A stretch of DNA of 64,000 bases from Deltaproteobacteria bacterium (GTDB taxonomy: Bacteria > Desulfobacterota > Syntrophia > Syntrophales > Smithellaceae): contig JAIGNE010000043.1 in the NCBI GenBank assembly GCA_036528635.1, forward strand, positions 166,622 through 230,621, read 5' to 3'. The notes below the pieces were generated by a model that saw nothing but the letters and a program-made list of their open reading frames with translations, did no database searches and was not told the origin of the DNA. Below are positions 1-64,000 of this stretch, piece after piece; position 1 is the first letter of the stretch; each line of letters begins with the position of its first letter. A program made the translations under genes and the position numbers.

Positions 1-645
1 AGGTCGATGAAATCGGTCATTGCTTTTCTTGACCATCTCGGCGGGAATTAAGCTCGGCCCGGCAAGAATTTCTTCTGCATCTATGGACATGACCAAATTA
101 ACATTTTCAAATTCCGGCGGTAATTCTTCTAAAGGAATTCGTTTCCATTTCTTATCTTCGTATTTAAAGATGACATACGGCGGATTCGGACGGCCCCATC
201 GGTTATAAGAAAAACATCCATAGTTTTGCGTAATAAGGTAAGGCGTGTCATTTTTAATATGCAGTGCGATTAATTTGAAATTTGCGGTGCGAATACCCTC
301 CGTCGGGCCATCATTCCAGACTATTTTTTCCCCTGTTTTTGGGCGTTTAAAGCTCAGGGATTGCTCCTTGAGAAGCGCGCTCTTCTCCAACGTATATACG
401 TTCATGCGCTTTTGCCACCGCTTCACAACGATTTTGCTCCCGTCATGCAAAAGCACTTCTTCCTTCCAGGTTGCATGACCCAAAATGCCCAAGTACCCGC
501 ACATATTGATACAGGTAAGCCAGGTCAAAAACAAAATCAGCAGGATCACAAAACCGATGCGACGGATAGCACGGGGATTCTGCAAATAAAATCCTTTCAG
601 ACTGGAAATAAAACCACCCCCGGCATGTCCATCCTGACCTTGCAT
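1..645 (-). CDS. hypothetical protein with N-terminal membrane anchor (partial; C-terminus runs off the window start)
   Basis: Reverse-complement translation from ATG at 645..643 reads MQGQDGHAGGGFISSLKGFYLQNPRAIRRIGFVILLILFLTWLTCINM... with no stop before position 1. A hydrophobic signal-anchor follows the start. It is absent from the ORF track because no stop lies in the window. Confidence 0.4.
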   Translation of the reverse strand, partial: MQGQDGHAGGGFISSLKGFYLQNPRAIRRIGFVILLILFLTWLTCINMCGYLGILGHATWKEEVLLHDGSKIVVKRWQKRMNVYTLEKSALLKEQSLSFKRPKTGEKIVWNDGPTEGIRTANFKLIALHIKNDTPYLITQNYGCFSYNRWGRPNPPYVIFKYEDKKWKRIPLEELPPEFENVNLVMSIDAEEILAGPSLIPAEMVKKSNDRFHRP

Positions 646-664
646 ATTCCTTCGTTTCTGTCCT

Positions 665-1903
665 TCATATTAACGCCGCCAGAAATTTCCCTGCGGAAAC
701 AATTCTTCCACCCTTCTGCAGCAGATCAACTTTGTCCTTCTTAACAATCTGATAAATGTAAGGAATAGACAACCGGTCCCGAAAGTAGAGTAGGTTTGGA
801 GATAAGACCTTATCATTTAACTTAACCTCAACGGCAAACCAGGGTTTCCCGTCAATCGTCACCAGAAAATCAACCTCACGTTTATCCACGTCTCTCAGAT
901 AAGAAAGCTCCGCCCGGTATCCTTCCTCGTCCGTAATGAAGTGGACAAACTTCAGAAGATGGGAAGCAATCAAGTTCTCAAACCGTTTCGCTTCATCCTC
1001 CACTTCCGACCAGTCCCAAAGATAGAGTTTCGGCTCTTTTTTGAGCGAGCGGATTTTTTTTGATGAATAGGGGGATATCCGGAAGTGGTAGTAGAATGCT
1101 TCCAGAATATCCATCCAGCTCGTGACGGAACGATGGCTGACTTCAAGGTCTTCCCGAATCGAATTAAGCGACAAGCTTGAGCCGACTTTATCAGGCAAGA
1201 TGTCGCTTAAAAGCTTCATTTTAGCGATATCGCGAATGGCTTCGACATCCTGAATGTCTTCCCGGAACAGTCTTTCAATTTTTTCGTTGTGCCAGCGTCT
1301 GAGTAGCTTCGGGGTTTGTTTGGTGAATGGTTCGGCAAAGCCTCCGAAGGTATCGAGCGTGCTCAGAACATCGGTGTGATGATGATGCCCAAGCGCAAGT
1401 TCGCTGAAAACGGAGATGCTGTTATAAATTCCCTCCGCTTCAGCCAGTGTGAAGGGGTGAAGACGATAATAATGATACCTCCCCTGGAGAGAATCTCCTC
1501 CTTTTCTGTATAGATCGAGCCTCGCGCTGCCTGTAACGAGGAACTTCATCTTTTCTTTATGCTTGTCATATTCGCCCTTAATCAATCCCTTCCATTGTCT
1601 GAATTTATGGATCTCGTCAAAGATCAATAGTTCAGCGTCGCCCGGCCAGGTTGCTGTCATGATGGCCTTGCGATCCGCCCGATTGTCCCAATTGAAATAG
1701 GCGGAATTTTTAAAAGCGGCACCAACGAAACTCCGGCACAGCGTCGTCTTCCCCACCTGGCGCGGTCCGCCTACAAAGACCATCTTATCCCTTAGATCAT
1801 CAATAATATACTTGGTAAGGTACCGTTCTTTCAACATGACGGCATTATACATAGCTTCTTCGTAAAAGCAAAATAATTTGCTGATATTTTTGCTTTCGCG
1901 CAA
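665..1903 (-). CDS. AAA-family ATPase (DUF4143-type, COG1373-like)
   Basis: Walker A GGPRQVGKTT and Walker B LLIFDEIH. The size and C-terminal DUF4143-like region match this family of ATPases. Confidence 0.75.
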   Translation of the reverse strand: MRESKNISKLFCFYEEAMYNAVMLKERYLTKYIIDDLRDKMVFVGGPRQVGKTTLCRSFVGAAFKNSAYFNWDNRADRKAIMTATWPGDAELLIFDEIHKFRQWKGLIKGEYDKHKEKMKFLVTGSARLDLYRKGGDSLQGRYHYYRLHPFTLAEAEGIYNSISVFSELALGHHHHTDVLSTLDTFGGFAEPFTKQTPKLLRRWHNEKIERLFREDIQDVEAIRDIAKMKLLSDILPDKVGSSLSLNSIREDLEVSHRSVTSWMDILEAFYYHFRISPYSSKKIRSLKKEPKLYLWDWSEVEDEAKRFENLIASHLLKFVHFITDEEGYRAELSYLRDVDKREVDFLVTIDGKPWFAVEVKLNDKVLSPNLLYFRDRLSIPYIYQIVKKDKVDLLQKGGRIVSAGKFLAALI

Positions 1904-1921
1904 ATATTCAATTAGTATTTT

Positions 1922-3352
1922 TTATGGTTTCGCTGATATTTGTTGCAGGCCATCCAGAATAAATGCGAACTCTTCTTCCGCCACGGTGCGCAGGTCGAGG
2001 AGAATTTCATTTTCGTTAACACGAACGATTATGGGCGTTGCCGCCTTGCGCAAATTGGCCTCCATCCGGCTGGCCGGCATGGTTGCGTGCTGAACGGCAA
2101 CCACGATGGTGGGAATGTCCTCCGTCGGGAGCGACCCTCCGCCGGCGGCGGCTGCGTCTTCCCTTATCTCAAACGTCAGCCCGGCAAGATCGGCCTTTTT
2201 GAGCTTATGGATCAGTTTGCGCGCCCGCTTTTTGACATCGGCCAGCGGTTCGGTCAGCGCTTTGAGCGATCGCAATTTTACGGCGGCATCCGCTCCGGCC
2301 AGGTAGTGCATCAATGTCGCTTCCAGCGCGGCGAGCGTAAACTTGTCGATCCTGAGCGCGCGGTTGAGCGGGTTTTTTTTAATGCGGGACACCATATCTT
2401 TTTTACCGACGATGATGCCCGCCTGCGGGCCGCCCAGGAGCTTGTCGCCGCTGAACGTTACGACATCGACCTCGGAGGCCAGCACTTCGCGGACCGTCGG
2501 CTCGTGCATGAGGCCGTAGCGTTCCAGATCGATCAGGCAGCCGCTGCCCAGATCGTCGAAGACCGGGATACTGTGCTGTTTCCCCAGCGCAACGAGCGGC
2601 GTGAGTTCCGCTTCTTCGGTGAATCCGACAATCCGGTAATTGCTGGTGTGGACCTTTAAAATAACACCGGTATTTGGGCCGATGGCCTTTTCATAATCGG
2701 CCAGACGCGTGCGGTTGGTGGTGCCGACCTCGCGCAGGATGGAATTGCTTTTGGTCATGACATCCGGAATCCGAAACTCGCCGCCGATTTCAATGAGTTC
2801 GCCGCGCGAGACAATCGCCTCTTTATTTTCCGCCAGGGTATTGAGTACGAGCAGCACGGCCGCCGCGTTGTTGTTGACGATCAGGGCGTCTTCCGCGCCG
2901 GTCAATATGCAGATGAGCCGGCTCACATGGTCGTAGCGCAGACCTCTTTCGCCGCGATCCAGATTAAACTCCAGGTTGGAGTAGCCCCGCCCCACCTCCA
3001 GAACGCGATCGAGGGCTTCCGGGCAAAGAGGCGCACGCCCCAGATTGGTATGCAGGATGACGCCGGTGGCATTGACGAGTCTGCGCAATTTGTAACGGTA
3101 AAGTTCATCAACAATTTCCATAACGCTCCCGGCGGCGGATGCCGCGTCGGAAGCAACGTTCGGCAGGTGTTTGTCCGGAGCGGTCAAAATGATATCCCGC
3201 AGTTTCTGCACAGTGTCACGGCAGATCTCCAGGATGATGTCCCGGGACGCTTTTTCAGAGATGCCCTGCCGCTCCAGAAGTCCGATCACCTCGTCAATTT
3301 TCGGCAGATTTTTCAGCATTGCTTTTCTTTTGTCATCCATAACTTTCTCCAT
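1922..3352 (-). CDS. selA: L-seryl-tRNA(Sec) selenium transferase (selenocysteine synthase)
   Basis: FSGDKLLGGPQAGIIVGKK is the SelA PLP-lysine signature. Length is about 470 aa. Confidence 0.9.
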   Translation of the reverse strand: MEKVMDDKRKAMLKNLPKIDEVIGLLERQGISEKASRDIILEICRDTVQKLRDIILTAPDKHLPNVASDAASAAGSVMEIVDELYRYKLRRLVNATGVILHTNLGRAPLCPEALDRVLEVGRGYSNLEFNLDRGERGLRYDHVSRLICILTGAEDALIVNNNAAAVLLVLNTLAENKEAIVSRGELIEIGGEFRIPDVMTKSNSILREVGTTNRTRLADYEKAIGPNTGVILKVHTSNYRIVGFTEEAELTPLVALGKQHSIPVFDDLGSGCLIDLERYGLMHEPTVREVLASEVDVVTFSGDKLLGGPQAGIIVGKKDMVSRIKKNPLNRALRIDKFTLAALEATLMHYLAGADAAVKLRSLKALTEPLADVKKRARKLIHKLKKADLAGLTFEIREDAAAAGGGSLPTEDIPTIVVAVQHATMPASRMEANLRKAATPIIVRVNENEILLDLRTVAEEEFAFILDGLQQISAKP

Positions 3353-3360
3353 TTATGCAA

Positions 3361-3404
3361 AACAAGGGGTTGCAGCCGCCCTGCGGGCGGCAAGACCCCT
3401 TGTT
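3361..3404. repeat. nested palindromic element in the selA / hemW-like spacer
   Basis: Perfect 10-bp outer stem AACAAGGGGT/ACCCCTTGTT encloses a perfect 7-bp inner stem GCCGCCC-TGC-GGGCGGC. It shares the AACAAGGGG...CTTGTT architecture with the 61247-61292 element. Confidence 0.6.
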
Positions 3405-4667
3405 CTAGGGAATCAGGCCGGCCTGCTGGCGGCAGAAGTCGCGGAAGTTGTTCACGGCGATAAAAAATTCCCGCATCATGATGACCCACAAATAACGTCC
3501 GCGCGGCGTCAAATGCAGGTTGGGGGAAAAATAGCGAAACGACCCGGCCAGCGTAAAGGCGGCCATTTCCTTCCACAGGGTCCGGAAAAATTTCCCGTTG
3601 TATTTCTTCTCCAGGTCATTGACGTTCATTCGCGTGCTGAACAGCTTCATCAGGAAATCATAGCGCATCTGATCGGGTGCGGCAAACTTCCGCGCCGCCT
3701 GAAGAGGAAGTTTGCTCTGCATCAGCTCGGAAATGTATCGGTCGATGTCAAAGGTGTTGGCGTAACACACGCCGTCCAGATAGCCGATGGCGCCGCTGCC
3801 CAGGCCCGCATATTCGTCAAAATCCACGACATATTCATCAATGAGTGACCGGGCGGCTTTCTTCCTGGAAAAGCACCAGGCGGAAGAGGAGTCATAGTTC
3901 GCCTCCATGCGCCTCAGAATTAGATTAAAATAGGATTGCTCCCGCCGGAAATTGACGTCTCCCAGTTTCTCCTGCATCAGGCGCCGGGTCAGCGTCGAAA
4001 CCATCAACGGGTAGAAAGTGATCTGCTGCATCTCCAGTTTCGTTAAAACATCCAGATCGGCGGCGAGCATTTCACTTGTCTGTTCGGGAAAATTAAAAAT
4101 CATATCGGCGTTGAGGGTGTCAAACTTGCCCAGGGTGTCGGCGAGGCGCCCGGCAATCTCAGCGCCCGCCCCGTATTTGTCATACCGCGCTATCTTTTTC
4201 AGCAGGTCATCATTAAAGGTCTGCACGCCCACGGAGAGCCGGTTCACGCCCGCCTGTTTCAGGACGGCGATATTGGCATCCGTCAGGTGATTCGGGTTGG
4301 TTTCGACGGAAATGGAGGTAATGGGAAACACGTCGCGGGCCAATCGCAGCGTCTCCGCCAGTTCATCAATCAACACCGTCGGCGTGCCGCCGCCGACATA
4401 AATACCGGAAAAGCGGTAACCACTTTGCCGGTAAAGCGCAATTTCCCGGCGCAGGGCGGTATGATATTTTTTCGCGAGGGGCTCATCCAGGCGGACGCGG
4501 TGAAAAGAGCAGTAGGGGCAAAGCTCTTCGCAAAAGGGAATATGGATATAGAGCAGACGCTGTTTTTCATCGGTGCAGGAAGGAAGAACGGGCGCGATGC
4601 CATCCTCAAAATTAAGCGCAAGGGCGAACTGCCGTCTTGCCGTATGGGTAACTATTTGATTAATCAC
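3405..4667 (-). CDS. radical SAM protein, HemW/HemN-like (oxygen-independent coproporphyrinogen-III oxidase family)
   Basis: CxxxCxxC radical-SAM motif in IHIPFCEELCPYCSF. Size and GGGTPT motif are typical of the HemN/HemW family. Confidence 0.8.
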   Translation of the reverse strand: MINQIVTHTARRQFALALNFEDGIAPVLPSCTDEKQRLLYIHIPFCEELCPYCSFHRVRLDEPLAKKYHTALRREIALYRQSGYRFSGIYVGGGTPTVLIDELAETLRLARDVFPITSISVETNPNHLTDANIAVLKQAGVNRLSVGVQTFNDDLLKKIARYDKYGAGAEIAGRLADTLGKFDTLNADMIFNFPEQTSEMLAADLDVLTKLEMQQITFYPLMVSTLTRRLMQEKLGDVNFRREQSYFNLILRRMEANYDSSSAWCFSRKKAARSLIDEYVVDFDEYAGLGSGAIGYLDGVCYANTFDIDRYISELMQSKLPLQAARKFAAPDQMRYDFLMKLFSTRMNVNDLEKKYNGKFFRTLWKEMAAFTLAGSFRYFSPNLHLTPRGRYLWVIMMREFFIAVNNFRDFCRQQAGLIP

Positions 4668-4812
4668 AACTCATTTCCAATCTTTCATCATCTTAAAATG
4701 AATGGATGATCTGTTTAACAAAAGATGGAACAAATTTGCAAGCTTCGTTTACTTGAAATAACACCCGATCGGTGTTATAGGCCAAAGAAAAATTTCCCAA
4801 CCGGTGACAGAC

Positions 4813-5370
4813 ATGGCCGCAAAAAGAGTCTTAACCCTCTGGAATGATGAAGGTGTCAACGAAGCAGACACGTCCGTTCTGAGAAAAAAGTCAGTGGAAT
4901 TAAAAACGCCGCTCGCTAAAGAAGAGCGGGAGGAGATCAAGGCGCTCATCGACTCCTTCACCTCTCGCGACGACGCCTCGGGTCTTGCCGGGCCGCAAAT
5001 CGGCATCAACAAAAGAATTATTATTTTCCGCAATAAGACCGTCGATGAAAAGAAGAAAAAGATGAGCCCGGATGACTACGATGTGCTGGTCAATCCGCGC
5101 ATTACCCAGGCGCGCGGTGAAAAAGTGACGGCGGCGGAAGGCTGCCTCTCCTGCCCGGACATTCAAATTGAAGTCAGCCGTTTTCCGGAAATCAAAATCC
5201 GCGCCTTAAACGAAAAAGGCGAAAAAGTCAGCAAGCGGTATCTGGATTATACCGCCCGGGTCGTGCAGCATGAAATCGATCATCTGGACGGCAAACTCAT
5301 CGTGGATTACGAGGGGAACCTTTACTATCCGAAAAACAAGCAGGCTTTGATCGATAAGCTTTTCAAATAA
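4813..5370 (+). CDS. def: peptide deformylase
   Basis: Three Def motifs are present: GLAGPQIG, EGCLSCP and QHEIDHLDG. The ORF track begins at an upstream GTG (4804); the ATG at 4813 is the more likely start. Confidence 0.85.
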   Translation: MAAKRVLTLWNDEGVNEADTSVLRKKSVELKTPLAKEEREEIKALIDSFTSRDDASGLAGPQIGINKRIIIFRNKTVDEKKKKMSPDDYDVLVNPRITQARGEKVTAAEGCLSCPDIQIEVSRFPEIKIRALNEKGEKVSKRYLDYTARVVQHEIDHLDGKLIVDYEGNLYYPKNKQALIDKLFK

Positions 5371-5399
5371 TCGCCAAATTCATTCAGCGGGGACCGTCC

Positions 5400-6491
5400 A
5401 TGAAGAAAACGCCTTTATACGACAAGCATGTTGCCTTGAACGCAAAAGTGATTGATTTTGGCGGTTGGGCGATGCCCGTTCAATACACCAACGTCATCGA
5501 AGAACACAAAGCAACCCGCGCCGCCGCAACCCTTTTCGACATTTGCCACATGGGAGAAATCGAAGTCAAAGGAGCACAGGCTGTTCAACTGCTTCAGTCG
5601 GCGCTGACCCGCGATCTCGCCGGGCAAAAGACCGGGCAGGTCAAGCTCTCCGCCCTGCTTAACGACGCGGGCGGCATCATCGATGATTTAACCGTGTATA
5701 AAATGGCCGAAGATTTCTACACGCTGGTGACCAACGCGACCACCCGCGAACGTGATTTTGACCGGATCAAATCCATCCTCGCCGAAAAGAAATTCAACTG
5801 CCGGCTGGAGGATGTCAGCGATAAAACCGGCAAACTGGATTTGCAGGGCCCGTATGCGGAAGGAATTTTACAGGCGCTGACGCCGGTCAATTTAAAAACA
5901 CTGCCCTATTACCATTTCATCGAATCTCAGGTCGCGGGCCTCGCGGCGATCATATCCCGCAGCGGCTATACCGGTGAAGACGGATTTGAAATCTATGCCG
6001 CTGCCGCCAGGATTGGCCTGATCTGGGACAAATTGATGGAAGCGGGCCAAGCGTCGGGAATGAAGCCGGCCGGACTGGGCGCCCGGGATACGCTGCGCCT
6101 GGAGGCAGGGATGATGCTCAACGGCCAGGATATTACAGAGGAGACAAGCCCGCTCGAAGTGCCTTACAGTTGGCTCGTGGACTGGAACAAGGATTTTGCC
6201 GGCAAGTCCGCTCTGTCCGCTATTCGGGATCGCGGCATTCAGAAAAAACTGGTTGGATTCATGATGACCGGGAGAGGCATTGCCCGCCACGGATATCAGG
6301 TCAAAAGCGGTGCGAGGGCCATCGGCCTCGTGACATCCGGCACCTTTTCTCCCACATTAGGCAAAGCGATCGGGCTCGCATTTGTGGATATTGAATTTGC
6401 GTCTCCGGGTACGGAAATATCCATTGTTATCCGCGACACGACGAGCGAGGCTGTCGTGGTTAAGCTCCCTTTCTATAAAAGACAAAGGTAA
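5400..6491 (+). CDS. gcvT: glycine cleavage system aminomethyltransferase T
   Basis: N-terminus MKKTPLYDKHVALNAKVIDFGGWAMPVQY is canonical GcvT. 363 aa. Confidence 0.95.
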   Translation: MKKTPLYDKHVALNAKVIDFGGWAMPVQYTNVIEEHKATRAAATLFDICHMGEIEVKGAQAVQLLQSALTRDLAGQKTGQVKLSALLNDAGGIIDDLTVYKMAEDFYTLVTNATTRERDFDRIKSILAEKKFNCRLEDVSDKTGKLDLQGPYAEGILQALTPVNLKTLPYYHFIESQVAGLAAIISRSGYTGEDGFEIYAAAARIGLIWDKLMEAGQASGMKPAGLGARDTLRLEAGMMLNGQDITEETSPLEVPYSWLVDWNKDFAGKSALSAIRDRGIQKKLVGFMMTGRGIARHGYQVKSGARAIGLVTSGTFSPTLGKAIGLAFVDIEFASPGTEISIVIRDTTSEAVVVKLPFYKRQR

Positions 6492-6619
6492 AGTATCGTG
6501 AATCTGAGATATTCAGGCTCTCATGTTATTGAAGGCAGCGAGACCGGCGTATGACCTAAGGTCACACGTGCCGGGACCTTTCTATAAAAGACAGAAATAA
6601 TCCGCAAAGGAGAATTGTA

Positions 6620-7018
6620 ATGTCCAAATCAAACCCGACCGACAGATTGTATTCCAAAGATCATGAATGGGTCAAAGACAATGGCGACGGGACGGCCATC
6701 GTCGGCATTACCGATTACGCGCAGGAGATGCTGACGGATATCGTTTTTGTGGAGCTGCCCCCGATCGGCAAAATAGTGGCCAGGGGCGAGCCGGTCGCCG
6801 TCGTCGAATCGGTTAAATCCGTATCCGATGTTTATGCGCCGGTCAGCGGCGAAGTCGTCGATGTGAACACCGCTCTGGAAAACGCCCCCGATCTGATTAA
6901 TTCGGATGCTTTCGGCGATGGCTGGATTGCAAAATTGAGACTGGCCGATGCGGCGGAATTCCAATCGCTGATGAACGCAGACGCTTATGAAGCTCTGATC
7001 AAAGAGGAAAAACACTGA
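6620..7018 (+). CDS. gcvH: glycine cleavage system H protein (lipoyl carrier)
   Basis: Lipoyl-lysine motif ESVKSVSDVYAPVSGEVV. 132 aa. Confidence 0.95.
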   Translation: MSKSNPTDRLYSKDHEWVKDNGDGTAIVGITDYAQEMLTDIVFVELPPIGKIVARGEPVAVVESVKSVSDVYAPVSGEVVDVNTALENAPDLINSDAFGDGWIAKLRLADAAEFQSLMNADAYEALIKEEKH

Positions 7019-7020
7019 TT

Positions 7021-8346
7021 ATGGATTACTGTCCCCACACCCCAGATGATATCGCTCAAATGCAGGCGGCCATCGGCGTGAGAAGCGTTGAAGAACTGTT
7101 TGCCGATATCCCGGTGAAATTCCGGTTGCCCAAAATGCTCGACATTCCACAGTCTCTGTCCGAGCAGGAAACCATCGCGCTCATGTCGGCAATCGGCAGG
7201 AGCAATCAGCTTCCCCGATTGACGTTGACCGGTGCGGGCGCCTATGCCCACTTTATTCCCTCCGTCGTCGGCCACATCGTCGGCCGCGCCGAATTCTATA
7301 CCGCTTATACGCCTTACCAGGCGGAGATCAGCCAGGGCCTGCTCCAGGCGATTTATGAATACCAGACGATGATCGCCCGTCTGACCGGAACGGAAATTGC
7401 CAATGCGTCCATGTACGACGGCTCTTCGGCCATGGCGGAAGCGGCCGTTTTATGCTGCAAGATGTCGGACCGCACAAAGATTCTGGTTGCCCGCTCTGTG
7501 CATCCCGAATACCGGCAGGTTCTGCAGACCTATGCCTGGGCCAATGGTTACACAGTCGTAGAAATCCCCTATGCCCCGTCGGGTCAGCTGGACAGGACGA
7601 TTCTTGAATTAAATCTCGATGACAGCGTCGCGGCGGTGATCGTCCAGAGTCCGAATTTTTTCGGCTGCCTGGAAGATATCGCGCCGGTCGCCGACGCTGC
7701 GCATCAAAAAGGCGCATTGCTCATTGCCGGCTTCACTGACGGAACATCTTTGGGGATTCTGAAACCGGCGGGCGCCTCGGGCGCGGATTTTGTCGTCGGC
7801 GAAGGGCAAAGCTTCGGCAACCCGCTGAACTTCGGCGGCCCCTATCTGGGGATCTTTGCCGCACGCGAAAAATTCCTGCGGCGCATCCCGGGAAGGCTCG
7901 TCGGCGCGACGGTTGATAAAAACGGCAAGCGCGGCTTTGTGCTGACTCTGCAGACGCGCGAACAGCATATCCGCCGCGAAAAAGCCACATCCAACATCTG
8001 CTCCAACGAGGCGCTCTGCGCTCTGGCGGCCGGCGTCTATCTGACGGCCCTGGGAAAGAACCTGCGGAAACTGGCCCAGCTCAACATTTATAAAACGCAA
8101 TACCTCAAGTCCAAACTGCTCCCATTGTCCGGCTGGAAGGCGGCTTTCCCGTCACCTGTCTACAATGAGTTCGTTATGTTTTGCCCCGATGCCCGGGCGG
8201 CAAATGAAAAATTGAAGAAGGAAGGCATTGTCGGAGGCTATGCATTAGCAGCTGACTACCCGGAACTGAAAAGCGCGCTCCTTTTCTGTGTAACAGAACT
8301 GATCTCCAAAGATGATATGGATCGGGTGGTAGAAATCTTAAGGTAG
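7021..8346 (+). CDS. gcvPA: glycine dehydrogenase (decarboxylating) subunit 1
   Basis: N-terminal half of P protein (MDYCPHTPDDIAQM...). Immediately follows gcvH. Confidence 0.95.
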   Translation: MDYCPHTPDDIAQMQAAIGVRSVEELFADIPVKFRLPKMLDIPQSLSEQETIALMSAIGRSNQLPRLTLTGAGAYAHFIPSVVGHIVGRAEFYTAYTPYQAEISQGLLQAIYEYQTMIARLTGTEIANASMYDGSSAMAEAAVLCCKMSDRTKILVARSVHPEYRQVLQTYAWANGYTVVEIPYAPSGQLDRTILELNLDDSVAAVIVQSPNFFGCLEDIAPVADAAHQKGALLIAGFTDGTSLGILKPAGASGADFVVGEGQSFGNPLNFGGPYLGIFAAREKFLRRIPGRLVGATVDKNGKRGFVLTLQTREQHIRREKATSNICSNEALCALAAGVYLTALGKNLRKLAQLNIYKTQYLKSKLLPLSGWKAAFPSPVYNEFVMFCPDARAANEKLKKEGIVGGYALAADYPELKSALLFCVTELISKDDMDRVVEILR

Positions 8347-8390
8347 CGAGGTCTGTAATAAACAACTGCCGTCCGGCACTGAATGATCTT

Positions 8391-8480
8391 CCCCCTTTAT
8401 TAAAAGGGGGATCGAGGGGGATTTTTCAGATGCGCAACGAATAAAATCTCCCCTGGCCCCTCTTTAACAAAGAGGGGAAA
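8391..8480. repeat. cluster of G/C-tract hairpins in the gcvPA-gcvPB spacer
   Basis: CCCCCTTT-ATTA-AAAGGGGG (8-bp perfect stem) and CCCCTCTT-TAACA-AAGAGGGG (8-bp stem), plus further CCCC/GGGG tracts. They sit in a 165-nt spacer between two genes that are usually adjacent. Confidence 0.6.
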
Positions 8481-8511
8481 TATCGGCATCCCCCAAGAGA
8501 GGCGATTGATC

Positions 8512-9954
8512 ATGGAATTGATTTTTGAAATAAGCAAACCCGGACGCTCGGCCGCGGATGTTTCCGCAAGCGACGTCCCCGCCGTAAATTTAAATGACGC
8601 GATCGGCGCCGCTTATCTGCGCGATGATCTGGATCTGCCGGAGGTGGCGGAAATCGATCTGGTGCGTCATTACACCAATTTATCGCGCCGCAACTTCGGC
8701 GTTGATCTCGGCTTTTATCCGCTGGGGTCCTGCACCATGAAGTATAATCCCAAAGTCAACGAAAGTGTGGCGGGATTGGCCGAATTTACCGGTCTGCATC
8801 CTTATGCCCCGGACGACTTTGCAAAGGGCAATCTGGATCTGATGTACGATATGCAGAAACTGTTGAGCAATATTTTCGGTATGGCCGAATTTACGCTTCA
8901 GCCGGCGGCCGGCGCCCACGGCGAACTCACCGGCGTGATGATGATCAAGAAATATTTCGAAGTCAAAGGCGAGAAGCGCAGCATCATTCTGATACCCGAC
9001 GCGGCGCACGGAACCAACCCGGCATCCGGCGCGCTGTGCGGTTTTGACACGGTGACGCTCAGGTCCAACACGGAAGGCGGCGTCGATCTTCAGCACCTGG
9101 AATCACTGATGACCGGGGACGTTGCCGCGTTGATGCTCACCAATCCCAACACGCTGGGCCTCTTTGAACGCAATATCGAACAAGTGGCGGCCATTGTCCA
9201 CAGCAAGGGCGGCCTGCTCTATGGCGACGGCGCGAATGCCAACGCATTCCTGGGGAAGACAAGGCCCGGTGATCTGGGCTTCGACGTGATTCAGCTCAAT
9301 TTACATAAGACATTTTCCACGCCGCATGGCGGCGGCGGCCCCGGCAGCGGCCCCGTGGGCGTCGGCGCCAAACTGGCCGATTATCTTCCGGTGCCCCGGA
9401 TCATAAAAAAGGATCAGGAGTATCGCTGGTCCGGAAATTTCCCCGACAGCATCGGCCGCGTGCGCGCCTTCTATGGAAATTTCAATGTCATTGTCAAAGC
9501 CTATGCGTACATTCGGTCCCTGGGCGCGGAGGGGCTCGCTCGCGCCACGGAAATGGCCGTGCTCAACGCCAATTACATCAAAGAAAAATTAAAGCCTTAT
9601 TTTGATCTGCCCTACGACCGCATCTGCATGCATGAGTGCGTCTTTTCCGGGAACCGGCAAGTCGCCGAAAGCGGCGTGCATACTTCAGACATCGCAAAGA
9701 GGCTCATTGATTTCGGCTATCATCCGCCGACCATTTATTTCCCGCTGATTGTGCCGGAAGCCATCATGATTGAACCCACGGAAACGGAAAGCAAAGAGAC
9801 GCTGGACGCCTTCTGCGACGCCATGATGACCATCGCCCGTGAAGCAAAGGATAATCCCGGACGGGTGAAAGAAACGCCGCTTTCGACGCCGGTGAGCCGT
9901 CTTGATGAAGTGCTGGCCGCACGAAAGCCGGACGTGGCGTGGAAAAGGACCTAA
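8512..9954 (+). CDS. gcvPB: glycine dehydrogenase (decarboxylating) subunit 2
   Basis: PLP-dependent C-terminal half of P protein. The ATG at 8512 (MELIFEISKPGRS) is preceded by agagagg. The track ORF begins at an upstream TTG. Confidence 0.95.
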   Translation: MELIFEISKPGRSAADVSASDVPAVNLNDAIGAAYLRDDLDLPEVAEIDLVRHYTNLSRRNFGVDLGFYPLGSCTMKYNPKVNESVAGLAEFTGLHPYAPDDFAKGNLDLMYDMQKLLSNIFGMAEFTLQPAAGAHGELTGVMMIKKYFEVKGEKRSIILIPDAAHGTNPASGALCGFDTVTLRSNTEGGVDLQHLESLMTGDVAALMLTNPNTLGLFERNIEQVAAIVHSKGGLLYGDGANANAFLGKTRPGDLGFDVIQLNLHKTFSTPHGGGGPGSGPVGVGAKLADYLPVPRIIKKDQEYRWSGNFPDSIGRVRAFYGNFNVIVKAYAYIRSLGAEGLARATEMAVLNANYIKEKLKPYFDLPYDRICMHECVFSGNRQVAESGVHTSDIAKRLIDFGYHPPTIYFPLIVPEAIMIEPTETESKETLDAFCDAMMTIAREAKDNPGRVKETPLSTPVSRLDEVLAARKPDVAWKRT

Positions 9955-9957
9955 GCT

Positions 9958-9985
9958 GTAGGGAACGGTCGCGACCGTTCCCTAC
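9958..9985. repeat. REP-like perfect 28-nt palindrome (family GTAGGGAAC-nGTCGnGAC-GTTCCCTAC)
   Basis: GTAGGGAACGGTCG|CGACCGTTCCCTAC is a perfect inverted repeat starting 3 nt after the gcvPB stop. Related copies are at 34838-34884 and 44269-44296. Confidence 0.7.
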
Positions 9986-10005
9986 CCGTGCATGTGTTTG
10001 CTCCT

Positions 10006-10872
10006 ATGACGAACCATCAATCCAAACAACAGCTCCTGCGCAAGCCGCCCTGGCTCAAAGTGCGCCCGCCCTGGGCCGGTGAATGCCGCAGTATTCGATC
10101 CACAGTTGCCGGTCTGGGTCTCCATACCGTGTGCCAGGAGGCAGCCTGCCCCAATATGGCCGAATGCTTTCAAAGCGGCACCGCCGCGTTTTTAATTCTC
10201 GGCAATGTCTGCACGAGGGGCTGCCTTTACTGCAATGTCGCGCATGGCATCCCCGAACAGGTCGATGAAAAGGAAATTGACCATCTGATTGCCGCCGTGC
10301 AACGGCTGAAACTGAATTATGTCGTGGTCACATCCGTCACGCGCGACGATCTGCGAGACGGCGGCGCCCGGGTCTTTGCCGATTGCATCGCCGGACTGCG
10401 CCAAAGCGTGCCTGCCTGCAGGATCGAAGTTCTAATTCCCGATTTCCGGGGCAATCCCCGGAGTCTGGAAAAAGTGACCGCCGCAAATCCCGATGTCATC
10501 AATCACAACATGGAAGTACCGGAAACATTGTTCGGTAAACTCCGTCCGCAGGGCGATTATCGTCTTTCCCTGGATCTGCTTTCCCGTCTTGCGGCAACGC
10601 CGGTTATTTCCAAAAGCGGCTTTATGGTGGGCTTCGGTGAACATAAAGATGACATCCTGCGGCTGATGGATGACCTCGCCTCCGTTAACTGCGCGCGCCT
10701 GACGATAGGACAGTATCAGCAGCCGACGCGGAGACACTGGCCGGTGGCGAAATATTATCACCCCGATGAATTTTCCGAATTCAGGGAAATTGCCTGTTCC
10801 AGGGGCTTCCAATACGTGGAATCGGGACCCCTGGTCCGCAGTTCCTATCACGCGGCGCAGGCGGTTCCATGA
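10006..10872 (+). CDS. lipA: lipoyl synthase
   Basis: CPNMAECF and CTRGCLYCNV cysteine motifs (auxiliary and radical-SAM clusters). N-terminus KPPWLKVRPP. Start assigned to the ATG at 10006; the track ORF begins at a GTG at 9988. Confidence 0.9.
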   Translation: MTNHQSKQQLLRKPPWLKVRPPWAGECRSIRSTVAGLGLHTVCQEAACPNMAECFQSGTAAFLILGNVCTRGCLYCNVAHGIPEQVDEKEIDHLIAAVQRLKLNYVVVTSVTRDDLRDGGARVFADCIAGLRQSVPACRIEVLIPDFRGNPRSLEKVTAANPDVINHNMEVPETLFGKLRPQGDYRLSLDLLSRLAATPVISKSGFMVGFGEHKDDILRLMDDLASVNCARLTIGQYQQPTRRHWPVAKYYHPDEFSEFREIACSRGFQYVESGPLVRSSYHAAQAVP

Positions 10873-11042
10873 ACCGGGACTGCATTTTTTTGAAATGATT
10901 GCAATCCTCCTCCATTTGCCCTAATGTTGAAACGTACAGCGGGCAATTCCTATGCAGGAACTGCGATGTACTCTGGCAATTGCCGGTCATAACGGCTATG
11001 ATGTCCTGTCGAATACCCCATTATTGAGGGAGGTGCTGATTC

Positions 11043-12272
11043 ATGAGCTGCAAAAGACGTCTTCCCCGGACGGCTAATCGTATAGCCGTTATGCTATGCC
11101 TTATTTCTCTCCTCTCAACCCTTCTTGCGGCGTGCGGTGACTCTAAGAAGGCGGCGCCCCCGCGCGGCCCCATTCCGGTTTCGATCGCGACGGTGACACC
11201 GCGTGATGTTCCCATCGATATTGAGTTCGTCGGCACGACGGAAAGCTCCCATCAGGTGGAAATCCGCTCCCGCGTCGAGGGCTTCCTGGAAAAGATAACC
11301 TATGAAGAGGGGGGACGGGTTCAGGCCGGTCAAACCATGTTCCAGATCGATCGCCGCCCGTTTGAGGCTGCCCTCCAGCAGGCCAGAGGCGCACTGGCCC
11401 AGCAGGAAGCCAAGCTCATCAATGCCGAAGCCACGCTCAAGCGCGTCCGTCCGCTCGCAGAGAAAAACGCCGTCAGCCTCAAAGACCTGGACGACGCCAT
11501 CAGCCAGGAAAAAAGCGCCCGGGCCGCCGTCTTTTCCGCCCAGGGAAGCGTCCAGGACGCGGAGTTGAAGCTCAGCTACACCCGGATCGCATCCCCCGTT
11601 GACGGATTGGCCGGACGCACGAAAAAGCAGGAGGGAAGCTACATTTCCTCAGGCCAGGACGGCCTGCTCACCTATGTGGCCAAAATCAATCCGATCTGGG
11701 TCGATTTCAGTATCTCCGAAAACGAAAATCTCCGGCTTAATGACCGGTTAGCCAAGGGACTCTTTATCATGCCGAAGGGCCAGTCCTTCGAAGTGGAAGT
11801 CAACATGGCGGACGGGTCGGTCTTCCCTTACAAGGGCCGGCTCAACTTTGCTGATCCCTCCTTCAGCTCCGAAACGGGCACCTATCAGGTTCGGGCTGAG
11901 ATTCCCAACCCCATCCGTTCGGCGAAGGTTCTCCGGCCCGGCCAGTTCGTGCGCGTGCACCTGAAAGGGGGCATCCGCCCCAACGGCATCCTGGTTCCCA
12001 GGACTGCCGTCAGCCAGGGAGCCCAGGGGTTCTTCGTCTGGATCGCAGGACAAGACGGGAAAGCGGAATTCCGCGCCGTTGAGGTCGGCGACTGGCAGGG
12101 GAATGATGTCTTCATCGACAGCGGACTTGCCGCCGGGGACCGCGTCATTCTGGACAATCTGCTCAAAATGTCGCCCGGCGCGCCCGTAAAGATTCCCGAA
12201 GCATCCGCGGCTCCCAAAGAAGCCTTGACCGGGCAGAAACAGCGATCGCCGGCGTCACCGGCGAAGAAGTAA
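11043..12272 (+). CDS. RND efflux periplasmic adaptor (membrane fusion protein), lipoprotein
   Basis: Lipobox LLAACG. Coiled-coil and beta-barrel MFP architecture. Immediately upstream of the RND pump. Confidence 0.85.
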   Translation: MSCKRRLPRTANRIAVMLCLISLLSTLLAACGDSKKAAPPRGPIPVSIATVTPRDVPIDIEFVGTTESSHQVEIRSRVEGFLEKITYEEGGRVQAGQTMFQIDRRPFEAALQQARGALAQQEAKLINAEATLKRVRPLAEKNAVSLKDLDDAISQEKSARAAVFSAQGSVQDAELKLSYTRIASPVDGLAGRTKKQEGSYISSGQDGLLTYVAKINPIWVDFSISENENLRLNDRLAKGLFIMPKGQSFEVEVNMADGSVFPYKGRLNFADPSFSSETGTYQVRAEIPNPIRSAKVLRPGQFVRVHLKGGIRPNGILVPRTAVSQGAQGFFVWIAGQDGKAEFRAVEVGDWQGNDVFIDSGLAAGDRVILDNLLKMSPGAPVKIPEASAAPKEALTGQKQRSPASPAKK

Positions 12273-12285
12273 ACGGAGGCGACTG

Positions 12286-15200
12286 ATGCTCTCCCATTTT
12301 TTCATCGACCGTCCGATTTTTGCATGCGTCATTTCCATCGTCATCGTCATCGCCGGGCTTACGGCCATGAAAAATCTACCGATCGCCCAGTACCCGGCCA
12401 TCACGCCTCCCGTTGTCACCGTTTCCGCGGTTTATCCGGGCGCCAGCGCCGACATCATCTCTCAGAACATTGCCGCCCCCATCGAGCTGCAGGTCAACGG
12501 GGCCGACGACATGATCTACATGGCTTCCAGCAGTTCCAGCACGGGCATGATGAACCTGAGCGTCTTTTTCAACATCGGTACCAACCCGGATCTGGCCCAG
12601 GTGGATGTCCAGAACCGCGTCAACAAAGCCCTGCCTCAACTCCCCCAGTCGGTCCAGCAGCAGGGCGTCCAGGTCAGCAAGAAATCAAGCAACTTCCTCA
12701 TGATCATCGGCATTTACTCGCCCAACGACCGCTATGACGACCGTTATGTCGCCAACTATGCCAATCTCTATGTCCTCGATGCCATCAAACGCATCCCCGG
12801 GGCCAGTGAGGCGGCCATCCTGGGCTCGCCCGACTACGCCATGCGCATCTGGCTGAAACCCGACCGGCTGATCGGGCTCGGCATCACCGCCTCTGATGTT
12901 GCCAATGCCATTAAAAATCAGAACCAGCAGTTTGCCGTGGGCACGATCGGTCAGGCGCCGACGAAAGGCCGCGTGGAGCAGACCTTCTCCGTCACGACCA
13001 GGGGGCGTCTGCTCGACCCTTCCGAATTCGAGAACATCATCCTCAGGACAAACAAGGAAGGCACCGCGATTGTCCGTCTGAAAGATGTGGCCCGGGCGGA
13101 ACTGGGCTCCAAGGACTACGGACTGCGCGCCCGCCTGAACGGAAAGCCGGCAACGGCCATCGCCGTTTTCCAGCAGGCGGGCGCCAATGCCCTCGACGTC
13201 TCGGATCAGGTGAAAAAGACTCTGCAGGAGCTGCAAACAGGCTTTCCCGACGGGATTGATTACCGGATCGCCATGGACACGACAAAATTTGTCCGGGCTT
13301 CCATCAAGGAAGTCATCATCACGTTCTTCGAGGCCTGTCTCCTGGTCATCCTCGTGGTCTTTTTATTCCTCCAGAGTGTCCGGGCCACGGTCATACCCAT
13401 CCTGGCCATCCCCGTCTCCATTATCGGAACTTTCACCGGGATGACCCTGTTCGGCTTTTCCATCAATATGCTGACGCTCTTCGGCATGATTCTCGCCATC
13501 GGCATTGTCGTGGACGATGCCATTGTCGTCATCGAAAATGTGGAACGCAACATGACGGAATTCAACCTGCCTCCCCGGGAGGCCGCCCGGAAAGCCATGG
13601 AGGAAGTGACCGGGCCTATCGTCGCCATCGTCCTGGTGCTGTGCGCCGTTTTTGTTCCGGTCGCTTTTTTAGGCGGCATCACCGGACAGCTCTATAAACA
13701 GTTTGCCATTACCATCGCCATTTCCGTCATCTTTTCCGGGATTGTCGCCCTGACCCTCTCGCCCGCCCTGGCGGCTCTGCTCCTCAAGCCCCGGCACGGG
13801 AAGAAAAACTGGTTCTTCCGGCAGTTTGACGCGAAGTTTGCCGGCCTGACCAATGGCTATTCCCGGGGTGTCCGGCTCCTGATCAAGCGCGCCGTCGTGG
13901 CCCTGTGTGTCTTCGCCGTCCTGATTATCTGCACGATCGGTCTGTTTAAGCACATCCCCGGCAGTTTCGTTCCCCCGGAAGACCAGGGCTATGTCATCGG
14001 CGTCACCTTCATGCCCGACGCGGCCAGTCTGGATCGAACCCAGGATTTGAATCAAAAGGCGAGAGCGATTTTTGCCGGACATCCGGCCGTCGAAAACACC
14101 CTGGAAGTGGACGGCTTCAGCTTCCTGGACGGTCAGTTGAAAACCAATGCGGGGGCTATCTTCATTGCCCTGAAGGATTACGAGGAGCGCAAATCAAAAG
14201 CCCTCCAGGCGCCGGCGGTTATCGCCGAAACATCGGCGGCCTGCCTGGGCCTCAGGGAGGGCATCGTCAAACCCGTCAATCCCCCGTCCATTCCCGGGCT
14301 GGGTACCACCGCCGGATTTGAATTCTGGATCCAGAACCGCGGCTCCGGCGACATCACCAAACTGGATGCCGTCACGAAGGACTTTATTGCCCGGGCGAAA
14401 AAGCAGCGGGAGCTGCAGGGCGTCGCGACGATGCTGAATGCCCATTCCCAGCAGCTCATGGTGGATGTGGACCGGGAAAAATCCGAGAATCTGGGTGTCC
14501 CCGTGGAAGACGTTTACAACACACTTCAGATCCTCTTTGGTTCTTCTTATGTCAGCCAATTCACGAAATTCAGCCGCCTCTGGCAGGTGATCCTCCAGGC
14601 GGAGCCGGAGTATCGTTCCCGCCCCAGCGATCTGGACCAGATCTACGTCCGGTCCAGAGGCGGCAACATGGTCCCGCTCAAAGCCCTGATTACGAAAAAA
14701 TATGTGACCGGTCCGGATATTGTCGCCCGGTTCAATAATTTCCCCGCCGCCAAAGTTATCGGCGGCGCCGCCCCCGGCTTCAGCTCCGGGGAAGCGATTG
14801 CCGCCATGGAAAAAGTCGCCAAGGAAGTCCTCCCCGATGATTTTTCCTATGCCTGGAGCGGGGAATCTTTCGAAGAGAAGAAATCGGGCGGAACGTCGGC
14901 GGTCGTCTTCATCTTCGGACTGATCATGGTTTTCCTCATTCTGGCCGCCCAGTATGAAAAGTGGTCGCTGCCGCTCGGCGTCCTTCTGGCCGTCCCCTTT
15001 GCCGTCTTCGGCGCGCTGGTCGCCATCTGGCTGCGCGGCCAGGAAAACGACATTTATTTCCAGATCGGCCTCATCACCCTGATTGCTCTGGCCGCGAAGA
15101 ACGCCATCCTCATCGTCGAGTTTGCCGTTCTGAAGCGCCGGGAGGGATTGAGCGCCTTCGACGCGGCCGTCCAGGCATCGACCCTGCGTCTGCGGCCCAT

Positions 15201-15468
15201 TGTCATGACCTCGCTCGCCTTCATTCTCGGCTGCGTCCCCCTGGCGCTGGCCAGCGGCGCTTCGGCCAACAGCCGCCACTCCATCGGGACGGGCGTTATC
15301 GGCGGGATGCTGGGCGCGACATTGATCGCCATCTTTTTCATTCCCCTGTTCTATTTCCTTTTGGAAAAACTCACAGAGCGCATCAGGGGATCGGGCGGCA
15401 AAACGCCGCCGGACGGCGAGCCGCCGACGGCATCAGCCGAGAATAAGCCGGACAAGGAGGAGATGTAA
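12286..15468 (+). CDS. RND multidrug efflux permease (AcrB/HAE1 family)
   Basis: 1060 aa. N-terminus MLSHFFIDRPIFACVISIVIVIAG is typical of AcrB. 12-TM architecture. Confidence 0.95.
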   Translation: MLSHFFIDRPIFACVISIVIVIAGLTAMKNLPIAQYPAITPPVVTVSAVYPGASADIISQNIAAPIELQVNGADDMIYMASSSSSTGMMNLSVFFNIGTNPDLAQVDVQNRVNKALPQLPQSVQQQGVQVSKKSSNFLMIIGIYSPNDRYDDRYVANYANLYVLDAIKRIPGASEAAILGSPDYAMRIWLKPDRLIGLGITASDVANAIKNQNQQFAVGTIGQAPTKGRVEQTFSVTTRGRLLDPSEFENIILRTNKEGTAIVRLKDVARAELGSKDYGLRARLNGKPATAIAVFQQAGANALDVSDQVKKTLQELQTGFPDGIDYRIAMDTTKFVRASIKEVIITFFEACLLVILVVFLFLQSVRATVIPILAIPVSIIGTFTGMTLFGFSINMLTLFGMILAIGIVVDDAIVVIENVERNMTEFNLPPREAARKAMEEVTGPIVAIVLVLCAVFVPVAFLGGITGQLYKQFAITIAISVIFSGIVALTLSPALAALLLKPRHGKKNWFFRQFDAKFAGLTNGYSRGVRLLIKRAVVALCVFAVLIICTIGLFKHIPGSFVPPEDQGYVIGVTFMPDAASLDRTQDLNQKARAIFAGHPAVENTLEVDGFSFLDGQLKTNAGAIFIALKDYEERKSKALQAPAVIAETSAACLGLREGIVKPVNPPSIPGLGTTAGFEFWIQNRGSGDITKLDAVTKDFIARAKKQRELQGVATMLNAHSQQLMVDVDREKSENLGVPVEDVYNTLQILFGSSYVSQFTKFSRLWQVILQAEPEYRSRPSDLDQIYVRSRGGNMVPLKALITKKYVTGPDIVARFNNFPAAKVIGGAAPGFSSGEAIAAMEKVAKEVLPDDFSYAWSGESFEEKKSGGTSAVVFIFGLIMVFLILAAQYEKWSLPLGVLLAVPFAVFGALVAIWLRGQENDIYFQIGLITLIALAAKNAILIVEFAVLKRREGLSAFDAAVQASTLRLRPIVMTSLAFILGCVPLALASGASANSRHSIGTGVIGGMLGATLIAIFFIPLFYFLLEKLTERIRGSGGKTPPDGEPPTASAENKPDKEEM

Positions 15469-15469
15469 C

Positions 15470-16906
15470 GTGATCAGAAAAATTTTCATTTTCCTCATCA
15501 CCCTCCTCCTTTTGACCGGCTGCACCGTCGGTCCCGACTACCGGCGTCCGGACATCCTCGCGCCCGCAAAATGGCGCATGGAGGACAAGGAAGTCCAGAC
15601 GCTGATCAATTTGAAATGGTGGGAACAGTTGGGAGATCCGGTCCTGAACGGACTGATGGAAACAGCCCTTCAGGAAAACAAAGACGTTCTTATCGCGGCG
15701 GCCCGGATCGAAGAATACAGCGGCCGCTATGTGGCCACCCGCGGCGACCTCTTCCCCAATTTTCAGGGAAGCGGATCGGCAGCAAAGCAGCGGGTTACGC
15801 AAACCGGGGCGACGCCGTGGCCCGACGGCCTGGACAATCCCTATACCAGTTATCAGGCTGTTTTCAATGCCAGCTGGGAAATTGATTTCTGGGGGAAACT
15901 GCGGAGGGGAACTGAAGCCGCCCGGGCGGATCTCCTGTCCCGGGAGTACGCCCATCGCGCCATCCTTCTGTCTCTCGCGGCATCGGTTGCGGGCGCCTAC
16001 ATCGACCTTTTGAGTTACGACCGCCAGCTCGCCATTGCCCGGGAAACGCTCAAAACCCGCGAGGACTCCCTGGAAATCTACAAGCTGCGCTATGCCGCAG
16101 GCGTCATCTCCGAGCTGGAGTTGAGCCAGATCCGTTCCGAATACGAGAGCACGCGGGCGACGATTCCCCAGATCGAGAAGAGCATCGCTTTGCAGGAGCA
16201 TGCCCTGAGCCTGCTTTTAGGGCGTAATCCGGGTCCGGTTGTCCGGGGGATGACTATCGATCATTTAAAATTTCCCGCCGTTCCCGCGGGACTGCCATCC
16301 GATCTCCTGGAGCGGCGCCCCGACATCCGGCAGTCCGAGCAGGATCTGGTTTCAGCCAACGCCAAAATCGGCGTCGCCAAAGCAGCCTTCTTCCCCTCCG
16401 TATCGCTGACGGGGACGTTCGGGCAGGCCAGCGCCGGTCTCTCCGATCTGTTTACGGGACCGGCACAGATCTGGAACCTGGGCGCCAATGTCACGGTCCC
16501 CATTTTCACGGCGGGGCGCACCTGGGGCAAGGTGCAGGCATCCGAGGCGGCCCAGAAACAGGCCCTGCTGACCTACGTCAAGTCGATTCAGACAGCCTTC
16601 CGGGAAGTGGAGGATTCCCTGGTGACTCAGGACCGGACGAGGGTCCAGCTCGACGCCCTGTTCAACCAGTTGACCGCGCTGCGCAACTATCGGAATCTCG
16701 CCATCCTCCGTTATGAAAACGGCTACAGCAGCAACCTCGAAGTCCTCGATGCCGAGCGGAATCTTTTCAGTATTGAACTGAACTACATTCAGACGCGCGG
16801 TAATCTTTTTCACGCAATGATTGATCTCTACAAGGCCATGGGCGGAGGCTGGATAATGGATGCGGCCGGGACGCCTGCCCGGCAGGCAGCAGAGGAAAAG
16901 CAATAG
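15470..16906 (+). CDS. RND efflux outer membrane factor lipoprotein (NodT/OprM family)
   Basis: Lipobox LLTGCTVGPDY and the NodT-family signature. The start overlaps the pump stop. Confidence 0.9.
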   Translation: MIRKIFIFLITLLLLTGCTVGPDYRRPDILAPAKWRMEDKEVQTLINLKWWEQLGDPVLNGLMETALQENKDVLIAAARIEEYSGRYVATRGDLFPNFQGSGSAAKQRVTQTGATPWPDGLDNPYTSYQAVFNASWEIDFWGKLRRGTEAARADLLSREYAHRAILLSLAASVAGAYIDLLSYDRQLAIARETLKTREDSLEIYKLRYAAGVISELELSQIRSEYESTRATIPQIEKSIALQEHALSLLLGRNPGPVVRGMTIDHLKFPAVPAGLPSDLLERRPDIRQSEQDLVSANAKIGVAKAAFFPSVSLTGTFGQASAGLSDLFTGPAQIWNLGANVTVPIFTAGRTWGKVQASEAAQKQALLTYVKSIQTAFREVEDSLVTQDRTRVQLDALFNQLTALRNYRNLAILRYENGYSSNLEVLDAERNLFSIELNYIQTRGNLFHAMIDLYKAMGGGWIMDAAGTPARQAAEEKQ

Positions 16907-17083
16907 GCCCGGCTGAGGAAAAGCTGGCGGTATATACAAACCCCTTTGAAAAAGATTTAAAAAGAATCCGTAAACGCGGGTGTGAACATCTAAAATTGAT
17001 GCGGCGATATCGGACCATTGGGGACAACCGTTAGATTTTGAGTTTCCAGCAAATGTCTGCTGAATAAAATTGAATGATAATGG

Positions 17084-17111
17084 TTGACATTTGAAGGTTG
17101 TTATATATAAT
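17084..17111 (+). promoter_or_regulatory. sigma70-like promoter for the RHH-RelE/ParE operon
   Basis: TTGACA (17084-17089), a 16-nt spacer, then TATAAT (17106-17111). SD caggag lies 6 nt before the ATG at 17129. Confidence 0.4.
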
Positions 17112-17128
17112 TATTTCAGGAGTTGATT

Positions 17129-17371
17129 ATGCCGAAAACAATAACACTAAGAATTGACGAAGACGTTTATGGCCTGTTTAAAATAGCAGCCAGTGCTGAA
17201 AAACGCACTATCTCTAATTTTATCGAATATGCCACTTTGAATTATTTGACTGAAGAGAGCTATGTATCCGAAGCGGAAATGAAAGATATTCTCGCTGATC
17301 AGCAATTATTGCAATCACTGAAAAGCGCAAAAAAAGATATCAAAAAAGGGAAATATAAAATTGTCGCTTAA
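17129..17371 (+). CDS. ribbon-helix-helix (CopG/ParD-like) antitoxin
   Basis: 80-aa protein MPKTITLRIDEDVYGLFKIAASAEKRTISNFIEYATLNYL, a typical RHH antitoxin. Its 3' end overlaps the toxin gene. Confidence 0.6.
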   Translation: MPKTITLRIDEDVYGLFKIAASAEKRTISNFIEYATLNYLTEESYVSEAEMKDILADQQLLQSLKSAKKDIKKGKYKIVA

Positions 17372-17633
17372 TTTTAATATTGCTGAAACGGACACATTTT
17401 CCCGATCCATTACACAACCGGAATATAAAAAAGTATACGAAAAAATCAAAAATTATGTTTATCCGCAATTAAAATTAAACCCGTATTTTGGCAACAACAT
17501 CAAAAGATTAAAAGGTGAATGGAAGGATACCTACCGCTATCGGATCGGAGATTACAGATTATTTTATACGATAGATGCCGGTAAACTATTTGTCCTCATT
17601 CTGGATATTAAACGCCGTAACGATGCTTACTGA
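17361..17633 (+). CDS. RelE/ParE family type II toxin
   Basis: RYRIGDYRLFYTID..LFVLILDIKRRNDAY is a C-terminal RelE/ParE signature. About 90 aa. TTG start overlaps the antitoxin by 11 nt. Confidence 0.75.
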   Translation: MSLNFNIAETDTFSRSITQPEYKKVYEKIKNYVYPQLKLNPYFGNNIKRLKGEWKDTYRYRIGDYRLFYTIDAGKLFVLILDIKRRNDAY

Positions 17634-17847
17634 TGCCGCTTGATTAAACTGCCAGTGGTCAATTGAACATTCCCAATATACTCATATAAAAATGTGTCTG
17701 ACGTTTATTGCCCCTTCGTATCACGTGATGCGGTATCAGCGGGGCTGCTATTTCCGCCATCTTCCCTGTATAATAATCAGAAGATTCAACTGCCGATGCC
17801 AATCATTCAGTATCTTTCCTGGCGATTATGGGGGACCCGGGCGTTTT

Positions 17848-20364
17848 TTATACAGCCGGATGGTCAGCGCTGACACAGGCGTTCTGTGCCTTCATGCGCT
17901 GAGACAGGGCCAGGAGAAGCTCACCGATATTTTTTCTGTTCAGAACGATTTCCGACACATGAATCCCAAAGCGGGAGGCCAGTGTTCTGAGATACCTGTT
18001 GGCCTTGTTGCTGATAATAGGATCAACGCCAAAGCGAAGAAGTTGAATTTTATCGACCAATGCGCTTTCGTCTCCATCTCCGGCCGTCAATAGCGTTCGC
18101 TCGATTAAATTTTCAACATCAAACTGCACAACGCTGCGCAGGACGACACGGTCTCCGCCGTCATAACGACCCAGCAGCCTGTCAAATTGCTGCAGGATCC
18201 ATTCATCGATACATCCCACATAACCGGCCGCAATACCCGCAATCATCAGAACAAAATGCCTCTGGTCCCAATCAACGCATTGCCTGATGAGGTCACGCAC
18301 GAGCTGCCTTTCTTCTTCGGCAATCACGATATCTCGAGCAAACCCGTCACGCTCGTCGGAAATGATCTCAGCCAAAAGCAAAAGCAGCATCGCCCCTCCC
18401 ATGCCCGCCTTGGCGGGAAGCATGGCTGTCTGGGCCCAATGCAGCAGCTCCGGAAAATGGCTGCGGATTCTGTCGGTGAGTTCGTCCTGAACACTTCCCC
18501 AGCGGTACGCCTGATACAGGTAGAAACCGATCAGCCCGCTGTTGCTTGCTCTGATCACGTTAATCAACCGGTCGACGTCGTCGGCTGTCTGAACGCTTAA
18601 ATGGGCCACCACATTCTTCGGCAAGCCCGACAGTGTCTTAATGCCTGAATGCCGCTTTTCCGGCGTAAAACTGGCCCAATTCAGAAGATACCCGGTCACG
18701 GCCTCCGCTTCCAGGCATTCCACGGGATCGGCAACGATGTCATAAATTTTCACGCGATTGAACACGAAAATATCATACATCAGCTTCGCTATATACGCGC
18801 TCACCATTTCATAGCGCGCATCGTTATTGACGCCTAACATCCAGATAAATACAATCAGGCTCTTGCATACCTTTGTCAGAACCTTCAAAAGCATTTTGTA
18901 ATCGTTGCTGAAAACCTTGGGCGCATTAATCAGGTCGTATAAAAGCGTCCTCAGCAGCAGCCATTCGCTCACATCCACAACCGTCACGCCGCCTAATTGT
19001 CCCGTGTGTAAAAACTCCGCCAGCTGCAGATGATCGATGTTGTCATTGCGCAGGATCTCGATCAGTTTGCTGTAATTGATGTTGTTCCTGATCAAAGAGG
19101 CATTGATGTTCCGGACGGAACCCGATAATTGTTCGAAATAGGAACCTGTCCCTTTCCCATTGCGGATCTCGTTTAAAAGAGTCAGCTTTTCCACAATGGT
19201 CTCTTTAGAAGAATAGTTCATGAGCATCATGAAATCATCGACCAGTTCCTCGCTCTTTTCCCCGATCGTGCATTCCATCAAAATGCGGCACTGGAGGGCC
19301 TCGGTCACCTGAGGCAGCTTGTACAGCTCACACACACTCTGCTTCTCCATCGATTCATCAAAGCTCAAAAACCGATTCCAGGTCTTTTTCACAGCCAGAT
19401 AGATGTACTCTTTTTTATCGTCTCTTCCCGCTGACTGGAGGATGGCCAGCATGATCGCATAGCCCAGGCTTAAATAAAGCGCCGGTTTCCACGAGGTTTG
19501 ACAAATTAAAGGATCAATATGAATGACAATGTCTTCTCCTTCACGCACCACCATCCCCTCATCGGACGGGCTGCCGAAGGTAATTTTGTATTGCTGCGTC
19601 CACAGATAATCTGCATAACGGAAGGCATAATTTTTCACAATTTTATGGACAAAGTCTGTAACTTCTTCCAGGAATTCAGGACGCACGGACGGGACGGCCG
19701 CAGCGGCAACATCAATCTGGAAACGATACGTGTCATTAACCGTAGAAATCCTGTTGAACCAGGATCTGGTCGGCTGGATGTGGTAAATACTGGGCTTATT
19801 GAAAATGTCCAACGACGCCAGTAAAAGCTCCGGCCGGGCTTTGTATGCTTCGACAACGAAGCTCCTGGGCTGGTTATCCGCCACCTTGGGATGCTTCGCG
19901 GCCAGGGCCATATATCGGAAGACAGCCCGGGCGAAGATATCCAGGATCTCGGGATGAATGATGGGAAGGGCTTTGACATGTTCAAAATAGGGGATGAATA
20001 AATTCCAGTGCGCCTCAACCATAACATCCATCGCGTCCTGCGTAATCTTTAACAGTGATCCGCGGCGGCCGACGATATGGAACGTGATGTTGGACGACGC
20101 AATCATTGGAAGCAATGGGGCAAGCAGCACCTTTAACTTCAGGTCATCAAACGCCGACACGCTTTCACGGATGATCGGATTATTCCCGAGAAGTGAGCAC
20201 TGCCCGGTCGATGTCAGCCCGACAAACGCCTCCTCATCTTTGTTCTTGTGAAATATGAGATCCGGCAGATCAACACCGTCGGCAACGGCCGGGTATGAAA
20301 TCACTTTCGTAGGTTTCACACTTACCTGAGGAGTGCTTCGTTTATGAACAACCACTTTTGCCAT
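17848..20364 (-). CDS. large hypothetical protein (838 aa), no recognisable domain
   Basis: Long uninterrupted ORF in a lower-GC island. Composition is leucine-rich and predicted all-alpha. No P-loop, nuclease or HTH motif is visible. It is co-oriented downstream of yefM-yoeB. Confidence 0.7.
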   Translation of the reverse strand: MAKVVVHKRSTPQVSVKPTKVISYPAVADGVDLPDLIFHKNKDEEAFVGLTSTGQCSLLGNNPIIRESVSAFDDLKLKVLLAPLLPMIASSNITFHIVGRRGSLLKITQDAMDVMVEAHWNLFIPYFEHVKALPIIHPEILDIFARAVFRYMALAAKHPKVADNQPRSFVVEAYKARPELLLASLDIFNKPSIYHIQPTRSWFNRISTVNDTYRFQIDVAAAAVPSVRPEFLEEVTDFVHKIVKNYAFRYADYLWTQQYKITFGSPSDEGMVVREGEDIVIHIDPLICQTSWKPALYLSLGYAIMLAILQSAGRDDKKEYIYLAVKKTWNRFLSFDESMEKQSVCELYKLPQVTEALQCRILMECTIGEKSEELVDDFMMLMNYSSKETIVEKLTLLNEIRNGKGTGSYFEQLSGSVRNINASLIRNNINYSKLIEILRNDNIDHLQLAEFLHTGQLGGVTVVDVSEWLLLRTLLYDLINAPKVFSNDYKMLLKVLTKVCKSLIVFIWMLGVNNDARYEMVSAYIAKLMYDIFVFNRVKIYDIVADPVECLEAEAVTGYLLNWASFTPEKRHSGIKTLSGLPKNVVAHLSVQTADDVDRLINVIRASNSGLIGFYLYQAYRWGSVQDELTDRIRSHFPELLHWAQTAMLPAKAGMGGAMLLLLLAEIISDERDGFARDIVIAEEERQLVRDLIRQCVDWDQRHFVLMIAGIAAGYVGCIDEWILQQFDRLLGRYDGGDRVVLRSVVQFDVENLIERTLLTAGDGDESALVDKIQLLRFGVDPIISNKANRYLRTLASRFGIHVSEIVLNRKNIGELLLALSQRMKAQNACVSADHPAV

Positions 20365-20740
20365 ATGAATTCCGTATGAGAATGCTCTGCTTCGCCGAAC
20401 CTGTTTTCCGGTGACTCATCACCGTGCCGGCTTGTATCCGTCTGTTTCGTTATTCATCTGCATCAAAATGTATCATCGATGGCCCCATTGCAACTGACCG
20501 CCCCTTCTATTCTCCAACGCAGATCGAGAGCCGGATCAGGATTCTGCTGCGGATGGAGTATAGAAACCGTGGTCTTCTGTGTCAAGGTAATCTTGACCGA
20601 GAAAAGTGCAAATGTGATTTTGTGTGTTGCTGCTTAAAAATCTTGAAATATTGTTGAGGGAGGCCATTTGTCCACTTCAGGAGGCACGCCACGGGGAAAA
20701 TTCATCATCGATGTCTTTAATTTCCGGAATTGGCCACGGA

Positions 20741-21004
20741 TTATTCATAATGCGTCCACATTCTGATAATTTTTATCGTATGGAAATCTTTTAATACTTG
20801 ATAAATTAAACGATGTTGTATGTTGATTCTTCGACAATACGCCCCCGATAGGTCGCCCACGGGCATTTCATAGGGCGGTGGGTTTTGGAATGGATCTACT
20901 CTCAGCAAGTCCAGTAATCGAATTACCTGTGGCTTAAAACCGGATTGTGCAATACTTTTTGCATCTTTTTGCGCTTGTTTTGTGAAAACCAGTTGCCAAC
21001 TCAC
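20741..21004 (-). CDS. yoeB: Txe/YoeB family type II toxin (mRNA interferase)
   Basis: DPFQNPPPYE..GDLSGAYCRRINIQHRLIYQV....IKIIRMWTHYE resembles YoeB. A GTG start at 21004 overlaps the yefM TGA stop (GTGA). The track ORF extends to an upstream ATG at 21025. Confidence 0.7.
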   Translation of the reverse strand: MSWQLVFTKQAQKDAKSIAQSGFKPQVIRLLDLLRVDPFQNPPPYEMPVGDLSGAYCRRINIQHRLIYQVLKDFHTIKIIRMWTHYE

Positions 21005-21243
21005 CAGCCGGGTTCCTCCCTGCATTTTTCGACGGGAGTTTTTAAGCCTTTCTTAATGGATTCTCGCATACCCGGAACTGATGCAAGGTATAATGTTTCT
21101 TCTATAGCTCGCCAATCTTCTTCGGACACTAAAACGGCGGAATTTCTTTTCCCTACAATTTGAACCGGAACATGTGAATCTTTAACTTCGTCCACAAGGT
21201 TGTATAGACGTTTTCTTGCTTCTGATGCTGTAAATGTTGTCAT
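21001..21243 (-). CDS. yefM: Phd/YefM family antitoxin
   Basis: MTTFTASEARKRLYNLVDEVKDSHVPVQIVGKRNSAVLVSEEDWRAIEETLYL is a canonical YefM N-domain. Start taken as the internal ATG at 21243 of track ORF 21001..21315. Confidence 0.8.
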   Translation of the reverse strand: MTTFTASEARKRLYNLVDEVKDSHVPVQIVGKRNSAVLVSEEDWRAIEETLYLASVPGMRESIKKGLKTPVEKCREEPGW

Positions 21244-21377
21244 TTTCCTTACCTCCATGACGTACGATATACAGTACGCTATTATAAGACGAATGACAAA
21301 TAATTTTAAGGCCAACGAAAAGCTGAGCCGGAGCAGCGAAGCGGTGATTGGCTCTAGCGACGGGTTATGGGTCTTTT

Positions 21378-21704
21378 TTATTTATAAGGTTTTATGCAGT
21401 CCTCAGAACACGAATACGTACTCATTAATTTACTCGGCGAACCATCTTTTTTGATGTGATGTGTATAATATTCTACGTTCCATGTTTCTCTATTAACATC
21501 TCGCCAACCGATAAAGCATGGTAACCAACGACTTGAATGGTCTGCTTTCCTCAGCACTTTTTCATTTGTTTGGTATTTCGCATTTTTTGATAAATAATTT
21601 TCGATGAATTCTCTTTCGGAATCTTTCAAGGCCGTCAATTCAGTTTTGAACTGATCACGTAATATTTTTTCATTCATCTGGATTTCTGAAAGCTTTTCTT
21701 TCAA
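21378..21704 (-). CDS. hypothetical small protein (island gene)
   Basis: 108-aa ORF in an AT-rich region with a coiled-coil-like N-terminus. No homology is recognisable. Confidence 0.3.
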   Translation of the reverse strand: MKEKLSEIQMNEKILRDQFKTELTALKDSEREFIENYLSKNAKYQTNEKVLRKADHSSRWLPCFIGWRDVNRETWNVEYYTHHIKKDGSPSKLMSTYSCSEDCIKPYK

Positions 21705-21910
21705 TGTCGATAAATCCAGTAGTTTTACTCCATAACGATTAATACACTTTGTTTGTTTTTTTTCAAAACTTGTCGCAATCCCACTCCATTTGGTTCAAAA
21801 TGCAAAACGATAAATCGCCATGAAATCAGCTTAGTTGAAAAAACAACGTTTGGTTTTCAATTACCGGACGCTGGACGCCAGAAAGTACGCATCAACAAAT
21901 GAAACCATCC

Positions 21911-22801
21911 TTATTTACAGGGCTTCACATATTCGGCGCGGACTTTTTTCATGGCGGAGAGAATGAACTTGATATCCTGACGGTCCAGCAAGCCATGTTT
22001 CTTCTGGATCAGTTCGCGGATGGGCGCGAAGACGCTTTTACGGTCCGCCTGTTCCAGGGCTCTGCCGTATTCGGAATTATAAAATTCCTGCATCCTGATA
22101 TCCAGCGCGTCGACGCGCAGCATGTAATCGATGAACAATGAGTAAAGTTTGTCGCCGCCTGTGCTGTTCAATGCCAGATTGCACAGAACATAACTGCTTT
22201 CGATCAGGGACCCGTACCATTGGTCGAGCAGCGACTCCATGAGCTGCGGGTCCCGGGCGGCATTCTTCATGTTGGCGTCCATTTGCTGAGACCAGTAGGC
22301 TTTATATTTTTCCAGATTCCGGGGATCGGTGATGTCCGCGAGGAGTTTTTTGGTCTCTTCGGCGGCGCTCATGTTCGGGTTTACGTAATCCGATTTCTTT
22401 AAACGTCCCAGGATTTCGGCATTGAGAAATTTCATGGCGTTCACGAATTCCTTCTTGCGGCCGAAGACCAGGGCATAGTTGAGGTCAAAGCCATGCATCC
22501 CCGCCAGGACCCGTAACTGGATCTCATTTTTGCAGGCATAGCTGCCCTTAACCGGCAGCGTCAGGCTTTCCTGATAGGACAATCCGGCATCCTTGATCGG
22601 ACCGGCATGATAGTAATAGGATGCCGCCGCATCTTTTTTAGACGCCTTTCCGCCCATCAAGGGCCAAACATTCTTGCCCGCCATATCAGGCTTGTCCACC
22701 GTGTTCTGTTGGGGATGGGATGGTTCCGCAGCCTGCGCCGGGAATATTCCAACGGGAACAAGCAGCAGCAAAACGATTACAAATCCTATTCTTCTTTTCA
22801 T
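21911..22801 (-). CDS. secreted/periplasmic hypothetical protein
   Basis: Start taken as the internal ATG (MKRRIGFVIVLLLLVPVGIFPAQAA) of track ORF 21911..22867. This gives a signal peptide and a gene immediately downstream of the ABC transporter gene. Confidence 0.55.
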   Translation of the reverse strand: MKRRIGFVIVLLLLVPVGIFPAQAAEPSHPQQNTVDKPDMAGKNVWPLMGGKASKKDAAASYYYHAGPIKDAGLSYQESLTLPVKGSYACKNEIQLRVLAGMHGFDLNYALVFGRKKEFVNAMKFLNAEILGRLKKSDYVNPNMSAAEETKKLLADITDPRNLEKYKAYWSQQMDANMKNAARDPQLMESLLDQWYGSLIESSYVLCNLALNSTGGDKLYSLFIDYMLRVDALDIRMQEFYNSEYGRALEQADRKSVFAPIRELIQKKHGLLDRQDIKFILSAMKKVRAEYVKPCK

Positions 22802-22814
22802 GACATTTCTCCTG

Positions 22815-25800
22815 TCAGTGCAATGTTTTCTTGATGCCGGAGAGCCGCGGCAGCAGGCGCGCCGCAAGCGCCAGGAAGAGCAGAATGGCCATTCCTCCCA
22901 GCACCAGCAGATTGAAGCTCAGCGTCTCCATGCGCCATGACCCCACAAGTTTGGACGCGGCCAGAAATGGCGCACCCCCCAGCTTGGATTCCGGCTCCTG
23001 GAAGATGGGGGCCGCGACACGTACGAGCCGGTTTCCGGAAAGACGCACGGTTTCCAGATCTTTCACATTCATGACGAGGCTCGCAATATCCTCGTTGTAA
23101 TAGGTACTCTTGAATTGCTGCGCGCCCGCGATGCCCAGGGAATCGTTCAGTCGTTTTTCCACGGCGCGCTTGTTCGCAACGGCTTGATTGTGCAGATCCT
23201 GATAATACTTTTCGATCCGCTGCAGGTATTCCTTGATGCGCCGGCAGGTATCGAGGGTATAGGCCTGGGGTGCAAGCTGGCTTGCTGAAAGACCCGATGC
23301 CATCCTGGTTTGTTCTTCCAGAATCTTCAATTCCGCGGCCAGCACCGCCAGTTTGCGCCGGGACTTCGCGGCATGATCGGGGTCTTCGGCTTCCAGGAGC
23401 GGATAATCGGCCAGGGACTGCATCTGGGGAATATGGATCTGAAGCAGATAATCGCTGTTCACGGCCTGGCGCTCGTCCTCAAAGAAGAGGCGCATATAGC
23501 GGTTCCTGGCGTATTGTTCAACCACCAGAGCCTCATACCCCCAGCGCGACGGCATGATGTTGGCGATGGCGGGCACATTCCGGGTACCGGCCTCGCGGTC
23601 CATCAGCTCGTCAAAGGACACCGAGGCTCCGCCCAGCATGATCTGGGGCACCAGCAGAATAGGGATAATGATGTAGATATTGACGGCGGAGCGCACCCCG
23701 GCCGAAATATTGAGCCCCAGGATGCAGGCCACCAGGGCGCAGAAAAAAAGCACCAGCCACGATACACCGTTCATGTCCGGCACGTGCAGGATGGCGTTTC
23801 CTATCCAGACAAAAAGCGCCATCTGCAAGGCGGCCACCCCCGCCAGATAGAAGGTCTTGGCCGAAATATAGGCCGTCCAGTTCAAGTGAAGCAGCCGCTC
23901 GCGATTCAACATTTTCCGGTCGCGGTTGATTTCCTCGGCGCTGATGCTCATGCCCATGAAGATGGCCACCACCACACTGATAAAGAAAAAATTACTCAGG
24001 TTCCTGTTCTCCATGAACACGTATTCCATGCCCCAGGACCCTCTGCAGATCAGCGCGGCAATTCCGGCCAGGAGCGGCGGCTCCAGCAGATTGATGAGGA
24101 GATATTGCCGATTCTGGGCATGGCTTTTAAGCGTGCGCAGAAAAAAGATCCAGAACTGACCGGCTGCACCGGGCCGCCACAGACGGCGTTCCATACCGGG
24201 TTTTGTCCCGGATGGGGAGACGGGCGTCTGAGGAAGCCCCTGCCAGTCGCGGGAGGCCAGATAACGCTTGTGCCATTCTTCCGGCCCGACGCGGCGTTCA
24301 TGGGTAAAGCGGCCGTTTTCATCGACGGCCCGGGCCTGGATAATTTCAAAAAGCTGCTCCGGATTGACATTGCCGCAGCGGGAACAGGCGTATTCTTCCA
24401 TGTCGGCCTGCAAGGCCTCGGTCCGGAAATAGACGATGGCATCGAGCGGATTGCCGTTAAATATCGGCCGCCCGCCCTGGTCCAATATCCACAGGGCATC
24501 AAACATCCGGAAGATGCGGGAAGACGGCTGGTGAATGACCACGATCACCAGTTTGCCCTTGGCAGCCTGGGCCTTGAGCAGCGCCATGACGTTTTCCGAA
24601 TCGGCGGACGACAGGCCCGAAGTCGGCTCGTCTACCAGGAGGATGGAGGGCTCCCTGAGCAGTTCCAGCGCGATATTCAGCCGTTTGCGCTCTCCGCCGC
24701 TGATGGTTTTTTCCAGGGGGGAACCGACCATGAGATCGCGGGTGGGCAGCTGCTGCAGTTCATTAAGGAGCGCTTCCACCCGGGCATCACGGGTCCTCTG
24801 GTCGATGTTGGCAAGACACAGCGCGGCGTTGAAGGCAAGGTTGTCAAACACCGAGAGATGCTCAAAAAGCAGGTCATCCTGCGGGACATAGCCGATCACA
24901 CCCTCCAGGCGCCCGGCGTCCCGGTAAAGGTCCAGCCCGTTGATGCTCACGCGGCCGCGATCGGGGGGGAGCTGCCCGGTAAGGATGTTCAGCAGCGTGG
25001 ATTTGCCTGAGCCGCTTTGCCCCATGATCCCCACCAGCCTGCCGCCCGACTCGCGAAAGCTGAAGTCATGCAGACCGTTATCGCTTCCCGGATAGCGGAA
25101 ATCAAGATTCTCCCCGCAAAGAAAGAGCGGCTCATGGGAGGCACTCTGAAAGGCCGCGTCGATCTCCTGATAATAAATGCAGTTGCCGTAGATATCCCGC
25201 AGAATACTTCCCGGCTGCAGGAGGTGCGGCGTGCCGGAAAGCAGCGCCAGGGAGTCGGCGGAAAGCCTGTCCTGATCTGTCCGGAGAAAATAAGCGTCAA
25301 CGTCCTGAAGATGATAAACGGTAAAGTCGGCGCAAAAATCCGGCCGGGAAAGTCTCCGGCATCCGCCCTGAGGCTCGCCTTCGCGCGGATTGACGCGCAG
25401 AAAACGGGTTGTGAAAAGAGAGCCGTCCATGACGGTTGCCGTGAGCAATGACAGCTCTCTGACGACAGCCGGGGCGATCCGGAGTTCCGCTGCGACGACG
25501 TCGCCAAGCTCTTCATGGCGGTACTTACCCATGTTCTCCAGTTCCAGGTAACGGATGAGAAAGACATACTGATCAAAACGGGGCAGCAGGCGCTTCAGAT
25601 TTGCCGTCACTTCCCCGGCCTGGGCCAGTTTCGTCCGCTCGTCACCGGATTGATGGATGTCCAGCGCCTCTTCAAACAGCTTGATGTATTCATCCGCATG
25701 GGTAATGCGCAGATAGTCCCGAAGATAACGGTTGATGATCGCAAAAGCGTCGGGCCGTCCCGATGGCTCGATCAGGGACGTCCGGATGGCAAACAAATTC

Positions 25801-25832
25801 AGAATGGCATTGAGCAGAATCTCATTCATCAT
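22815..25832 (-). CDS. ABC transporter, fused ATP-binding/permease protein (ABC-2/ABCG-like) with about 250-aa N-terminal extension
   Basis: Walker A GQSGSGKST, ABC signature LSGGERKRL and Walker B ILLVDEPTSG. The C-terminal half has an ABC-2-type multi-TM region, followed by a coiled-coil segment and a terminal hydrophobic helix. Confidence 0.85.
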   Translation of the reverse strand: MMNEILLNAILNLFAIRTSLIEPSGRPDAFAIINRYLRDYLRITHADEYIKLFEEALDIHQSGDERTKLAQAGEVTANLKRLLPRFDQYVFLIRYLELENMGKYRHEELGDVVAAELRIAPAVVRELSLLTATVMDGSLFTTRFLRVNPREGEPQGGCRRLSRPDFCADFTVYHLQDVDAYFLRTDQDRLSADSLALLSGTPHLLQPGSILRDIYGNCIYYQEIDAAFQSASHEPLFLCGENLDFRYPGSDNGLHDFSFRESGGRLVGIMGQSGSGKSTLLNILTGQLPPDRGRVSINGLDLYRDAGRLEGVIGYVPQDDLLFEHLSVFDNLAFNAALCLANIDQRTRDARVEALLNELQQLPTRDLMVGSPLEKTISGGERKRLNIALELLREPSILLVDEPTSGLSSADSENVMALLKAQAAKGKLVIVVIHQPSSRIFRMFDALWILDQGGRPIFNGNPLDAIVYFRTEALQADMEEYACSRCGNVNPEQLFEIIQARAVDENGRFTHERRVGPEEWHKRYLASRDWQGLPQTPVSPSGTKPGMERRLWRPGAAGQFWIFFLRTLKSHAQNRQYLLINLLEPPLLAGIAALICRGSWGMEYVFMENRNLSNFFFISVVVAIFMGMSISAEEINRDRKMLNRERLLHLNWTAYISAKTFYLAGVAALQMALFVWIGNAILHVPDMNGVSWLVLFFCALVACILGLNISAGVRSAVNIYIIIPILLVPQIMLGGASVSFDELMDREAGTRNVPAIANIMPSRWGYEALVVEQYARNRYMRLFFEDERQAVNSDYLLQIHIPQMQSLADYPLLEAEDPDHAAKSRRKLAVLAAELKILEEQTRMASGLSASQLAPQAYTLDTCRRIKEYLQRIEKYYQDLHNQAVANKRAVEKRLNDSLGIAGAQQFKSTYYNEDIASLVMNVKDLETVRLSGNRLVRVAAPIFQEPESKLGGAPFLAASKLVGSWRMETLSFNLLVLGGMAILLFLALAARLLPRLSGIKKTLH

Positions 25833-26090
25833 GATTATCCACTAATTTTTTTGTTATGTAGCATAAAATGAAAGAATGGAGAAACATGAATTACTGAGAA
25901 CGGCGCTACAAAAAAGATCCGTTCTCACTTCGACAAACCATCCCGTTAAGAATTTTCTTGACAGACACCGGGGTTAGGTCTAGCTGAATAACATTAGCGT
26001 TCCCTATCAGACTTTGACGATACATGTTTGCAGTGCGAGTCACTCTCATTCCGGCGGGAAAGATATTTTATTTCATAAAGGAGAATTGCA

Positions 26091-26483
26091 ATGATGACCA
26101 GGAGAATCTTCAGTGTAATGTTTTTATGTGTGTTCTTCTATGCGTGTGCGGGTTCACAGACGGCTTCCGACAACGTACAAGCGACAGCACCGGCAAAAAA
26201 TGTCAGTTCTGAAGCTGCCGCCGGTAATCAGGAGCAAAAGAATATGCAGCAGCAGGAAAGCGCCAGGGCGAGCCAGCCGGCAGCGCCTGTCGTCCATTAT
26301 TTATACATTACCAGGGACACTAAAATGAGGAAGGACCCGAAAAATTTCGGCAAGGTTATCGTCGTTCTGAAAAAGGGAGAGCTCGTCGAAAAAATATCGG
26401 ATTCAAAAAATTGGGTTCAAGTCAAATCAGCCGCAGGCAAAACGGGCTGGGTATTAAAGAAATTTGTATTTGAAAGTAAGTAG
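26091..26483 (+). CDS. SH3-domain lipoprotein (bacterial SH3b-like)
   Basis: Signal peptide with Cys (FYACAGS), a low-complexity linker, and a C-terminal motif KNWVQVKSAAGKTGWVLKKFV typical of SH3b domains. Confidence 0.55.
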   Translation: MMTRRIFSVMFLCVFFYACAGSQTASDNVQATAPAKNVSSEAAAGNQEQKNMQQQESARASQPAAPVVHYLYITRDTKMRKDPKNFGKVIVVLKKGELVEKISDSKNWVQVKSAAGKTGWVLKKFVFESK

Positions 26484-26564
26484 TCGGGCCTGTTTCATCA
26501 TCCAGGGCGTCTGTCCTGACTGCTCGCCCGGGTCAAGACAGACGCGGTTTCTCTGCGTCTCACA

Positions 26565-28223
26565 TCAGGCAGCCGTGTATATCTTTCTCAGTTCAATTTT
26601 ATTGATTTTCCCGACGCTGGTTTTGGGAAGCGCCTCGACGATCTGCACCCTGTCCGGCACGCCGTACTTCGGGATTTTCCCGCCTTGCGCGCCGTCCAGA
26701 AGAAACTGACGAAGCTCGGTTTCTCTGATTTTGTCTTTAAACGCCGGCTTCAGGACGACCAGCATCATGGGCCTTTCGCCCCATTTGGTATCGGGGATGC
26801 CGATGGCGGCGGATTCCAAGACCGCTTCATGCTGGCTCAGCAAATTTTCCAGATCCAGGGACGATATCCACTCGCCCCCCGTTTTAATCACGTCCTTGAT
26901 CCGGTCGGTCACCTGAAGGTAGCCGTCGGAATTGATGCAGCCGATGTCGCCGGTATGCAGCCAGCCATCCTGCCAGAGTTCCTTCGTCCGTTCGGGATCT
27001 TTGAAATACGTCTCCGTCAGCCACGGCGACCGCACGCAGACTTCGCCGGTGGAAACACCGTCCGGCGCAACTTCCCGCCCGGCTGCGTCAAACAGGCGAA
27101 CGTAAACAAACGGCGCGGGGAGCCCCGTCATAATCAGATTGTCCACCAGTTCCTCCTGCGGCTTCCCCAGCATCCAGTATTTCAGGTTGGCGCGGCAGGT
27201 CAGCGGGCAGGTTTCCGACATGCCGTAAGAGGCGTAGACCTGAATGCCTTTTTTCATGGCGGCCAGCGCGAGGCCCTTGTTGAGGCGCGCGCCGCCGATG
27301 ATGACTTTCCAGCGCGACAGGTCCGCCTTGTCGGCTGCCGGATGGCTTAAGACCATCTGCAAGACGGTGGGTACACAATGGGAGTATGTCACATGTTCCG
27401 TTTCCACAAGCTTGATGATCATCTCCGGCTCGTAACGGCCGGGATAGACCTGCCTGGTTCCCATCAGTGTCGCGCCGTAAGGCACGCCCCACGCGTGCAC
27501 GTGGAACATGGGCGTGAGCGGCATGTAAACATCATTGGAGCGGAAGCGGCAGACGGATTCAAAGGCGCCCTGACTGATCACACCGGACTGCGTGTGCAAA
27601 ACAAGCTGCCGATGCGAAAAATAAACGCCTTTGGGCAGGCCCGTCGTGCCTGTGGTGTAGAAGGTGGTGGCCTTGGTGCGTTCGTCAAAATCCGGAAAGT
27701 CATAAGCCGGGGCGGCGGCATCCTGCATCTCTTCATATTCGGCATCAAAGGGAATTTCCGAAGCGGGCCTGGGCCTATCTTCGGTGATCAGGATGAATTT
27801 CTTTACCGTGGTCAGTTTTTGCCAGAGGGGTTCCAGCAAGGGCACAAAATCGGCGTGGACGATGACAACTTTGTCTTCCGCATGATTCATCGTGTAAAGG
27901 ATCTGTTCCGGGGAAAGCCGCCAGTTCTGGGTGTGCAGAACGGCGCCCATCATGGGTACTGCGAAAAAACATTCCAGGTAACGATGCGAATCATAATCGA
28001 ACATACAGACCGTGTCGCCGAATGTGACGCCCAGCTTCGTAAGAGCACCGGCCAGCCTTTGAATGCGTCCAAAAAAATCCCGATAAGTCATCCGAACCTT
28101 GTCCCGGTAAAGGATTTCCTGATCGGGCGCGTAAACGCGGGGGCTCTCCAGAATATGCTTGATCAGCAGCTGATAATCGTAGCATTCACCGGGAGCATAT
28201 TGTCTTTTGTTTTCCGACTCCAT
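26565..28223 (-). CDS. AMP-dependent acyl-CoA synthetase (fatty-acid--CoA ligase family)
   Basis: AMP-binding motif YTTGTTGLPKGV. 552 aa. Confidence 0.85.
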   Translation of the reverse strand: MESENKRQYAPGECYDYQLLIKHILESPRVYAPDQEILYRDKVRMTYRDFFGRIQRLAGALTKLGVTFGDTVCMFDYDSHRYLECFFAVPMMGAVLHTQNWRLSPEQILYTMNHAEDKVVIVHADFVPLLEPLWQKLTTVKKFILITEDRPRPASEIPFDAEYEEMQDAAAPAYDFPDFDERTKATTFYTTGTTGLPKGVYFSHRQLVLHTQSGVISQGAFESVCRFRSNDVYMPLTPMFHVHAWGVPYGATLMGTRQVYPGRYEPEMIIKLVETEHVTYSHCVPTVLQMVLSHPAADKADLSRWKVIIGGARLNKGLALAAMKKGIQVYASYGMSETCPLTCRANLKYWMLGKPQEELVDNLIMTGLPAPFVYVRLFDAAGREVAPDGVSTGEVCVRSPWLTETYFKDPERTKELWQDGWLHTGDIGCINSDGYLQVTDRIKDVIKTGGEWISSLDLENLLSQHEAVLESAAIGIPDTKWGERPMMLVVLKPAFKDKIRETELRQFLLDGAQGGKIPKYGVPDRVQIVEALPKTSVGKINKIELRKIYTAA

Positions 28224-28330
28224 CGATCATTTCCTTTGAGCCCGAATGCTGAATTCAACAGGGTCACTCTACAAAAATAAAAGGCTGCGGCGCTCAAAAA
28301 AATTAAACGCCGCAGCCCGGATTGCGAATC

Positions 28331-29410
28331 TTAGACTAACTTCAGATAATTTTTGACCAGATACTCCGCGGTTTGCAGAGCGCCCTTGGCCGCGCCCAGC
28401 TTGGTGTTATGGGCCAGGCAGACGTATTTGATCCCGTTTTCAATAATCGGATCCTTGCGGATGCGCCCGACGGTGACGGTCATGCCGCCGCCTTTGTCAC
28501 GGTCCACGCGCGGCTGCGGGCGGAACGGATCATCGGTAACGTCGATCAGATGCGCGGGTGAACTGGGCAGATGCAGTTCGGCAAAGTCTTTGCCGTACTC
28601 CACCATCACTCGTTTCACGTCTTCCGGTGTACAGGGTTTTTCAGTCTGCACAAATGCGCAGACCAGATGCCCGTCGAGTACCGGCACGCGGTTGCAGGCG
28701 GCGGTGATGCCGAATTTCGCATCCTGAATGGCGCTGCCGGTAAATTTCCCCAAAATTTTCTGCGGTTCGGTTTCGACCTTTGGTTCTTCGCCGGATATAT
28801 AAGGAACAACATTTTCCATCATATCCATGGCCGAAAGCCCGGGGGTACGGCCTGCACCGGACATGGCCTGGAGCGAGGTCATCATGACCTGCTTCACGCC
28901 GAAGTTGTCCAGAATCGGTTTGAGCGAAACGACCAGCCCGGCGATGGTGCAGTTGGATTTGGGGGAAATGAACCCTTTCCAGCCGCGATTTTTTTGCTGA
29001 ACGGCCAGGAGCGCCGCGTGATCCATGTTGACGCCGCCCACGAGAATGGGGGTGTCGGATTCATAGCGGAACGCCGAGGCGGTGCTGATGACCGGGGTCG
29101 TCTTCGCGTATTTCGGCTCCAGCTCTTTGGCGGGTCCGGTATCCATAGTCGAAAAAATGATATCCACGGATGTCGGATCGAAGCTGGCTGCTTCTTCGAC
29201 CACCATATTGGCGATGTCTTCTGGCAATTCTTCGTTGCACCACCAGCGGATGGAACCGTTGGCGTCCCTGAGGGCGTCGACGTATTTCTTATCAGCCGAG
29301 CGCTCCGAGGCAACCAGTTTGGTAATTTTAAACCAGGGATGTCCGAGCAAGCTGACGATCGCCTGCTGACCGACGATGCCGGTCGCGCCCACAATGGCAA
29401 TTTTTAACAT
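28331..29410 (-). CDS. asd: aspartate-semialdehyde dehydrogenase (archaeal/fungal-type)
   Basis: N-terminal Rossmann motif IAIVGATGIVGQ and active-site Cys in SNCTIAGLV. About 359 aa, typical of the non-E. coli-type Asd subfamily. Confidence 0.75.
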   Translation of the reverse strand: MLKIAIVGATGIVGQQAIVSLLGHPWFKITKLVASERSADKKYVDALRDANGSIRWWCNEELPEDIANMVVEEAASFDPTSVDIIFSTMDTGPAKELEPKYAKTTPVISTASAFRYESDTPILVGGVNMDHAALLAVQQKNRGWKGFISPKSNCTIAGLVVSLKPILDNFGVKQVMMTSLQAMSGAGRTPGLSAMDMMENVVPYISGEEPKVETEPQKILGKFTGSAIQDAKFGITAACNRVPVLDGHLVCAFVQTEKPCTPEDVKRVMVEYGKDFAELHLPSSPAHLIDVTDDPFRPQPRVDRDKGGGMTVTVGRIRKDPIIENGIKYVCLAHNTKLGAAKGALQTAEYLVKNYLKLV

Positions 29411-29429
29411 ACGATGTTTCCTCCAAAAT

Positions 29430-30392
29430 TTATTTATTCAGTTTTAGAATTTCTTTTGTCTTCTCCACGTCCGCCGCAATCTGGCGCTTCAAGCTTTCGG
29501 GACCGTCAAATTTGACAACGTCCCGCAGCTTCTCCACAAAAAGCACATTTATTTTTTGTCCGCGCAGGTTGCCCTCATAGTCCAGGAGAAATACCTCAAA
29601 CGTGGATGTGTAATCTTCAAACGTCGGTTTTACGCCGATGCTGAGCGCCGCCATATATTGCCGGCCATCGAAATCAACATAGGCCGCATAGATGCCCGAA
29701 GGCGGCAGCAATGCTTTTTCCGGCTCGACGTTGGCCGTAGGATAACCCAGACCCGCGCCCCGACCCGCACCGCTTCCCACCATCCCGGCGGCATTATAGT
29801 ATCGCCCCAGCAACCGGCTGGCCGTGCGGACATCGCCCTCCAGGATGTAATTGCGGATCAGCGTGCTGCTGACAATGTCCCCATCAATCTTGAACGCTTC
29901 AATGACTTCCACGGAAAACCCGCATTCCCGTCCCTCGGCGATCAGATAAGCATCATTGCCCTGTCTGGCCTGGCCAAAGACATAATCGTGCCCGATGATA
30001 ATCTTTGTGATGGCAATTTGATCACAGAGAAACCCCCGCACAAACTGCTCGGCGGTGGTCTTGGAATACGCCATATCAAACTTGATAATCACCGTTGCAT
30101 CCGCGCCGCATTGCTCAAGCAAAGCCATCTTTTCCGATCGGGTGGTAATGAGGTAAAAGGGATGGATATTCGGATGGAGGATCATCTTCGGATGCGGATC
30201 AAAGGTGATCACCAGTGATTTTTTCCCTGCCGCTTTTGCCTCGGCGGCCAGTTTGCGGCAAATATGCTGGTGGCTTAAATGCACGCCGTCAAAATTCCCG
30301 ATGGTGACAAACGCCCCCCGAAAATCCTCTGTTATCGCTTTAATTCCTTCAAAAACAATCATAATTCCTTTTCCACCACTTAAGTCGGTCAA
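29430..30392 (-). CDS. ribF: bifunctional riboflavin kinase / FAD synthetase
   Basis: N-terminal nucleotidyltransferase motif TIGNFDGVHLSHQ and C-terminal riboflavin kinase domain. The true start may be the internal MIVFEG. Confidence 0.85.
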   Translation of the reverse strand: MTDLSGGKGIMIVFEGIKAITEDFRGAFVTIGNFDGVHLSHQHICRKLAAEAKAAGKKSLVITFDPHPKMILHPNIHPFYLITTRSEKMALLEQCGADATVIIKFDMAYSKTTAEQFVRGFLCDQIAITKIIIGHDYVFGQARQGNDAYLIAEGRECGFSVEVIEAFKIDGDIVSSTLIRNYILEGDVRTASRLLGRYYNAAGMVGSGAGRGAGLGYPTANVEPEKALLPPSGIYAAYVDFDGRQYMAALSIGVKPTFEDYTSTFEVFLLDYEGNLRGQKINVLFVEKLRDVVKFDGPESLKRQIAADVEKTKEILKLNK

Positions 30393-30478
30393 GGTTGCAA
30401 CATAGCATTTCGTGTATTAAATTCAAGCTCATTTTAACTTGACAAGAGCCCCGGGTTCAGTATAGTCACTTCTCGCGT

Positions 30479-30565
30479 GCCGAAGTGGCGGAATTGGTAG
30501 ACGCGCTAGGTTCAGGGTCTAGTGAGCGTACGCTTGTCCGGGTTCAAATCCCGGCTTCGGCACCA
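30479..30565 (+). tRNA. tRNA-Leu (anticodon CAG), CCA encoded
   Basis: GCCGAAG acceptor stem paired with CTTCGGC. D-arm GCGGAATTGGTAGACGC. Anticodon loop TTCAGGG. Long variable arm. T-arm CCGGGTTCAAATCCCGG. 3' ACCA. Confidence 0.9.
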
Positions 30566-30652
30566 TTTATTCTTCAAATCAATCTAAAACGTTAACCATT
30601 TCAAAACCGCTCTTGTTCATTGAAAAACAGTGTCGGGAGGTATGTACACACC

Positions 30653-31234
30653 ATGACAACTCTGGAAATAGTCTATATTGCTTGCTTTATTTTGGGCCTG
30701 GCCTATGCTGTCTTTGCATCCATCCTGGGTGGCGGCCATGAAGGAGCGGGTGACGTGGGTCTCGATGCCGCCCATGATGTCACGGGACATGTGGATACCA
30801 GCCCGGATGCAACCTCCGGTTCCATTCATTTTTCGCCGCTCAGCCCCGTTGTGATCGCCATGTTTGTAACGGCGTTTGGCGCAGCCGGCATGATCTGTCT
30901 GAAAGTGTTCAATTTTTCGGGTGTGGCCAGCCTGCCCATAGCCGTCATTGCCGGCCTGGCTATGGCGGTCGTCACCTTTTATATTTTTGTCATGCTATTC
31001 AGTAAAACCCAGGGAAGCAGTGAATCTCAAATTGCAGCCATGGTAGGCTGCGAAGCGGAAGTGATTACGCCAATTCCGACAGGCGGTGTGGGAGAAATCG
31101 CCTACGTTTCCAAAGGTTCACGGTACACGGCGCCGGCGCGGTCCATCGGAAATAGTGAAATCAAGGCGCACAGCGCCGTGCGGATTGATAAAATTGTCGG
31201 CAACACTTTTTTTGTCAAACCTTCAGAGCAGTAA
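30653..31234 (+). CDS. NfeD-like membrane protein (OB-fold, flotillin-associated)
   Basis: N-terminal TM helices and a C-terminal beta-rich domain. Lies directly upstream of the flotillin gene, the conserved nfeD-floT operon arrangement. The ATG at 30653 is preceded by GGGAGG; the track ORF begins at 30620. Confidence 0.7.
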   Translation: MTTLEIVYIACFILGLAYAVFASILGGGHEGAGDVGLDAAHDVTGHVDTSPDATSGSIHFSPLSPVVIAMFVTAFGAAGMICLKVFNFSGVASLPIAVIAGLAMAVVTFYIFVMLFSKTQGSSESQIAAMVGCEAEVITPIPTGGVGEIAYVSKGSRYTAPARSIGNSEIKAHSAVRIDKIVGNTFFVKPSEQ

Positions 31235-31271
31235 ATAAATTCGAATCATCGTTTTCATTAAGGAGGATCAC

Positions 31272-32729
31272 ATGGATTTGCTCATCAGTTACGGCTGGAT
31301 TGCAATGGGCGTTATTGCTGTCGTTATCGTTTTAATCCTGCTCTTGAAAATGTACGCCAACCGCTATACGAAGGTCGGCCCGAATGAAGTTCTGGTGGTA
31401 TCAGGTTTAAACCGGAAGATACCGAGCGGGCAGACCGTGGGCTTCCGCCTGGTCAAGGGTGGCGGAACGTTCGTCTGGCCGATCTTTGAAAAAGTCGATT
31501 TTCTATCCCTGGAGCTGATGACACTGGATGTTCGCCTCAAGGAAGTTTACACGGTTACCGGCGTTTCGATTAATGTTGACGGTGTCGCCCAGGTAAAAAT
31601 TAAAGGTGAAGATCAGGCAATCCGCACGGCGGCCGAACGTTTCCTGGGACGGACGGAAGATCAGATTAAAAGCATTGCTTTGCAGACGGTTGAAGGCCAT
31701 TTGCGGGCCATCGTCGGTACGTTAAGCGTTGAAGACATCTATAAAAATCGCGACGTGTTCGCGCAGAAAGTTCAGGAAGTGTCCGCCGGTGATCTGGCCA
31801 ATATGGGTTTGGGCATCGATTCATTTACGGTTCGCGATATCCGGGATGATCATGGATACCTCGATGCATTGGGAAAACCGCGCGTTGCCCAGGTAAAGCG
31901 CGACGCCATTATCGCTCAGGCGGATGCCGATCGCGACGCACTGATCCGCAGTTCTCAAGCCAATCAGGCCGGGCAGGAAGCCAAATTTGACGCCGACACG
32001 AAGATTGCCGAAGCCAATCAGAACTTTGAAGTGAAAAAAGCCGCGTACCAGATCAATATCAATCAGAAGAAAGCGGAATCCGACCTGGCCTACGACCTCC
32101 AGAAGTATAAGACGAATCAGGCCGTCAAGGCGGAGGAAGTCCAGGTTATGGTGGTGGAAAAGGAACGCATGATTGACGTGCAGGAAAAAGAAATCATGCG
32201 CCGGCAGAAAGAACTGGAAGCTACCATTTCCAAACCCGCGGATGCGGAAAAATATAGAATTGAAACCCTGGCCAATGCCGAGCGTTATAAAGCGATGACG
32301 GAGGCGGAAGGTCATGCCAATGCCACCAAGAGCATCGGTATCGGAGAGGCGGAAGCCAATCGCGCCCGGGGTCTGGCGCAAGCCAATGTCATTCTGGCAA
32401 CCGGTACATCGGAGGCAGAAGCCATGGCCAAGAAAGCCGAATCATGGAAAGCTTATAACCAGGCGGCGGTCACGCAATTAATCATCGAAAAATTACCGGA
32501 ATTGGCGCGCGCTATTGCCGAGCCGCTGGCTAAAACAGAGAAGATCATCGTGATTAACCAGGGCGGCGATTCCGCCGGCGCGTCAAAAATCACGAAGGAC
32601 GTGACGAACATCATCGCGCAGCTGCCGCCGGTGATTGAAGCATTGAGTGGCATTAGAATTGAGGATCTTGTCGCGAAGCTGCCGAAGATAACCGGTACGG
32701 ATACGGAAAAAATCAAAAAAGAGGACTAA
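31272..32729 (+). CDS. flotillin (SPFH/band-7 domain protein, FloT/YuaG-like)
   Basis: N-terminal TM anchor, SPFH domain and a long EA-rich coiled-coil C-terminus. 485 aa. Confidence 0.9.
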
Positions 32730-32806
32730 AACCTTTATCACTTTTCATTGCGTTCATCGGCGGAGGCCTTCATCACCGCCGATGAACGTTTTTTATTTGT
32801 GCGCTG

Positions 32807-33427
32807 CTATTTTTCAAGCCCTTCCAGGAATCGATCAACGATCTCGCTGTAGAGAGAATGGTATTCATTTTTTGCGAGGATGGTCTTCTGCAATTTCTTC
32901 AGTTGAATCATGCCATTGAAGGCGCCCCAGAGGATGATTGCCTGCCTTTTCGGGTCAACGGCTTTGAAATTTCCTGCGTCGATGCCTTCACGGATGGCCG
33001 CAGTCAGCATGGCAATGCTGGCATCGCCGTGCTTATCGATTTCGTTTTTCAACTTCGGCGGGAAGATGGTTGCGGGCGAGGTTAAAAAGTAATTAATGAT
33101 ATCGAAATAATTCTTGTGATCTTCACTGAATTGCAGATATGCCGCGGCAATCGCCCGGATCTTCTTTTCCGGTGACACTTTTTTATGAACAGCCTGTTCG
33201 ATGGCCCCGTGAAGCAATTCGAGTCCTTCCAGCTGAAGAGACGCAAAAAGCTCTTCCTTATCTTTAAAATAGAAATAAATTGCCCCCACGCTCAACTCGG
33301 AGCGTTTGGCAATCTGATTGATGGAGGTGGCATTCATCCCCTTCTCCAGAAGAAGCTCCCTGGCCGTATCCAGGATATGGCTCTTGCGCTGCTCTTTTTC
33401 TCTTTCGCGTCTTTCCTTTGCACCCAT
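32807..33427 (-). CDS. TetR/AcrR family transcriptional regulator
   Basis: N-terminal HTH ILDTARELLLEKGMNATSINQIAKRSELSVGAIYFYFKDKEEL. 206 aa. Confidence 0.85.
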   Translation of the reverse strand: MGAKERREREKEQRKSHILDTARELLLEKGMNATSINQIAKRSELSVGAIYFYFKDKEELFASLQLEGLELLHGAIEQAVHKKVSPEKKIRAIAAAYLQFSEDHKNYFDIINYFLTSPATIFPPKLKNEIDKHGDASIAMLTAAIREGIDAGNFKAVDPKRQAIILWGAFNGMIQLKKLQKTILAKNEYHSLYSEIVDRFLEGLEK

Positions 33428-33503
33428 AAACTTTGAATCCTTCGGCTGTTTTTTACCTTTCCGAGATATTTTGTCCGGTTCCTATCATCTGATGCTCATT
33501 AAA

Positions 33504-33782
33504 TCAAAGATTCTTCGCAGCGACATCGTCGCGAACGGCACCCCGGCCGGCCCGATGGACTACCACGTCGAACCACGGTTTCTGTTTTTTGAAAGGGCAC
33601 CAGGCAGATCTGCAATAGCGAATCGGATCTTCGGGAGGAATTTTCATGTCCGGAGACAGACCTTCCCGGTGATTCCTGACCCACTTTCGGGCTTCCTCTT
33701 CCGAATCCGCGTATCCGGCATGATAGATCGTCCGGCCGCGGCAGTGGATAAATCCGTAAATCAATTCATATTGTTCCGGCAT
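33504..33782 (-). CDS. hypothetical small protein
   Basis: 92-aa ORF from ATG 33782 (MPEQYELIYGFIHCRGR...), 13 nt after the ADH stop, with a GAGAGG SD. Co-oriented with neighbours. No homology is recognisable. Confidence 0.3.
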   Translation of the reverse strand: MPEQYELIYGFIHCRGRTIYHAGYADSEEEARKWVRNHREGLSPDMKIPPEDPIRYCRSAWCPFKKQKPWFDVVVHRAGRGAVRDDVAAKNL

Positions 33783-33793
33783 TCGTCCGCCTC

Positions 33794-34816
33794 TCAAAAC
33801 TCCTCGCCGATCCGCAGCAGGACTTTTATCGCGAGCCCCGTGTCGATCCTTTCCCGGTAAACATCCGGGAGGCGCGTAAGCGGTTCATAATCAGAAATCA
33901 ACGGCCGCGCGTCGATCTTCCCCTCGGCCATCCATTGCAGGCATTGGATATTCTCCTCATGCGTATTGGAGTTGGATGCCGTGACGCGGATTTCCTTGAG
34001 ATTGATGAGGAAAGGCGCGGCGATTTCCAGAGGCGAAAAGATCATGCTCACGATACAAATCTCGCCATTATCTGCCGCGAGCAGGATCGCGCGGTCGATA
34101 TTCTGTTTTACACCCGAACATTCAAATGTTTTATTAAACCCGCCGGGAGCGACCGCCATGGCTTGCTGATCCGCATCCTTTTCCAGGGGATCAAAGGCAT
34201 GGTCGGCTCCATAAAGGAGAGCGATCTTCCGCTTTGCCCGGACCGGTTCGTAGAGAACAATCGGGCCATAGCCAAGAATTTTAAGGAGACGCACGGTGCA
34301 AAGGCCGATCGGTCCGCCTCCCATGACCAGCGCCGAGCCCTTCCGGTCGCTTGTGCAATGGATGCCGTGCAGGGCCGCCGCAAAAGTTTCCGCAAGTGCC
34401 GCATTACGGGAATCAACTCCTTCGGGGATGGGGATCAGCATCTGCGGATAGACTTTAACGTACTCGGCAAATCCGCCCTGAAGATCGCCGATGCCTGTGG
34501 TGCGCCTGTGAATCCGGCAAAGGTGCGGCCGACCGGACTGACAGTTGAGGCATGCGCCGCAGTATGTGGGGCGGATGCAGACTCTGGTGCCTATCGGTGG
34601 GCCTTGTGCCTGGGCACCTTTTTCGATGATTACCCCGCTGATTTCATGTCCCAGAATACAGCCATCGGCCAGATGTCCGCCCGCCACCAGCGAGTGATCG
34701 GAGCCGCAGAAACCCGTGTTGGCAACTTTGACCAGCACCTCGTCGCCGGCTATTTGATAGTCGGGGACATCTTCATAAACCAGCCCCCTGTCTTTGCGAT
34801 ATACAACAGCTTTCAT
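33794..34816 (-). CDS. zinc-dependent alcohol/polyol dehydrogenase (MDR family, threonine/sorbitol/butanediol dehydrogenase-like)
   Basis: GFCGSDHS zinc-binding motif, a structural-zinc Cys cluster CGACLNCQSGRPHLC and a Rossmann motif GGGPIGL. 340 aa. Confidence 0.85.
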   Translation of the reverse strand: MKAVVYRKDRGLVYEDVPDYQIAGDEVLVKVANTGFCGSDHSLVAGGHLADGCILGHEISGVIIEKGAQAQGPPIGTRVCIRPTYCGACLNCQSGRPHLCRIHRRTTGIGDLQGGFAEYVKVYPQMLIPIPEGVDSRNAALAETFAAALHGIHCTSDRKGSALVMGGGPIGLCTVRLLKILGYGPIVLYEPVRAKRKIALLYGADHAFDPLEKDADQQAMAVAPGGFNKTFECSGVKQNIDRAILLAADNGEICIVSMIFSPLEIAAPFLINLKEIRVTASNSNTHEENIQCLQWMAEGKIDARPLISDYEPLTRLPDVYRERIDTGLAIKVLLRIGEEF

Positions 34817-34837
34817 AACTTATCTCTTTCCTTCATC

Positions 34838-34884
34838 GTAGGGAACGGCTGCGTGACCTATAGGTTATCGCGACCGTTTCCTAC
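34838..34884. repeat. REP-like palindromic element (same family as 9958-9985), composite copy
   Basis: GTAGGGAACGGC and GCGACCGTTTCCTAC arms flank an inner perfect palindrome ACCTATAGGT. Lies in the 73-nt spacer between the MFS stop and the ADH start. Confidence 0.6.
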
Positions 34885-34889
34885 CCGGT

Positions 34890-36188
34890 CTAATCCTCGC
34901 ATTCCAGCGTAATCTTTTCCACCTTGCTCAGATCACTTTTGTAAAAGAAGGATCCGGCAAAAAACAACAGAGCCGAGGCCACCAGGAAAACGGGCAGGAT
35001 CGACATGGCCACCTGGATGCCGTACATATCTGATATCTTGCCGATCACGATGGGCGCCAGGGAGGCGCCGAAGAGATTCTGAACGACAACACAGACCGAG
35101 TAGGAAGTCGCTCGAAGACCGGGGTGAATCACTTCTTGTGTGGCGGTAATAGCCGCCGGGGCAAACGCGGATGCCAGGATGCCCATTCCGATCAGAGTCA
35201 GATATTGCGCCTGTCCATGAAGGAAGGAAATAGCCGTAAAGATGAAGATGGCGTTCAAACCTGTCGTAATCGCGGGAAACAGCAGCCGGGCTGTCGACCG
35301 TTTTTTGAACCACATATCGGCCAGCCATCCTCCCAGGGGCAGGCCGATGAGCGCGAGGATCATGAGCACACTCGTTTTCATGCCCGCCTCGCTGATGGAG
35401 ACGCCTGTCGTACGGTGGAAATAAGTGGGCAGCCAGAAGATAATCGCGTTGTTGGCGAAGATGCAGCCGATAAACCCGAGATTAGTAAAAATCAATGAAG
35501 GGGTATGGATAAATTCGCGGAAGATATCCATCTTCGTCATTTTCACCCGGTTTGGGCCGGTCTTGCAGGATTCATCTGTTTTGACGAGCTCGACGGTTTT
35601 ATAGTCCTTGACGAAGAAAAAGAGGATGGCCACAATCGCCCCGGGAATAGCCACCAGGCCGAAGGCATGCCGCCAGCCCCAATGCGTGGCGATGAAACCG
35701 CCGAGGCCGATGCCGACGGCGATGCCCAGTGGAATGGAAATATTCCAGAGGCCCATCATTCGGGAACGTTTTTCCGGAGGAAACAAACCGGAAAGCATGG
35801 CCGTTCCGGCAGGGGCGTATCCGGCCTCACCGATTCCGATGGCGGAGCGGGCCGCGAGCAGCTGGGGGAAAGTTTTCGTGAAAGCGCAGGCGACCGTCGC
35901 GGCAGTCCAGAGCAGGGCCATGACACCGATCGTCTTTTTCCGGCTCCAGCGGTCCACGAGGATCGAAACGGGAAAGACAAAAACAACGATCGACCAGTAG
36001 ACAACCGACATGAGCAGACCGGACTGCGTGTCCGTCAGGCCCCATTCTTTTTGAATGAAGGGGGCCAGCGATGTCACGATCGTCCGATCCACGTAATCAA
36101 AGAAATACAGCAGGAAAAGCAGCGTAAAGATGTAGTAAGCGCTTCTCGTTGAAAGCTTGTATTCCCTGGGGGCAGTCACGTTATTCAT
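34890..36188 (-). CDS. MFS transporter
   Basis: 12 predicted TM helices. The MFS signature region GVMALLWTAATVACAF....LLAARSAIGIGEAG is present. 432 aa. Confidence 0.85.
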   Translation of the reverse strand: MNNVTAPREYKLSTRSAYYIFTLLFLLYFFDYVDRTIVTSLAPFIQKEWGLTDTQSGLLMSVVYWSIVVFVFPVSILVDRWSRKKTIGVMALLWTAATVACAFTKTFPQLLAARSAIGIGEAGYAPAGTAMLSGLFPPEKRSRMMGLWNISIPLGIAVGIGLGGFIATHWGWRHAFGLVAIPGAIVAILFFFVKDYKTVELVKTDESCKTGPNRVKMTKMDIFREFIHTPSLIFTNLGFIGCIFANNAIIFWLPTYFHRTTGVSISEAGMKTSVLMILALIGLPLGGWLADMWFKKRSTARLLFPAITTGLNAIFIFTAISFLHGQAQYLTLIGMGILASAFAPAAITATQEVIHPGLRATSYSVCVVVQNLFGASLAPIVIGKISDMYGIQVAMSILPVFLVASALLFFAGSFFYKSDLSKVEKITLECED

Positions 36189-36261
36189 AGGAACTCCTTA
36201 TCTCGTTTGAAAGGTTCAACTTGTGGGGCCGTTCCTTAAAGCGGCGACAGAAAATTGTTCC

Positions 36262-37959
36262 TCAATTACATTTATATCCTCCAAGGTTGGCCAGGGCGAC
36301 GCTGCCGGGGCTGATTACGGAAGGATCGACCTTGACATTGATACAGGCTGTCTTCCCGGAGGCAAACGCCGCTTCGAGCGCGGGCCGGATGTCTTCCGGT
36401 TTTTCCACAAATGCGCCGAAGCCTCCCAGGACCTCCACCATCTTGTGGTAATCGACCCAGCCCAGTTCCGTTCCGTTGGGGATGTTGTGTCCGAGGCGCA
36501 GCTGCTGGCTGTGCGCGATCATTCCCCAGGACTGGTCATTGGCAATCACCACGACGATGGGCAGCTTCTTGCGGATCGCCGTATGAAACTCCATGAAGTT
36601 GAAGCCCGCCGAACCGTCGCCCATCACGAGCAGAACGCGCTTATCCGGATGCTTCAGTTTGGCGGCGTTGGCGTAAGGAATGCCCACGGCCAGGCAGCCG
36701 TAAAGACCGTAATCCAGATACGTCCCGCCTTTGACGACGGTCCGGGTCATGCCCATCCAGGTGGACGTGTCGCCGCCGTCGGCGACGACGATGTCATCTT
36801 CCCGATCCATGAATTTGTTGATTTCATTGGCCAGACGCATGGGATGCATGGGCAGCGTTTCGCACTCCCACATCGCTTTGGCTTCTTTTTTGCCGGCATC
36901 ATGAGCGGTGCGGACGGTATCCACCCAGGGCTGATACTGTTTCTTCAGTGTGTCGCCGAGCTTTTGTTCATCCAGATCACCGTTCAACTCCTTGAGGAAG
37001 GATTTGATGTCGCTCACGATACCGAGATCAATCGTCCGGTTGCGCCCGATTTCATCAGCGGTGATGTCGACCTGAATGAACTTGGCCTGCGGCGGAAAAA
37101 TTTCTCCGAAAATATAGAAGAGACTTAATCGGCCGCCCAGGAAGAGCACCAGGTCGGTGGTCATGAGCGTGATCATGGCTGAGCCGGGACGGATGGCCAG
37201 AGAACCTTCGAAACAAAGGGGATGCGTATCGGGGATGACGCCGCGGCCGGCACCCGCCGTGTAAACCGGGATACCGATCTTCTCCACGAATTCGATGATC
37301 TCTTTTTCGGCATCCGAATACCACAGGCCGCTGCCGCCGATCACGATCGGGTTTTTGGCTGCCTTGAGCAGGTCGACAACCTTCCGGGTGTTCTCACGGT
37401 CGACGGGCTTGGAGGCGAGCGTCGTACTGGGCTTTTTGACGGCCGCCATGTTCACCTTGGCATTCAGAATGTTGCAGGGAAATTCCAGGTAGACGGGCCC
37501 CGGCCGGCCGCTCATCGCTGCACGGAACGCCATGTCCACGTATTCGGGAATCCGCTCCGGAATGTGACAGACAAACGCTTTCTTCACCATCGGCTCAATC
37601 ACCGGCAGCTGTGTCATGTCCTGCAGGTCCAGCTTTTCTGTAGACTCGGTTCCCACGCACCCGGCAATGAGGATAACCGGCGCGTTGGACAAACGGGCGC
37701 TCGCGATGCCCGACAGGGCATTGGTAAATCCAGGTCCGGCAGTGACCATCGCCACCGCGGGCTTGCGGTTCATCCGGGCCTGCGCCTCGGCCATAAAGAC
37801 GGCCGCCTGTTCATGGCGCACGTCAAAAAGAGTGACGCTTGTATTCTCCAGATACTGGTAAATCGGCGTAATGTGCCCGCCACTCAATGAAAAGACGTAA
37901 TCCACGCCCCGATCAACCAGGGCATCCGCGACGAGTTTGCCGCCAATAACGTTATCCAT
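36262..37959 (-). CDS. thiamine-pyrophosphate enzyme, acetolactate-synthase/oxalyl-CoA-decarboxylase-like
   Basis: N-terminal TPP-PYR domain (YVFSLSGGHITPIY, RHEQAAVFMAEA), central domain, and C-terminal TPP-binding GDGSAGFN. The ATG at 37959 (MDNVIGGK) is preceded by AAGGAGA; the track ORF starts upstream. Confidence 0.8.
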   Translation of the reverse strand: MDNVIGGKLVADALVDRGVDYVFSLSGGHITPIYQYLENTSVTLFDVRHEQAAVFMAEAQARMNRKPAVAMVTAGPGFTNALSGIASARLSNAPVILIAGCVGTESTEKLDLQDMTQLPVIEPMVKKAFVCHIPERIPEYVDMAFRAAMSGRPGPVYLEFPCNILNAKVNMAAVKKPSTTLASKPVDRENTRKVVDLLKAAKNPIVIGGSGLWYSDAEKEIIEFVEKIGIPVYTAGAGRGVIPDTHPLCFEGSLAIRPGSAMITLMTTDLVLFLGGRLSLFYIFGEIFPPQAKFIQVDITADEIGRNRTIDLGIVSDIKSFLKELNGDLDEQKLGDTLKKQYQPWVDTVRTAHDAGKKEAKAMWECETLPMHPMRLANEINKFMDREDDIVVADGGDTSTWMGMTRTVVKGGTYLDYGLYGCLAVGIPYANAAKLKHPDKRVLLVMGDGSAGFNFMEFHTAIRKKLPIVVVIANDQSWGMIAHSQQLRLGHNIPNGTELGWVDYHKMVEVLGGFGAFVEKPEDIRPALEAAFASGKTACINVKVDPSVISPGSVALANLGGYKCN

Positions 37960-37994
37960 GATAATATCTCCTTCTAAAGGCTGGTAAATTTTTT

Positions 37995-38834
37995 TTATAA
38001 TTCCATGCACTGGCCGCCATCGACATTGATGGCCTGTCCGGTAATGTAGCGCGAAGCGTCGGACGCCAGGAAGGCCACCAGATCAGCGGCTTCACCCGGG
38101 CTGCCGATACAACCCAGGGGAATGGTTTTGCACATTTCCTTTTCCCGTTCTTCAATCGTCGTGCCGAAAAACGACGCCTCCAGGCCGAAGCGCCACTTCT
38201 CCAGATCCGTCGCGATTTGCCCCGGGCAGATGGCATTGACCCGGATGCCGTTGCCGCCCAGCTCCTTGGCCATGGTCTTGGTCAGCATGATGACGCCGGC
38301 TTTGGCCACGGCGTAGGCGCTGTTAAAAATGGGGGGCACCTTGCCGGCCCTGGAGGCCGTGTTGATGATGACAGCGGGTTTGCCCGCCATGAGCGGGACA
38401 ACGGCACGCGAGATGCGAAAGACCGAAAACAGGTTCACGTCGATGGTCCTGATCCAGGCCGCTTCATCATAGCTAAGGACGGTGTTGGGCACGCCGAAAG
38501 ACGCTCCCGCGTTGTTGCAGAGGATATCGATGTGGTCGAAGCTGCCCTTGATGGTTTCCACCATCGCGCTGATGGCCTGGTTATCCGTCACGTCAACGGA
38601 GACGGCCAGGGTTTTCACGCCGTGTGTTTTGGCCAGTTCCGCGGCAATTGCGTTCATCTCCTCGCCGGTCGCCGACTTCAGGGATTCGCCCGGCGTCGGC
38701 GCGACGCCCAGATCGGCGATGATGACATGGCATCCGCAGGACGCCAGCTTTTCGGCAATCGCGTAGCCAATGCCCGTTTTTTTGCCGGCTCCCGTAACAA
38801 TGGCCGTCTTTTCTTTCAAATCGTTATAAATCAT
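37995..38834 (-). CDS. SDR-family NAD(P)-dependent oxidoreductase
   Basis: [10 protein letters not shown] cofactor motif, NNAG, and a catalytic YxxxK-like region (YAVAK). The ATG at 38834 (MIYNDL) is preceded by GAAGGAGG and lies 5 nt after the upstream stop. Confidence 0.8.
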
Positions 38835-40587
38835 CGGATCCTCCTTCATCGTACCAATGACGATGATCCAGATGGGCGTATTTGGGCAGGAAGCGCGTCG
38901 GCAGCGCCAGGGCGTCTTTCCGGAAAGGCGGCGCGAGCTGCTTGCCGTCCACCAGAAATTCGAGAACGGTCGGCTTGCGGCTTTTCAGGCAGGTATCCAA
39001 TGCTCCCCGGATATCCGCGGGCTTGCTGACTTGCATACTGTTGGCGCCCATGGCCTTGGCGACGGGCACGAAGCTCTCCGGATTGGGAATGTCCACGCCG
39101 ACGAAACGGTTGTTGTAAAAGTCCACCTGGTTTTTCGCCTCGGCGCCCCACCACATGTTGCGGAAAACGCAGGCAACGACGGGCAGGTTATGCTCAACGG
39201 CCGTGCTGACTTCATGGAGGCTCATGCCCCACGCCCCGTCGCCGATGATGGCGATGACCGGTGATTTGGGCTTGGCAATCTGCGCACCCAGGGCCGCGGG
39301 ATAGGCAAAGCCCGTGTTGCCGAAAGTGAGCGCCGCGATATGCTGCCTCGGGTGGTTGAACTTGAGATAGCTGTTGGCCGTGGAGGCGACGTTGCCGATA
39401 TCGGTTGTGACAATGGCATCCTCCGGAAGGGCCTGCGTGATTTCCAGCAGGGCGCGGCGGGGGTTCATGGGGCTGCCGTCCACCATCGCCAGACCGACAA
39501 TCTCCTTTTCCCAGATTTTCTTTTCCTTCGCCACGGCAGCCAGGCGTTTCTCATTAGGCACGCGCTTCCGGTCCGCGGCCTTGAGGCGTTTCAGGATTTC
39601 CACCGTCGCCTCCTTCGCGTCGCCGATGATGCCGACCTCGATGGGGTGAGTCCGGGCGATGTGTTTGGGGTTGATATCGATCTGGATGATCTTCGCATTT
39701 TCCGGGAAGTAATTGATGTCATACTGGGGCAGCGTTCCGAAGACGGAGAGCCGCGTCCCGATGGCCAGCATGACGTCGGCCTTGGCCAGCGTCTTCATGG
39801 CCGCCTTGGAACCCATGTAGCCGATGGGACCGACGGACAGCGGATGATTTCCGTAAAACGCGTCGTTGTGAAGGTAGGTCACAGCGACGGGGGCCGTCAG
39901 GTGTTCGGCGATCGCCTTCACGATATCGAGCGCCTCGGCGTCCACGACGCCGCGGCCGGAAACGATGACGGGATTTTTGGCAGAGGCAAGCAGTTCGGCG
40001 GCGCGGTCCAGTTGCGCCATAGATCCGCAGCCCCGGGCATCCACACGGTATTGCGAAGGCGTTAGGATCTTTTCCTCCAGTTCACCGTAGAAGTAGTCGC
40101 GGGGAATATCATACAGGACGGCGCCGCGGTCGGCGTAGGCAATACGGAATGCCGTTCTCAGGCAATCGGCAGCTCTTTTGGGATGAGGAACGCGGACGAC
40201 GGCTTTCGTAACAGACCGGAAGACGGACATCTGGTCGCACTCCTGGAAACCGTCCCAGCCGATCGTCGGTGTTCCGGCCGAGGGCGAAATAATCACCAGG
40301 GGCGTATGGCCCATGTTCGCCGCGGCCACCGATGTGACCATGTTCGTGATGCCGGGGCCGTTCTGGCCGGTGACGACGCCGCAGCGCCCCGATATGCGGC
40401 TGTAGGCGTCTTCCATATGGGCGGCGCTCTGTTCATGACGAACGGGAATGAACTTGATCCCGGCCGTCGGGAAGAGGTCCAGCATGTCCATAAACGCCGA
40501 TCCGACGATGCCGCAAACATGGTCCACGCCCTCTGCAAGCAGCGTCTCAACGATCGCTTCGCTGGGTGTCATTTTAACCTTTTTCAT
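38824..40587 (-). CDS. TPP-dependent enzyme resembling sulfoacetaldehyde acetyltransferase (Xsc-like; ALS/POX superfamily)
   Basis: N-terminus [40 protein letters not shown]...[13 protein letters not shown]...GQNGPGITN...[18 protein letters not shown]. This matches the Xsc N-terminal pattern as I recall it (GSAxM rather than the ALS PGGA motif). Length is about 587 aa. The start with GGAGGT SD at 40587 is preferred over the ATGA-overlap ATG at 40656. Confidence 0.55.
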
Positions 40588-40652
40588 TTTGATTACCTCC
40601 AATATCGATTCATTGTTGAATGGTTGAAAAACGCGGTCGCTTGCGGCCCGTT

Positions 40653-41852
40653 TCATTGTTGCCGTAAAACCGCCCAGGACTCGCAGGCGATCATTTTTTC
40701 TTCATCTGTCGGTACGACGAAAACGTTGATTTTTGATTCCCATGCGGAGATGACCCGTTCGCCGTCGCCGTCGATGTTTCTATCCTCATCGAGAACGATG
40801 CCCAGCCAGGACAGGAAGCCTAAGATCCGTCGCCGCATCTGCGGCGAGTGCTCACCGATCCCCGCCGTGAAGGCCAGGGCGTCCAATCCATCGATCGCCG
40901 GAATCAGCGAGCCCACGCCCCGGGCCACGCTGTAGGCAAAAACGGCCAGCGCCAGGTGCGCGCGCTCATGACCCTGGGCGGCCGCCTTTTCCAGGTCGCG
41001 GAAGTCGGGGGACACGCCGGAAATTCCCAGAACCCCGCTCTGCCGGTTGAGGATTTCCATGACACCGGCCATAGAGCAGCTTTCCTTTTCCATGATGAAG
41101 GAAACGACCGCCGGATCGATGTCTCCCGAGCGCGTGCCCATGACCAGTCCCGACAGCGGCGTGAAGCCCATGGAAGTGTCCAGCGATTGATCCCCCCTCA
41201 CGGCGCAGAGGCTGGAACCCGCGCCAAGATGACAGGTGATGATCCGCGGTGCTGCGGTCTTGTCCCGCAGGAGCTCCGCCGTGCGGCGCGCGACATACCG
41301 GTGCGACGTGCCATGGAAACCATAGCGGCGGACGTGGTCTTCGGTGTAATACCGGTACGGAATGGCGTACGTGAAGGCATGCGCGGGCATGCTCTGGTGA
41401 AAGGCCGTATCGAAGACGGCCACCTGCGGCACGCCGGGCATCAGATTGGCGCAGACATCAATGCCCATAAGGTTCGGGGGATTATGCAGCGGCGCGAGCT
41501 TTTTGGTTGACTCGAGGATCTCGCGCGCTGCGGCATCTATCACGACAGACATTCGGAAATGCTCGCCGCCGTGAACAACGCGGTGTCCGATGCCGCCTAT
41601 CTCACTCATGTCGGACAGGATGCCCCGCCGGCAATCCACCAGATAGGTCAGGAGAACCTGTACGGCTTCCTGGTGATTTCGCAGCGGCTTTTTATCCAGA
41701 AAAGCCGCTCGCCCTTTTACGTCATGGCGAAACAAGGCTTCGGTCTGGCCGATGCGGTCTGCCTGACCGTTCGCCAGGACAACGCCTTCCGGCATATCGA
41801 AAAGCTTATACTTTAAAGAGGAGCTGCCGCAATTCAAGACGAGAATCTTCAC
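40653..41852 (-). CDS. ackA: acetate kinase
   Basis: [19 protein letters not shown]-terminus plus an acetate/propionate kinase signature. The GTG start overlaps the dsrP TGA stop (GTGA). Confidence 0.9.
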
Positions 41853-43051
41853 AAATCACACCCCGCTTCTTTCTCCACGGCTGGAGAAACCCTGCTCTCC
41901 CCCGAAGTGCTGCGAACGGCAATGAAAACCCGGTAAAGGATCGTCAGGATCAAAAATCCCCCGGCCCAGACGCCCAGCGTAATGCCGATCTCCAGGCCTG
42001 TCGGCGTGTATTCGGTTATATGATCCAGCGGCGACGGGATAAAGCCCGTCACGACAAGACCCAGTCCTTTCTCGATCCACAGTGAGATAAAAACGGCCGC
42101 GCAGGCGATGGCTAAAAGCCAATCCCGTTTCGTCGTTTGCGGAAGCAGCAATACAACCAGAGCGCCAAAAGCCAGCAGCACCGACATCCACATCCAGGCG
42201 ACAAGATTTGTATGGCCTTCCAGGCCGACAAACAGATAGCGGAAGGGCAGGCCGTGCTCCGGAATCCCGCTGTAGAAGGCCGTGAAGAGTTCAACGGCGA
42301 CAAAAAAGATACTCGCCGCCAACGCATAGGCGACGATCCGGGAAAGCATCCGAACGGCCCTGGCGCCCGCGTCAAATGATCCGGTATGCTTCAGGATCAG
42401 GCAAAAGATAATCAGCAGGGCCGGGCCCGACGCAAAAGCGGAGGCCAAAAACCGGGGGGCCATAATCGCCGTGAGCCAGAAGCTGCGTCCGGGAAGACCG
42501 GCATAGATAAAAGCGGTGATGGTGTGGATGCTGACCGCCCACGGAATGGACACGATGATCAGGGGCTTGACCCACGCAGGCGGCGCGATCCCCTTGCCAT
42601 TGGCGGCAAGAACCGTCCAGCCGGTGATGAGATTAATCAGCAGATAACCGGACAAAACGATCATGTCCCAGAACAAAATAGAGGTCGGCGAAGGATGGAG
42701 GATGACGTTCATCACGCGTTCCGGCCGGCCCAGATCAATGAAGATGAAGGCCACGCACATGACGACGGCGGCTACCGCGAGGAATTCCCCCAGGACTGTG
42801 ATCCGTCCGAAGACTTTGTAGTCATGCAGATAATAAGGCAGGACGACCATCACGGCCGAAGCGGCAATGCCGACCAGAAACGTAAACTGAGCGATATAAA
42901 GCCCCCAGCTGACGTTGCGGCTCATGCCCGTAATTCCCAGGCCCTGATCCAACTGGACCAGGTAGCATAAGAAGCCGGAACCCATGACAGCCAGCAAAAA
43001 CAGGATCCAGATCCAGTATGGCCATTTTCCTCTCAGCGCTTTTTCCAGCAT
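41849..43051 (-). CDS. dsrP: DsrP, NrfD/PsrC-family integral membrane quinone-interacting subunit of the DsrMKJOP complex
   Basis: 10-TM NrfD-like protein downstream of dsrO. Start assigned to the internal ATG (MLEKALRGKWPYW) with a GAGG SD, 7 nt after the dsrO stop. The track ORF extends to 43171. Confidence 0.8.
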   Translation of the reverse strand: MLEKALRGKWPYWIWILFLLAVMGSGFLCYLVQLDQGLGITGMSRNVSWGLYIAQFTFLVGIAASAVMVVLPYYLHDYKVFGRITVLGEFLAVAAVVMCVAFIFIDLGRPERVMNVILHPSPTSILFWDMIVLSGYLLINLITGWTVLAANGKGIAPPAWVKPLIIVSIPWAVSIHTITAFIYAGLPGRSFWLTAIMAPRFLASAFASGPALLIIFCLILKHTGSFDAGARAVRMLSRIVAYALAASIFFVAVELFTAFYSGIPEHGLPFRYLFVGLEGHTNLVAWMWMSVLLAFGALVVLLLPQTTKRDWLLAIACAAVFISLWIEKGLGLVVTGFIPSPLDHITEYTPTGLEIGITLGVWAGGFLILTILYRVFIAVRSTSGESRVSPAVEKEAGCDL

Positions 43052-43058
43052 AGGAGCC

Positions 43059-43850
43059 TCATAAACTATAATAGATCTGCGGTTCAGTCCCGAGGATGGG
43101 GCGTCTGCGCAGGGTAAAACGGTTTTGGATGAAGGTACGTATTTCCGATTGCGGATCTTCCGGGTCGCCAAAAATCAGGGCCTTCTCTTTACAGGCCAGA
43201 ACACAGGCGGGCAGCATGCCTTTGGCCAGCCGCTCCTCGCAGAAGTTGCATTTCTCCACCACGCCCCTGGCGCGTGTGGGAAAATCGGATGTGATCCTTT
43301 TGATCTTCGGGCGGGGGTCGCGGTAATTCATGCTGCGGGCTCCGTACGGACAGGCGGCCATGCAAAAACGGCAGCCGATGCAGCGATGGTAATCCATCAT
43401 GACAATGCCGTCTTCCCTGCGGAAAGTCGCCTTCGTGGGACAGACGCGGACGCAGGGTGGATTGGCGCAGTGATTGCACAAAACAAGCGGTCGCATGGAT
43501 CGGGTATTTTGGGGGAGATAAGAATGATTCTCCTCGGGGAAAATGCGGGGGAACTCCTCGTGCCAGATCCATTTGATTTCATCTTTGGGATTGCCGAAAT
43601 CGGGAACATTGTGAACCGCATGGCAGGCATCGATGCAATCGGTGCACGAGGCCGGGCATTTGCTTCCATCGACCGCCATCGCCCAGCGTCGGGCTTTAAG
43701 CGCAGGCAGGGTTCCGGTGGACGGTGCGAATTTTCGTCCCGCGTCAGAGCCTGCGGCCAGCGACTGAGGCAGAATCAAGGCCTGGGGCAGGACCAGGGCC
43801 AGGGCGGATGCCCCTGTTATTTTTAAAAATTCCCTGCGACTCGATTCCAT
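43059..43850 (-). CDS. dsrO: DsrO, periplasmic 4Fe-4S ferredoxin-like subunit (Tat-secreted)
   Basis: Twin-arginine signal MESSRREFLKITGASALAL. Several CxxCxxCxxxCP ferredoxin motifs. The TAATG overlaps the dsrJ stop. The track ORF extends to 43952. Confidence 0.8.
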   Translation of the reverse strand: MESSRREFLKITGASALALVLPQALILPQSLAAGSDAGRKFAPSTGTLPALKARRWAMAVDGSKCPASCTDCIDACHAVHNVPDFGNPKDEIKWIWHEEFPRIFPEENHSYLPQNTRSMRPLVLCNHCANPPCVRVCPTKATFRREDGIVMMDYHRCIGCRFCMAACPYGARSMNYRDPRPKIKRITSDFPTRARGVVEKCNFCEERLAKGMLPACVLACKEKALIFGDPEDPQSEIRTFIQNRFTLRRRPILGTEPQIYYSL

Positions 43851-44251
43851 TATTTCACCTCTTCGGGAACAACGTGGCAGCTCCAGCATGCGGGCTTCGC
43901 GCCCAAATAGTTGTGACACCGGTCGCAAAACTGCTCCTTGTTGCTGTGGCATTTCAGGCAGGTGTTTGTGAGCCCGATCTCATAGGTCTTTCCATTTTTA
44001 GCGATGTAGCGATGGTTACCCTGCCTCACGGCCTGATCTCTCCATTCGCCCAGAAGCTTCATATGACTGGTTCTCATGAAGGTCTTGTCTTCCACGCATT
44101 TCTTATTCGGCAGTTGGGCAATCGCGGGCGTATCGAGATCGAGCCTGGGCGGCTCAGATTTCTTACCCCCGCCGTACCAGAAGGGAAACGTGACCCCGAC
44201 GATAAAAATCACCAGTCCCAGAATGATCAAGCCCCATTTTTTATTTTTCAT
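43850..44251 (-). CDS. dsrJ: DsrJ, periplasmic triheme cytochrome c
   Basis: Signal anchor MKNKKWGLIILGLVIFIV. Three CxxCH heme motifs (CLKCH, CDRCH, CWSCH). About 133 aa. The track ORF starts upstream at 44311. Confidence 0.8.
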   Translation of the reverse strand: MKNKKWGLIILGLVIFIVGVTFPFWYGGGKKSEPPRLDLDTPAIAQLPNKKCVEDKTFMRTSHMKLLGEWRDQAVRQGNHRYIAKNGKTYEIGLTNTCLKCHSNKEQFCDRCHNYLGAKPACWSCHVVPEEVK

Positions 44252-44268
44252 CTTTTTACATCCACCAT

Positions 44269-44296
44269 GCAGGGAACAGTCGTGACTGTTCCCTAC
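44269..44296. repeat. REP-like palindromic element (same family as 9958-9985)
   Basis: GCAGGGAACAGTCG|TGACTGTTCCCTAC in the 77-nt dsrK-dsrJ spacer. Confidence 0.6.
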
Positions 44297-44328
44297 GGTT
44301 CTATCCACCATTCACTATCCACCATCCA

Positions 44329-45930
44329 CTAATGGCCAATCTCATCGCCTCGCAGGTCAACGGTCCTTTCCTTTTCGCCCTCCATCACCAGGGCATTGCC
44401 CAGAAGCTCATGAACGCCCATAACACCCACGCCCGGCACCCAGTAATCCATGAGCGTGGTGAGAGTGGCCCGGTCGATGGCGCACATGCAGGCCAGGCGG
44501 TTGACTCCGTATTTCTCCAAGACGGCCTTCACGGCCATGGCCCGCGGCATTCCGCCGCGCATGCGCATCTCCAGGTTTTCTTCGTTCCCCAGACCCGCCC
44601 CGGAGCCGCAGCAAAGGGTCTTCTCCCGAATGGTGTCTTCCGCCATCTCATAAAAATGGTGGCATGTTTGTTTGATGATGTACCGTGGTTCTTCCAGAAG
44701 CCCCATGGCCCGCGCCGGGTTGCAGGAATCATGATACGTCACACGCAGATGATCATTACGGCGGGGATCAAGGCGCAGCTTTCCGTGCTGGATCAGATCA
44801 GCGGTGAACTCGGCAATGTGGACCATTTTGGTCGATTTCGCGTTTTCAAACCGCGTGCCGGTGATGGGAGAGACCGGTTCTTCGAGAAAATCCGCGGGGC
44901 CGTTCATGGTATCCATATACTGATGGATCACCCGCCACATATGACCGCATTCGCCGCCCAGGATCCACTTGACGCCCAGGCGTTTGGCCTCGGCGTATAT
45001 TTTGGAATTGAGCCGCTTGACCATTTCCGCGGATGTGAACAGACCGAAATTGCCGCCTTCGGAGGCATAGGTGCTGAAGGTATAATTGAGGCCGATCTCG
45101 TGGAACAGCATCATATAACCCATGCAGGTATAGGTTCCCGGATCGGCAAAGAAGTCGCCCGACGGCGCGATAAAGAGAATGTCGGCACCTTTTTTGTTCA
45201 GCGGAACAGCCACGCGGACTCCCGTCCGTTCTTCAATATCGTCGGCCATGAATTCCAGCATGTCCTTGATGCCGCCCGGCTGGATGCCCAGGTGATTGCC
45301 CGTGCGGAAGCAGTTGGCCGCGGGTTCGATGACCCAGTTGATATTGCAGCCCACCAGGTTCAGGAGTTCCCGGCCCATCATCGTGATTTCCGCCTGATCG
45401 ATGCCATACGGACAGAAGACGGAGCAGCGGCGGCACTCGGTGCACTGGTAGAAGTAATAAAACCACTCTTTGAGGACATCCTCCGTCAGATCGCGGGCGC
45501 CGGCGAGTCTGCCGAAAAGTTTACCGGCCGTCGTAAAATAGCGGCGGTAAACGGAGCGCAGGAGCTCGGCCCGCAGGACCGGCATATTTTTGGGATCGCC
45601 TGAACCCATGTAGAAATGGCATTTGTCCGCGCAGGCGCCGCAGCGCACACAGATGTCCATGAAGAGGCGAAAGGAACGGTATTTTTCCAGGCGTTCCCGC
45701 ATCCCTTCGAGGATGATTTCTTTCCAGTTGGCGGGCAGCTTCCAGTCAACGTCTGTCGGTTGCCAGGCGCGCGGATTCGGGAGATCCAGAAGCGTCAGGC
45801 TTTTTGCGCCCCCGCTGTAGCTCCAGGTTCCCGGCCGGAAATCGACCGGGGTATCCATCCATGTGGTCTTAGGCGGCACAAAGTCGATTTGGATGAGTTC
45901 ATCCGGTTGGGGAATCTTCACGTGCGCCAC
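44329..45930 (-). CDS. dsrK: DsrK, HdrD-like CCG-domain iron-sulfur catalytic subunit
   Basis: Two ferredoxin-like Cys clusters (CVRCGACADKC and CTECRRCSVFCP) and C-terminal CCG motifs (HDSCN..., CCGSGAG). Follows dsrM with a 2-nt gap. Confidence 0.85.
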   Translation of the reverse strand: MAHVKIPQPDELIQIDFVPPKTTWMDTPVDFRPGTWSYSGGAKSLTLLDLPNPRAWQPTDVDWKLPANWKEIILEGMRERLEKYRSFRLFMDICVRCGACADKCHFYMGSGDPKNMPVLRAELLRSVYRRYFTTAGKLFGRLAGARDLTEDVLKEWFYYFYQCTECRRCSVFCPYGIDQAEITMMGRELLNLVGCNINWVIEPAANCFRTGNHLGIQPGGIKDMLEFMADDIEERTGVRVAVPLNKKGADILFIAPSGDFFADPGTYTCMGYMMLFHEIGLNYTFSTYASEGGNFGLFTSAEMVKRLNSKIYAEAKRLGVKWILGGECGHMWRVIHQYMDTMNGPADFLEEPVSPITGTRFENAKSTKMVHIAEFTADLIQHGKLRLDPRRNDHLRVTYHDSCNPARAMGLLEEPRYIIKQTCHHFYEMAEDTIREKTLCCGSGAGLGNEENLEMRMRGGMPRAMAVKAVLEKYGVNRLACMCAIDRATLTTLMDYWVPGVGVMGVHELLGNALVMEGEKERTVDLRGDEIGH

Positions 45931-45932
45931 GG

Positions 45933-46922
45933 TTACTCCTTTTCCACGGGCAATCCCGCGGCCTTCATCTTGTCCCGGAACTCGTTTTCGTATTCTTCAT
46001 AGGTATGAACCGGAACGGGTCCGTTCCACGGATTGATATGTCTCTGGTTGCGGCTGTCGTTGGCCTGATTGCGCGTCGGACTGAGAAAGACGCCGCCTGC
46101 GTGCATGAGCTTGCTTGCCGGAAACCAGGCCAGAAGAACGCAGATCAAAAATAAATGAATGAAGAAGATCATGCTCAGGCCTTTAGGCGCAGCAGGGGAG
46201 AGGCTTACCCATCCCATGACCAGCGCCTTGACCTGCTCCAGATCCGTGGGCTGGATGTGACGCATCCAGAGGCCCGTTGCGGCAATCGCCAGGATGAGCA
46301 GCAGGGCGAAGTAATCCGATACCTGCGAGATATAACGAAGCTGTGCGCTGACCATCCTTCTCGCGAGCAGGAAGGCGGCGGCCGCAAGGAGCGTTATGTC
46401 ACTCAGATACAGCGTCGGGATGGCCAGTTCCAGAAAGCCGTCCACGGCGGTAAGGCCCGCAATCCCGGGGAGGATGGGTTCCGTAAAGAAGCGCAGATGG
46501 CGCAGGATGATCATAAGCAGCGAACCATGGAAGAGCAGGCCGAAAAACCACAGCCAGTTGGCGCTGCCGTGAACCGGCCTTCCGTTGACGATCTCCATGT
46601 CGCAATTGCGGAAAAGCGACCGGAAGAGCAAAATCTCCAAAGCCATCCGGCCGATGACACCGGGGATACCCGCCGGGTTTTCCAAAGGACTGGATTTGAT
46701 CCAGGGGAGCGATTTTTCCTGGCCGCACGTTGTGGGGATACGGAAGGGAACCGGTGATTGTCCCCACGTGATCAGGCGATAAATAACGCCGCAAACGAAA
46801 ACAGCAAAAGCCGCATAGGGCAGGACAACGGCCAGGATAAAGATCATGCCGTGGCTCATAGCGATGCCCAGAGCCAGCAGGGCTAAAATCAAAACGGCGA
46901 TGAACGATATTACAAGATTCAT
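45933..46922 (-). CDS. dsrM: DsrM, NarI/HdrE-like membrane dihaem cytochrome b
   Basis: Multi-TM protein with conserved His in helices, immediately upstream of dsrK. Confidence 0.8.
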   Translation of the reverse strand: MNLVISFIAVLILALLALGIAMSHGMIFILAVVLPYAAFAVFVCGVIYRLITWGQSPVPFRIPTTCGQEKSLPWIKSSPLENPAGIPGVIGRMALEILLFRSLFRNCDMEIVNGRPVHGSANWLWFFGLLFHGSLLMIILRHLRFFTEPILPGIAGLTAVDGFLELAIPTLYLSDITLLAAAAFLLARRMVSAQLRYISQVSDYFALLLILAIAATGLWMRHIQPTDLEQVKALVMGWVSLSPAAPKGLSMIFFIHLFLICVLLAWFPASKLMHAGGVFLSPTRNQANDSRNQRHINPWNGPVPVHTYEEYENEFRDKMKAAGLPVEKE

Positions 46923-46946
46923 AATGGCGTCTGCCTCATTTGCTTC

Positions 46947-48560
46947 TCATGGTTCCCAGGATGGTTTCCCGCCCAACTGAATGATCGATTTTTTCATGCC
47001 GGTAAGCCCATTGACGATCAATTCGACCAGTCCGCCGTAATGGATGTTGCTGCGTTCATCCGCATGGTAGTAACCGATAATGTCGCGAATGGCCCCTTTG
47101 CAGTTGGAGCAGGGGGCGCAGACATATTTAGGAACTTCCGGAGGAACGCCGGCAAAGGCGTTGAGGATCTGGAGAAACTTCTTGCGGGAGCTGACCAGAT
47201 TGCGCCACTGGGCAAAATTATAACCCGACATGATGGCAAAACCCGAACCGCCGCCGCAGCAGTAATTGTCCACGCCATGGGGGGTCATTTCCCGGAACTG
47301 CGGGGCAAGTTTTCTTAAGATTCTTCGCTGCGGCTCGACAATGCCCATGGCCCGCACGACATTGCAGGGATCGTGCAGCGTCACGGGAAAATCGTTTTTC
47401 CGCGGATCAAATTTCAGCTTTCCGCTCATCACGATATTCTCCAGTGTGACCAGCGCCGATTCCCGCGGCACATTCAATTCGCCGGTCAAAAGCCGGTCGG
47501 CAATCACGGTCAGTGCCTTGTGCGCATGTCCGCATTCGCCGATGACGATCTTTTTAACCTTCAGCCTTCTCGCGATATCGGCATGCCGAACCGCGACGCG
47601 CGCGAACTGAACATCGTCGTACCAGAGTCCATAGTTGACCGCATCGTAGCCTGCCGCTTCGGAAGACATGGTCCAGGAAAGGCCTGCCGCCTGAAAAATA
47701 ATCGCAAAAGCGCCGACGTTTTCCGGCCAGGCCAGCATTTCTCCGGCATTGTGCAAAAGCAGAATATCCGCCCCCTCCACGTCCCAGGGAATTTCGACCT
47801 TATATCCTGTAATCTCCTCCATCTCTTCCTGGATAAATTCGACGCTGTCTTTGGCCGCGGCAGGAGTCATGCCGGTGGTGGAACCCGCGCGGAGATGCTG
47901 AACCGTGCCCTTGTCGTGAATCTCCCTGGGCGCGATGCCCATTTCCTGAGAGAAGAGTTTGCGGATTTCGTGATTGATCAGCCCGTTGTCGACGCCGATG
48001 GGACAGACAGAGGCGCAACGCCGGCACAGCGTGCAGCGGTAAGACAATTCGGCGAGCCGCGCAATGGTCTTCCAGTTCAGGTCGATGTCCCCTGTCAACC
48101 TGGATGTGATTTTTCCGCCCGCCTTTAAATATTTCCGATAAATCCGGCGGAGCACCTCCGCCCTGAAAATGGGCCGGTAGATCTCCTTCCGGCCGCTCAT
48201 TTCATAGACGGGGCAGGCATCGGAACAGGTCTGGCATTTGGCGCAGTATTTCATGGACAGCATCAAAGGCTGGAGAAATGTCCAATTGTTTTCCTTCTCC
48301 AATAATTTTTTCAGACCCGACAGAAATTGACGGACCAGGGCGTCCTCTTCTTCTTTCGTCGCCGGCCTGGGGATGCCAATGGCTAACGTATCATCGAGAG
48401 ACGTCTCCATGTTTTTCACTTTATCCGGATTAAGAGGTGGAATCGTGATCTGATTAAAATCCTCATAGGGAGCGGGTAAGGGCGACAGATCACCCGCCTC
48501 GATACGGCATAAAAAGTCCGCGGGTTTCGCGATATCGGAAGGCTTCAGGGCTCTGCTCAT
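46947..48560 (-). CDS. HdrD/DsrK-like CCG-domain iron-sulfur protein (paralog)
   Basis: CAKCQTCSDACP and CTLCRRCASVCP clusters plus a CCGGGSG CCG motif. ATGA overlap with the upstream membrane subunit gene. Confidence 0.8.
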   Translation of the reverse strand: MSRALKPSDIAKPADFLCRIEAGDLSPLPAPYEDFNQITIPPLNPDKVKNMETSLDDTLAIGIPRPATKEEEDALVRQFLSGLKKLLEKENNWTFLQPLMLSMKYCAKCQTCSDACPVYEMSGRKEIYRPIFRAEVLRRIYRKYLKAGGKITSRLTGDIDLNWKTIARLAELSYRCTLCRRCASVCPIGVDNGLINHEIRKLFSQEMGIAPREIHDKGTVQHLRAGSTTGMTPAAAKDSVEFIQEEMEEITGYKVEIPWDVEGADILLLHNAGEMLAWPENVGAFAIIFQAAGLSWTMSSEAAGYDAVNYGLWYDDVQFARVAVRHADIARRLKVKKIVIGECGHAHKALTVIADRLLTGELNVPRESALVTLENIVMSGKLKFDPRKNDFPVTLHDPCNVVRAMGIVEPQRRILRKLAPQFREMTPHGVDNYCCGGGSGFAIMSGYNFAQWRNLVSSRKKFLQILNAFAGVPPEVPKYVCAPCSNCKGAIRDIIGYYHADERSNIHYGGLVELIVNGLTGMKKSIIQLGGKPSWEP

Positions 48561-49501
48561 TTCGTCTCCTCGGGTGCTGAAGACGCAAGGTCACGCCATG
48601 ATTTATGTCCGTCGGCCATGATGTGTCTGGCCTGCCAGGTGGGCTTCAGTTCAAGGTTCGCTCTGACGGCGTCTTCAATCCGTCCATTTCTCCGGTTCGG
48701 TGCGTCATCCCATTTAACTTTGTGGTAGAGGAAGTATTTCATGAACATATGCGACATGTGCGTCAGCGGAATATAGGCTATTAAAAGCGAGGCCGACACG
48801 ATGGTTATTATCCCGGAAATGCTTCGGGAAGGATCTGAGGCACTCAGTGCCTGTCCCCCCGTCAAAAGACCATATACGTATGCCTTCGCGCCGTCGAGCC
48901 AGGGATCGTAAAGGAATGCGGTAAGGCAGGCGGAGAGGAAAAAAATCAGAATGAATCCGAGATTGAAATAGTCAGACAGGGAAGAATAATTTCGCCAATC
49001 CCGGTTGCCCGTGCGTTTAGCAAGCAGTGCCAGGCAGCCGATACTTCCCAGAATAAGACCGGGCCATCCCGCGCATACAATGAGACCATCCAGGAAAAAC
49101 CGCAGCGTGCCGCCTGCCGAAAAAGCGGCAGACCCCGATAAAGTCAGGACGGCATGAACGATTATGAGTACGAAGGTTGCCAGCATCAAATACAGTCCGA
49201 AATGAAAAGGGAAAGTCATCAGCCAGAGGATTCTGTTTTCCTTCCACAATCCTCGCAGGAGCAGAATTTCCGGCACCATATATTTCAGTTCATTGATGAG
49301 CGAGCTTTCATAAGGATTGCCCCACCAGTTCACCTCCTCCATATAAGAACCGCCATAGGCCACCTTTGCCGTCTTTTCATGCCCGACAGGATAGATCTCC
49401 CAGCGGACATGCAGGGGAAGACTTAGCTGCCTGTAAATCAGGCAGGCCGCCGCCCCGATGGACACAGCGATGCATAGATATGATAAAATATAGAATCCCA
49501 T
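48557..49501 (-). CDS. HdrE/DsrM-like (NarI family) membrane cytochrome b (paralog)
   Basis: Polytopic membrane protein with conserved His, paired with the HdrD-like gene. Confidence 0.7.
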   Translation of the reverse strand: MGFYILSYLCIAVSIGAAACLIYRQLSLPLHVRWEIYPVGHEKTAKVAYGGSYMEEVNWWGNPYESSLINELKYMVPEILLLRGLWKENRILWLMTFPFHFGLYLMLATFVLIIVHAVLTLSGSAAFSAGGTLRFFLDGLIVCAGWPGLILGSIGCLALLAKRTGNRDWRNYSSLSDYFNLGFILIFFLSACLTAFLYDPWLDGAKAYVYGLLTGGQALSASDPSRSISGIITIVSASLLIAYIPLTHMSHMFMKYFLYHKVKWDDAPNRRNGRIEDAVRANLELKPTWQARHIMADGHKSWRDLASSAPEETK

Positions 49502-49612
49502 AGGATCATTCCTTTAGTCTCGAGACTTTCCGGAAAATGCCACAGCGATCTTGCAAATGTTTCTCTGCCGGGAACCCGTCCTCGCCTGGAGTAAAGAAGG
49601 TTCCCCGATCGA

Positions 49613-49939
49613 TCAGACACAACCTGTCGGCTTGGAAAGCCCCGCCAGCTTGCAGGCCCCTTTAGCCGGTCCGGTCGGGAAGAGCTCATAGAGCTTCTTC
49701 ATATCCATGGCGTTATCTTTGCAGACTTTACGGACCATGGGGGCAATGCCGAACTTCTGGAAATATTCTCTCAGATAATTAATGAGCTTCCAATGTTCTT
49801 CGGTAAGCGGACCTTCAATGTCCTCCGTATGGGCGTAAGCCTGAGCGAAATCCTCTGTCCATTTATCGAGCTCCTGTAAAAAGCCGTCTTCGTCCACTTC
49901 GTACATTTTACCCGCCAATTCAATTTGTGGCATTTTCAA
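49613..49939 (-). CDS. dsrC: DsrC (TusE/DsrC family sulfur relay / sulfite reductase gamma protein)
   Basis: C-terminal arm CKLAGLSKPTGCV with both conserved cysteines. 108 aa. Confidence 0.9.
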   Translation of the reverse strand: MKMPQIELAGKMYEVDEDGFLQELDKWTEDFAQAYAHTEDIEGPLTEEHWKLINYLREYFQKFGIAPMVRKVCKDNAMDMKKLYELFPTGPAKGACKLAGLSKPTGCV

Positions 49940-49972
49940 AACCTCCTCAGCATTTAATCGATATTTTTTTTA

Positions 49973-51433
49973 TCATAAACCCATCCGCTTATCGGGCGTG
50001 GCGTCAGGCCTGTCCCTGAGAAAAGCGGGCGCGCGATTTAACTTTGTCTGGTGGTAATGTGAGGCTCTTTCAATAAGAGCATCCGCCCACTCGGGAGTCC
50101 CCAGCGCGTGCAGATGCGTGAAGCCCGCCAGAATATTTTTCCGGCACAGGCCGTCTCTTTGACCGTCCATTCCGGTTCCCCGCACAACGCGGCAGGCGGT
50201 GTGGCTTTCATCATCTCTTTGAGAAAGGATCCGGCAGTAATGGAATTCATGACCGGTGAGCGTCTGGCCTATGGGGAAAAACGGATTTTCCCGATCCACG
50301 GTCAGGGTTGTATAGCCGTGTCCCTGCGGTCGTTTCTCCATCCCGAACGCGACCGGCAGCGCGCCCGCCATCGGATATTGCTGATCGCCGATGGTCAGGG
50401 ATTCGCCGAGGTAAATGAAGCCCCCGCATTCCGCATAAATCGGCAGGCCGGCTTCGGCTGCTTCTTTTACGGAAAGGCGGAAGGATTCGTTTGCGGCAAG
50501 CCTCCCGGCCCGGGTTTCAGGAAAACCGCCGCCGATATACAGGGCGTCAACGGGCGGCAGAGCTTTATCGTCCAGCGCACTGATCGGAATCACCCGCGCG
50601 CCCCGGTCGGCGAGCGCCTCAATATTATCCTCATAATAGAACTGAAATGCCGCATCTCTGATGACGCCGATGGTCACCGGCTCGGGAGCGCCCCGGCCGG
50701 TCCAGACCGGATTGGGAAACGCGTCGATCTTCCAGGGCGAGGCGCTGCGGGCTTCGTTGAGCAGGCCCGGCATGTCCAGATAGTCGCGGGCGATCTGCCC
50801 CGCCCGGTCGAGCGCCTGATGCACCCGATCATGCTCCTCGGGGGGAATCAATCCCAGGTGCCGCTGTACGAACGGCAGATCCGGCAGACGCGGCACGGTT
50901 CCGTAAACGGGCAGGCCGGTGTATGTTTCAATGGATTGGCGAATCACCGAGGCATGACGGCTGCCGTTCACCCGGCTCAGGACAACGCCCCGGATGTCCA
51001 CCGCGGGATCAAGGTGCAGACAGCCCAAAACCATGGCTGCTGCCGTCCGGGTCACCTTGTCGCAGTCGACAACCAGAATAACAGGAGCGTGCAGGAGTTT
51101 GGCCAGTTCGGCCGTGCTGAACTCTCCCCGGGCGTTGACGCCGTCAAAGAGACCGCGATTGCCTTCGATGAGCGAAACACCATTCTGGGCTGCATGGCGT
51201 GAAAATGAGCGGACAACCTGGTCGGGCCCCATTAAAAAAGTATCCAGATTATAAGAGGGACCGGACGCCGCCCGGGCAAGCCAGGCGGCATCAATATAGT
51301 CCGGTCCCTTTTTGAAGGGGGCAACGGTTATGCCCTCTCTGCGCAGGGCCACAGCCATGGCCACAGAAAGGGTGGTTTTTCCTGCACCGCCCCGCAGGGC
51401 GGCGATCATTAAACGTGGACAGGATCGATTCAT
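49973..51433 (-). CDS. dsrN: DsrN, cobyrinic acid a,c-diamide synthase homolog (siroheme amidase)
   Basis: N-terminal P-loop IAALRGGAGKTT and a C-terminal glutamine amidotransferase domain (CGGFIYLG). Lies between dsrD and dsrC. The true start may be the internal MIAAL. Confidence 0.8.
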   Translation of the reverse strand: MNRSCPRLMIAALRGGAGKTTLSVAMAVALRREGITVAPFKKGPDYIDAAWLARAASGPSYNLDTFLMGPDQVVRSFSRHAAQNGVSLIEGNRGLFDGVNARGEFSTAELAKLLHAPVILVVDCDKVTRTAAAMVLGCLHLDPAVDIRGVVLSRVNGSRHASVIRQSIETYTGLPVYGTVPRLPDLPFVQRHLGLIPPEEHDRVHQALDRAGQIARDYLDMPGLLNEARSASPWKIDAFPNPVWTGRGAPEPVTIGVIRDAAFQFYYEDNIEALADRGARVIPISALDDKALPPVDALYIGGGFPETRAGRLAANESFRLSVKEAAEAGLPIYAECGGFIYLGESLTIGDQQYPMAGALPVAFGMEKRPQGHGYTTLTVDRENPFFPIGQTLTGHEFHYCRILSQRDDESHTACRVVRGTGMDGQRDGLCRKNILAGFTHLHALGTPEWADALIERASHYHQTKLNRAPAFLRDRPDATPDKRMGL

Positions 51434-51447
51434 GATTCATTACCTAT

Positions 51448-51684
51448 TCAGGCACAGGGTTCTTCCTTGGGAAAGAATTCGGCCAGGATGAGGTATGTGG
51501 AACTGCCGCTCGACCAGTACTTCAAGACTTCCTCGTCGAGGAGTTCTTTCACGACATTCTGAATGGCGTGGCGATCCTCATCGGGCAGCCATTTCGTGAC
51601 GTCCCGGATATAAAACATCTTCTTGTCACCCTTGGATTTTTCATGGAAAAGGTCGATAATCCGTTTCTTTAAGTCTTCGCTCAT
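51448..51684 (-). CDS. dsrD: DsrD (small winged-helix protein of reductive-type dsr loci)
   Basis: The LKYWSSGSSTYL motif matches the DsrD YWSSGSTTMY signature. Start at MSEDLKK lies 2 nt after the dsrB stop. The track ORF begins 4 codons upstream. Confidence 0.8.
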   Translation of the reverse strand: MSEDLKKRIIDLFHEKSKGDKKMFYIRDVTKWLPDEDRHAIQNVVKELLDEEVLKYWSSGSSTYLILAEFFPKEEPCA

Positions 51685-51686
51685 AA

Positions 51687-52751
51687 TCACCTCCATTTGA
51701 ACTGCGTCGATGTCCGGAAGGTCTCGGTGGCCAGATCAAAGTCGTCGATATGCTTGTCCGTAAACGGGATGCCGGTCAGACTGAAGAACCGCTCCCAGCC
51801 GACCCGGTCGATCCATTCGCCGACCCGCTCATGTTTGCGGGCATGGCTGGCATAAATTTCGATAATATTTTTGACTGCGTCCACAACCTCCGGCCAGCGC
51901 GGCGGGTTATTGGGAAGAAATGGAATGGCCAGTTTGGAGAACTTCGGAGCGCTGCGGGCATTGGAAACTTTGCCGCCCACCCAGATGGAAATGCCGTCAT
52001 TGTCGGGATCCGCAATCGGCATCGCCGGACACACCGTATAGCAGTTGCCGCAGTACATGCATTTTTCCGGATTGACGGTGACGGTTTTGTTTTTCATGTC
52101 GCCCCGGATCGCTCCGGTCGGACAGGATGCCACCGTGGAGGGAATTTCACACATATTGGGAACGCGGGAGTTATCCGTCTTGGGGATGGTCCGGTGGATG
52201 CCCAGAATGGCGATATCCGAGCAGTGCACGGCTCCGCACATATTCAGGCAGCACGCCAGGGCAATCCGCACATGCGCCGGCAGTGTGGCCGTCACAAAGT
52301 AATCATAAATTTCATCCATCAGCGCCTTAACCGGGCCGGAGGCATCGGTCGCCGGTGTATGGCAGTGGACCCACCCCTGGGTATGAACGATATTGGAGAT
52401 GGAGTGCCCCGTGCCGCCGACCGGATAATTGCGGCTTTTCAATTCCTCAATCAGCGGTTCGATCTTATCTTTGTCGTCGAGCAGAAACTCTATATTGTGG
52501 CGGCTCGTAAAACGCAAAAAGCCGTCACAGTACTTTTCGGCGATATCGCAGATTTCCCGGATATGATCCGTCGAAACGAGCCTGGGCGATCCGGCGCGCA
52601 CGCTGTAGAGCGCCTCGCCCGACTGGCCGATGTGCATCAGCACGCCCGGCTTCAGGATTTCATGGTAGAGCCATTTCCCGTAATTTCTCTGGATGACGGG
52701 AGGCAGCATAGTTTTATAATCAGGGGGACCGATATCTGTTCTTGCAGCCAT
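51687..52751 (-). CDS. dsrB: dissimilatory sulfite reductase beta subunit
   Basis: 354 aa. Siroheme/FeS cysteine cluster and a ferredoxin domain [12 protein letters not shown]. Located immediately after dsrA. Confidence 0.9.
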
Positions 52752-52752
52752 T

Positions 52753-53940
52753 TTACTTTACCTCCTTTTCAAGATCTTCCGGCCAGAAAAAAACGTAGGG
52801 GTTGCTTCTGGGCGCCTTCACCATCTGCGGAACCGCGGGAAGGCCCACGGCCCTCAAAAAGACCCGCATGCCCAGGCGCGTGATCAGTTCGCCGAGTCTT
52901 TCACGCGATTTGCCGAACTCGTCCCACCAGTCCTGAATACGTTCGATCAGATCTTTGAGTTCTGTATAAGGAGGCTCCAGCTTCATAAAGGGCACGATCA
53001 CCCAGGAAAGCAGTGCGCCCTTCACAATGGGCGCCTTGCCTCCGACCAGAATGGATGCGCCTTTTTCCCTGCCCGGCCTGAGGGCCTTCGGCATCAGATT
53101 GATGCAGTGCATGCAGCGGGTGCAGTCCTCATTATGTATTGTCAATTCTTTGCCGTTCCACTCCATGCAACGGGTCGGGCACAGATCGCAGACTTCTTTC
53201 TGAATGTTGATGGTTGAGGCATAGGCCAAAGCTTCCGGCTGATCGATTTGAATATCATCTTTCCAGGTCCCGATGATCGACAGATCGGAGCGGGCAATCG
53301 AAGCGACGCAGTCGTTGGCGCAGGCGGCAACTTTGATCTTGAATTTGTAGGGGAACATAGGGCGATGGATTTGATCCTGATACGTCATCGTGATGTTGTA
53401 GCAGATATCGAGGCTGTCCACGCAGGCCCATTCACAGCGCGCGGGTCCCACGCAGGCACTGGGCGTGCGCAAGGCCGAGCCGGACCCGCCCAGGTCAAAG
53501 CCGGCCTCGGAAAGATCATCGAAACAAGGCTGGAGATGGTCCGTGGTTGTTCCCAGTAAAATGACGTCTCCCGTAGCGCCATGCATGTTGGTGAGTCCGC
53601 TGCCGTGTTTGTCCCAGATGTCGCACAACTTGCGCAGCGTTTCTGTTTTGTAGAACCATCCCGTCGGATGATTGACTCTCATGGTATGAAAAGCCTGAAC
53701 GTTCGGGAACAGATCGGGACGATCAGAATAGCGCCCGATGACACCGGCGCCGTAGCCCTTGACGCCAACAATGCCTCCGTGCTTCCAGTGACCGATCTTG
53801 TCCTCGTAGGAGAGTTCCAGCTGGCCCAGGAGATCCTCAGCCATGGGACTCTTCTGCGCTGCCTGCTTCAAATCTTTGACGAAGCTGGGCCATTTTCCTT
53901 TTTCCAACTCGTCGAGCAGGGGAGTTTCTGTTTTCGCCAT
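52753..53940 (-). CDS. dsrA: dissimilatory sulfite reductase alpha subunit
   Basis: [21 protein letters not shown]...[10 protein letters not shown]...[21 protein letters not shown]...[14 protein letters not shown]...[23 protein letters not shown] aligns to canonical DsrA. Start taken as the internal ATG ([10 protein letters not shown]); the track ORF begins 12 codons upstream at 53976. Confidence 0.9.
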
Positions 53941-54263
53941 GATTGCCTCCTTTTTTAAATCATTCTCTTGCGTCAAGCCCGTCGAATGAGTAAATTGCGA
54001 ATGAACATCTTTTACTGAATGGTATTCAAAAATAAATCATATGTCAAGGGATTTTGCATAAATCCTCCGGTCAAATTTTAGGGGAACCATCTCCAATAAA
54101 ATCTTCAGCAGGCACCCTTTCCATCGACATAAAAGCCGGCCAATGGATAAGACAGCTTAAGAAACAGATACTTTTTTGTTTAAAAGTGGTATTCGACTTA
54201 CTATCATATTTAGTACATCCGACGATGAAAATCGTACTGAATTTGCTTATGGATGCTTAGGAA

Positions 54264-55544
54264 ATGACGATATTACCGGACAGACCCTGCGCTCTTTTTT
54301 GGGATGAATCCTTCCTTTGGGGGCTGATGGCCTGGCGGGCTCTCCGTGAGGCGGGACTGCCTTTCGACCTGATCCGGTCTCACGATATTCGGGCAGGAAA
54401 ACTATCCCGCTACGCCATGCTTTTTGTTCCCGGAGGATGGGCATCCGCCAAACTTCATGCCCTGGAAGAGAAGGGACAGTCCGAGATTCGCCGTTTCGTG
54501 GCCAAAGGCGGAAGTTACCTGGGAATCTGCGGAGGCGCCGGGATGGCGACTGAAAGTGGTCTTGCCCTGCTCCCCGTTGGCAGATTGCCGACGAAGGACA
54601 GGGTTCCCAGTTTCAGCGGGCCGATCCGCTTGTCCCTGGCCGACCATGCGATCTGGAGCGGAATCCGGACACCCGTCTTTCATGCCTGGTGGCCGCTGCA
54701 ATTTCATATCGCCGAGGAAACAAGCCTCGATATTCTGGCCAGGTATGATGAAGCGCTTGATGATGCTTATTGTGCCGATGTTCGCGTCGGTGAGGGGCGG
54801 ATGACGGGCTGGTCGGAATGGGAAGAGCGGTACGGAATATATATGGATCCCTACCGGCTGAAGGATGAGCCGGCGGTCGTGGAGGGGCGGCATCAAAGAG
54901 GTAAAGTGCTCCTTTCGCTTGTGCATTTTGATACGCCTGGAGATCAAAATGGCGCTTGGGTCCTTCGCAACCTGTGGCGATATTTAATCCGTGATGACGA
55001 CTGTTGTTTTCGTTCCGGCAATATGTCTCAGAAAAACCGGATCAACGCGGCCGATTACTGTCAATTTAAAGGGATTTTAGATGATATCAATGACGCCGTC
55101 GCCGGTTTGATTGCAGCCGGCGAACAGAAACATCTCTGGCGGTGGCGCAATCCTCTGCTTTTACGATGGCAACGCGGTGTGAGGGGGATGGAATGTTCAA
55201 CGCTGGCCGCGATGATTGATGAAATAAACGGGTGCCTTTCCCGCTACAGTCAGGCCCGACCAGGAAAAGAACCATCACCGCCGGAAACAATTGATTCGTC
55301 TCATTTGAGTCAGGATTTAGCGCTGATCAGGGAATTGATCATTCCTTTCACAGAAAAGGCAAAAATTCTTCTGGCCCGGGAAAATCAATCCGGGGCGACG
55401 CTGCCGCTTTCGTCAACGGATGATCCGGATGAAGAAATCAGCAGCCTGAAGTTGAACCTTTTCGGTTCTTCGAGAAGCTATGGAGGAGATTTCAAACGTC
55501 TCATTGACGCAGTCGACGATATTCTTTTTAAATTAATCAGATGA
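54264..55544 (+). CDS. hypothetical protein with class-I glutamine-amidotransferase-like / BPL_N-like N-terminal domain
   Basis: N-terminal region ...YAMLFVPGGWASAKL...FVAKGGSYLGICGGAGMA resembles the BPL_N/GATase1-like fold. The C-terminal 200 aa is unassigned. Divergent from dsrA. Confidence 0.5.
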   Translation: MTILPDRPCALFWDESFLWGLMAWRALREAGLPFDLIRSHDIRAGKLSRYAMLFVPGGWASAKLHALEEKGQSEIRRFVAKGGSYLGICGGAGMATESGLALLPVGRLPTKDRVPSFSGPIRLSLADHAIWSGIRTPVFHAWWPLQFHIAEETSLDILARYDEALDDAYCADVRVGEGRMTGWSEWEERYGIYMDPYRLKDEPAVVEGRHQRGKVLLSLVHFDTPGDQNGAWVLRNLWRYLIRDDDCCFRSGNMSQKNRINAADYCQFKGILDDINDAVAGLIAAGEQKHLWRWRNPLLLRWQRGVRGMECSTLAAMIDEINGCLSRYSQARPGKEPSPPETIDSSHLSQDLALIRELIIPFTEKAKILLARENQSGATLPLSSTDDPDEEISSLKLNLFGSSRSYGGDFKRLIDAVDDILFKLIR

Positions 55545-55657
55545 CCCGGCTCGCAGCAAGAATGAAAGATCACAAACTGAGCAGCCCGGTGAAGACCCGT
55601 CGGAATTCAAATATAGCATTGACTATTTGCTTTCCTGTGGTTTGATTATGACTCGTA

Positions 55658-55678
55658 CGTCAAGAATTGTTCTTGACG
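55658..55678. promoter_or_regulatory. perfect 21-nt palindrome (candidate operator) overlapping a TTGACG -35-like hexamer upstream of ccdA
   Basis: CGTCAAGAATTGTTCTTGACG. About 55 nt upstream of the ccdA GTG start. Confidence 0.4.
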
Positions 55679-55733
55679 CTGGCAAAGTAATTTGCCTATC
55701 CTCGGCTTAAATTAAGCAGGCAAGGAAAAAAAA

Positions 55734-56444
55734 GTGATTCAAGATCTCATCAATAATTTGTCCATATATTTGAATAGTTCCATTCTTCTGGCTTTCGTCG
55801 CCGCCTACCTGGGAGGAGTGGTGATCAGTTTTACGCCCTGCACGTATCCGTTGATCCCCGTGACAGTCGGGATCATCGGCGCACAGGGCACCTCATCTAA
55901 GCTGCGCGGATTTCTGTTGTCCTTGTTTTATGTCCTGGGTCTGGCGGTAACCTATGCCGCCCTGGGAGCCGTCGCAGCTCTGTCCGGCAGAATTTTCGGT
56001 CAGCTGCAGACGACGCCGCTAACCTATTTTATCATGGCCAACATTTGCCTGATCATGGGATTGTCCATGCTGGATGTATTCAGAATCTCCATTCCGATTC
56101 CGCAAAAGTTGCTGCAATATTCCGGCGGGAAAAAAGGATTTGTTTCCAGTTTTATTCTGGGGGCGGCTTCCGGTTTCGTCATCGGCCCCTGTACGGCTCC
56201 CGCGCTGGGAGTCCTGCTCGGTTTTGTGGCTCTGAAAACCAATGTTTTAATGGGGGTTGGCCTCCTGTTTATATTTGCTCTCGGCATGGGAACCCTTTTG
56301 ATTCTGGTCGGCACGTTTGCCGGATTTATTTCTTCTCTGCCGCGATCGGGAACCTGGATGACCGTCATCACAAAGGTTTTTGGCGTAATTTTAATTGGCG
56401 CTGCCGAGTATTTCCTGTATACTGCCGGCACGCTTTCTTTTTAA
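55734..56444 (+). CDS. ccdA: cytochrome c-type biogenesis protein CcdA (DsbD transmembrane-domain family)
   Basis: Conserved membrane cysteines (FTPCTYPL and IGPCTAP). Six TM helices. GTG start. Confidence 0.8.
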   Translation: MIQDLINNLSIYLNSSILLAFVAAYLGGVVISFTPCTYPLIPVTVGIIGAQGTSSKLRGFLLSLFYVLGLAVTYAALGAVAALSGRIFGQLQTTPLTYFIMANICLIMGLSMLDVFRISIPIPQKLLQYSGGKKGFVSSFILGAASGFVIGPCTAPALGVLLGFVALKTNVLMGVGLLFIFALGMGTLLILVGTFAGFISSLPRSGTWMTVITKVFGVILIGAAEYFLYTAGTLSF

Positions 56445-56456
56445 TCAAGGGGTATC

Positions 56457-56960
56457 ATGCGAAAAACAACCTGTATTTATATAGCCTTATTTGTTGTGCT
56501 TATTTTTTCATCCGTATCGGCTGCCTGGGGTCAATATATACCCAATGCACCATTCAAGCCGCAGTACACCGCCGCGCCGGATTTCACCCTCAAGGATTTA
56601 CAGGGGAAGAAATTCCGTTTGGGTGCTCAGCGCGGCAAACCGGTGCTGATTTTTTTCGGAACGACCTGGTGTCCCGGGTGCCGCAGCGAAATCCCCGTCT
56701 ATAAGAAGGTTTACGAAACCTACGCACCGCGCGGTCTGGAAGTCATTTATATTAATATCATGGAGCCGGCGCAAAAAGTGGCCCGGTTTGCCAAGTCCAA
56801 TTCACTTCCCTACCGGACACTGCTGGATGAAGATGGCCGTGTCGCCAATGCATACAATGTGGTCGGGGTGCCCATGATCATGCTGGTGGACAAAGACGGC
56901 TCTATTATTAAAATCGGCAACAGCTCTTCAGAGATGCCGCTGGACAAAATTATGCAATAA
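56457..56960 (+). CDS. TlpA/ResA-like periplasmic thiol:disulfide oxidoreductase (thioredoxin fold)
   Basis: Signal peptide, a WCPGC active site, and the TlpA-family context after ccdA. Confidence 0.8.
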   Translation: MRKTTCIYIALFVVLIFSSVSAAWGQYIPNAPFKPQYTAAPDFTLKDLQGKKFRLGAQRGKPVLIFFGTTWCPGCRSEIPVYKKVYETYAPRGLEVIYINIMEPAQKVARFAKSNSLPYRTLLDEDGRVANAYNVVGVPMIMLVDKDGSIIKIGNSSSEMPLDKIMQ

Positions 56961-57074
56961 AATTATAAAATCATCGGTCTGAGAGGTCCGTTTTACGATT
57001 GTAATGGAATGACGTATTAGAGAATTTACTGTTTTAACCAATAATAAAAAATCCAGTAAAGAAGGTCGACACAC

Positions 57075-57299
57075 ATGGCACAGAAAAACTGGCTGCAAAA
57101 TTTTACAAAATCCGATAAAGATCGGTGGATCGGCGGTATTTGCGGCGGATTGGGAGAAAGCACGCCTGTTCCGTCCTGGGCATGGCGAATATTATTTGTC
57201 TTACTCGGGATTTGCTTCTTTACGGGAATTTTGATCTACATTCTGCTCTGGATTTTTGTCCCTAACAAGACGCCGGACGGGTCATACGGGCAGGAATAA
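57075..57299 (+). CDS. PspC-domain membrane protein
   Basis: DRWIGGICGGLGE motif followed by one TM helix. 74 aa. Confidence 0.7.
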   Translation: MAQKNWLQNFTKSDKDRWIGGICGGLGESTPVPSWAWRILFVLLGICFFTGILIYILLWIFVPNKTPDGSYGQE

Positions 57300-57335
57300 A
57301 ACGTCGACCAAACCCTGCACAAAGGCAATGATTGT

Positions 57336-58142
57336 TTGTTGAAGATTAAAGTTGAGAATCTGGCGCTGGATAAAATCCGGCCCAAAAAAATCAGGCAAGC
57401 CTATCCTTTGCTTTTTATTCACGGTGCGGGAGGAACGAGTCAATACTGGAAGAACTACCTTCCGTATTTTGCGGCTGAAGGCTGGGAAGTTTTTGCCATC
57501 AACCTGCGCGGCCATTTCCCCTCTGATCGGGAAGAAGCGCTGGTGCAGGTGACGCTGGAAGATTATCTGGACGACGTGGAAAAAGTCATCCTCCGGCTCG
57601 AGATTACGAATTGTGCGGTCATAGGGCACAGCCTCGGCGGATTAATCGCCCAGAAAACAGCGGAAAAAATAAATTCGATTAAGGCGCTCATCACTCTGGC
57701 CAGCGCGCCTCCCTTTGGCGTTGCTCTGGAAGTGAACAATGATCTGCCCTATCCGGGAGCGATCATCAAAACCATGTGGGGCATGATGAATATGAAGCCG
57801 GTCAAACCGACTTTTCTCATGGCGGAGCAGACCGTCCTCAACAACATCGCCCCCCATGAACGCAAGGCGATTTTCGACATGTTTGTCGCCGAATCATTAT
57901 TTGTCGGCTACCAGGTGGCACAGGGTTTTCCTGTCTATCCGTCGCGAATCGCATGCCCGAAGCTCGTCATCGGCTGCGCTAAAGATTTGATTGCTCCGGC
58001 GGCTATGCAGGAAAGTCTGGCAAATTTTCTACGGGCCGATTATATTGGATATAATCAATTTGCACATTTGCCTATGCTGGAGACGGACTGGGAAAAATCA
58101 GCAGAGGATATTCGGAACTGGTTAAGATCGACAATCCACTGA
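57336..58142 (+). CDS. alpha/beta-fold hydrolase
   Basis: HGAGG oxyanion region and a GHSLGG nucleophile elbow. Confidence 0.8.
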   Translation: MLKIKVENLALDKIRPKKIRQAYPLLFIHGAGGTSQYWKNYLPYFAAEGWEVFAINLRGHFPSDREEALVQVTLEDYLDDVEKVILRLEITNCAVIGHSLGGLIAQKTAEKINSIKALITLASAPPFGVALEVNNDLPYPGAIIKTMWGMMNMKPVKPTFLMAEQTVLNNIAPHERKAIFDMFVAESLFVGYQVAQGFPVYPSRIACPKLVIGCAKDLIAPAAMQESLANFLRADYIGYNQFAHLPMLETDWEKSAEDIRNWLRSTIH

Positions 58143-58294
58143 TGATGCGAAGCAATAATCGGTGTATGTCGTAAACGGCAATGACCTTAAGATCACGCAG
58201 AGGACACAGGGGCACCGTGACTAGCTGAAGCAAAAAGTTAAAACATCATCCGGCATAAAAGACTAAATAAGAAATATACAGGAAAGGGACGGAA

Positions 58295-58960
58295 ATGAAA
58301 TATCAAGATGATATTTATGTTTATGAGTGGGCAAACTATTTTGATAACAACTGCAACAGCTACTATATCGGGGGCGGCGTTCAAGCGCTCATCGACCCGG
58401 GGCTGACGCGCTATTTGCCCGATTTGCTCAATCAGATGGCCAACGACGGCATTAAAAAGAAAGACATCAAGTACGTGATCAACACGCATTCGCATCCCGA
58501 TCACTTTCAGGGTTCCGAACTTTTTGATCAGGAAAAGGTAAAGATCGCCCTGCACCGCAAGGAAATGGACTTCCTCAAGGGTATCGGCGGCGAACTCTAC
58601 GGTCTCTTCGGCATGACCGTCCCGCAGATGCAGATCAACATGCAGCTGGAGGACGGCAGACTCGAACTGGGAGATCAGATCTTTAAAGTCATCTCTATTC
58701 CCGGCCATACCCCCGGTTCCATCGGGCTTTACTGGCCTGCGAAGAAGGTCCTCTTCTGCGGCGATGTCGTATTTCAGCAGAATGTCGGCCGAACGGATTT
58801 TCCCGGCGGCAACGGTTCATTGCTGAAAAAAAGCATTGTCACCCTGTCCGACCTGGATATCGAGGTGCTCTTTCCGGGGCACATGGGTATCATCGAAGGC
58901 CATGACAAAATTCAGGACAACTTCAACATTATCATTCAAAATATATTCCCCTACATTTAG
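58295..58960 (+). CDS. MBL-fold metallo-hydrolase
   Basis: THSHPDHFQG metal-binding motif. 221 aa. Confidence 0.8.
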   Translation: MKYQDDIYVYEWANYFDNNCNSYYIGGGVQALIDPGLTRYLPDLLNQMANDGIKKKDIKYVINTHSHPDHFQGSELFDQEKVKIALHRKEMDFLKGIGGELYGLFGMTVPQMQINMQLEDGRLELGDQIFKVISIPGHTPGSIGLYWPAKKVLFCGDVVFQQNVGRTDFPGGNGSLLKKSIVTLSDLDIEVLFPGHMGIIEGHDKIQDNFNIIIQNIFPYI

Positions 58961-58993
58961 GGACAGTTTATTGCCTGGGAGGATCAGTATTAC

Positions 58994-60679
58994 ATGGCCA
59001 ATGAAGGAAACAAAGTTATCTACTCCATGATTGGAGTCAGCAAGGTTTACGAAAAAAAGCCGGTGCTCAAGGACATCTATTTGTCCTATTTCTACGGCGC
59101 GAAAATCGGCGTCATCGGTTTGAACGGTTCCGGCAAAAGCTCTCTTTTGAAAATTCTCGCCGGAGTGGACGAAGAATTTCTGGGGAAGACCATTCTGTCT
59201 CCCGGATACACCGTGGGCTACCTGGAGCAGGAGCCGCGTCTGGACGAAGCCAAAACCGTCCGCCAGATCGTGGAACAGGGCGTTCAAACGACCATGGACG
59301 TCATCAACGAATATAATGCCGTCAATGAAAAATTCGCCGAGGAAATGTCGGACGATGAAATGACCAGGCTCTGCGACCGGCAGGCCGTCCTGCAGGAAAA
59401 AATGGACGCGCTCGATGCCTGGGATATGGACTCGCGTCTGGAAATGGCAATGGATGCGCTGCGCTGCCCGCCCGGCGACACGCCGGTGAAAGTGCTCTCC
59501 GGCGGCGAGAAGCGCCGCGTTGCCCTGTGCCGCCTACTCTTGCAGAAACCCGATATTTTGCTTCTGGATGAGCCGACCAACCACCTGGACGCCGAATCCG
59601 TCGCCTGGCTGGAACACCACCTGCAAAAGTACGAAGGCACGATCATAGCGGTCACGCATGACCGCTATTTCCTGGATAATGTCGCCGGCTGGATCCTGGA
59701 GCTCGACCGCGGCCAGGGTATTCCCTGGCAGGGCAATTATTCCTCCTGGCTGGAGCAAAAGCAGAACCGTCTGAAGAATGAAGAAAAGTCCGAAGGCGCG
59801 AGAATCAAGACGCTCGAGCGCGAACTGGAATGGATTCGCATGTCGCCCAAAGGCCGGCACGCTAAATCCAAAGCGCGCATCAAGGCTTACGAAGAGCTGC
59901 TGGGAAACACCCAGGAAAAGGAATCCGGCACCCGCGAGATCTTTATCGCTCCGGGACCGCGTCTGGGTGATCTCGTGATTGAAGCTCAGAACGTCAATAA
60001 AGGCTACGGTGAAAAGCTGCTTGTAGACGACATGACGTTTTCTTTGCCGCCGGGCGGCATCGTCGGCGTCATCGGTCCCAACGGCGCAGGGAAGACCACG
60101 CTGTTCCGCATGATTACCGGCCAGGAAACGCCGGATGCCGGAACCATCCGCATCGGCGACACCGTGAAGCTCGCTTACGTCGATCAGAGCCGCGATTCAC
60201 TCGACCCGGACAAAAACATCTGGGAGATGATTTCCGATGGTCAGGATATCATAGCCATCGGCAGCCGCCAGATCAATTCGCGCGCGTATGTATCGCGTTT
60301 CAATTTTTCCGGGACGGACCAGCAGAAAAAAGTCGGAGCGCTCTCCGGAGGCGAGCGCAACCGCGTCCATCTGGCGCGTATGCTCAAGGAAGGCGGCAAT
60401 GTTCTTCTGCTCGACGAACCGACCAACGATCTGGATGTGAACACCCTGCGCGCGCTCGAAGATTCTCTGGAGAGTTTTGCCGGCTGCGTCGTCGTCATCA
60501 GCCACGACCGCTGGTTTCTGGACAGAATCTGCACGCACATCCTGGCCTTTGAAGGCGACAGCAAGGTGTTATTCTTCGACGGCAACTATTCCGAATACGA
60601 AGAAGACCGCAAAAGCCGCCTCGGCGCCGCCGCCAGCCAGCCGCACCGGATTAAATACCGGCAATTAACACGCAGGTAA
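58994..60679 (+). CDS. ettA: energy-dependent translational throttle protein EttA (ABC-F family)
   Basis: Two ABC cassettes. N-terminus VIYSMIGVSKVY..YGAKIGVIGLNGSGKSSLLKILAG matches EttA/YjjK. 561 aa. Confidence 0.85.
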   Translation: MANEGNKVIYSMIGVSKVYEKKPVLKDIYLSYFYGAKIGVIGLNGSGKSSLLKILAGVDEEFLGKTILSPGYTVGYLEQEPRLDEAKTVRQIVEQGVQTTMDVINEYNAVNEKFAEEMSDDEMTRLCDRQAVLQEKMDALDAWDMDSRLEMAMDALRCPPGDTPVKVLSGGEKRRVALCRLLLQKPDILLLDEPTNHLDAESVAWLEHHLQKYEGTIIAVTHDRYFLDNVAGWILELDRGQGIPWQGNYSSWLEQKQNRLKNEEKSEGARIKTLERELEWIRMSPKGRHAKSKARIKAYEELLGNTQEKESGTREIFIAPGPRLGDLVIEAQNVNKGYGEKLLVDDMTFSLPPGGIVGVIGPNGAGKTTLFRMITGQETPDAGTIRIGDTVKLAYVDQSRDSLDPDKNIWEMISDGQDIIAIGSRQINSRAYVSRFNFSGTDQQKKVGALSGGERNRVHLARMLKEGGNVLLLDEPTNDLDVNTLRALEDSLESFAGCVVVISHDRWFLDRICTHILAFEGDSKVLFFDGNYSEYEEDRKSRLGAAASQPHRIKYRQLTRR

Positions 60680-60742
60680 ACAGGCTGTAGGCTATCAGGA
60701 GATTGCAGCAGCGGTTTGGATTAATTACCCCAGACGCAAGGG

Positions 60743-61048
60743 CTAAATCTTAGGTAACTTAATCTTTCTTTTTTCCGTCTGTGGACAGGGACGATAGAAG
60801 ATAGCCACATTGCCGATCAGGCCGGCCAGTTCGCTTTTGGTGGCCTGCGCGATTTGGGCCGCGATTTCTTTCTTGGCTTCTTTGAAGTCACCGAATTTAA
60901 CTTTGATGAGTTCGTGGTCTTTCAGGGCGAGGTCGACGGAGCCGAGCAGCTGCTCGGTAACACCTTTCGCGCCGATGATGACGAGTGGTTTTAAGTGATG
61001 CGCCTCTCCGCGCAGATACTTTCGTTGAAAGCCTTTAAGGGGTTCCAT
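60743..61048 (-). CDS. yhbY: ribosome assembly RNA-binding protein YhbY (CRM domain)
   Basis: LKPLVIIGAKGVTEQLLGSVDLALKDHELIKVKF matches the CRS1/YhbY domain. 101 aa. Confidence 0.8.
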   Translation of the reverse strand: MEPLKGFQRKYLRGEAHHLKPLVIIGAKGVTEQLLGSVDLALKDHELIKVKFGDFKEAKKEIAAQIAQATKSELAGLIGNVAIFYRPCPQTEKRKIKLPKI

Positions 61049-61246
61049 GTTTTATTCCTGATTCTTTAAGTTGGTCTTCGTATAGCACAAAAGAACATTT
61101 TTAAGAAATTATAATATCTGTTCATCATTTGGCTCTTTGATGAAAATCTATCGGTTGCTCATTTTTCTTCCCCCTTCACTTACGACCTGATGGGGATACG
61201 AGAAGGGTTGAAGTTACATCGTAACGAATACTGTATGTCCCCTTAA

Positions 61247-61292
61247 AACAAGGGGTCTCACCACCCTTTAGTGGTGGTTGCAACCTCTTGTT
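61247..61292. repeat. structured palindromic element related to 3361-3404 (AACAAGGGG...CTTGTT family), preceded by a CCCCTT-AAAAC-AAGGGG hairpin
   Basis: AACAAGGGG outer arm with CCTCTTGTT partner. Inner CCACC/GGTGG stem. GGTTGCAACC palindrome. Lies in the 373-nt divergent yhbY/amidase spacer. Confidence 0.45.
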
Positions 61293-61421
61293 CTGTCGTT
61301 CTCGGTCCTGACCGAATCTGTGCAGAGGAATTTATGACACACCAGGCTCGACAAACTGGTAGAAATGTTCGTCAAATAGTGTCATTATCGGCACACATCA
61401 ACAGAAGGGAGCCTTTTCGCC

Positions 61422-62945
61422 ATGAAAAAAAAGATTTCTTCTTCCAAAGCTGTACCTCGTATCACGTTTGATCCGAATTTCGGCACAGCCGTTCAGGCCG
61501 TCAAAGCCATCAAGTCCGGCGTCATCTCGTCCCGGGAACTGACCAGGCACATCTTCGGCCGCATTAAAAAACACAATGAAAAAATCAATGCCTTTGTGAC
61601 ACTCAATGAAGTTCAGGCATTAAAGCGCGCCCGGAAGGCGGACAACGACCTGGCTGCCGGAAAGATTTGGGGACCGCTCCACGGCCTGCCGATTCTCATC
61701 AAGGACCAATATGCAACCGCGGGCCTGCGAACCACCTGCGGTTATCCACAACTTGAGGACTATATTCCCCAAACAAATGCCCTGACGGTAAACCGGCTGC
61801 TTAATGCCGGAGCCATCATTATCGGTAAAACCAATACACCCATTGGCGCGAGCGACATTCAAACTTATAACAAAGTGGCCGGAACAACCAATAACCCCTG
61901 GGATGTGACCAGAACCTCCGGCGGTTCGACGGGAGGCGGCGCGGCGGCGCTGGCTGCGGGTTTCGGATTTCTTGAGCTGGGGGCGGATCTGGCAGGCTCG
62001 ATTCGCACACCGAGCAACTTCTGCGGTGTCTGCGGCCATAAGCCAACGCTCGGCATCGTGCCGCTCCAGGGTGCGATTCCGCCCCTGCCTTCTCAGATTC
62101 CGCCGGCTATCGATCTGACCGGGCTAACCGATCTGGCTGTAGCCGGCCCCCTTGCGCGTTCGGCCCGCGATTTGAAGCTGGAGCTGGAAATTATTGCCGG
62201 ACTGAAACCGGATGAAGCAAAAGCTTTGCACTGGTCGTTACCGAGGCCGCGAAAGCCAAATCTCAAAGACTACAAGATTGGTTTTGTTGCTGACGATCCT
62301 TTCTGCCCGGTGAACCCTGAAATCAAGGGGATTATGGAAAATACCATCGCTCGTCTGCGGAAGGAAGGCGTGAAAGTGAAGAAGGGGTGGCCGGAAGATA
62401 TTTCATTTGCAAATGTTTTCGACAACTATTTCCGGTTAATGGCCGCCTACGTATCTTTATCACCGGTTTTTACGGAGCAGGTGATTGAGGCAATGAAGCC
62501 CCTGTTCAATGAACCCTTCGGAGATACACAGAAATGTTTCGTGGAAGGATTGACGATTTCTCATAAAGACCGGCACACGCTCAGCGTGAAGCGGCTTGCC
62601 TCCCGCCTGGCCTGGCAGGAATATTTCAAAACGTACGACGCTTTCCTGATGCCGGCAAACTGCATACCGGCATTTATTCACAATCACGGACGCATCATGT
62701 GGGGTCGAATCATCGAGGAAACAGATGGATCGCGTTATTACAGCGAAGCTTTTAAATGGATTTCCATTGCGACACTGGCCGGCTGCCCCGTCACCGTGAT
62801 TCCCGCGGGAAGAACAAAGGCGAACCTGCCGGTCGGCATTCAAATTATGGGGCCGTACATGGAAGATGGCACGACGCTCGACCTGGCGATCAGGATGGAA
62901 GAGGTTCTGGGCGGTTTCATGCCGCCTCCGGGATTTGGCATGTGA
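61422..62945 (+). CDS. amidase (amidase-signature family, GatA-like)
   Basis: GGSTGGGAAALAAGFGFLELGADLAGSIRTPS amidase signature. 507 aa. Confidence 0.85.
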   Translation: MKKKISSSKAVPRITFDPNFGTAVQAVKAIKSGVISSRELTRHIFGRIKKHNEKINAFVTLNEVQALKRARKADNDLAAGKIWGPLHGLPILIKDQYATAGLRTTCGYPQLEDYIPQTNALTVNRLLNAGAIIIGKTNTPIGASDIQTYNKVAGTTNNPWDVTRTSGGSTGGGAAALAAGFGFLELGADLAGSIRTPSNFCGVCGHKPTLGIVPLQGAIPPLPSQIPPAIDLTGLTDLAVAGPLARSARDLKLELEIIAGLKPDEAKALHWSLPRPRKPNLKDYKIGFVADDPFCPVNPEIKGIMENTIARLRKEGVKVKKGWPEDISFANVFDNYFRLMAAYVSLSPVFTEQVIEAMKPLFNEPFGDTQKCFVEGLTISHKDRHTLSVKRLASRLAWQEYFKTYDAFLMPANCIPAFIHNHGRIMWGRIIEETDGSRYYSEAFKWISIATLAGCPVTVIPAGRTKANLPVGIQIMGPYMEDGTTLDLAIRMEEVLGGFMPPPGFGM

Positions 62946-63042
62946 AGCGTCGTTTGTGAAGCGTGAAGCGCGTATCTTGTTTCTTACGCTTCACGCACTC
63001 TGCTGCTACTTTGTGCTTTTTACCCGTCTGCGAGGATTTAAA

Positions 63043-63369
63043 ATGTTTTGCCCAAAATGCGGAGCTGAATATCGGGAAGGTTTCAGCAAATGCGCCGATT
63101 GCGGAACAGATTTAATTGCCGGACAACCGCCGGAGTCTGACGGTGATGTCCGTTATGTAGAGATGATAGAAGTTTTCTCGACATACAACCCCGGCGATAT
63201 TGCCGTAATCAAATCCATTCTCGATGGCGAAGGTATCCACTATTACTTTCAGGGTGAGAACACTAACTTGATGGTCGGAGGCGGGGCGTATGCCCGCCTG
63301 CTGGTTCAAGCCGATCAGGTCGAACGCGTCCGGGACATTCTTCAGGAAATGGGATTTCTGGACAAATAA
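63043..63369 (+). CDS. zinc-ribbon + DUF2007-like small protein (putative signal-transducing protein)
   Basis: MFCPKCGAEYREGFSKCADCGTDL zinc ribbon followed by a DUF2007-like domain. Start taken as the internal ATG of track ORF 62866..63369. Confidence 0.6.
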   Translation: MFCPKCGAEYREGFSKCADCGTDLIAGQPPESDGDVRYVEMIEVFSTYNPGDIAVIKSILDGEGIHYYFQGENTNLMVGGGAYARLLVQADQVERVRDILQEMGFLDK

Positions 63370-63486
63370 AATTAAACAACAATTTGCTGTCAGCACGTCC
63401 TTCATGAAGGTCCGTGTCGACATTTTTTCACTGAATGAATTCATCCTGCAAGAGCCCTGTTGCATCATGCAATGACAACACCAGAG

Positions 63487-64000
63487 TCAGTCGAGTCTAA
63501 GGACACCTTTTTTCAACTTGCGATGAATGGTCGATGGGTTGATGCCCAGTTTTTTTGCAGCTTTAACAATGCTGCCCGTCATTTGATACGCCTGTCTGAT
63601 CCATTTCTCCTCAAACTGTTCCATCGCCTTGGGCAGGGAAGACGGCAGCGCGATCACCACCTGTTCATGCGTCGGAATGTCCCGGACGTCGCTGTCCTGA
63701 CGGGGTCTGATGTTCAGGATCAGCTCCAGATCCTCCTCATTTAACTCCTGTGAGGAGTAGATGATGGCCATCCGTTCAATAACATTTTTCAACTCGCGCA
63801 CGTTGCCCGGCCATTCATACTGAACGAGATGGTTCATCAGTCTTGCCGGAAGCTTGATGTCCGTACTATATTTGGTGTTGAAGATTTGAATAAAATGCCG
63901 GATCAGGGGAAGAATGTCCTCTTGTCTGTTACGCAGCGGCGGAATGAAAATCGGGATCACCGCAATCCGGTAAAAGAGATCCTGGCGGAAATGCTTACTG
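63487..64000 (-). CDS. sigma-54-dependent transcriptional regulator (C-terminal part; N-terminus beyond window end)
   Basis: Sigma-54 activator AAA+ C-terminal segment (YEWPGNVRELKNVIER) and a Fis-type HTH (AAKKLGINPSTIHRKLKK). The ORF continues past 64000. Confidence 0.8.
   Translation of the reverse strand, partial: SKHFRQDLFYRIAVIPIFIPPLRNRQEDILPLIRHFIQIFNTKYSTDIKLPARLMNHLVQYEWPGNVRELKNVIERMAIIYSSQELNEEDLELILNIRPRQDSDVRDIPTHEQVVIALPSSLPKAMEQFEEKWIRQAYQMTGSIVKAAKKLGINPSTIHRKLKKGVLRLD

Follow-up and report, generated by a model that had tools for sequence, protein, structure and literature searches.

Organization of the locus

The window, a 64,000-nucleotide stretch of DNA from a Smithellaceae (Syntrophales) bacterium, carries on its minus strand a block in which dsrABDNC, dsrM2K2 and dsrMKJOP are followed by ackA and further genes. 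These encode, in order, a ThDP enzyme of 587 aa, an SDR, another ThDP enzyme (TPP2), an anion transporter of the MFS type, a Zn-ADH, the product of a small ORF and a TetR-family regulator. In gene order, the features are as follows.

52753..53940, minus strand: dsrA, dissimilatory sulfite reductase alpha subunit (TIGR02064, 563.2 bits; cutoff 392.85)
51687..52751, minus strand: dsrB, dissimilatory sulfite reductase beta subunit (TIGR02066, 526.6 bits; cutoff 341.5)
51448..51696, minus strand: dsrD, marker of the reductive-type Dsr pathway (PF08679, 60.7 bits; cutoff 24.2)
49973..51433, minus strand: dsrN-like a,c-diamide synthase, CobB/CbiA family (NF002204, 428.7 bits)
49613..49933, minus strand: dsrC (TIGR03342, 113.5 bits; cutoff 53.5), C-terminus ...PTGCV
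46947..49501, minus strand: paralogous pair dsrM2-dsrK2 (48557-49501 and 46947-48560; DsrK model 344.8 bits, below the cutoff of 400; weak Nitrate_red_gam match)
45933-46922, minus strand: dsrM (DsrM model, 456.4 bits; cutoff 300)
44329-45930, minus strand: dsrK (DsrK model, 745.3 bits; cutoff 400)
43850-44311, minus strand: dsrJ (DsrJ model, 164.3 bits; cutoff 100)
43059-43952, minus strand: dsrO, longest ORF, with a likely start at 43850 (DsrO model, 297.1 bits; cutoff 200)
41849..43054, minus strand: dsrP, membrane NrfD-type subunit, longest ORF to 43171 (NF045798, 467.1 bits; cutoff 350)
40653..41852, minus strand: ackA, acetate/propionate-family kinase, GTG start (TIGR00016, 457.3 bits; cutoff 293.4)
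38824..40587, minus strand: xsc, sulfoacetaldehyde acetyltransferase, 587 aa (TIGR03457, 839.9 bits, cutoff 676.4; NF005713, 840.4 bits, cutoff 620)
37995..38834, minus strand: classical SDR dehydrogenase, 279 aa (PF13561 and PF00106; no NCBIfam model at cutoff)
36262..37959, minus strand: TPP2, ThDP enzyme resembling benzaldehyde lyase and HACL, 565 aa, three ThDP domains
34890..36188, minus strand: MFS transporter of the anion:cation symporter type, 432 aa (PF07690, 200.6 bits)
33794..34816, minus strand: Zn-ADH, Zn-dependent medium-chain dehydrogenase of the polyol/threonine-dehydrogenase type, 340 aa (PF08240 and PF00107)
33504..33797, minus strand: conserved 97-aa ORF overlapping the Zn-ADH stop, no family match
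32807..33427, minus strand: TetR-family regulator, the last co-oriented gene (PF00440, 62.1 bits)

Curated cutoffs are passed by DsrA, DsrB, DsrC, DsrD and every subunit of DsrMKJOP, a quinone-linked energy-conserving complex. The name DsrN is suggested by operon position, and the dsrM2-dsrK2 pair is conserved among relatives. For dsrP, ATG 43054 is the likely start rather than TTG 43171 of the longest ORF, because the HMM alignment begins at residue 41 of the long form.

The dsrP stop (TGA, 41851-41849) and the ackA start (GTG, 41852) overlap by 4 nt as GTGA, within the letters ...GAT TTG TGA AG..., just as a preliminary description of this DNA had it. The ackA stop lies at 40655-40653 and the xsc ATG at 40587, with GGAGG 8 nt 5' of it; the gap is thus 65 nt and not the 63 nt first given. 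An alternative 610-aa xsc ORF runs from ATG 40656, and the HMM alignment begins at residue 5 of the 587-aa form. The SDR gene had been placed 5 nt past the xsc stop, a figure that probably came from an in-frame TTG 4 nt past that stop; its likely start is instead ATG 38834, preceded by GGAGG, which gives an 11-nt overlap with xsc that is kept in all orthologous loci examined. The 35-nt spacing between the SDR stop and the TPP2 start (ATG 37959, AAGGAG upstream) agrees with the earlier reading. A search of the intergenic gaps gave no hairpins, and terminator-like sites are no more frequent than expected by chance.

Enzymes encoded downstream of dsrP

The preliminary description took the product of 38824-40587 for Xsc and not an acetolactate synthase, and the profiles agree, with 839.9 bits on TIGR03457 against 398.8 for the best acetolactate synthase model (cutoff 538). 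Its Firmicutes orthologues from canonical taurine clusters with ald-tpa-xsc (Desulforamulus ruminis, L007; Desulfovirgula, L054; Bacillaceae, L062-L090) are 72-81% identical to it, the figure being 79% for the tauABC-like/ald/tpa/xsc cluster of D. ruminis, and it has Glu and Gln at the columns matching E510 and Q125 of characterised SAAT (table in PMC13327070).

TPP2, previously called ALS-like, turns out to be nearest to HACL/Oxc and benzaldehyde lyase and is no acetolactate synthase. Its best NCBIfam matches all fall below cutoff: PRK05858 with 419.6 bits (587), HACL with 343.7 (600), ALS with 304 (538) and Oxc with 297 (557); a further HACL/Oxc model gives 279 (739) and AlsS 262 (510). Assignment as a certified HACL or Oxc was rejected, both models being far below cutoff. 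Among PDB matches, HACS/Oxc reaches 283 bits and benzaldehyde lyase 269 bits, the latter with residues 4-557 aligned to 4-557. Like the benzaldehyde lyase of Pseudomonas fluorescens (PDB 2AG0, 3D7K), TPP2 has His29, Glu50, Gln113 and an N-x-Q-S-W-G loop, but its aromatic pocket is altered (W163C, Y397S, H415Y, A480M, T481I, F484S) and its gene sits amid sulfonate and sulfite metabolism rather than aromatic catabolism. E50, GDG-X-ND and the benzaldehyde lyase residues His29 and Gln113 are invariant in all 31 TPP2 orthologues, and the same four features are kept in 38%-identical Firmicutes paralogues near tpa-xsc.

The SDR has TGAG..G and YxxxK motifs and an Asp ending beta-2 (..VIIAD), which suggests NAD+ use; its 60 best listed PDB matches include no sulfoacetaldehyde reductase. 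The MFS transporter scores 180.5 bits, below cutoff, on TIGR00893 (D-galactonate transporter subfamily), and a 44%-identical homologue adjoins xsc in L032, a cluster resembling taurine-derivative catabolism. The Zn-ADH matches L-idonate 5-DH, scyllo-inosose 3-DH and threonine 3-DH best, in each case below cutoff (about 127-130 bits). The 97-aa ORF matches no Pfam or NCBIfam family; more than 25 loci have it, with identities of 55-86%. The terminal TetR gene, which accompanies SDR-TPP2-transporter units in many unrelated contigs, suggests a regulated promoter of its own for at least part of the block. None of the known sulfoacetaldehyde-forming enzymes (Tpa, Toa, TauXY, IseJ, SarD, ComDE, SauT) was found in the window.

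Conservation and recurrence of the module

Linkage was counted in those Syntrophales-type species genomes whose sequence reaches 3.5 kb or more upstream of xsc (n=34). Upstream of xsc, dsrP lies on the same strand in 29 of the 34, and ackA adjoins xsc in 27; SDR and TPP2 follow xsc in 28 of 37 genomes. The gene after dsrP starts -4 to +15 nt from the dsrP stop in the window and most relatives, with gaps of 290-430 nt between dsrP and ackA in a few (L024, L033, L038, L039). Because the same order and the same tight spacing recur in about 30 species-level genomes, the arrangement is no chance juxtaposition. Some relatives (L004, L018, L028, L040) have no ackA, and in these the locus does not provide for ATP capture. 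A Tpa-like gene is nearby in only 4 of 45 Syntrophales-type genomes. For the Xsc clade of Firmicutes/Bacillaceae the figure is 29 of 35, with tpa next to xsc in these; some of its taurine clusters also have ackA nearby (L054, L055), and neither an orthologous SDR-TPP2 pair nor an adjacent dsrP occurs in any.

The SDR-TPP2-transporter-dehydrogenase unit is found beside two different Xsc lineages and TauE or TauZ-like exporters. The tie of SDR-TPP2 to Xsc does not depend on dsr. The order is TauE-Xsc-SDR-TPP2-MFS in L034 and DASS-PF03601 (TauZ-like)-AckA-Xsc-SDR-TPP2-SBF-SDR in L045, and it becomes TetR-SDR-TPP2-SBF-SDR-Xsc-AckA in L140 and Xsc-AckA-SDR-TPP2-MFS-SDR in L113, where Xsc is only 50-51% identical to that of the window yet scores 759.6 (L140) and 771.6 bits (L113) on TIGR03457. 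SDR-TPP2-MFS-TetR lies directly 5' of dsrAB in L096 and L154 and forms a separate, convergent operon in L046. Of the metagenomic SDR-TPP2-transporter loci, 17 have 4 kb or more of sequence on either side. The SDR-TPP2 pair is kept in 15 of them, and only 6 have Xsc within the available flanks, so the module has no obligatory link to Xsc.

Comparison with known systems

In Roseovarius nubinhibens, which has SlcD, ComDE, Xsc and Pta, sulfolactate is converted through sulfopyruvate to sulfoacetaldehyde, the substrate of Xsc. The steps proposed below for the window follow the same plan, in which a dehydrogenase oxidises a hydroxy-sulfonate, a ThDP enzyme removes one carbon and Xsc desulfonates. 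ComDE, however, is a two-subunit ThDP decarboxylase with no middle domain, whereas TPP2 is a single 565-aa, three-domain protein of the BAL/HACL branch, and the R. nubinhibens route is aerobic and ends in Pta with sulfite export or oxidation, in contrast to AckA and Dsr here. In Cupriavidus pinatubonensis, the DHPS-2-dehydrogenases HpsO and HpsP are SDRs and HpsU is an MFS importer; the oxidised DHPS intermediate is only re-reduced, inverting stereochemistry ahead of HpsN, and no ThDP lyase takes part. By description, the window would share with this system an SDR oxidation of a hydroxy-sulfonate beta to the sulfonate and an MFS importer, and differs in including TPP2.

In Taurinivorans muris LT0009, Tpa-Ald-Xsc-AckA feeding DsrAB/DsrC/DsrMKJOP has been demonstrated (PMC10507020). 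The window is alike in encoding Xsc cleavage to sulfite and acetyl-phosphate, ATP formation via AckA and sulfite respiration via Dsr. T. muris xsc, however, belongs to a taurine cluster, together with tpa, ald and TRAP transporters, that is not described as part of a dsr operon (PMC10507020), while here ackA-xsc is fused to dsrP, there is no aminotransferase, an SDR and a BAL-like ThDP enzyme stand in place of Tpa, and the host belongs to Syntrophales rather than Desulfovibrionaceae. A gene-organisation figure for peatland sulfite-reducing Acidobacteria, which may be without sulfate activation, draws suyAB/comC/slcC beside dsr genes (PMC6018796). There too Dsr is encoded together with an enzyme that releases sulfite from an organosulfonate, and organosulfonates would be the source of sulfite; their desulfonating enzyme is SuyAB (sulfolactate sulfo-lyase), xsc is explicitly absent and translational coupling to dsrP is not reported (PMC6018796). 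The route from sulfolactate through sulfopyruvate and sulfoacetaldehyde to Xsc is summarised in PMC11489063. The Xsc-to-Dsr logic is thus already established in T. muris, and novelty is confined to the gene fusion and the accessory module; a literature search found no description of an ackA-xsc/dsr operon fusion or of the SDR-TPP2 module.

Proposed pathway and alternative readings

We regard the block as probably an organosulfonate-respiration locus whose downstream unit supplies sulfoacetaldehyde. By homology, Xsc would convert sulfoacetaldehyde and phosphate to sulfite and acetyl-phosphate, AckA would yield acetate and ATP from the latter, and DsrAB, DsrC, DsrD and DsrMKJOP, encoded immediately upstream, would reduce sulfite to sulfide, drawing electrons from the quinone pool. 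Judging from gene anatomy and conservation, ackA and xsc may be expressed as the 3' end of the dsr operon, and sulfite would then be made only where the sulfite-consuming machinery is also made; the overlaps and the absence of terminator-like structures point to co-transcription of dsrP-ackA-xsc. Given its recurrent association with Xsc lineages and TauE/TauZ-like exporters, the SDR, TPP2, MFS, Zn-ADH and TetR unit probably feeds Xsc with sulfoacetaldehyde made from an imported hydroxy-sulfonate. One or more NAD-type dehydrogenases would oxidise the import to a 2-oxo or 2-hydroxy-carbonyl sulfonate, and TPP2 would then cut one C-C bond, leaving sulfoacetaldehyde. In the most conservative version, sulfolactate would pass through sulfopyruvate to sulfoacetaldehyde and CO2 with TPP2 in place of ComDE; an aerobic route is known in which C3 sulfonates are oxidised and decarboxylated to sulfoacetaldehyde ahead of Xsc (reviewed in PMC11489063). 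The BAL-type His29 suggests an alternative in which DHPS would pass through an alpha-hydroxy-ketone or keto-aldehyde to sulfoacetaldehyde and a C1 unit (formaldehyde or formate). Because no taurine aminotransferase is present, the encoded substrate is not taurine.

Adjacency might conceal independence, with ackA-xsc and the downstream genes under TetR-controlled promoter(s) of their own and sulfite reduction serving chiefly as detoxification or as an electron sink in sulfonate fermentation rather than in an obligate coupling to respiration. The TetR regulator within the block, the free-standing operons formed by the module elsewhere and the 290-430-nt dsrP-ackA gaps of the four relatives named above fit this, as does the anaerobic taurine fermentation through Xsc of Desulfonispora thiosulfatigenes, as cited in PMC10507020. 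We nevertheless think it unlikely: the -4 to +15 nt spacing after dsrP leaves no promoter room outside coding sequence, dsrP-xsc linkage holds in 29 of 34 species and no terminator-like hairpin was found at the junctions. Sulfite reduction through DsrMKJOP is, moreover, respiration by definition, since that complex is quinone-linked and energy-conserving. The module might instead serve isethionate only, imported by the MFS protein and oxidised to sulfoacetaldehyde by the Zn-ADH or an IsfD-like, NAD+-dependent SDR, with TPP2 in a side or unrelated role (carboligation, reactive-aldehyde scavenging). IsfD, a known sulfoacetaldehyde reductase, is a member of the SDR family, and the 11-nt xsc/SDR overlap in every locus fits a direct substrate-product relation. 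Isethionate is also a frequent product of sulfoquinovose and taurine fermentation (PMC11489063, PMC10413351). This reading is nonetheless quite unlikely, as the most constant partner of the SDR is TPP2 and not Xsc (15 versus 6 of the 17 loci), the one-step route needs neither TPP2 nor a second dehydrogenase although both co-occur with the pair across lineages, and none of the SDR's 60 best listed PDB matches is a sulfoacetaldehyde reductase.

An acetoin/2,3-butanediol pathway, in which both ThDP enzymes would act as acetolactate synthases and the SDR and Zn-ADH as butanediol dehydrogenases, had been named beforehand as the alternative to consider. Sub-threshold SDR matches to meso-2,3-butanediol dehydrogenase (169 bits; cutoff 270) and acetoin reductase are in its favour, and the Zn-ADHs of threonine/sorbitol-DH type do include (R,R)-butanediol dehydrogenases. 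The profile scores of Xsc, which is assigned by a wide margin, and of TPP2 on AlsS and biosynthetic ALS effectively refute it; with no acetolactate decarboxylase in the cluster, an anion-type transporter and a module found with Xsc, TauE, TauZ-like exporters and dsr genes, it is scarcely credible. It is also very improbable that TPP2 is a 2-hydroxyacyl-CoA lyase cleaving 3-sulfolactyl-CoA to sulfoacetaldehyde and formyl-CoA. HACL/HACS/Oxc proteins are among its best PDB matches (283 bits) and the HACL model is its second-best NCBIfam match, but the HACL/Oxc scores (343.7 vs 600; 297 vs 557; 279 vs 739) are far too low, no CoA ligase or CoA transferase occurs in the cluster or any related module, position 29 and the active-site loop are those of benzaldehyde lyase (GGH; N-D-Q-S-W-G) and not of HACS (GFP; N-N-G-G-I-G), and Ile occupies the site of the catalytic Glu493 of AcHACL (PMC13327070). 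For the organosulfonate-respiration reading, the retention of the dsr-xsc layout in about 30 related species suggests that these supposed syntrophs respire organosulfonates.

Organization of the dsr-ackA-xsc region

The sulfite reduction genes of the window and the genes that follow them share one strand, as listed below from the dsrA end.

Table. Genes of the dsr-xsc region (window coordinates, strand, gene, model score)
52753-53940, minus: dsrA; DsrA model 563.2 bits, cutoff 392.85
51687-52751, minus: dsrB; DsrB model 526.6 bits, cutoff 341.5
51448-51696, minus: dsrD, directly 3' of dsrB; PF08679 60.7 bits
49973-51433, minus: CobB/CbiA-type amidase in the dsrN position
49613-49933, minus: dsrC; DsrC model 113.5 bits, cutoff 53.5
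46947-49501, minus: dsrM2K2, a paralogous pair between dsrC and dsrMKJOP
41849-46922, minus: dsrM, dsrK, dsrJ, dsrO, dsrP
40653-41852, minus: ackA; TIGR00016 457.3 bits, cutoff 293.4
38824-40587, minus: xsc, a 587-aa ThDP enzyme
37995-38834, minus: SDR; PF13561, PF00106
36262-37959, minus: TPP2, a ThDP enzyme with three ThDP domains
34890-36188, minus: MFS transporter; TIGR00893 180.5 bits, sub-threshold
33794-34816, minus: Zn-dependent dehydrogenase (Zn-ADH), polyol/threonine-dehydrogenase type
33504-33797, minus: 97-aa ORF without a Pfam or NCBIfam family
32807-33427, minus: TetR regulator

Past the TetR gene the strand switches, to flotillin and NfeD genes. All five DsrMKJOP subunits, in the order M-K-J-O-P with dsrP last, score above the cutoffs of their NCBIfam equivalog models (DsrM 456.4 bits, cutoff 300; DsrK 745.3, cutoff 400; DsrJ 164.3, cutoff 100; DsrO 297.1, cutoff 200; DsrP 467.1, cutoff 350), and DsrA, DsrB and DsrC likewise exceed curated NCBI equivalog cutoffs. 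The system is of the reductive type, as judged by DsrD, which adjoins DsrAB and marks reductive use of the Dsr pathway (PMC10591310). Genes for sat, aprAB, qmo and a taurine aminotransferase are absent within the 64-kb window. The dsrM2K2 pair is divergent, with DsrK2 at 344.8 bits falling below the DsrK cutoff of 400 and DsrM2 having a weak NarI-type match and no other; it is kept in relatives. AckA, full-length at its N-terminus ((M)[14 protein letters not shown]), passes the acetate/propionate kinase family model TIGR00016, while the equivalog models for either specificity stay below cutoff.

The GTG start of ackA overlaps the TGA stop of dsrP as GTGA, just as the preliminary description had it. 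The adjacency of ackA and xsc described there also stands, although the gap given as 63 nt measures 65 nt, with GGAGG before the xsc ATG. The SDR gene had been placed 5 nt past the xsc stop; its likeliest start is instead ATG 38834, which overlaps that stop by 11 nt. TPP2 does begin 35 nt past the SDR stop, as proposed, and has AAGGAG upstream. The start of dsrP is probably ATG 43054, not the longest-ORF TTG 43171. Terminator- and promoter-like matches between 32.5 and 45 kb are as frequent as in shuffled controls, with none at any junction, and an inverted-repeat search found no such repeat in any of the five intergenic gaps. An operator or terminator is thus unsupported, and an internal promoter is not argued against. 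The 97-aa ORF, in overlap with the stop codon of the Zn-ADH gene, probably represents a genuine module gene, since it is 55-86% identical across more than 25 related loci.

Identity of the first ThDP enzyme

The first of the two ThDP enzymes is a predicted sulfoacetaldehyde acetyltransferase, Xsc, of EC 2.3.3.15. It reaches 839.9 bits on the equivalog model TIGR03457 (cutoff 676.4) and 840.4 bits on NF005713 (cutoff 620), clearly over its scores for the acetolactate synthase (ALS), POX, Gcl and oxalyl-CoA decarboxylase (Oxc) families, with the next family, ALS TIGR00118, at 398.8 bits and under its own cutoff of 538. PF02776, PF00205 and PF02775 are all matched, giving the three-domain ThDP fold, and the alignment shows both the cofactor-activating Glu (VRHEQSA) and the GDG...N Mg/ThDP motif (IGDGAWG...FRN). 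In a MAFFT alignment, Glu and Gln occupy the columns of T481 and Q113 of benzaldehyde lyase (BAL), which in a published table correspond to E510 and Q125 of the characterised acetyltransferase Q84H41 (PMC13327070); the equivalence thus runs through the columns of that table and not through a direct Q84H41 alignment. The protein is 72-81% identical to the Xsc of ald-tpa-xsc taurine loci, with that of Desulforamulus ruminis (from an ABC-transporter/ald/tpa/xsc taurine cluster) at 79%, and homologues at 85-91% identity carry the name Xsc in MAGs of Smithella, Smithellaceae, Syntrophus and Syntrophales. An exact match to the window's Xsc is absent from the contig collection searched, so that the comparisons use homologues; by the labels of the best-matching MAGs, the window would belong to Smithellaceae. 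Immediately upstream lies ackA, whose product uses acetyl-phosphate. The preliminary description had taken the protein, by its N-terminus, for an Xsc rather than an ALS, and the HMM scores, orthology and Glu/Gln columns show that reading to be correct.

Conservation of the linkage to dsr

A scan with the Xsc protein over one genome per GTDB species returned 80 loci, in which homologues of the window proteins were placed by tblastn. Loci whose Xsc is at least 81.5% identical to that of the window make up a Syntrophales-type clade, leaving 35 others. Each MAG of the clade bears the label Smithella, Smithellaceae, Syntrophaceae, Syntrophales, Desulfomonilia or 'delta proteobacterium'. Where at least 3.5 kb of upstream sequence is available, dsrP precedes xsc, in the same orientation, in 29 of 34 clade loci and ackA adjoins xsc in 27 of the 34. 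The SDR-TPP2 pair is found downstream of xsc in 28 of 37 clade loci, and a Tpa-like aminotransferase nearby in only 4 of 45. Among the remaining 35 loci, from Firmicutes sulfate reducers and Bacillaceae, tpa is nearby in 29, an orthologous SDR-TPP2 pair in none, and dsrP in a single case, a Syntrophales MAG (L050) just under the identity threshold.

In most genomes, the distance from the dsrP stop to the start of the next gene ranges from -4 to +15 nt, and the 11-nt overlap of xsc and SDR is invariant. The closest locus, from a Smithellaceae MAG (L012, CAXXVL010000002.1), has the same gene order, with products from DsrM through TetR 81-96% identical. Elsewhere ackA is absent (L004, L018, L028 and L040), the locus ends after xsc (L009 and L047), or, in a Desulfomonilia-labelled group, a PLP decarboxylase and a PRK06062-type aminotransferase stand beside dsr-ackA-xsc in place of SDR-TPP2. 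The invariant core is dsrMKJOP-(ackA)-xsc, and the feeder genes vary by lineage.

Many relatives carry an insert between dsrP and ackA/xsc that the window is without, encoding a 564-aa flavoprotein similar to CoA-disulfide reductase with a C-terminal rhodanese domain (L001:7026-8720; also L004, L017, L025, L029-L031, L037, L060 and L104). The start of this gene and the dsrP stop share 1-4 nt. The protein scores 398.9 bits on TIGR03385, below cutoff, and is possibly a Dsr-linked reductase of persulfide or CoA-persulfide.

The SDR-TPP2 module beyond the dsr operon

Where a Syntrophales-type xsc does not lie behind dsrP, SDR-TPP2 still follows and sulfite/sulfate exporters flank the genes. To illustrate, L034 reads TauE-Xsc-SDR-TPP2-MFS, and L045 comprises a DASS transporter, a PF03601 protein (the family of TauZ), AckA, Xsc, SDR, TPP2, an SBF-family transporter and a second SDR. 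A third such locus, L046, has SDR-TPP2-MFS-TetR as a separate operon convergent on xsc. A metagenome scan seeded by the TPP2 alignment added 80 further loci at 41-94% identity. Among the 17 flanked by 4 kb or more on each side, the pair is intact in 15 and Xsc occurs in the flanks of 6; usually the pair is followed by a transporter of the MFS or SBF type, another dehydrogenase, either SDR or Zn-ADH, and TetR. Two of the loci with Xsc, L140 (6402-14380; TetR-SDR-TPP2-SBF-SDR-Xsc-AckA) and L113 (Xsc-AckA-SDR-TPP2-MFS-SDR), have Xsc proteins 50-51% identical to that of the window that still score 759.6 and 771.6 bits on TIGR03457, and so tie the module to what is, by sequence, a different Xsc lineage. 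In two further metagenome loci (L096:6713-13037 and L154), SDR-TPP2-MFS-(ZnADH)-TetR sits directly upstream of dsrAB, not downstream of dsrP, which is a second, independent link of the module to dsr genes. Free-standing TetR-SDR-TPP2-SBF-SDR operons, the SBF protein belonging to the bile-acid:Na+ symporter family, are common (L126, L130, L133, L141 and L144). In a Bacillota MAG (L056), the genes just before ald-tpa-xsc encode a TPP2 paralogue at 38% identity together with a Zn-ADH, a PLP decarboxylase, an MFS protein and an NAD-dependent dehydrogenase. Since xsc is a rare gene, the recurrent adjacency of the module to two Xsc lineages, to both ends of the dsr operon and to TauE/TauZ-type exporters would be best explained if SDR-TPP2 and Xsc shared one pathway.

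A group-II PLP decarboxylase (MfnA/GAD-like; 250-273 bits on TIGR03812, below cutoff) recurs beside Xsc-linked genes or SDR/TPP2 (L043:13951-16743, L056:2602-3933, L145, L147 and L150), a hint that cysteate or some other amino-sulfonate may also enter the pathway. At L032:120-11533, an Xsc 90% identical to that of the window and without dsr linkage is accompanied by GntR, a PRK06062-type aminotransferase, two amidohydrolases, an 805-aa FAD-oxidase/GcvT fusion and an MFS protein that shares 44% identity with that of the window; this cluster looks like one for catabolism of N-substituted taurine.

TPP2 and the accompanying dehydrogenases

No curated family claims TPP2. Its best model is PRK05858 at 419.6 bits (cutoff 587), followed at a distance by 2-hydroxyacyl-CoA lyase (HACL; 343.7, cutoff 600), Oxc (297 and 279, cutoffs 557 and 739) and Xsc (235, cutoff 676), and public annotations give just 'thiamine pyrophosphate-binding protein' or 'acetolactate synthase'. 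The latter assignment is rejected by scores of 304 (ALS TIGR00118), 262.1 (AlsS NF006378) and 244.6 bits (TIGR02418) against cutoffs of 538, 510 and 551. Nor can TPP2 be certified as a HACL or Oxc, given its sub-threshold scores, an Ile in the column of AcHACL E493 and BAL T481, and the lack of a CoA-activating enzyme in the cluster. Among solved structures the closest are HACL/HACS (2-hydroxyacyl-CoA synthase) and Oxc at 283 bits, then BAL and its formolase derivative at 269 bits.

BAL aligns with TPP2 from residues 4-557 to 4-557. In BAL, the His29/Gln113 pair and Glu50 form the catalytic set, with His29 as the base that deprotonates the substrate hydroxyl in C-C cleavage of 2-hydroxy-ketones. 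TPP2 has in common with BAL this His29 (LSGGH29ITPIYQ), Gln113 and an N-x-Q-S-W-G loop, whereas HACS and Xsc have neither the BAL-type His29 nor the loop. Homologues keep Glu50 and the GDG...ND motif without exception, LSGGH29ITPIYQ, LQ113 and RHE50Q are invariant in 31 TPP2 orthologues, and His29 is kept even in 38%-identical paralogues from Firmicutes. The aromatic pocket of BAL is exchanged (W163C, Y397S, H415Y, A480M, T481I and F484S). TPP2 may therefore be BAL-like in mechanism but is not a benzaldehyde lyase; with His29, Gln113 and the loop kept and the aromatic pocket lost, it has the look of a ThDP enzyme that would cleave a C-C bond in some small, non-aromatic compound.

The SDR belongs to the classical short-chain dehydrogenases, has a YxxxK motif and reaches the cutoff of no specific family; Asp at the end of beta-2 suggests NAD+ as cofactor. 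The preliminary description had tentatively likened it to IsfD or SarD. IsfD belongs to the SDR family and SarD to the Fe-ADH family, and a SarD-type sulfoacetaldehyde reductase is impossible for a protein carrying PF13561 and PF00106. No sulfoacetaldehyde reductase entry appears among the best 60 of its 112 PDB matches (E up to 1e-25). Every specific model for the Zn-ADH is below cutoff, and the MFS protein falls among transporters of the anion:cation-symporter type.

A predicted sulfonate pathway and its alternatives

By homology to characterised families, Xsc would convert sulfoacetaldehyde and phosphate to acetyl-phosphate and sulfite, AckA would use acetyl-phosphate and ADP to give acetate and ATP, and sulfite would go to sulfide via DsrAB and DsrC, re-reduced by DsrMKJOP. 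The pairing of Xsc with Pta or AckA is already known. Taurinivorans muris has been shown to respire Xsc-derived sulfite by the entire pathway from Tpa/Xsc/AckA to Dsr (PMC10507020). The start/stop overlap, the lack of terminators and the conservation imply that ackA-xsc would be co-expressed with dsrMKJOP. A TetR-controlled promoter could regulate the distal genes independently, but for ackA such independence is at odds with the 4-nt overlap of dsrP and ackA.

As to the source of sulfoacetaldehyde, the MFS protein would import an anionic hydroxy-sulfonate, the SDR plus the Zn-ADH or second SDR would oxidise it, and TPP2 would break one C-C bond to release sulfoacetaldehyde. If the substrate were sulfolactate, it would be oxidised to sulfopyruvate, which TPP2 would decarboxylate, and the two dehydrogenases could serve two enantiomers. 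This parallels the known SlcD/ComC-ComDE-Xsc route and is favoured by that precedent. TPP2 is not of the ComDE family, being a single chain with a PF00205 middle domain as against a two-subunit ThDP enzyme without one; it could run the ComDE reaction as a non-orthologous replacement. If the substrate were DHPS, oxidation at C2, the position at which HpsO and HpsP act, or at C2 and C3, would be followed by a cleavage like that of BAL or cyclohexanedione hydrolase, giving sulfoacetaldehyde and formaldehyde or formate. The BAL-type His29 of TPP2 favours DHPS, as does the stoichiometry; by our own arithmetic, C3H8O5S -> C2H4O2 + CO2 + H2S + H2O is redox-neutral, so that DHPS would be donor and acceptor at once. 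That SDR, TPP2, the anion transporter and the second dehydrogenase form an undescribed route from an abundant C3-sulfonate, most attractively DHPS, to sulfoacetaldehyde, with TPP2 as the lyase and Smithella-type bacteria as organosulfonate respirers, is a joint proposal that we put forward tentatively and consider rather doubtful as a whole.

Taurine is rejected for this locus, with no aminotransferase in 64 kb and one in so few of the related loci. Isethionate as sole substrate is possible, the SDR then being an isethionate dehydrogenase, but does not account for the second dehydrogenase or for TPP2, which is conserved. TPP2 could also be a HACL acting on sulfolactyl-CoA, which the missing CoA-activating gene, the sub-threshold scores and the BAL-like active-site loop make unlikely. 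Acetoin/butanediol metabolism with ALS-type ThDP enzymes is refuted by the HMM scores.

Other features of the window

Divergent from dsrA, 54264-56960 (plus strand) encodes a 426-aa protein whose one match, BPL_N/GATase-like, is weak, followed by a DsbD-like membrane thiol-disulfide reductase domain and a ResA-like thioredoxin-fold protein, so that a thiol-redox pair adjoins the dsr locus. An 838-aa ORF at 17848-20364 (minus strand) has no Pfam or NCBIfam match. Positions 20001-22000 have a GC content of 0.427 against about 0.55 around them and contain three small co-oriented ORFs (20741-21704); this patch may be a toxin-antitoxin or mobile remnant. Housekeeping genes fill 1-16906, 26565-30392 and 58994-62945 (selA, a HemN-like radical SAM protein, def, gcvT-H-PA-PB with lipA, an RND efflux system, an acyl-CoA ligase, asd, ribF, EttA and an amidase).

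Implications for Smithella and its relatives

Co-occurrence of xsc and dsrAB has been noted at the genome level in subsurface MAGs (PMC12019592), and suyAB is drawn beside dsr genes in a gene-organisation figure for peatland Acidobacteria (PMC6018796). The presence of dsrAB in Smithella has been recorded without explanation (PMC5946492), and DsrAB of Syntrophales is listed as 'uncultured family-level lineage 6' without an inferred physiology (PMC10591310). In the non-subscription literature searched, we found neither the operon fusion of ackA-xsc to dsrP nor its conservation over about 30 Syntrophales species, nor the replacement of Tpa by an SDR and a BAL-like ThDP enzyme, nor SDR-TPP2 as a widespread unit, nor any ThDP or BAL-type enzyme of sulfonate catabolism; nor does any paper found on sulfoacetaldehyde or Xsc in Smithella or other syntrophs describe the locus.

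Smithella and its relatives are textbook syntrophic degraders of propionate and alkanes in digesters, aquifers and wetlands. The conserved Xsc/acetate kinase-dsrMKJOP operon offers a concrete, testable answer to why they carry dsrAB. It would mean that sulfite, made intracellularly from organosulfonates and without sulfate activation, serves as electron acceptor, that one substrate-level ATP is gained per sulfonate, and that a cryptic sulfur sink competes with methanogenesis. The SDR-TPP2 module, widespread in metagenomes, unannotated and tied to two Xsc lineages, could well provide a missing sulfoacetaldehyde-forming step of anaerobic C3-sulfonate degradation. If the C3-sulfonate route is real, it would need neither oxygen nor a glycyl-radical enzyme, and TPP2 would be a new sulfonate C-C lyase yielding formaldehyde or formate. 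With such a route hard-wired to dsr, Smithella-type 'syntrophs' would be specialists in organosulfonate respiration in methanogenic habitats, and so perhaps would the environmental DsrAB lineage 6 of Syntrophales.
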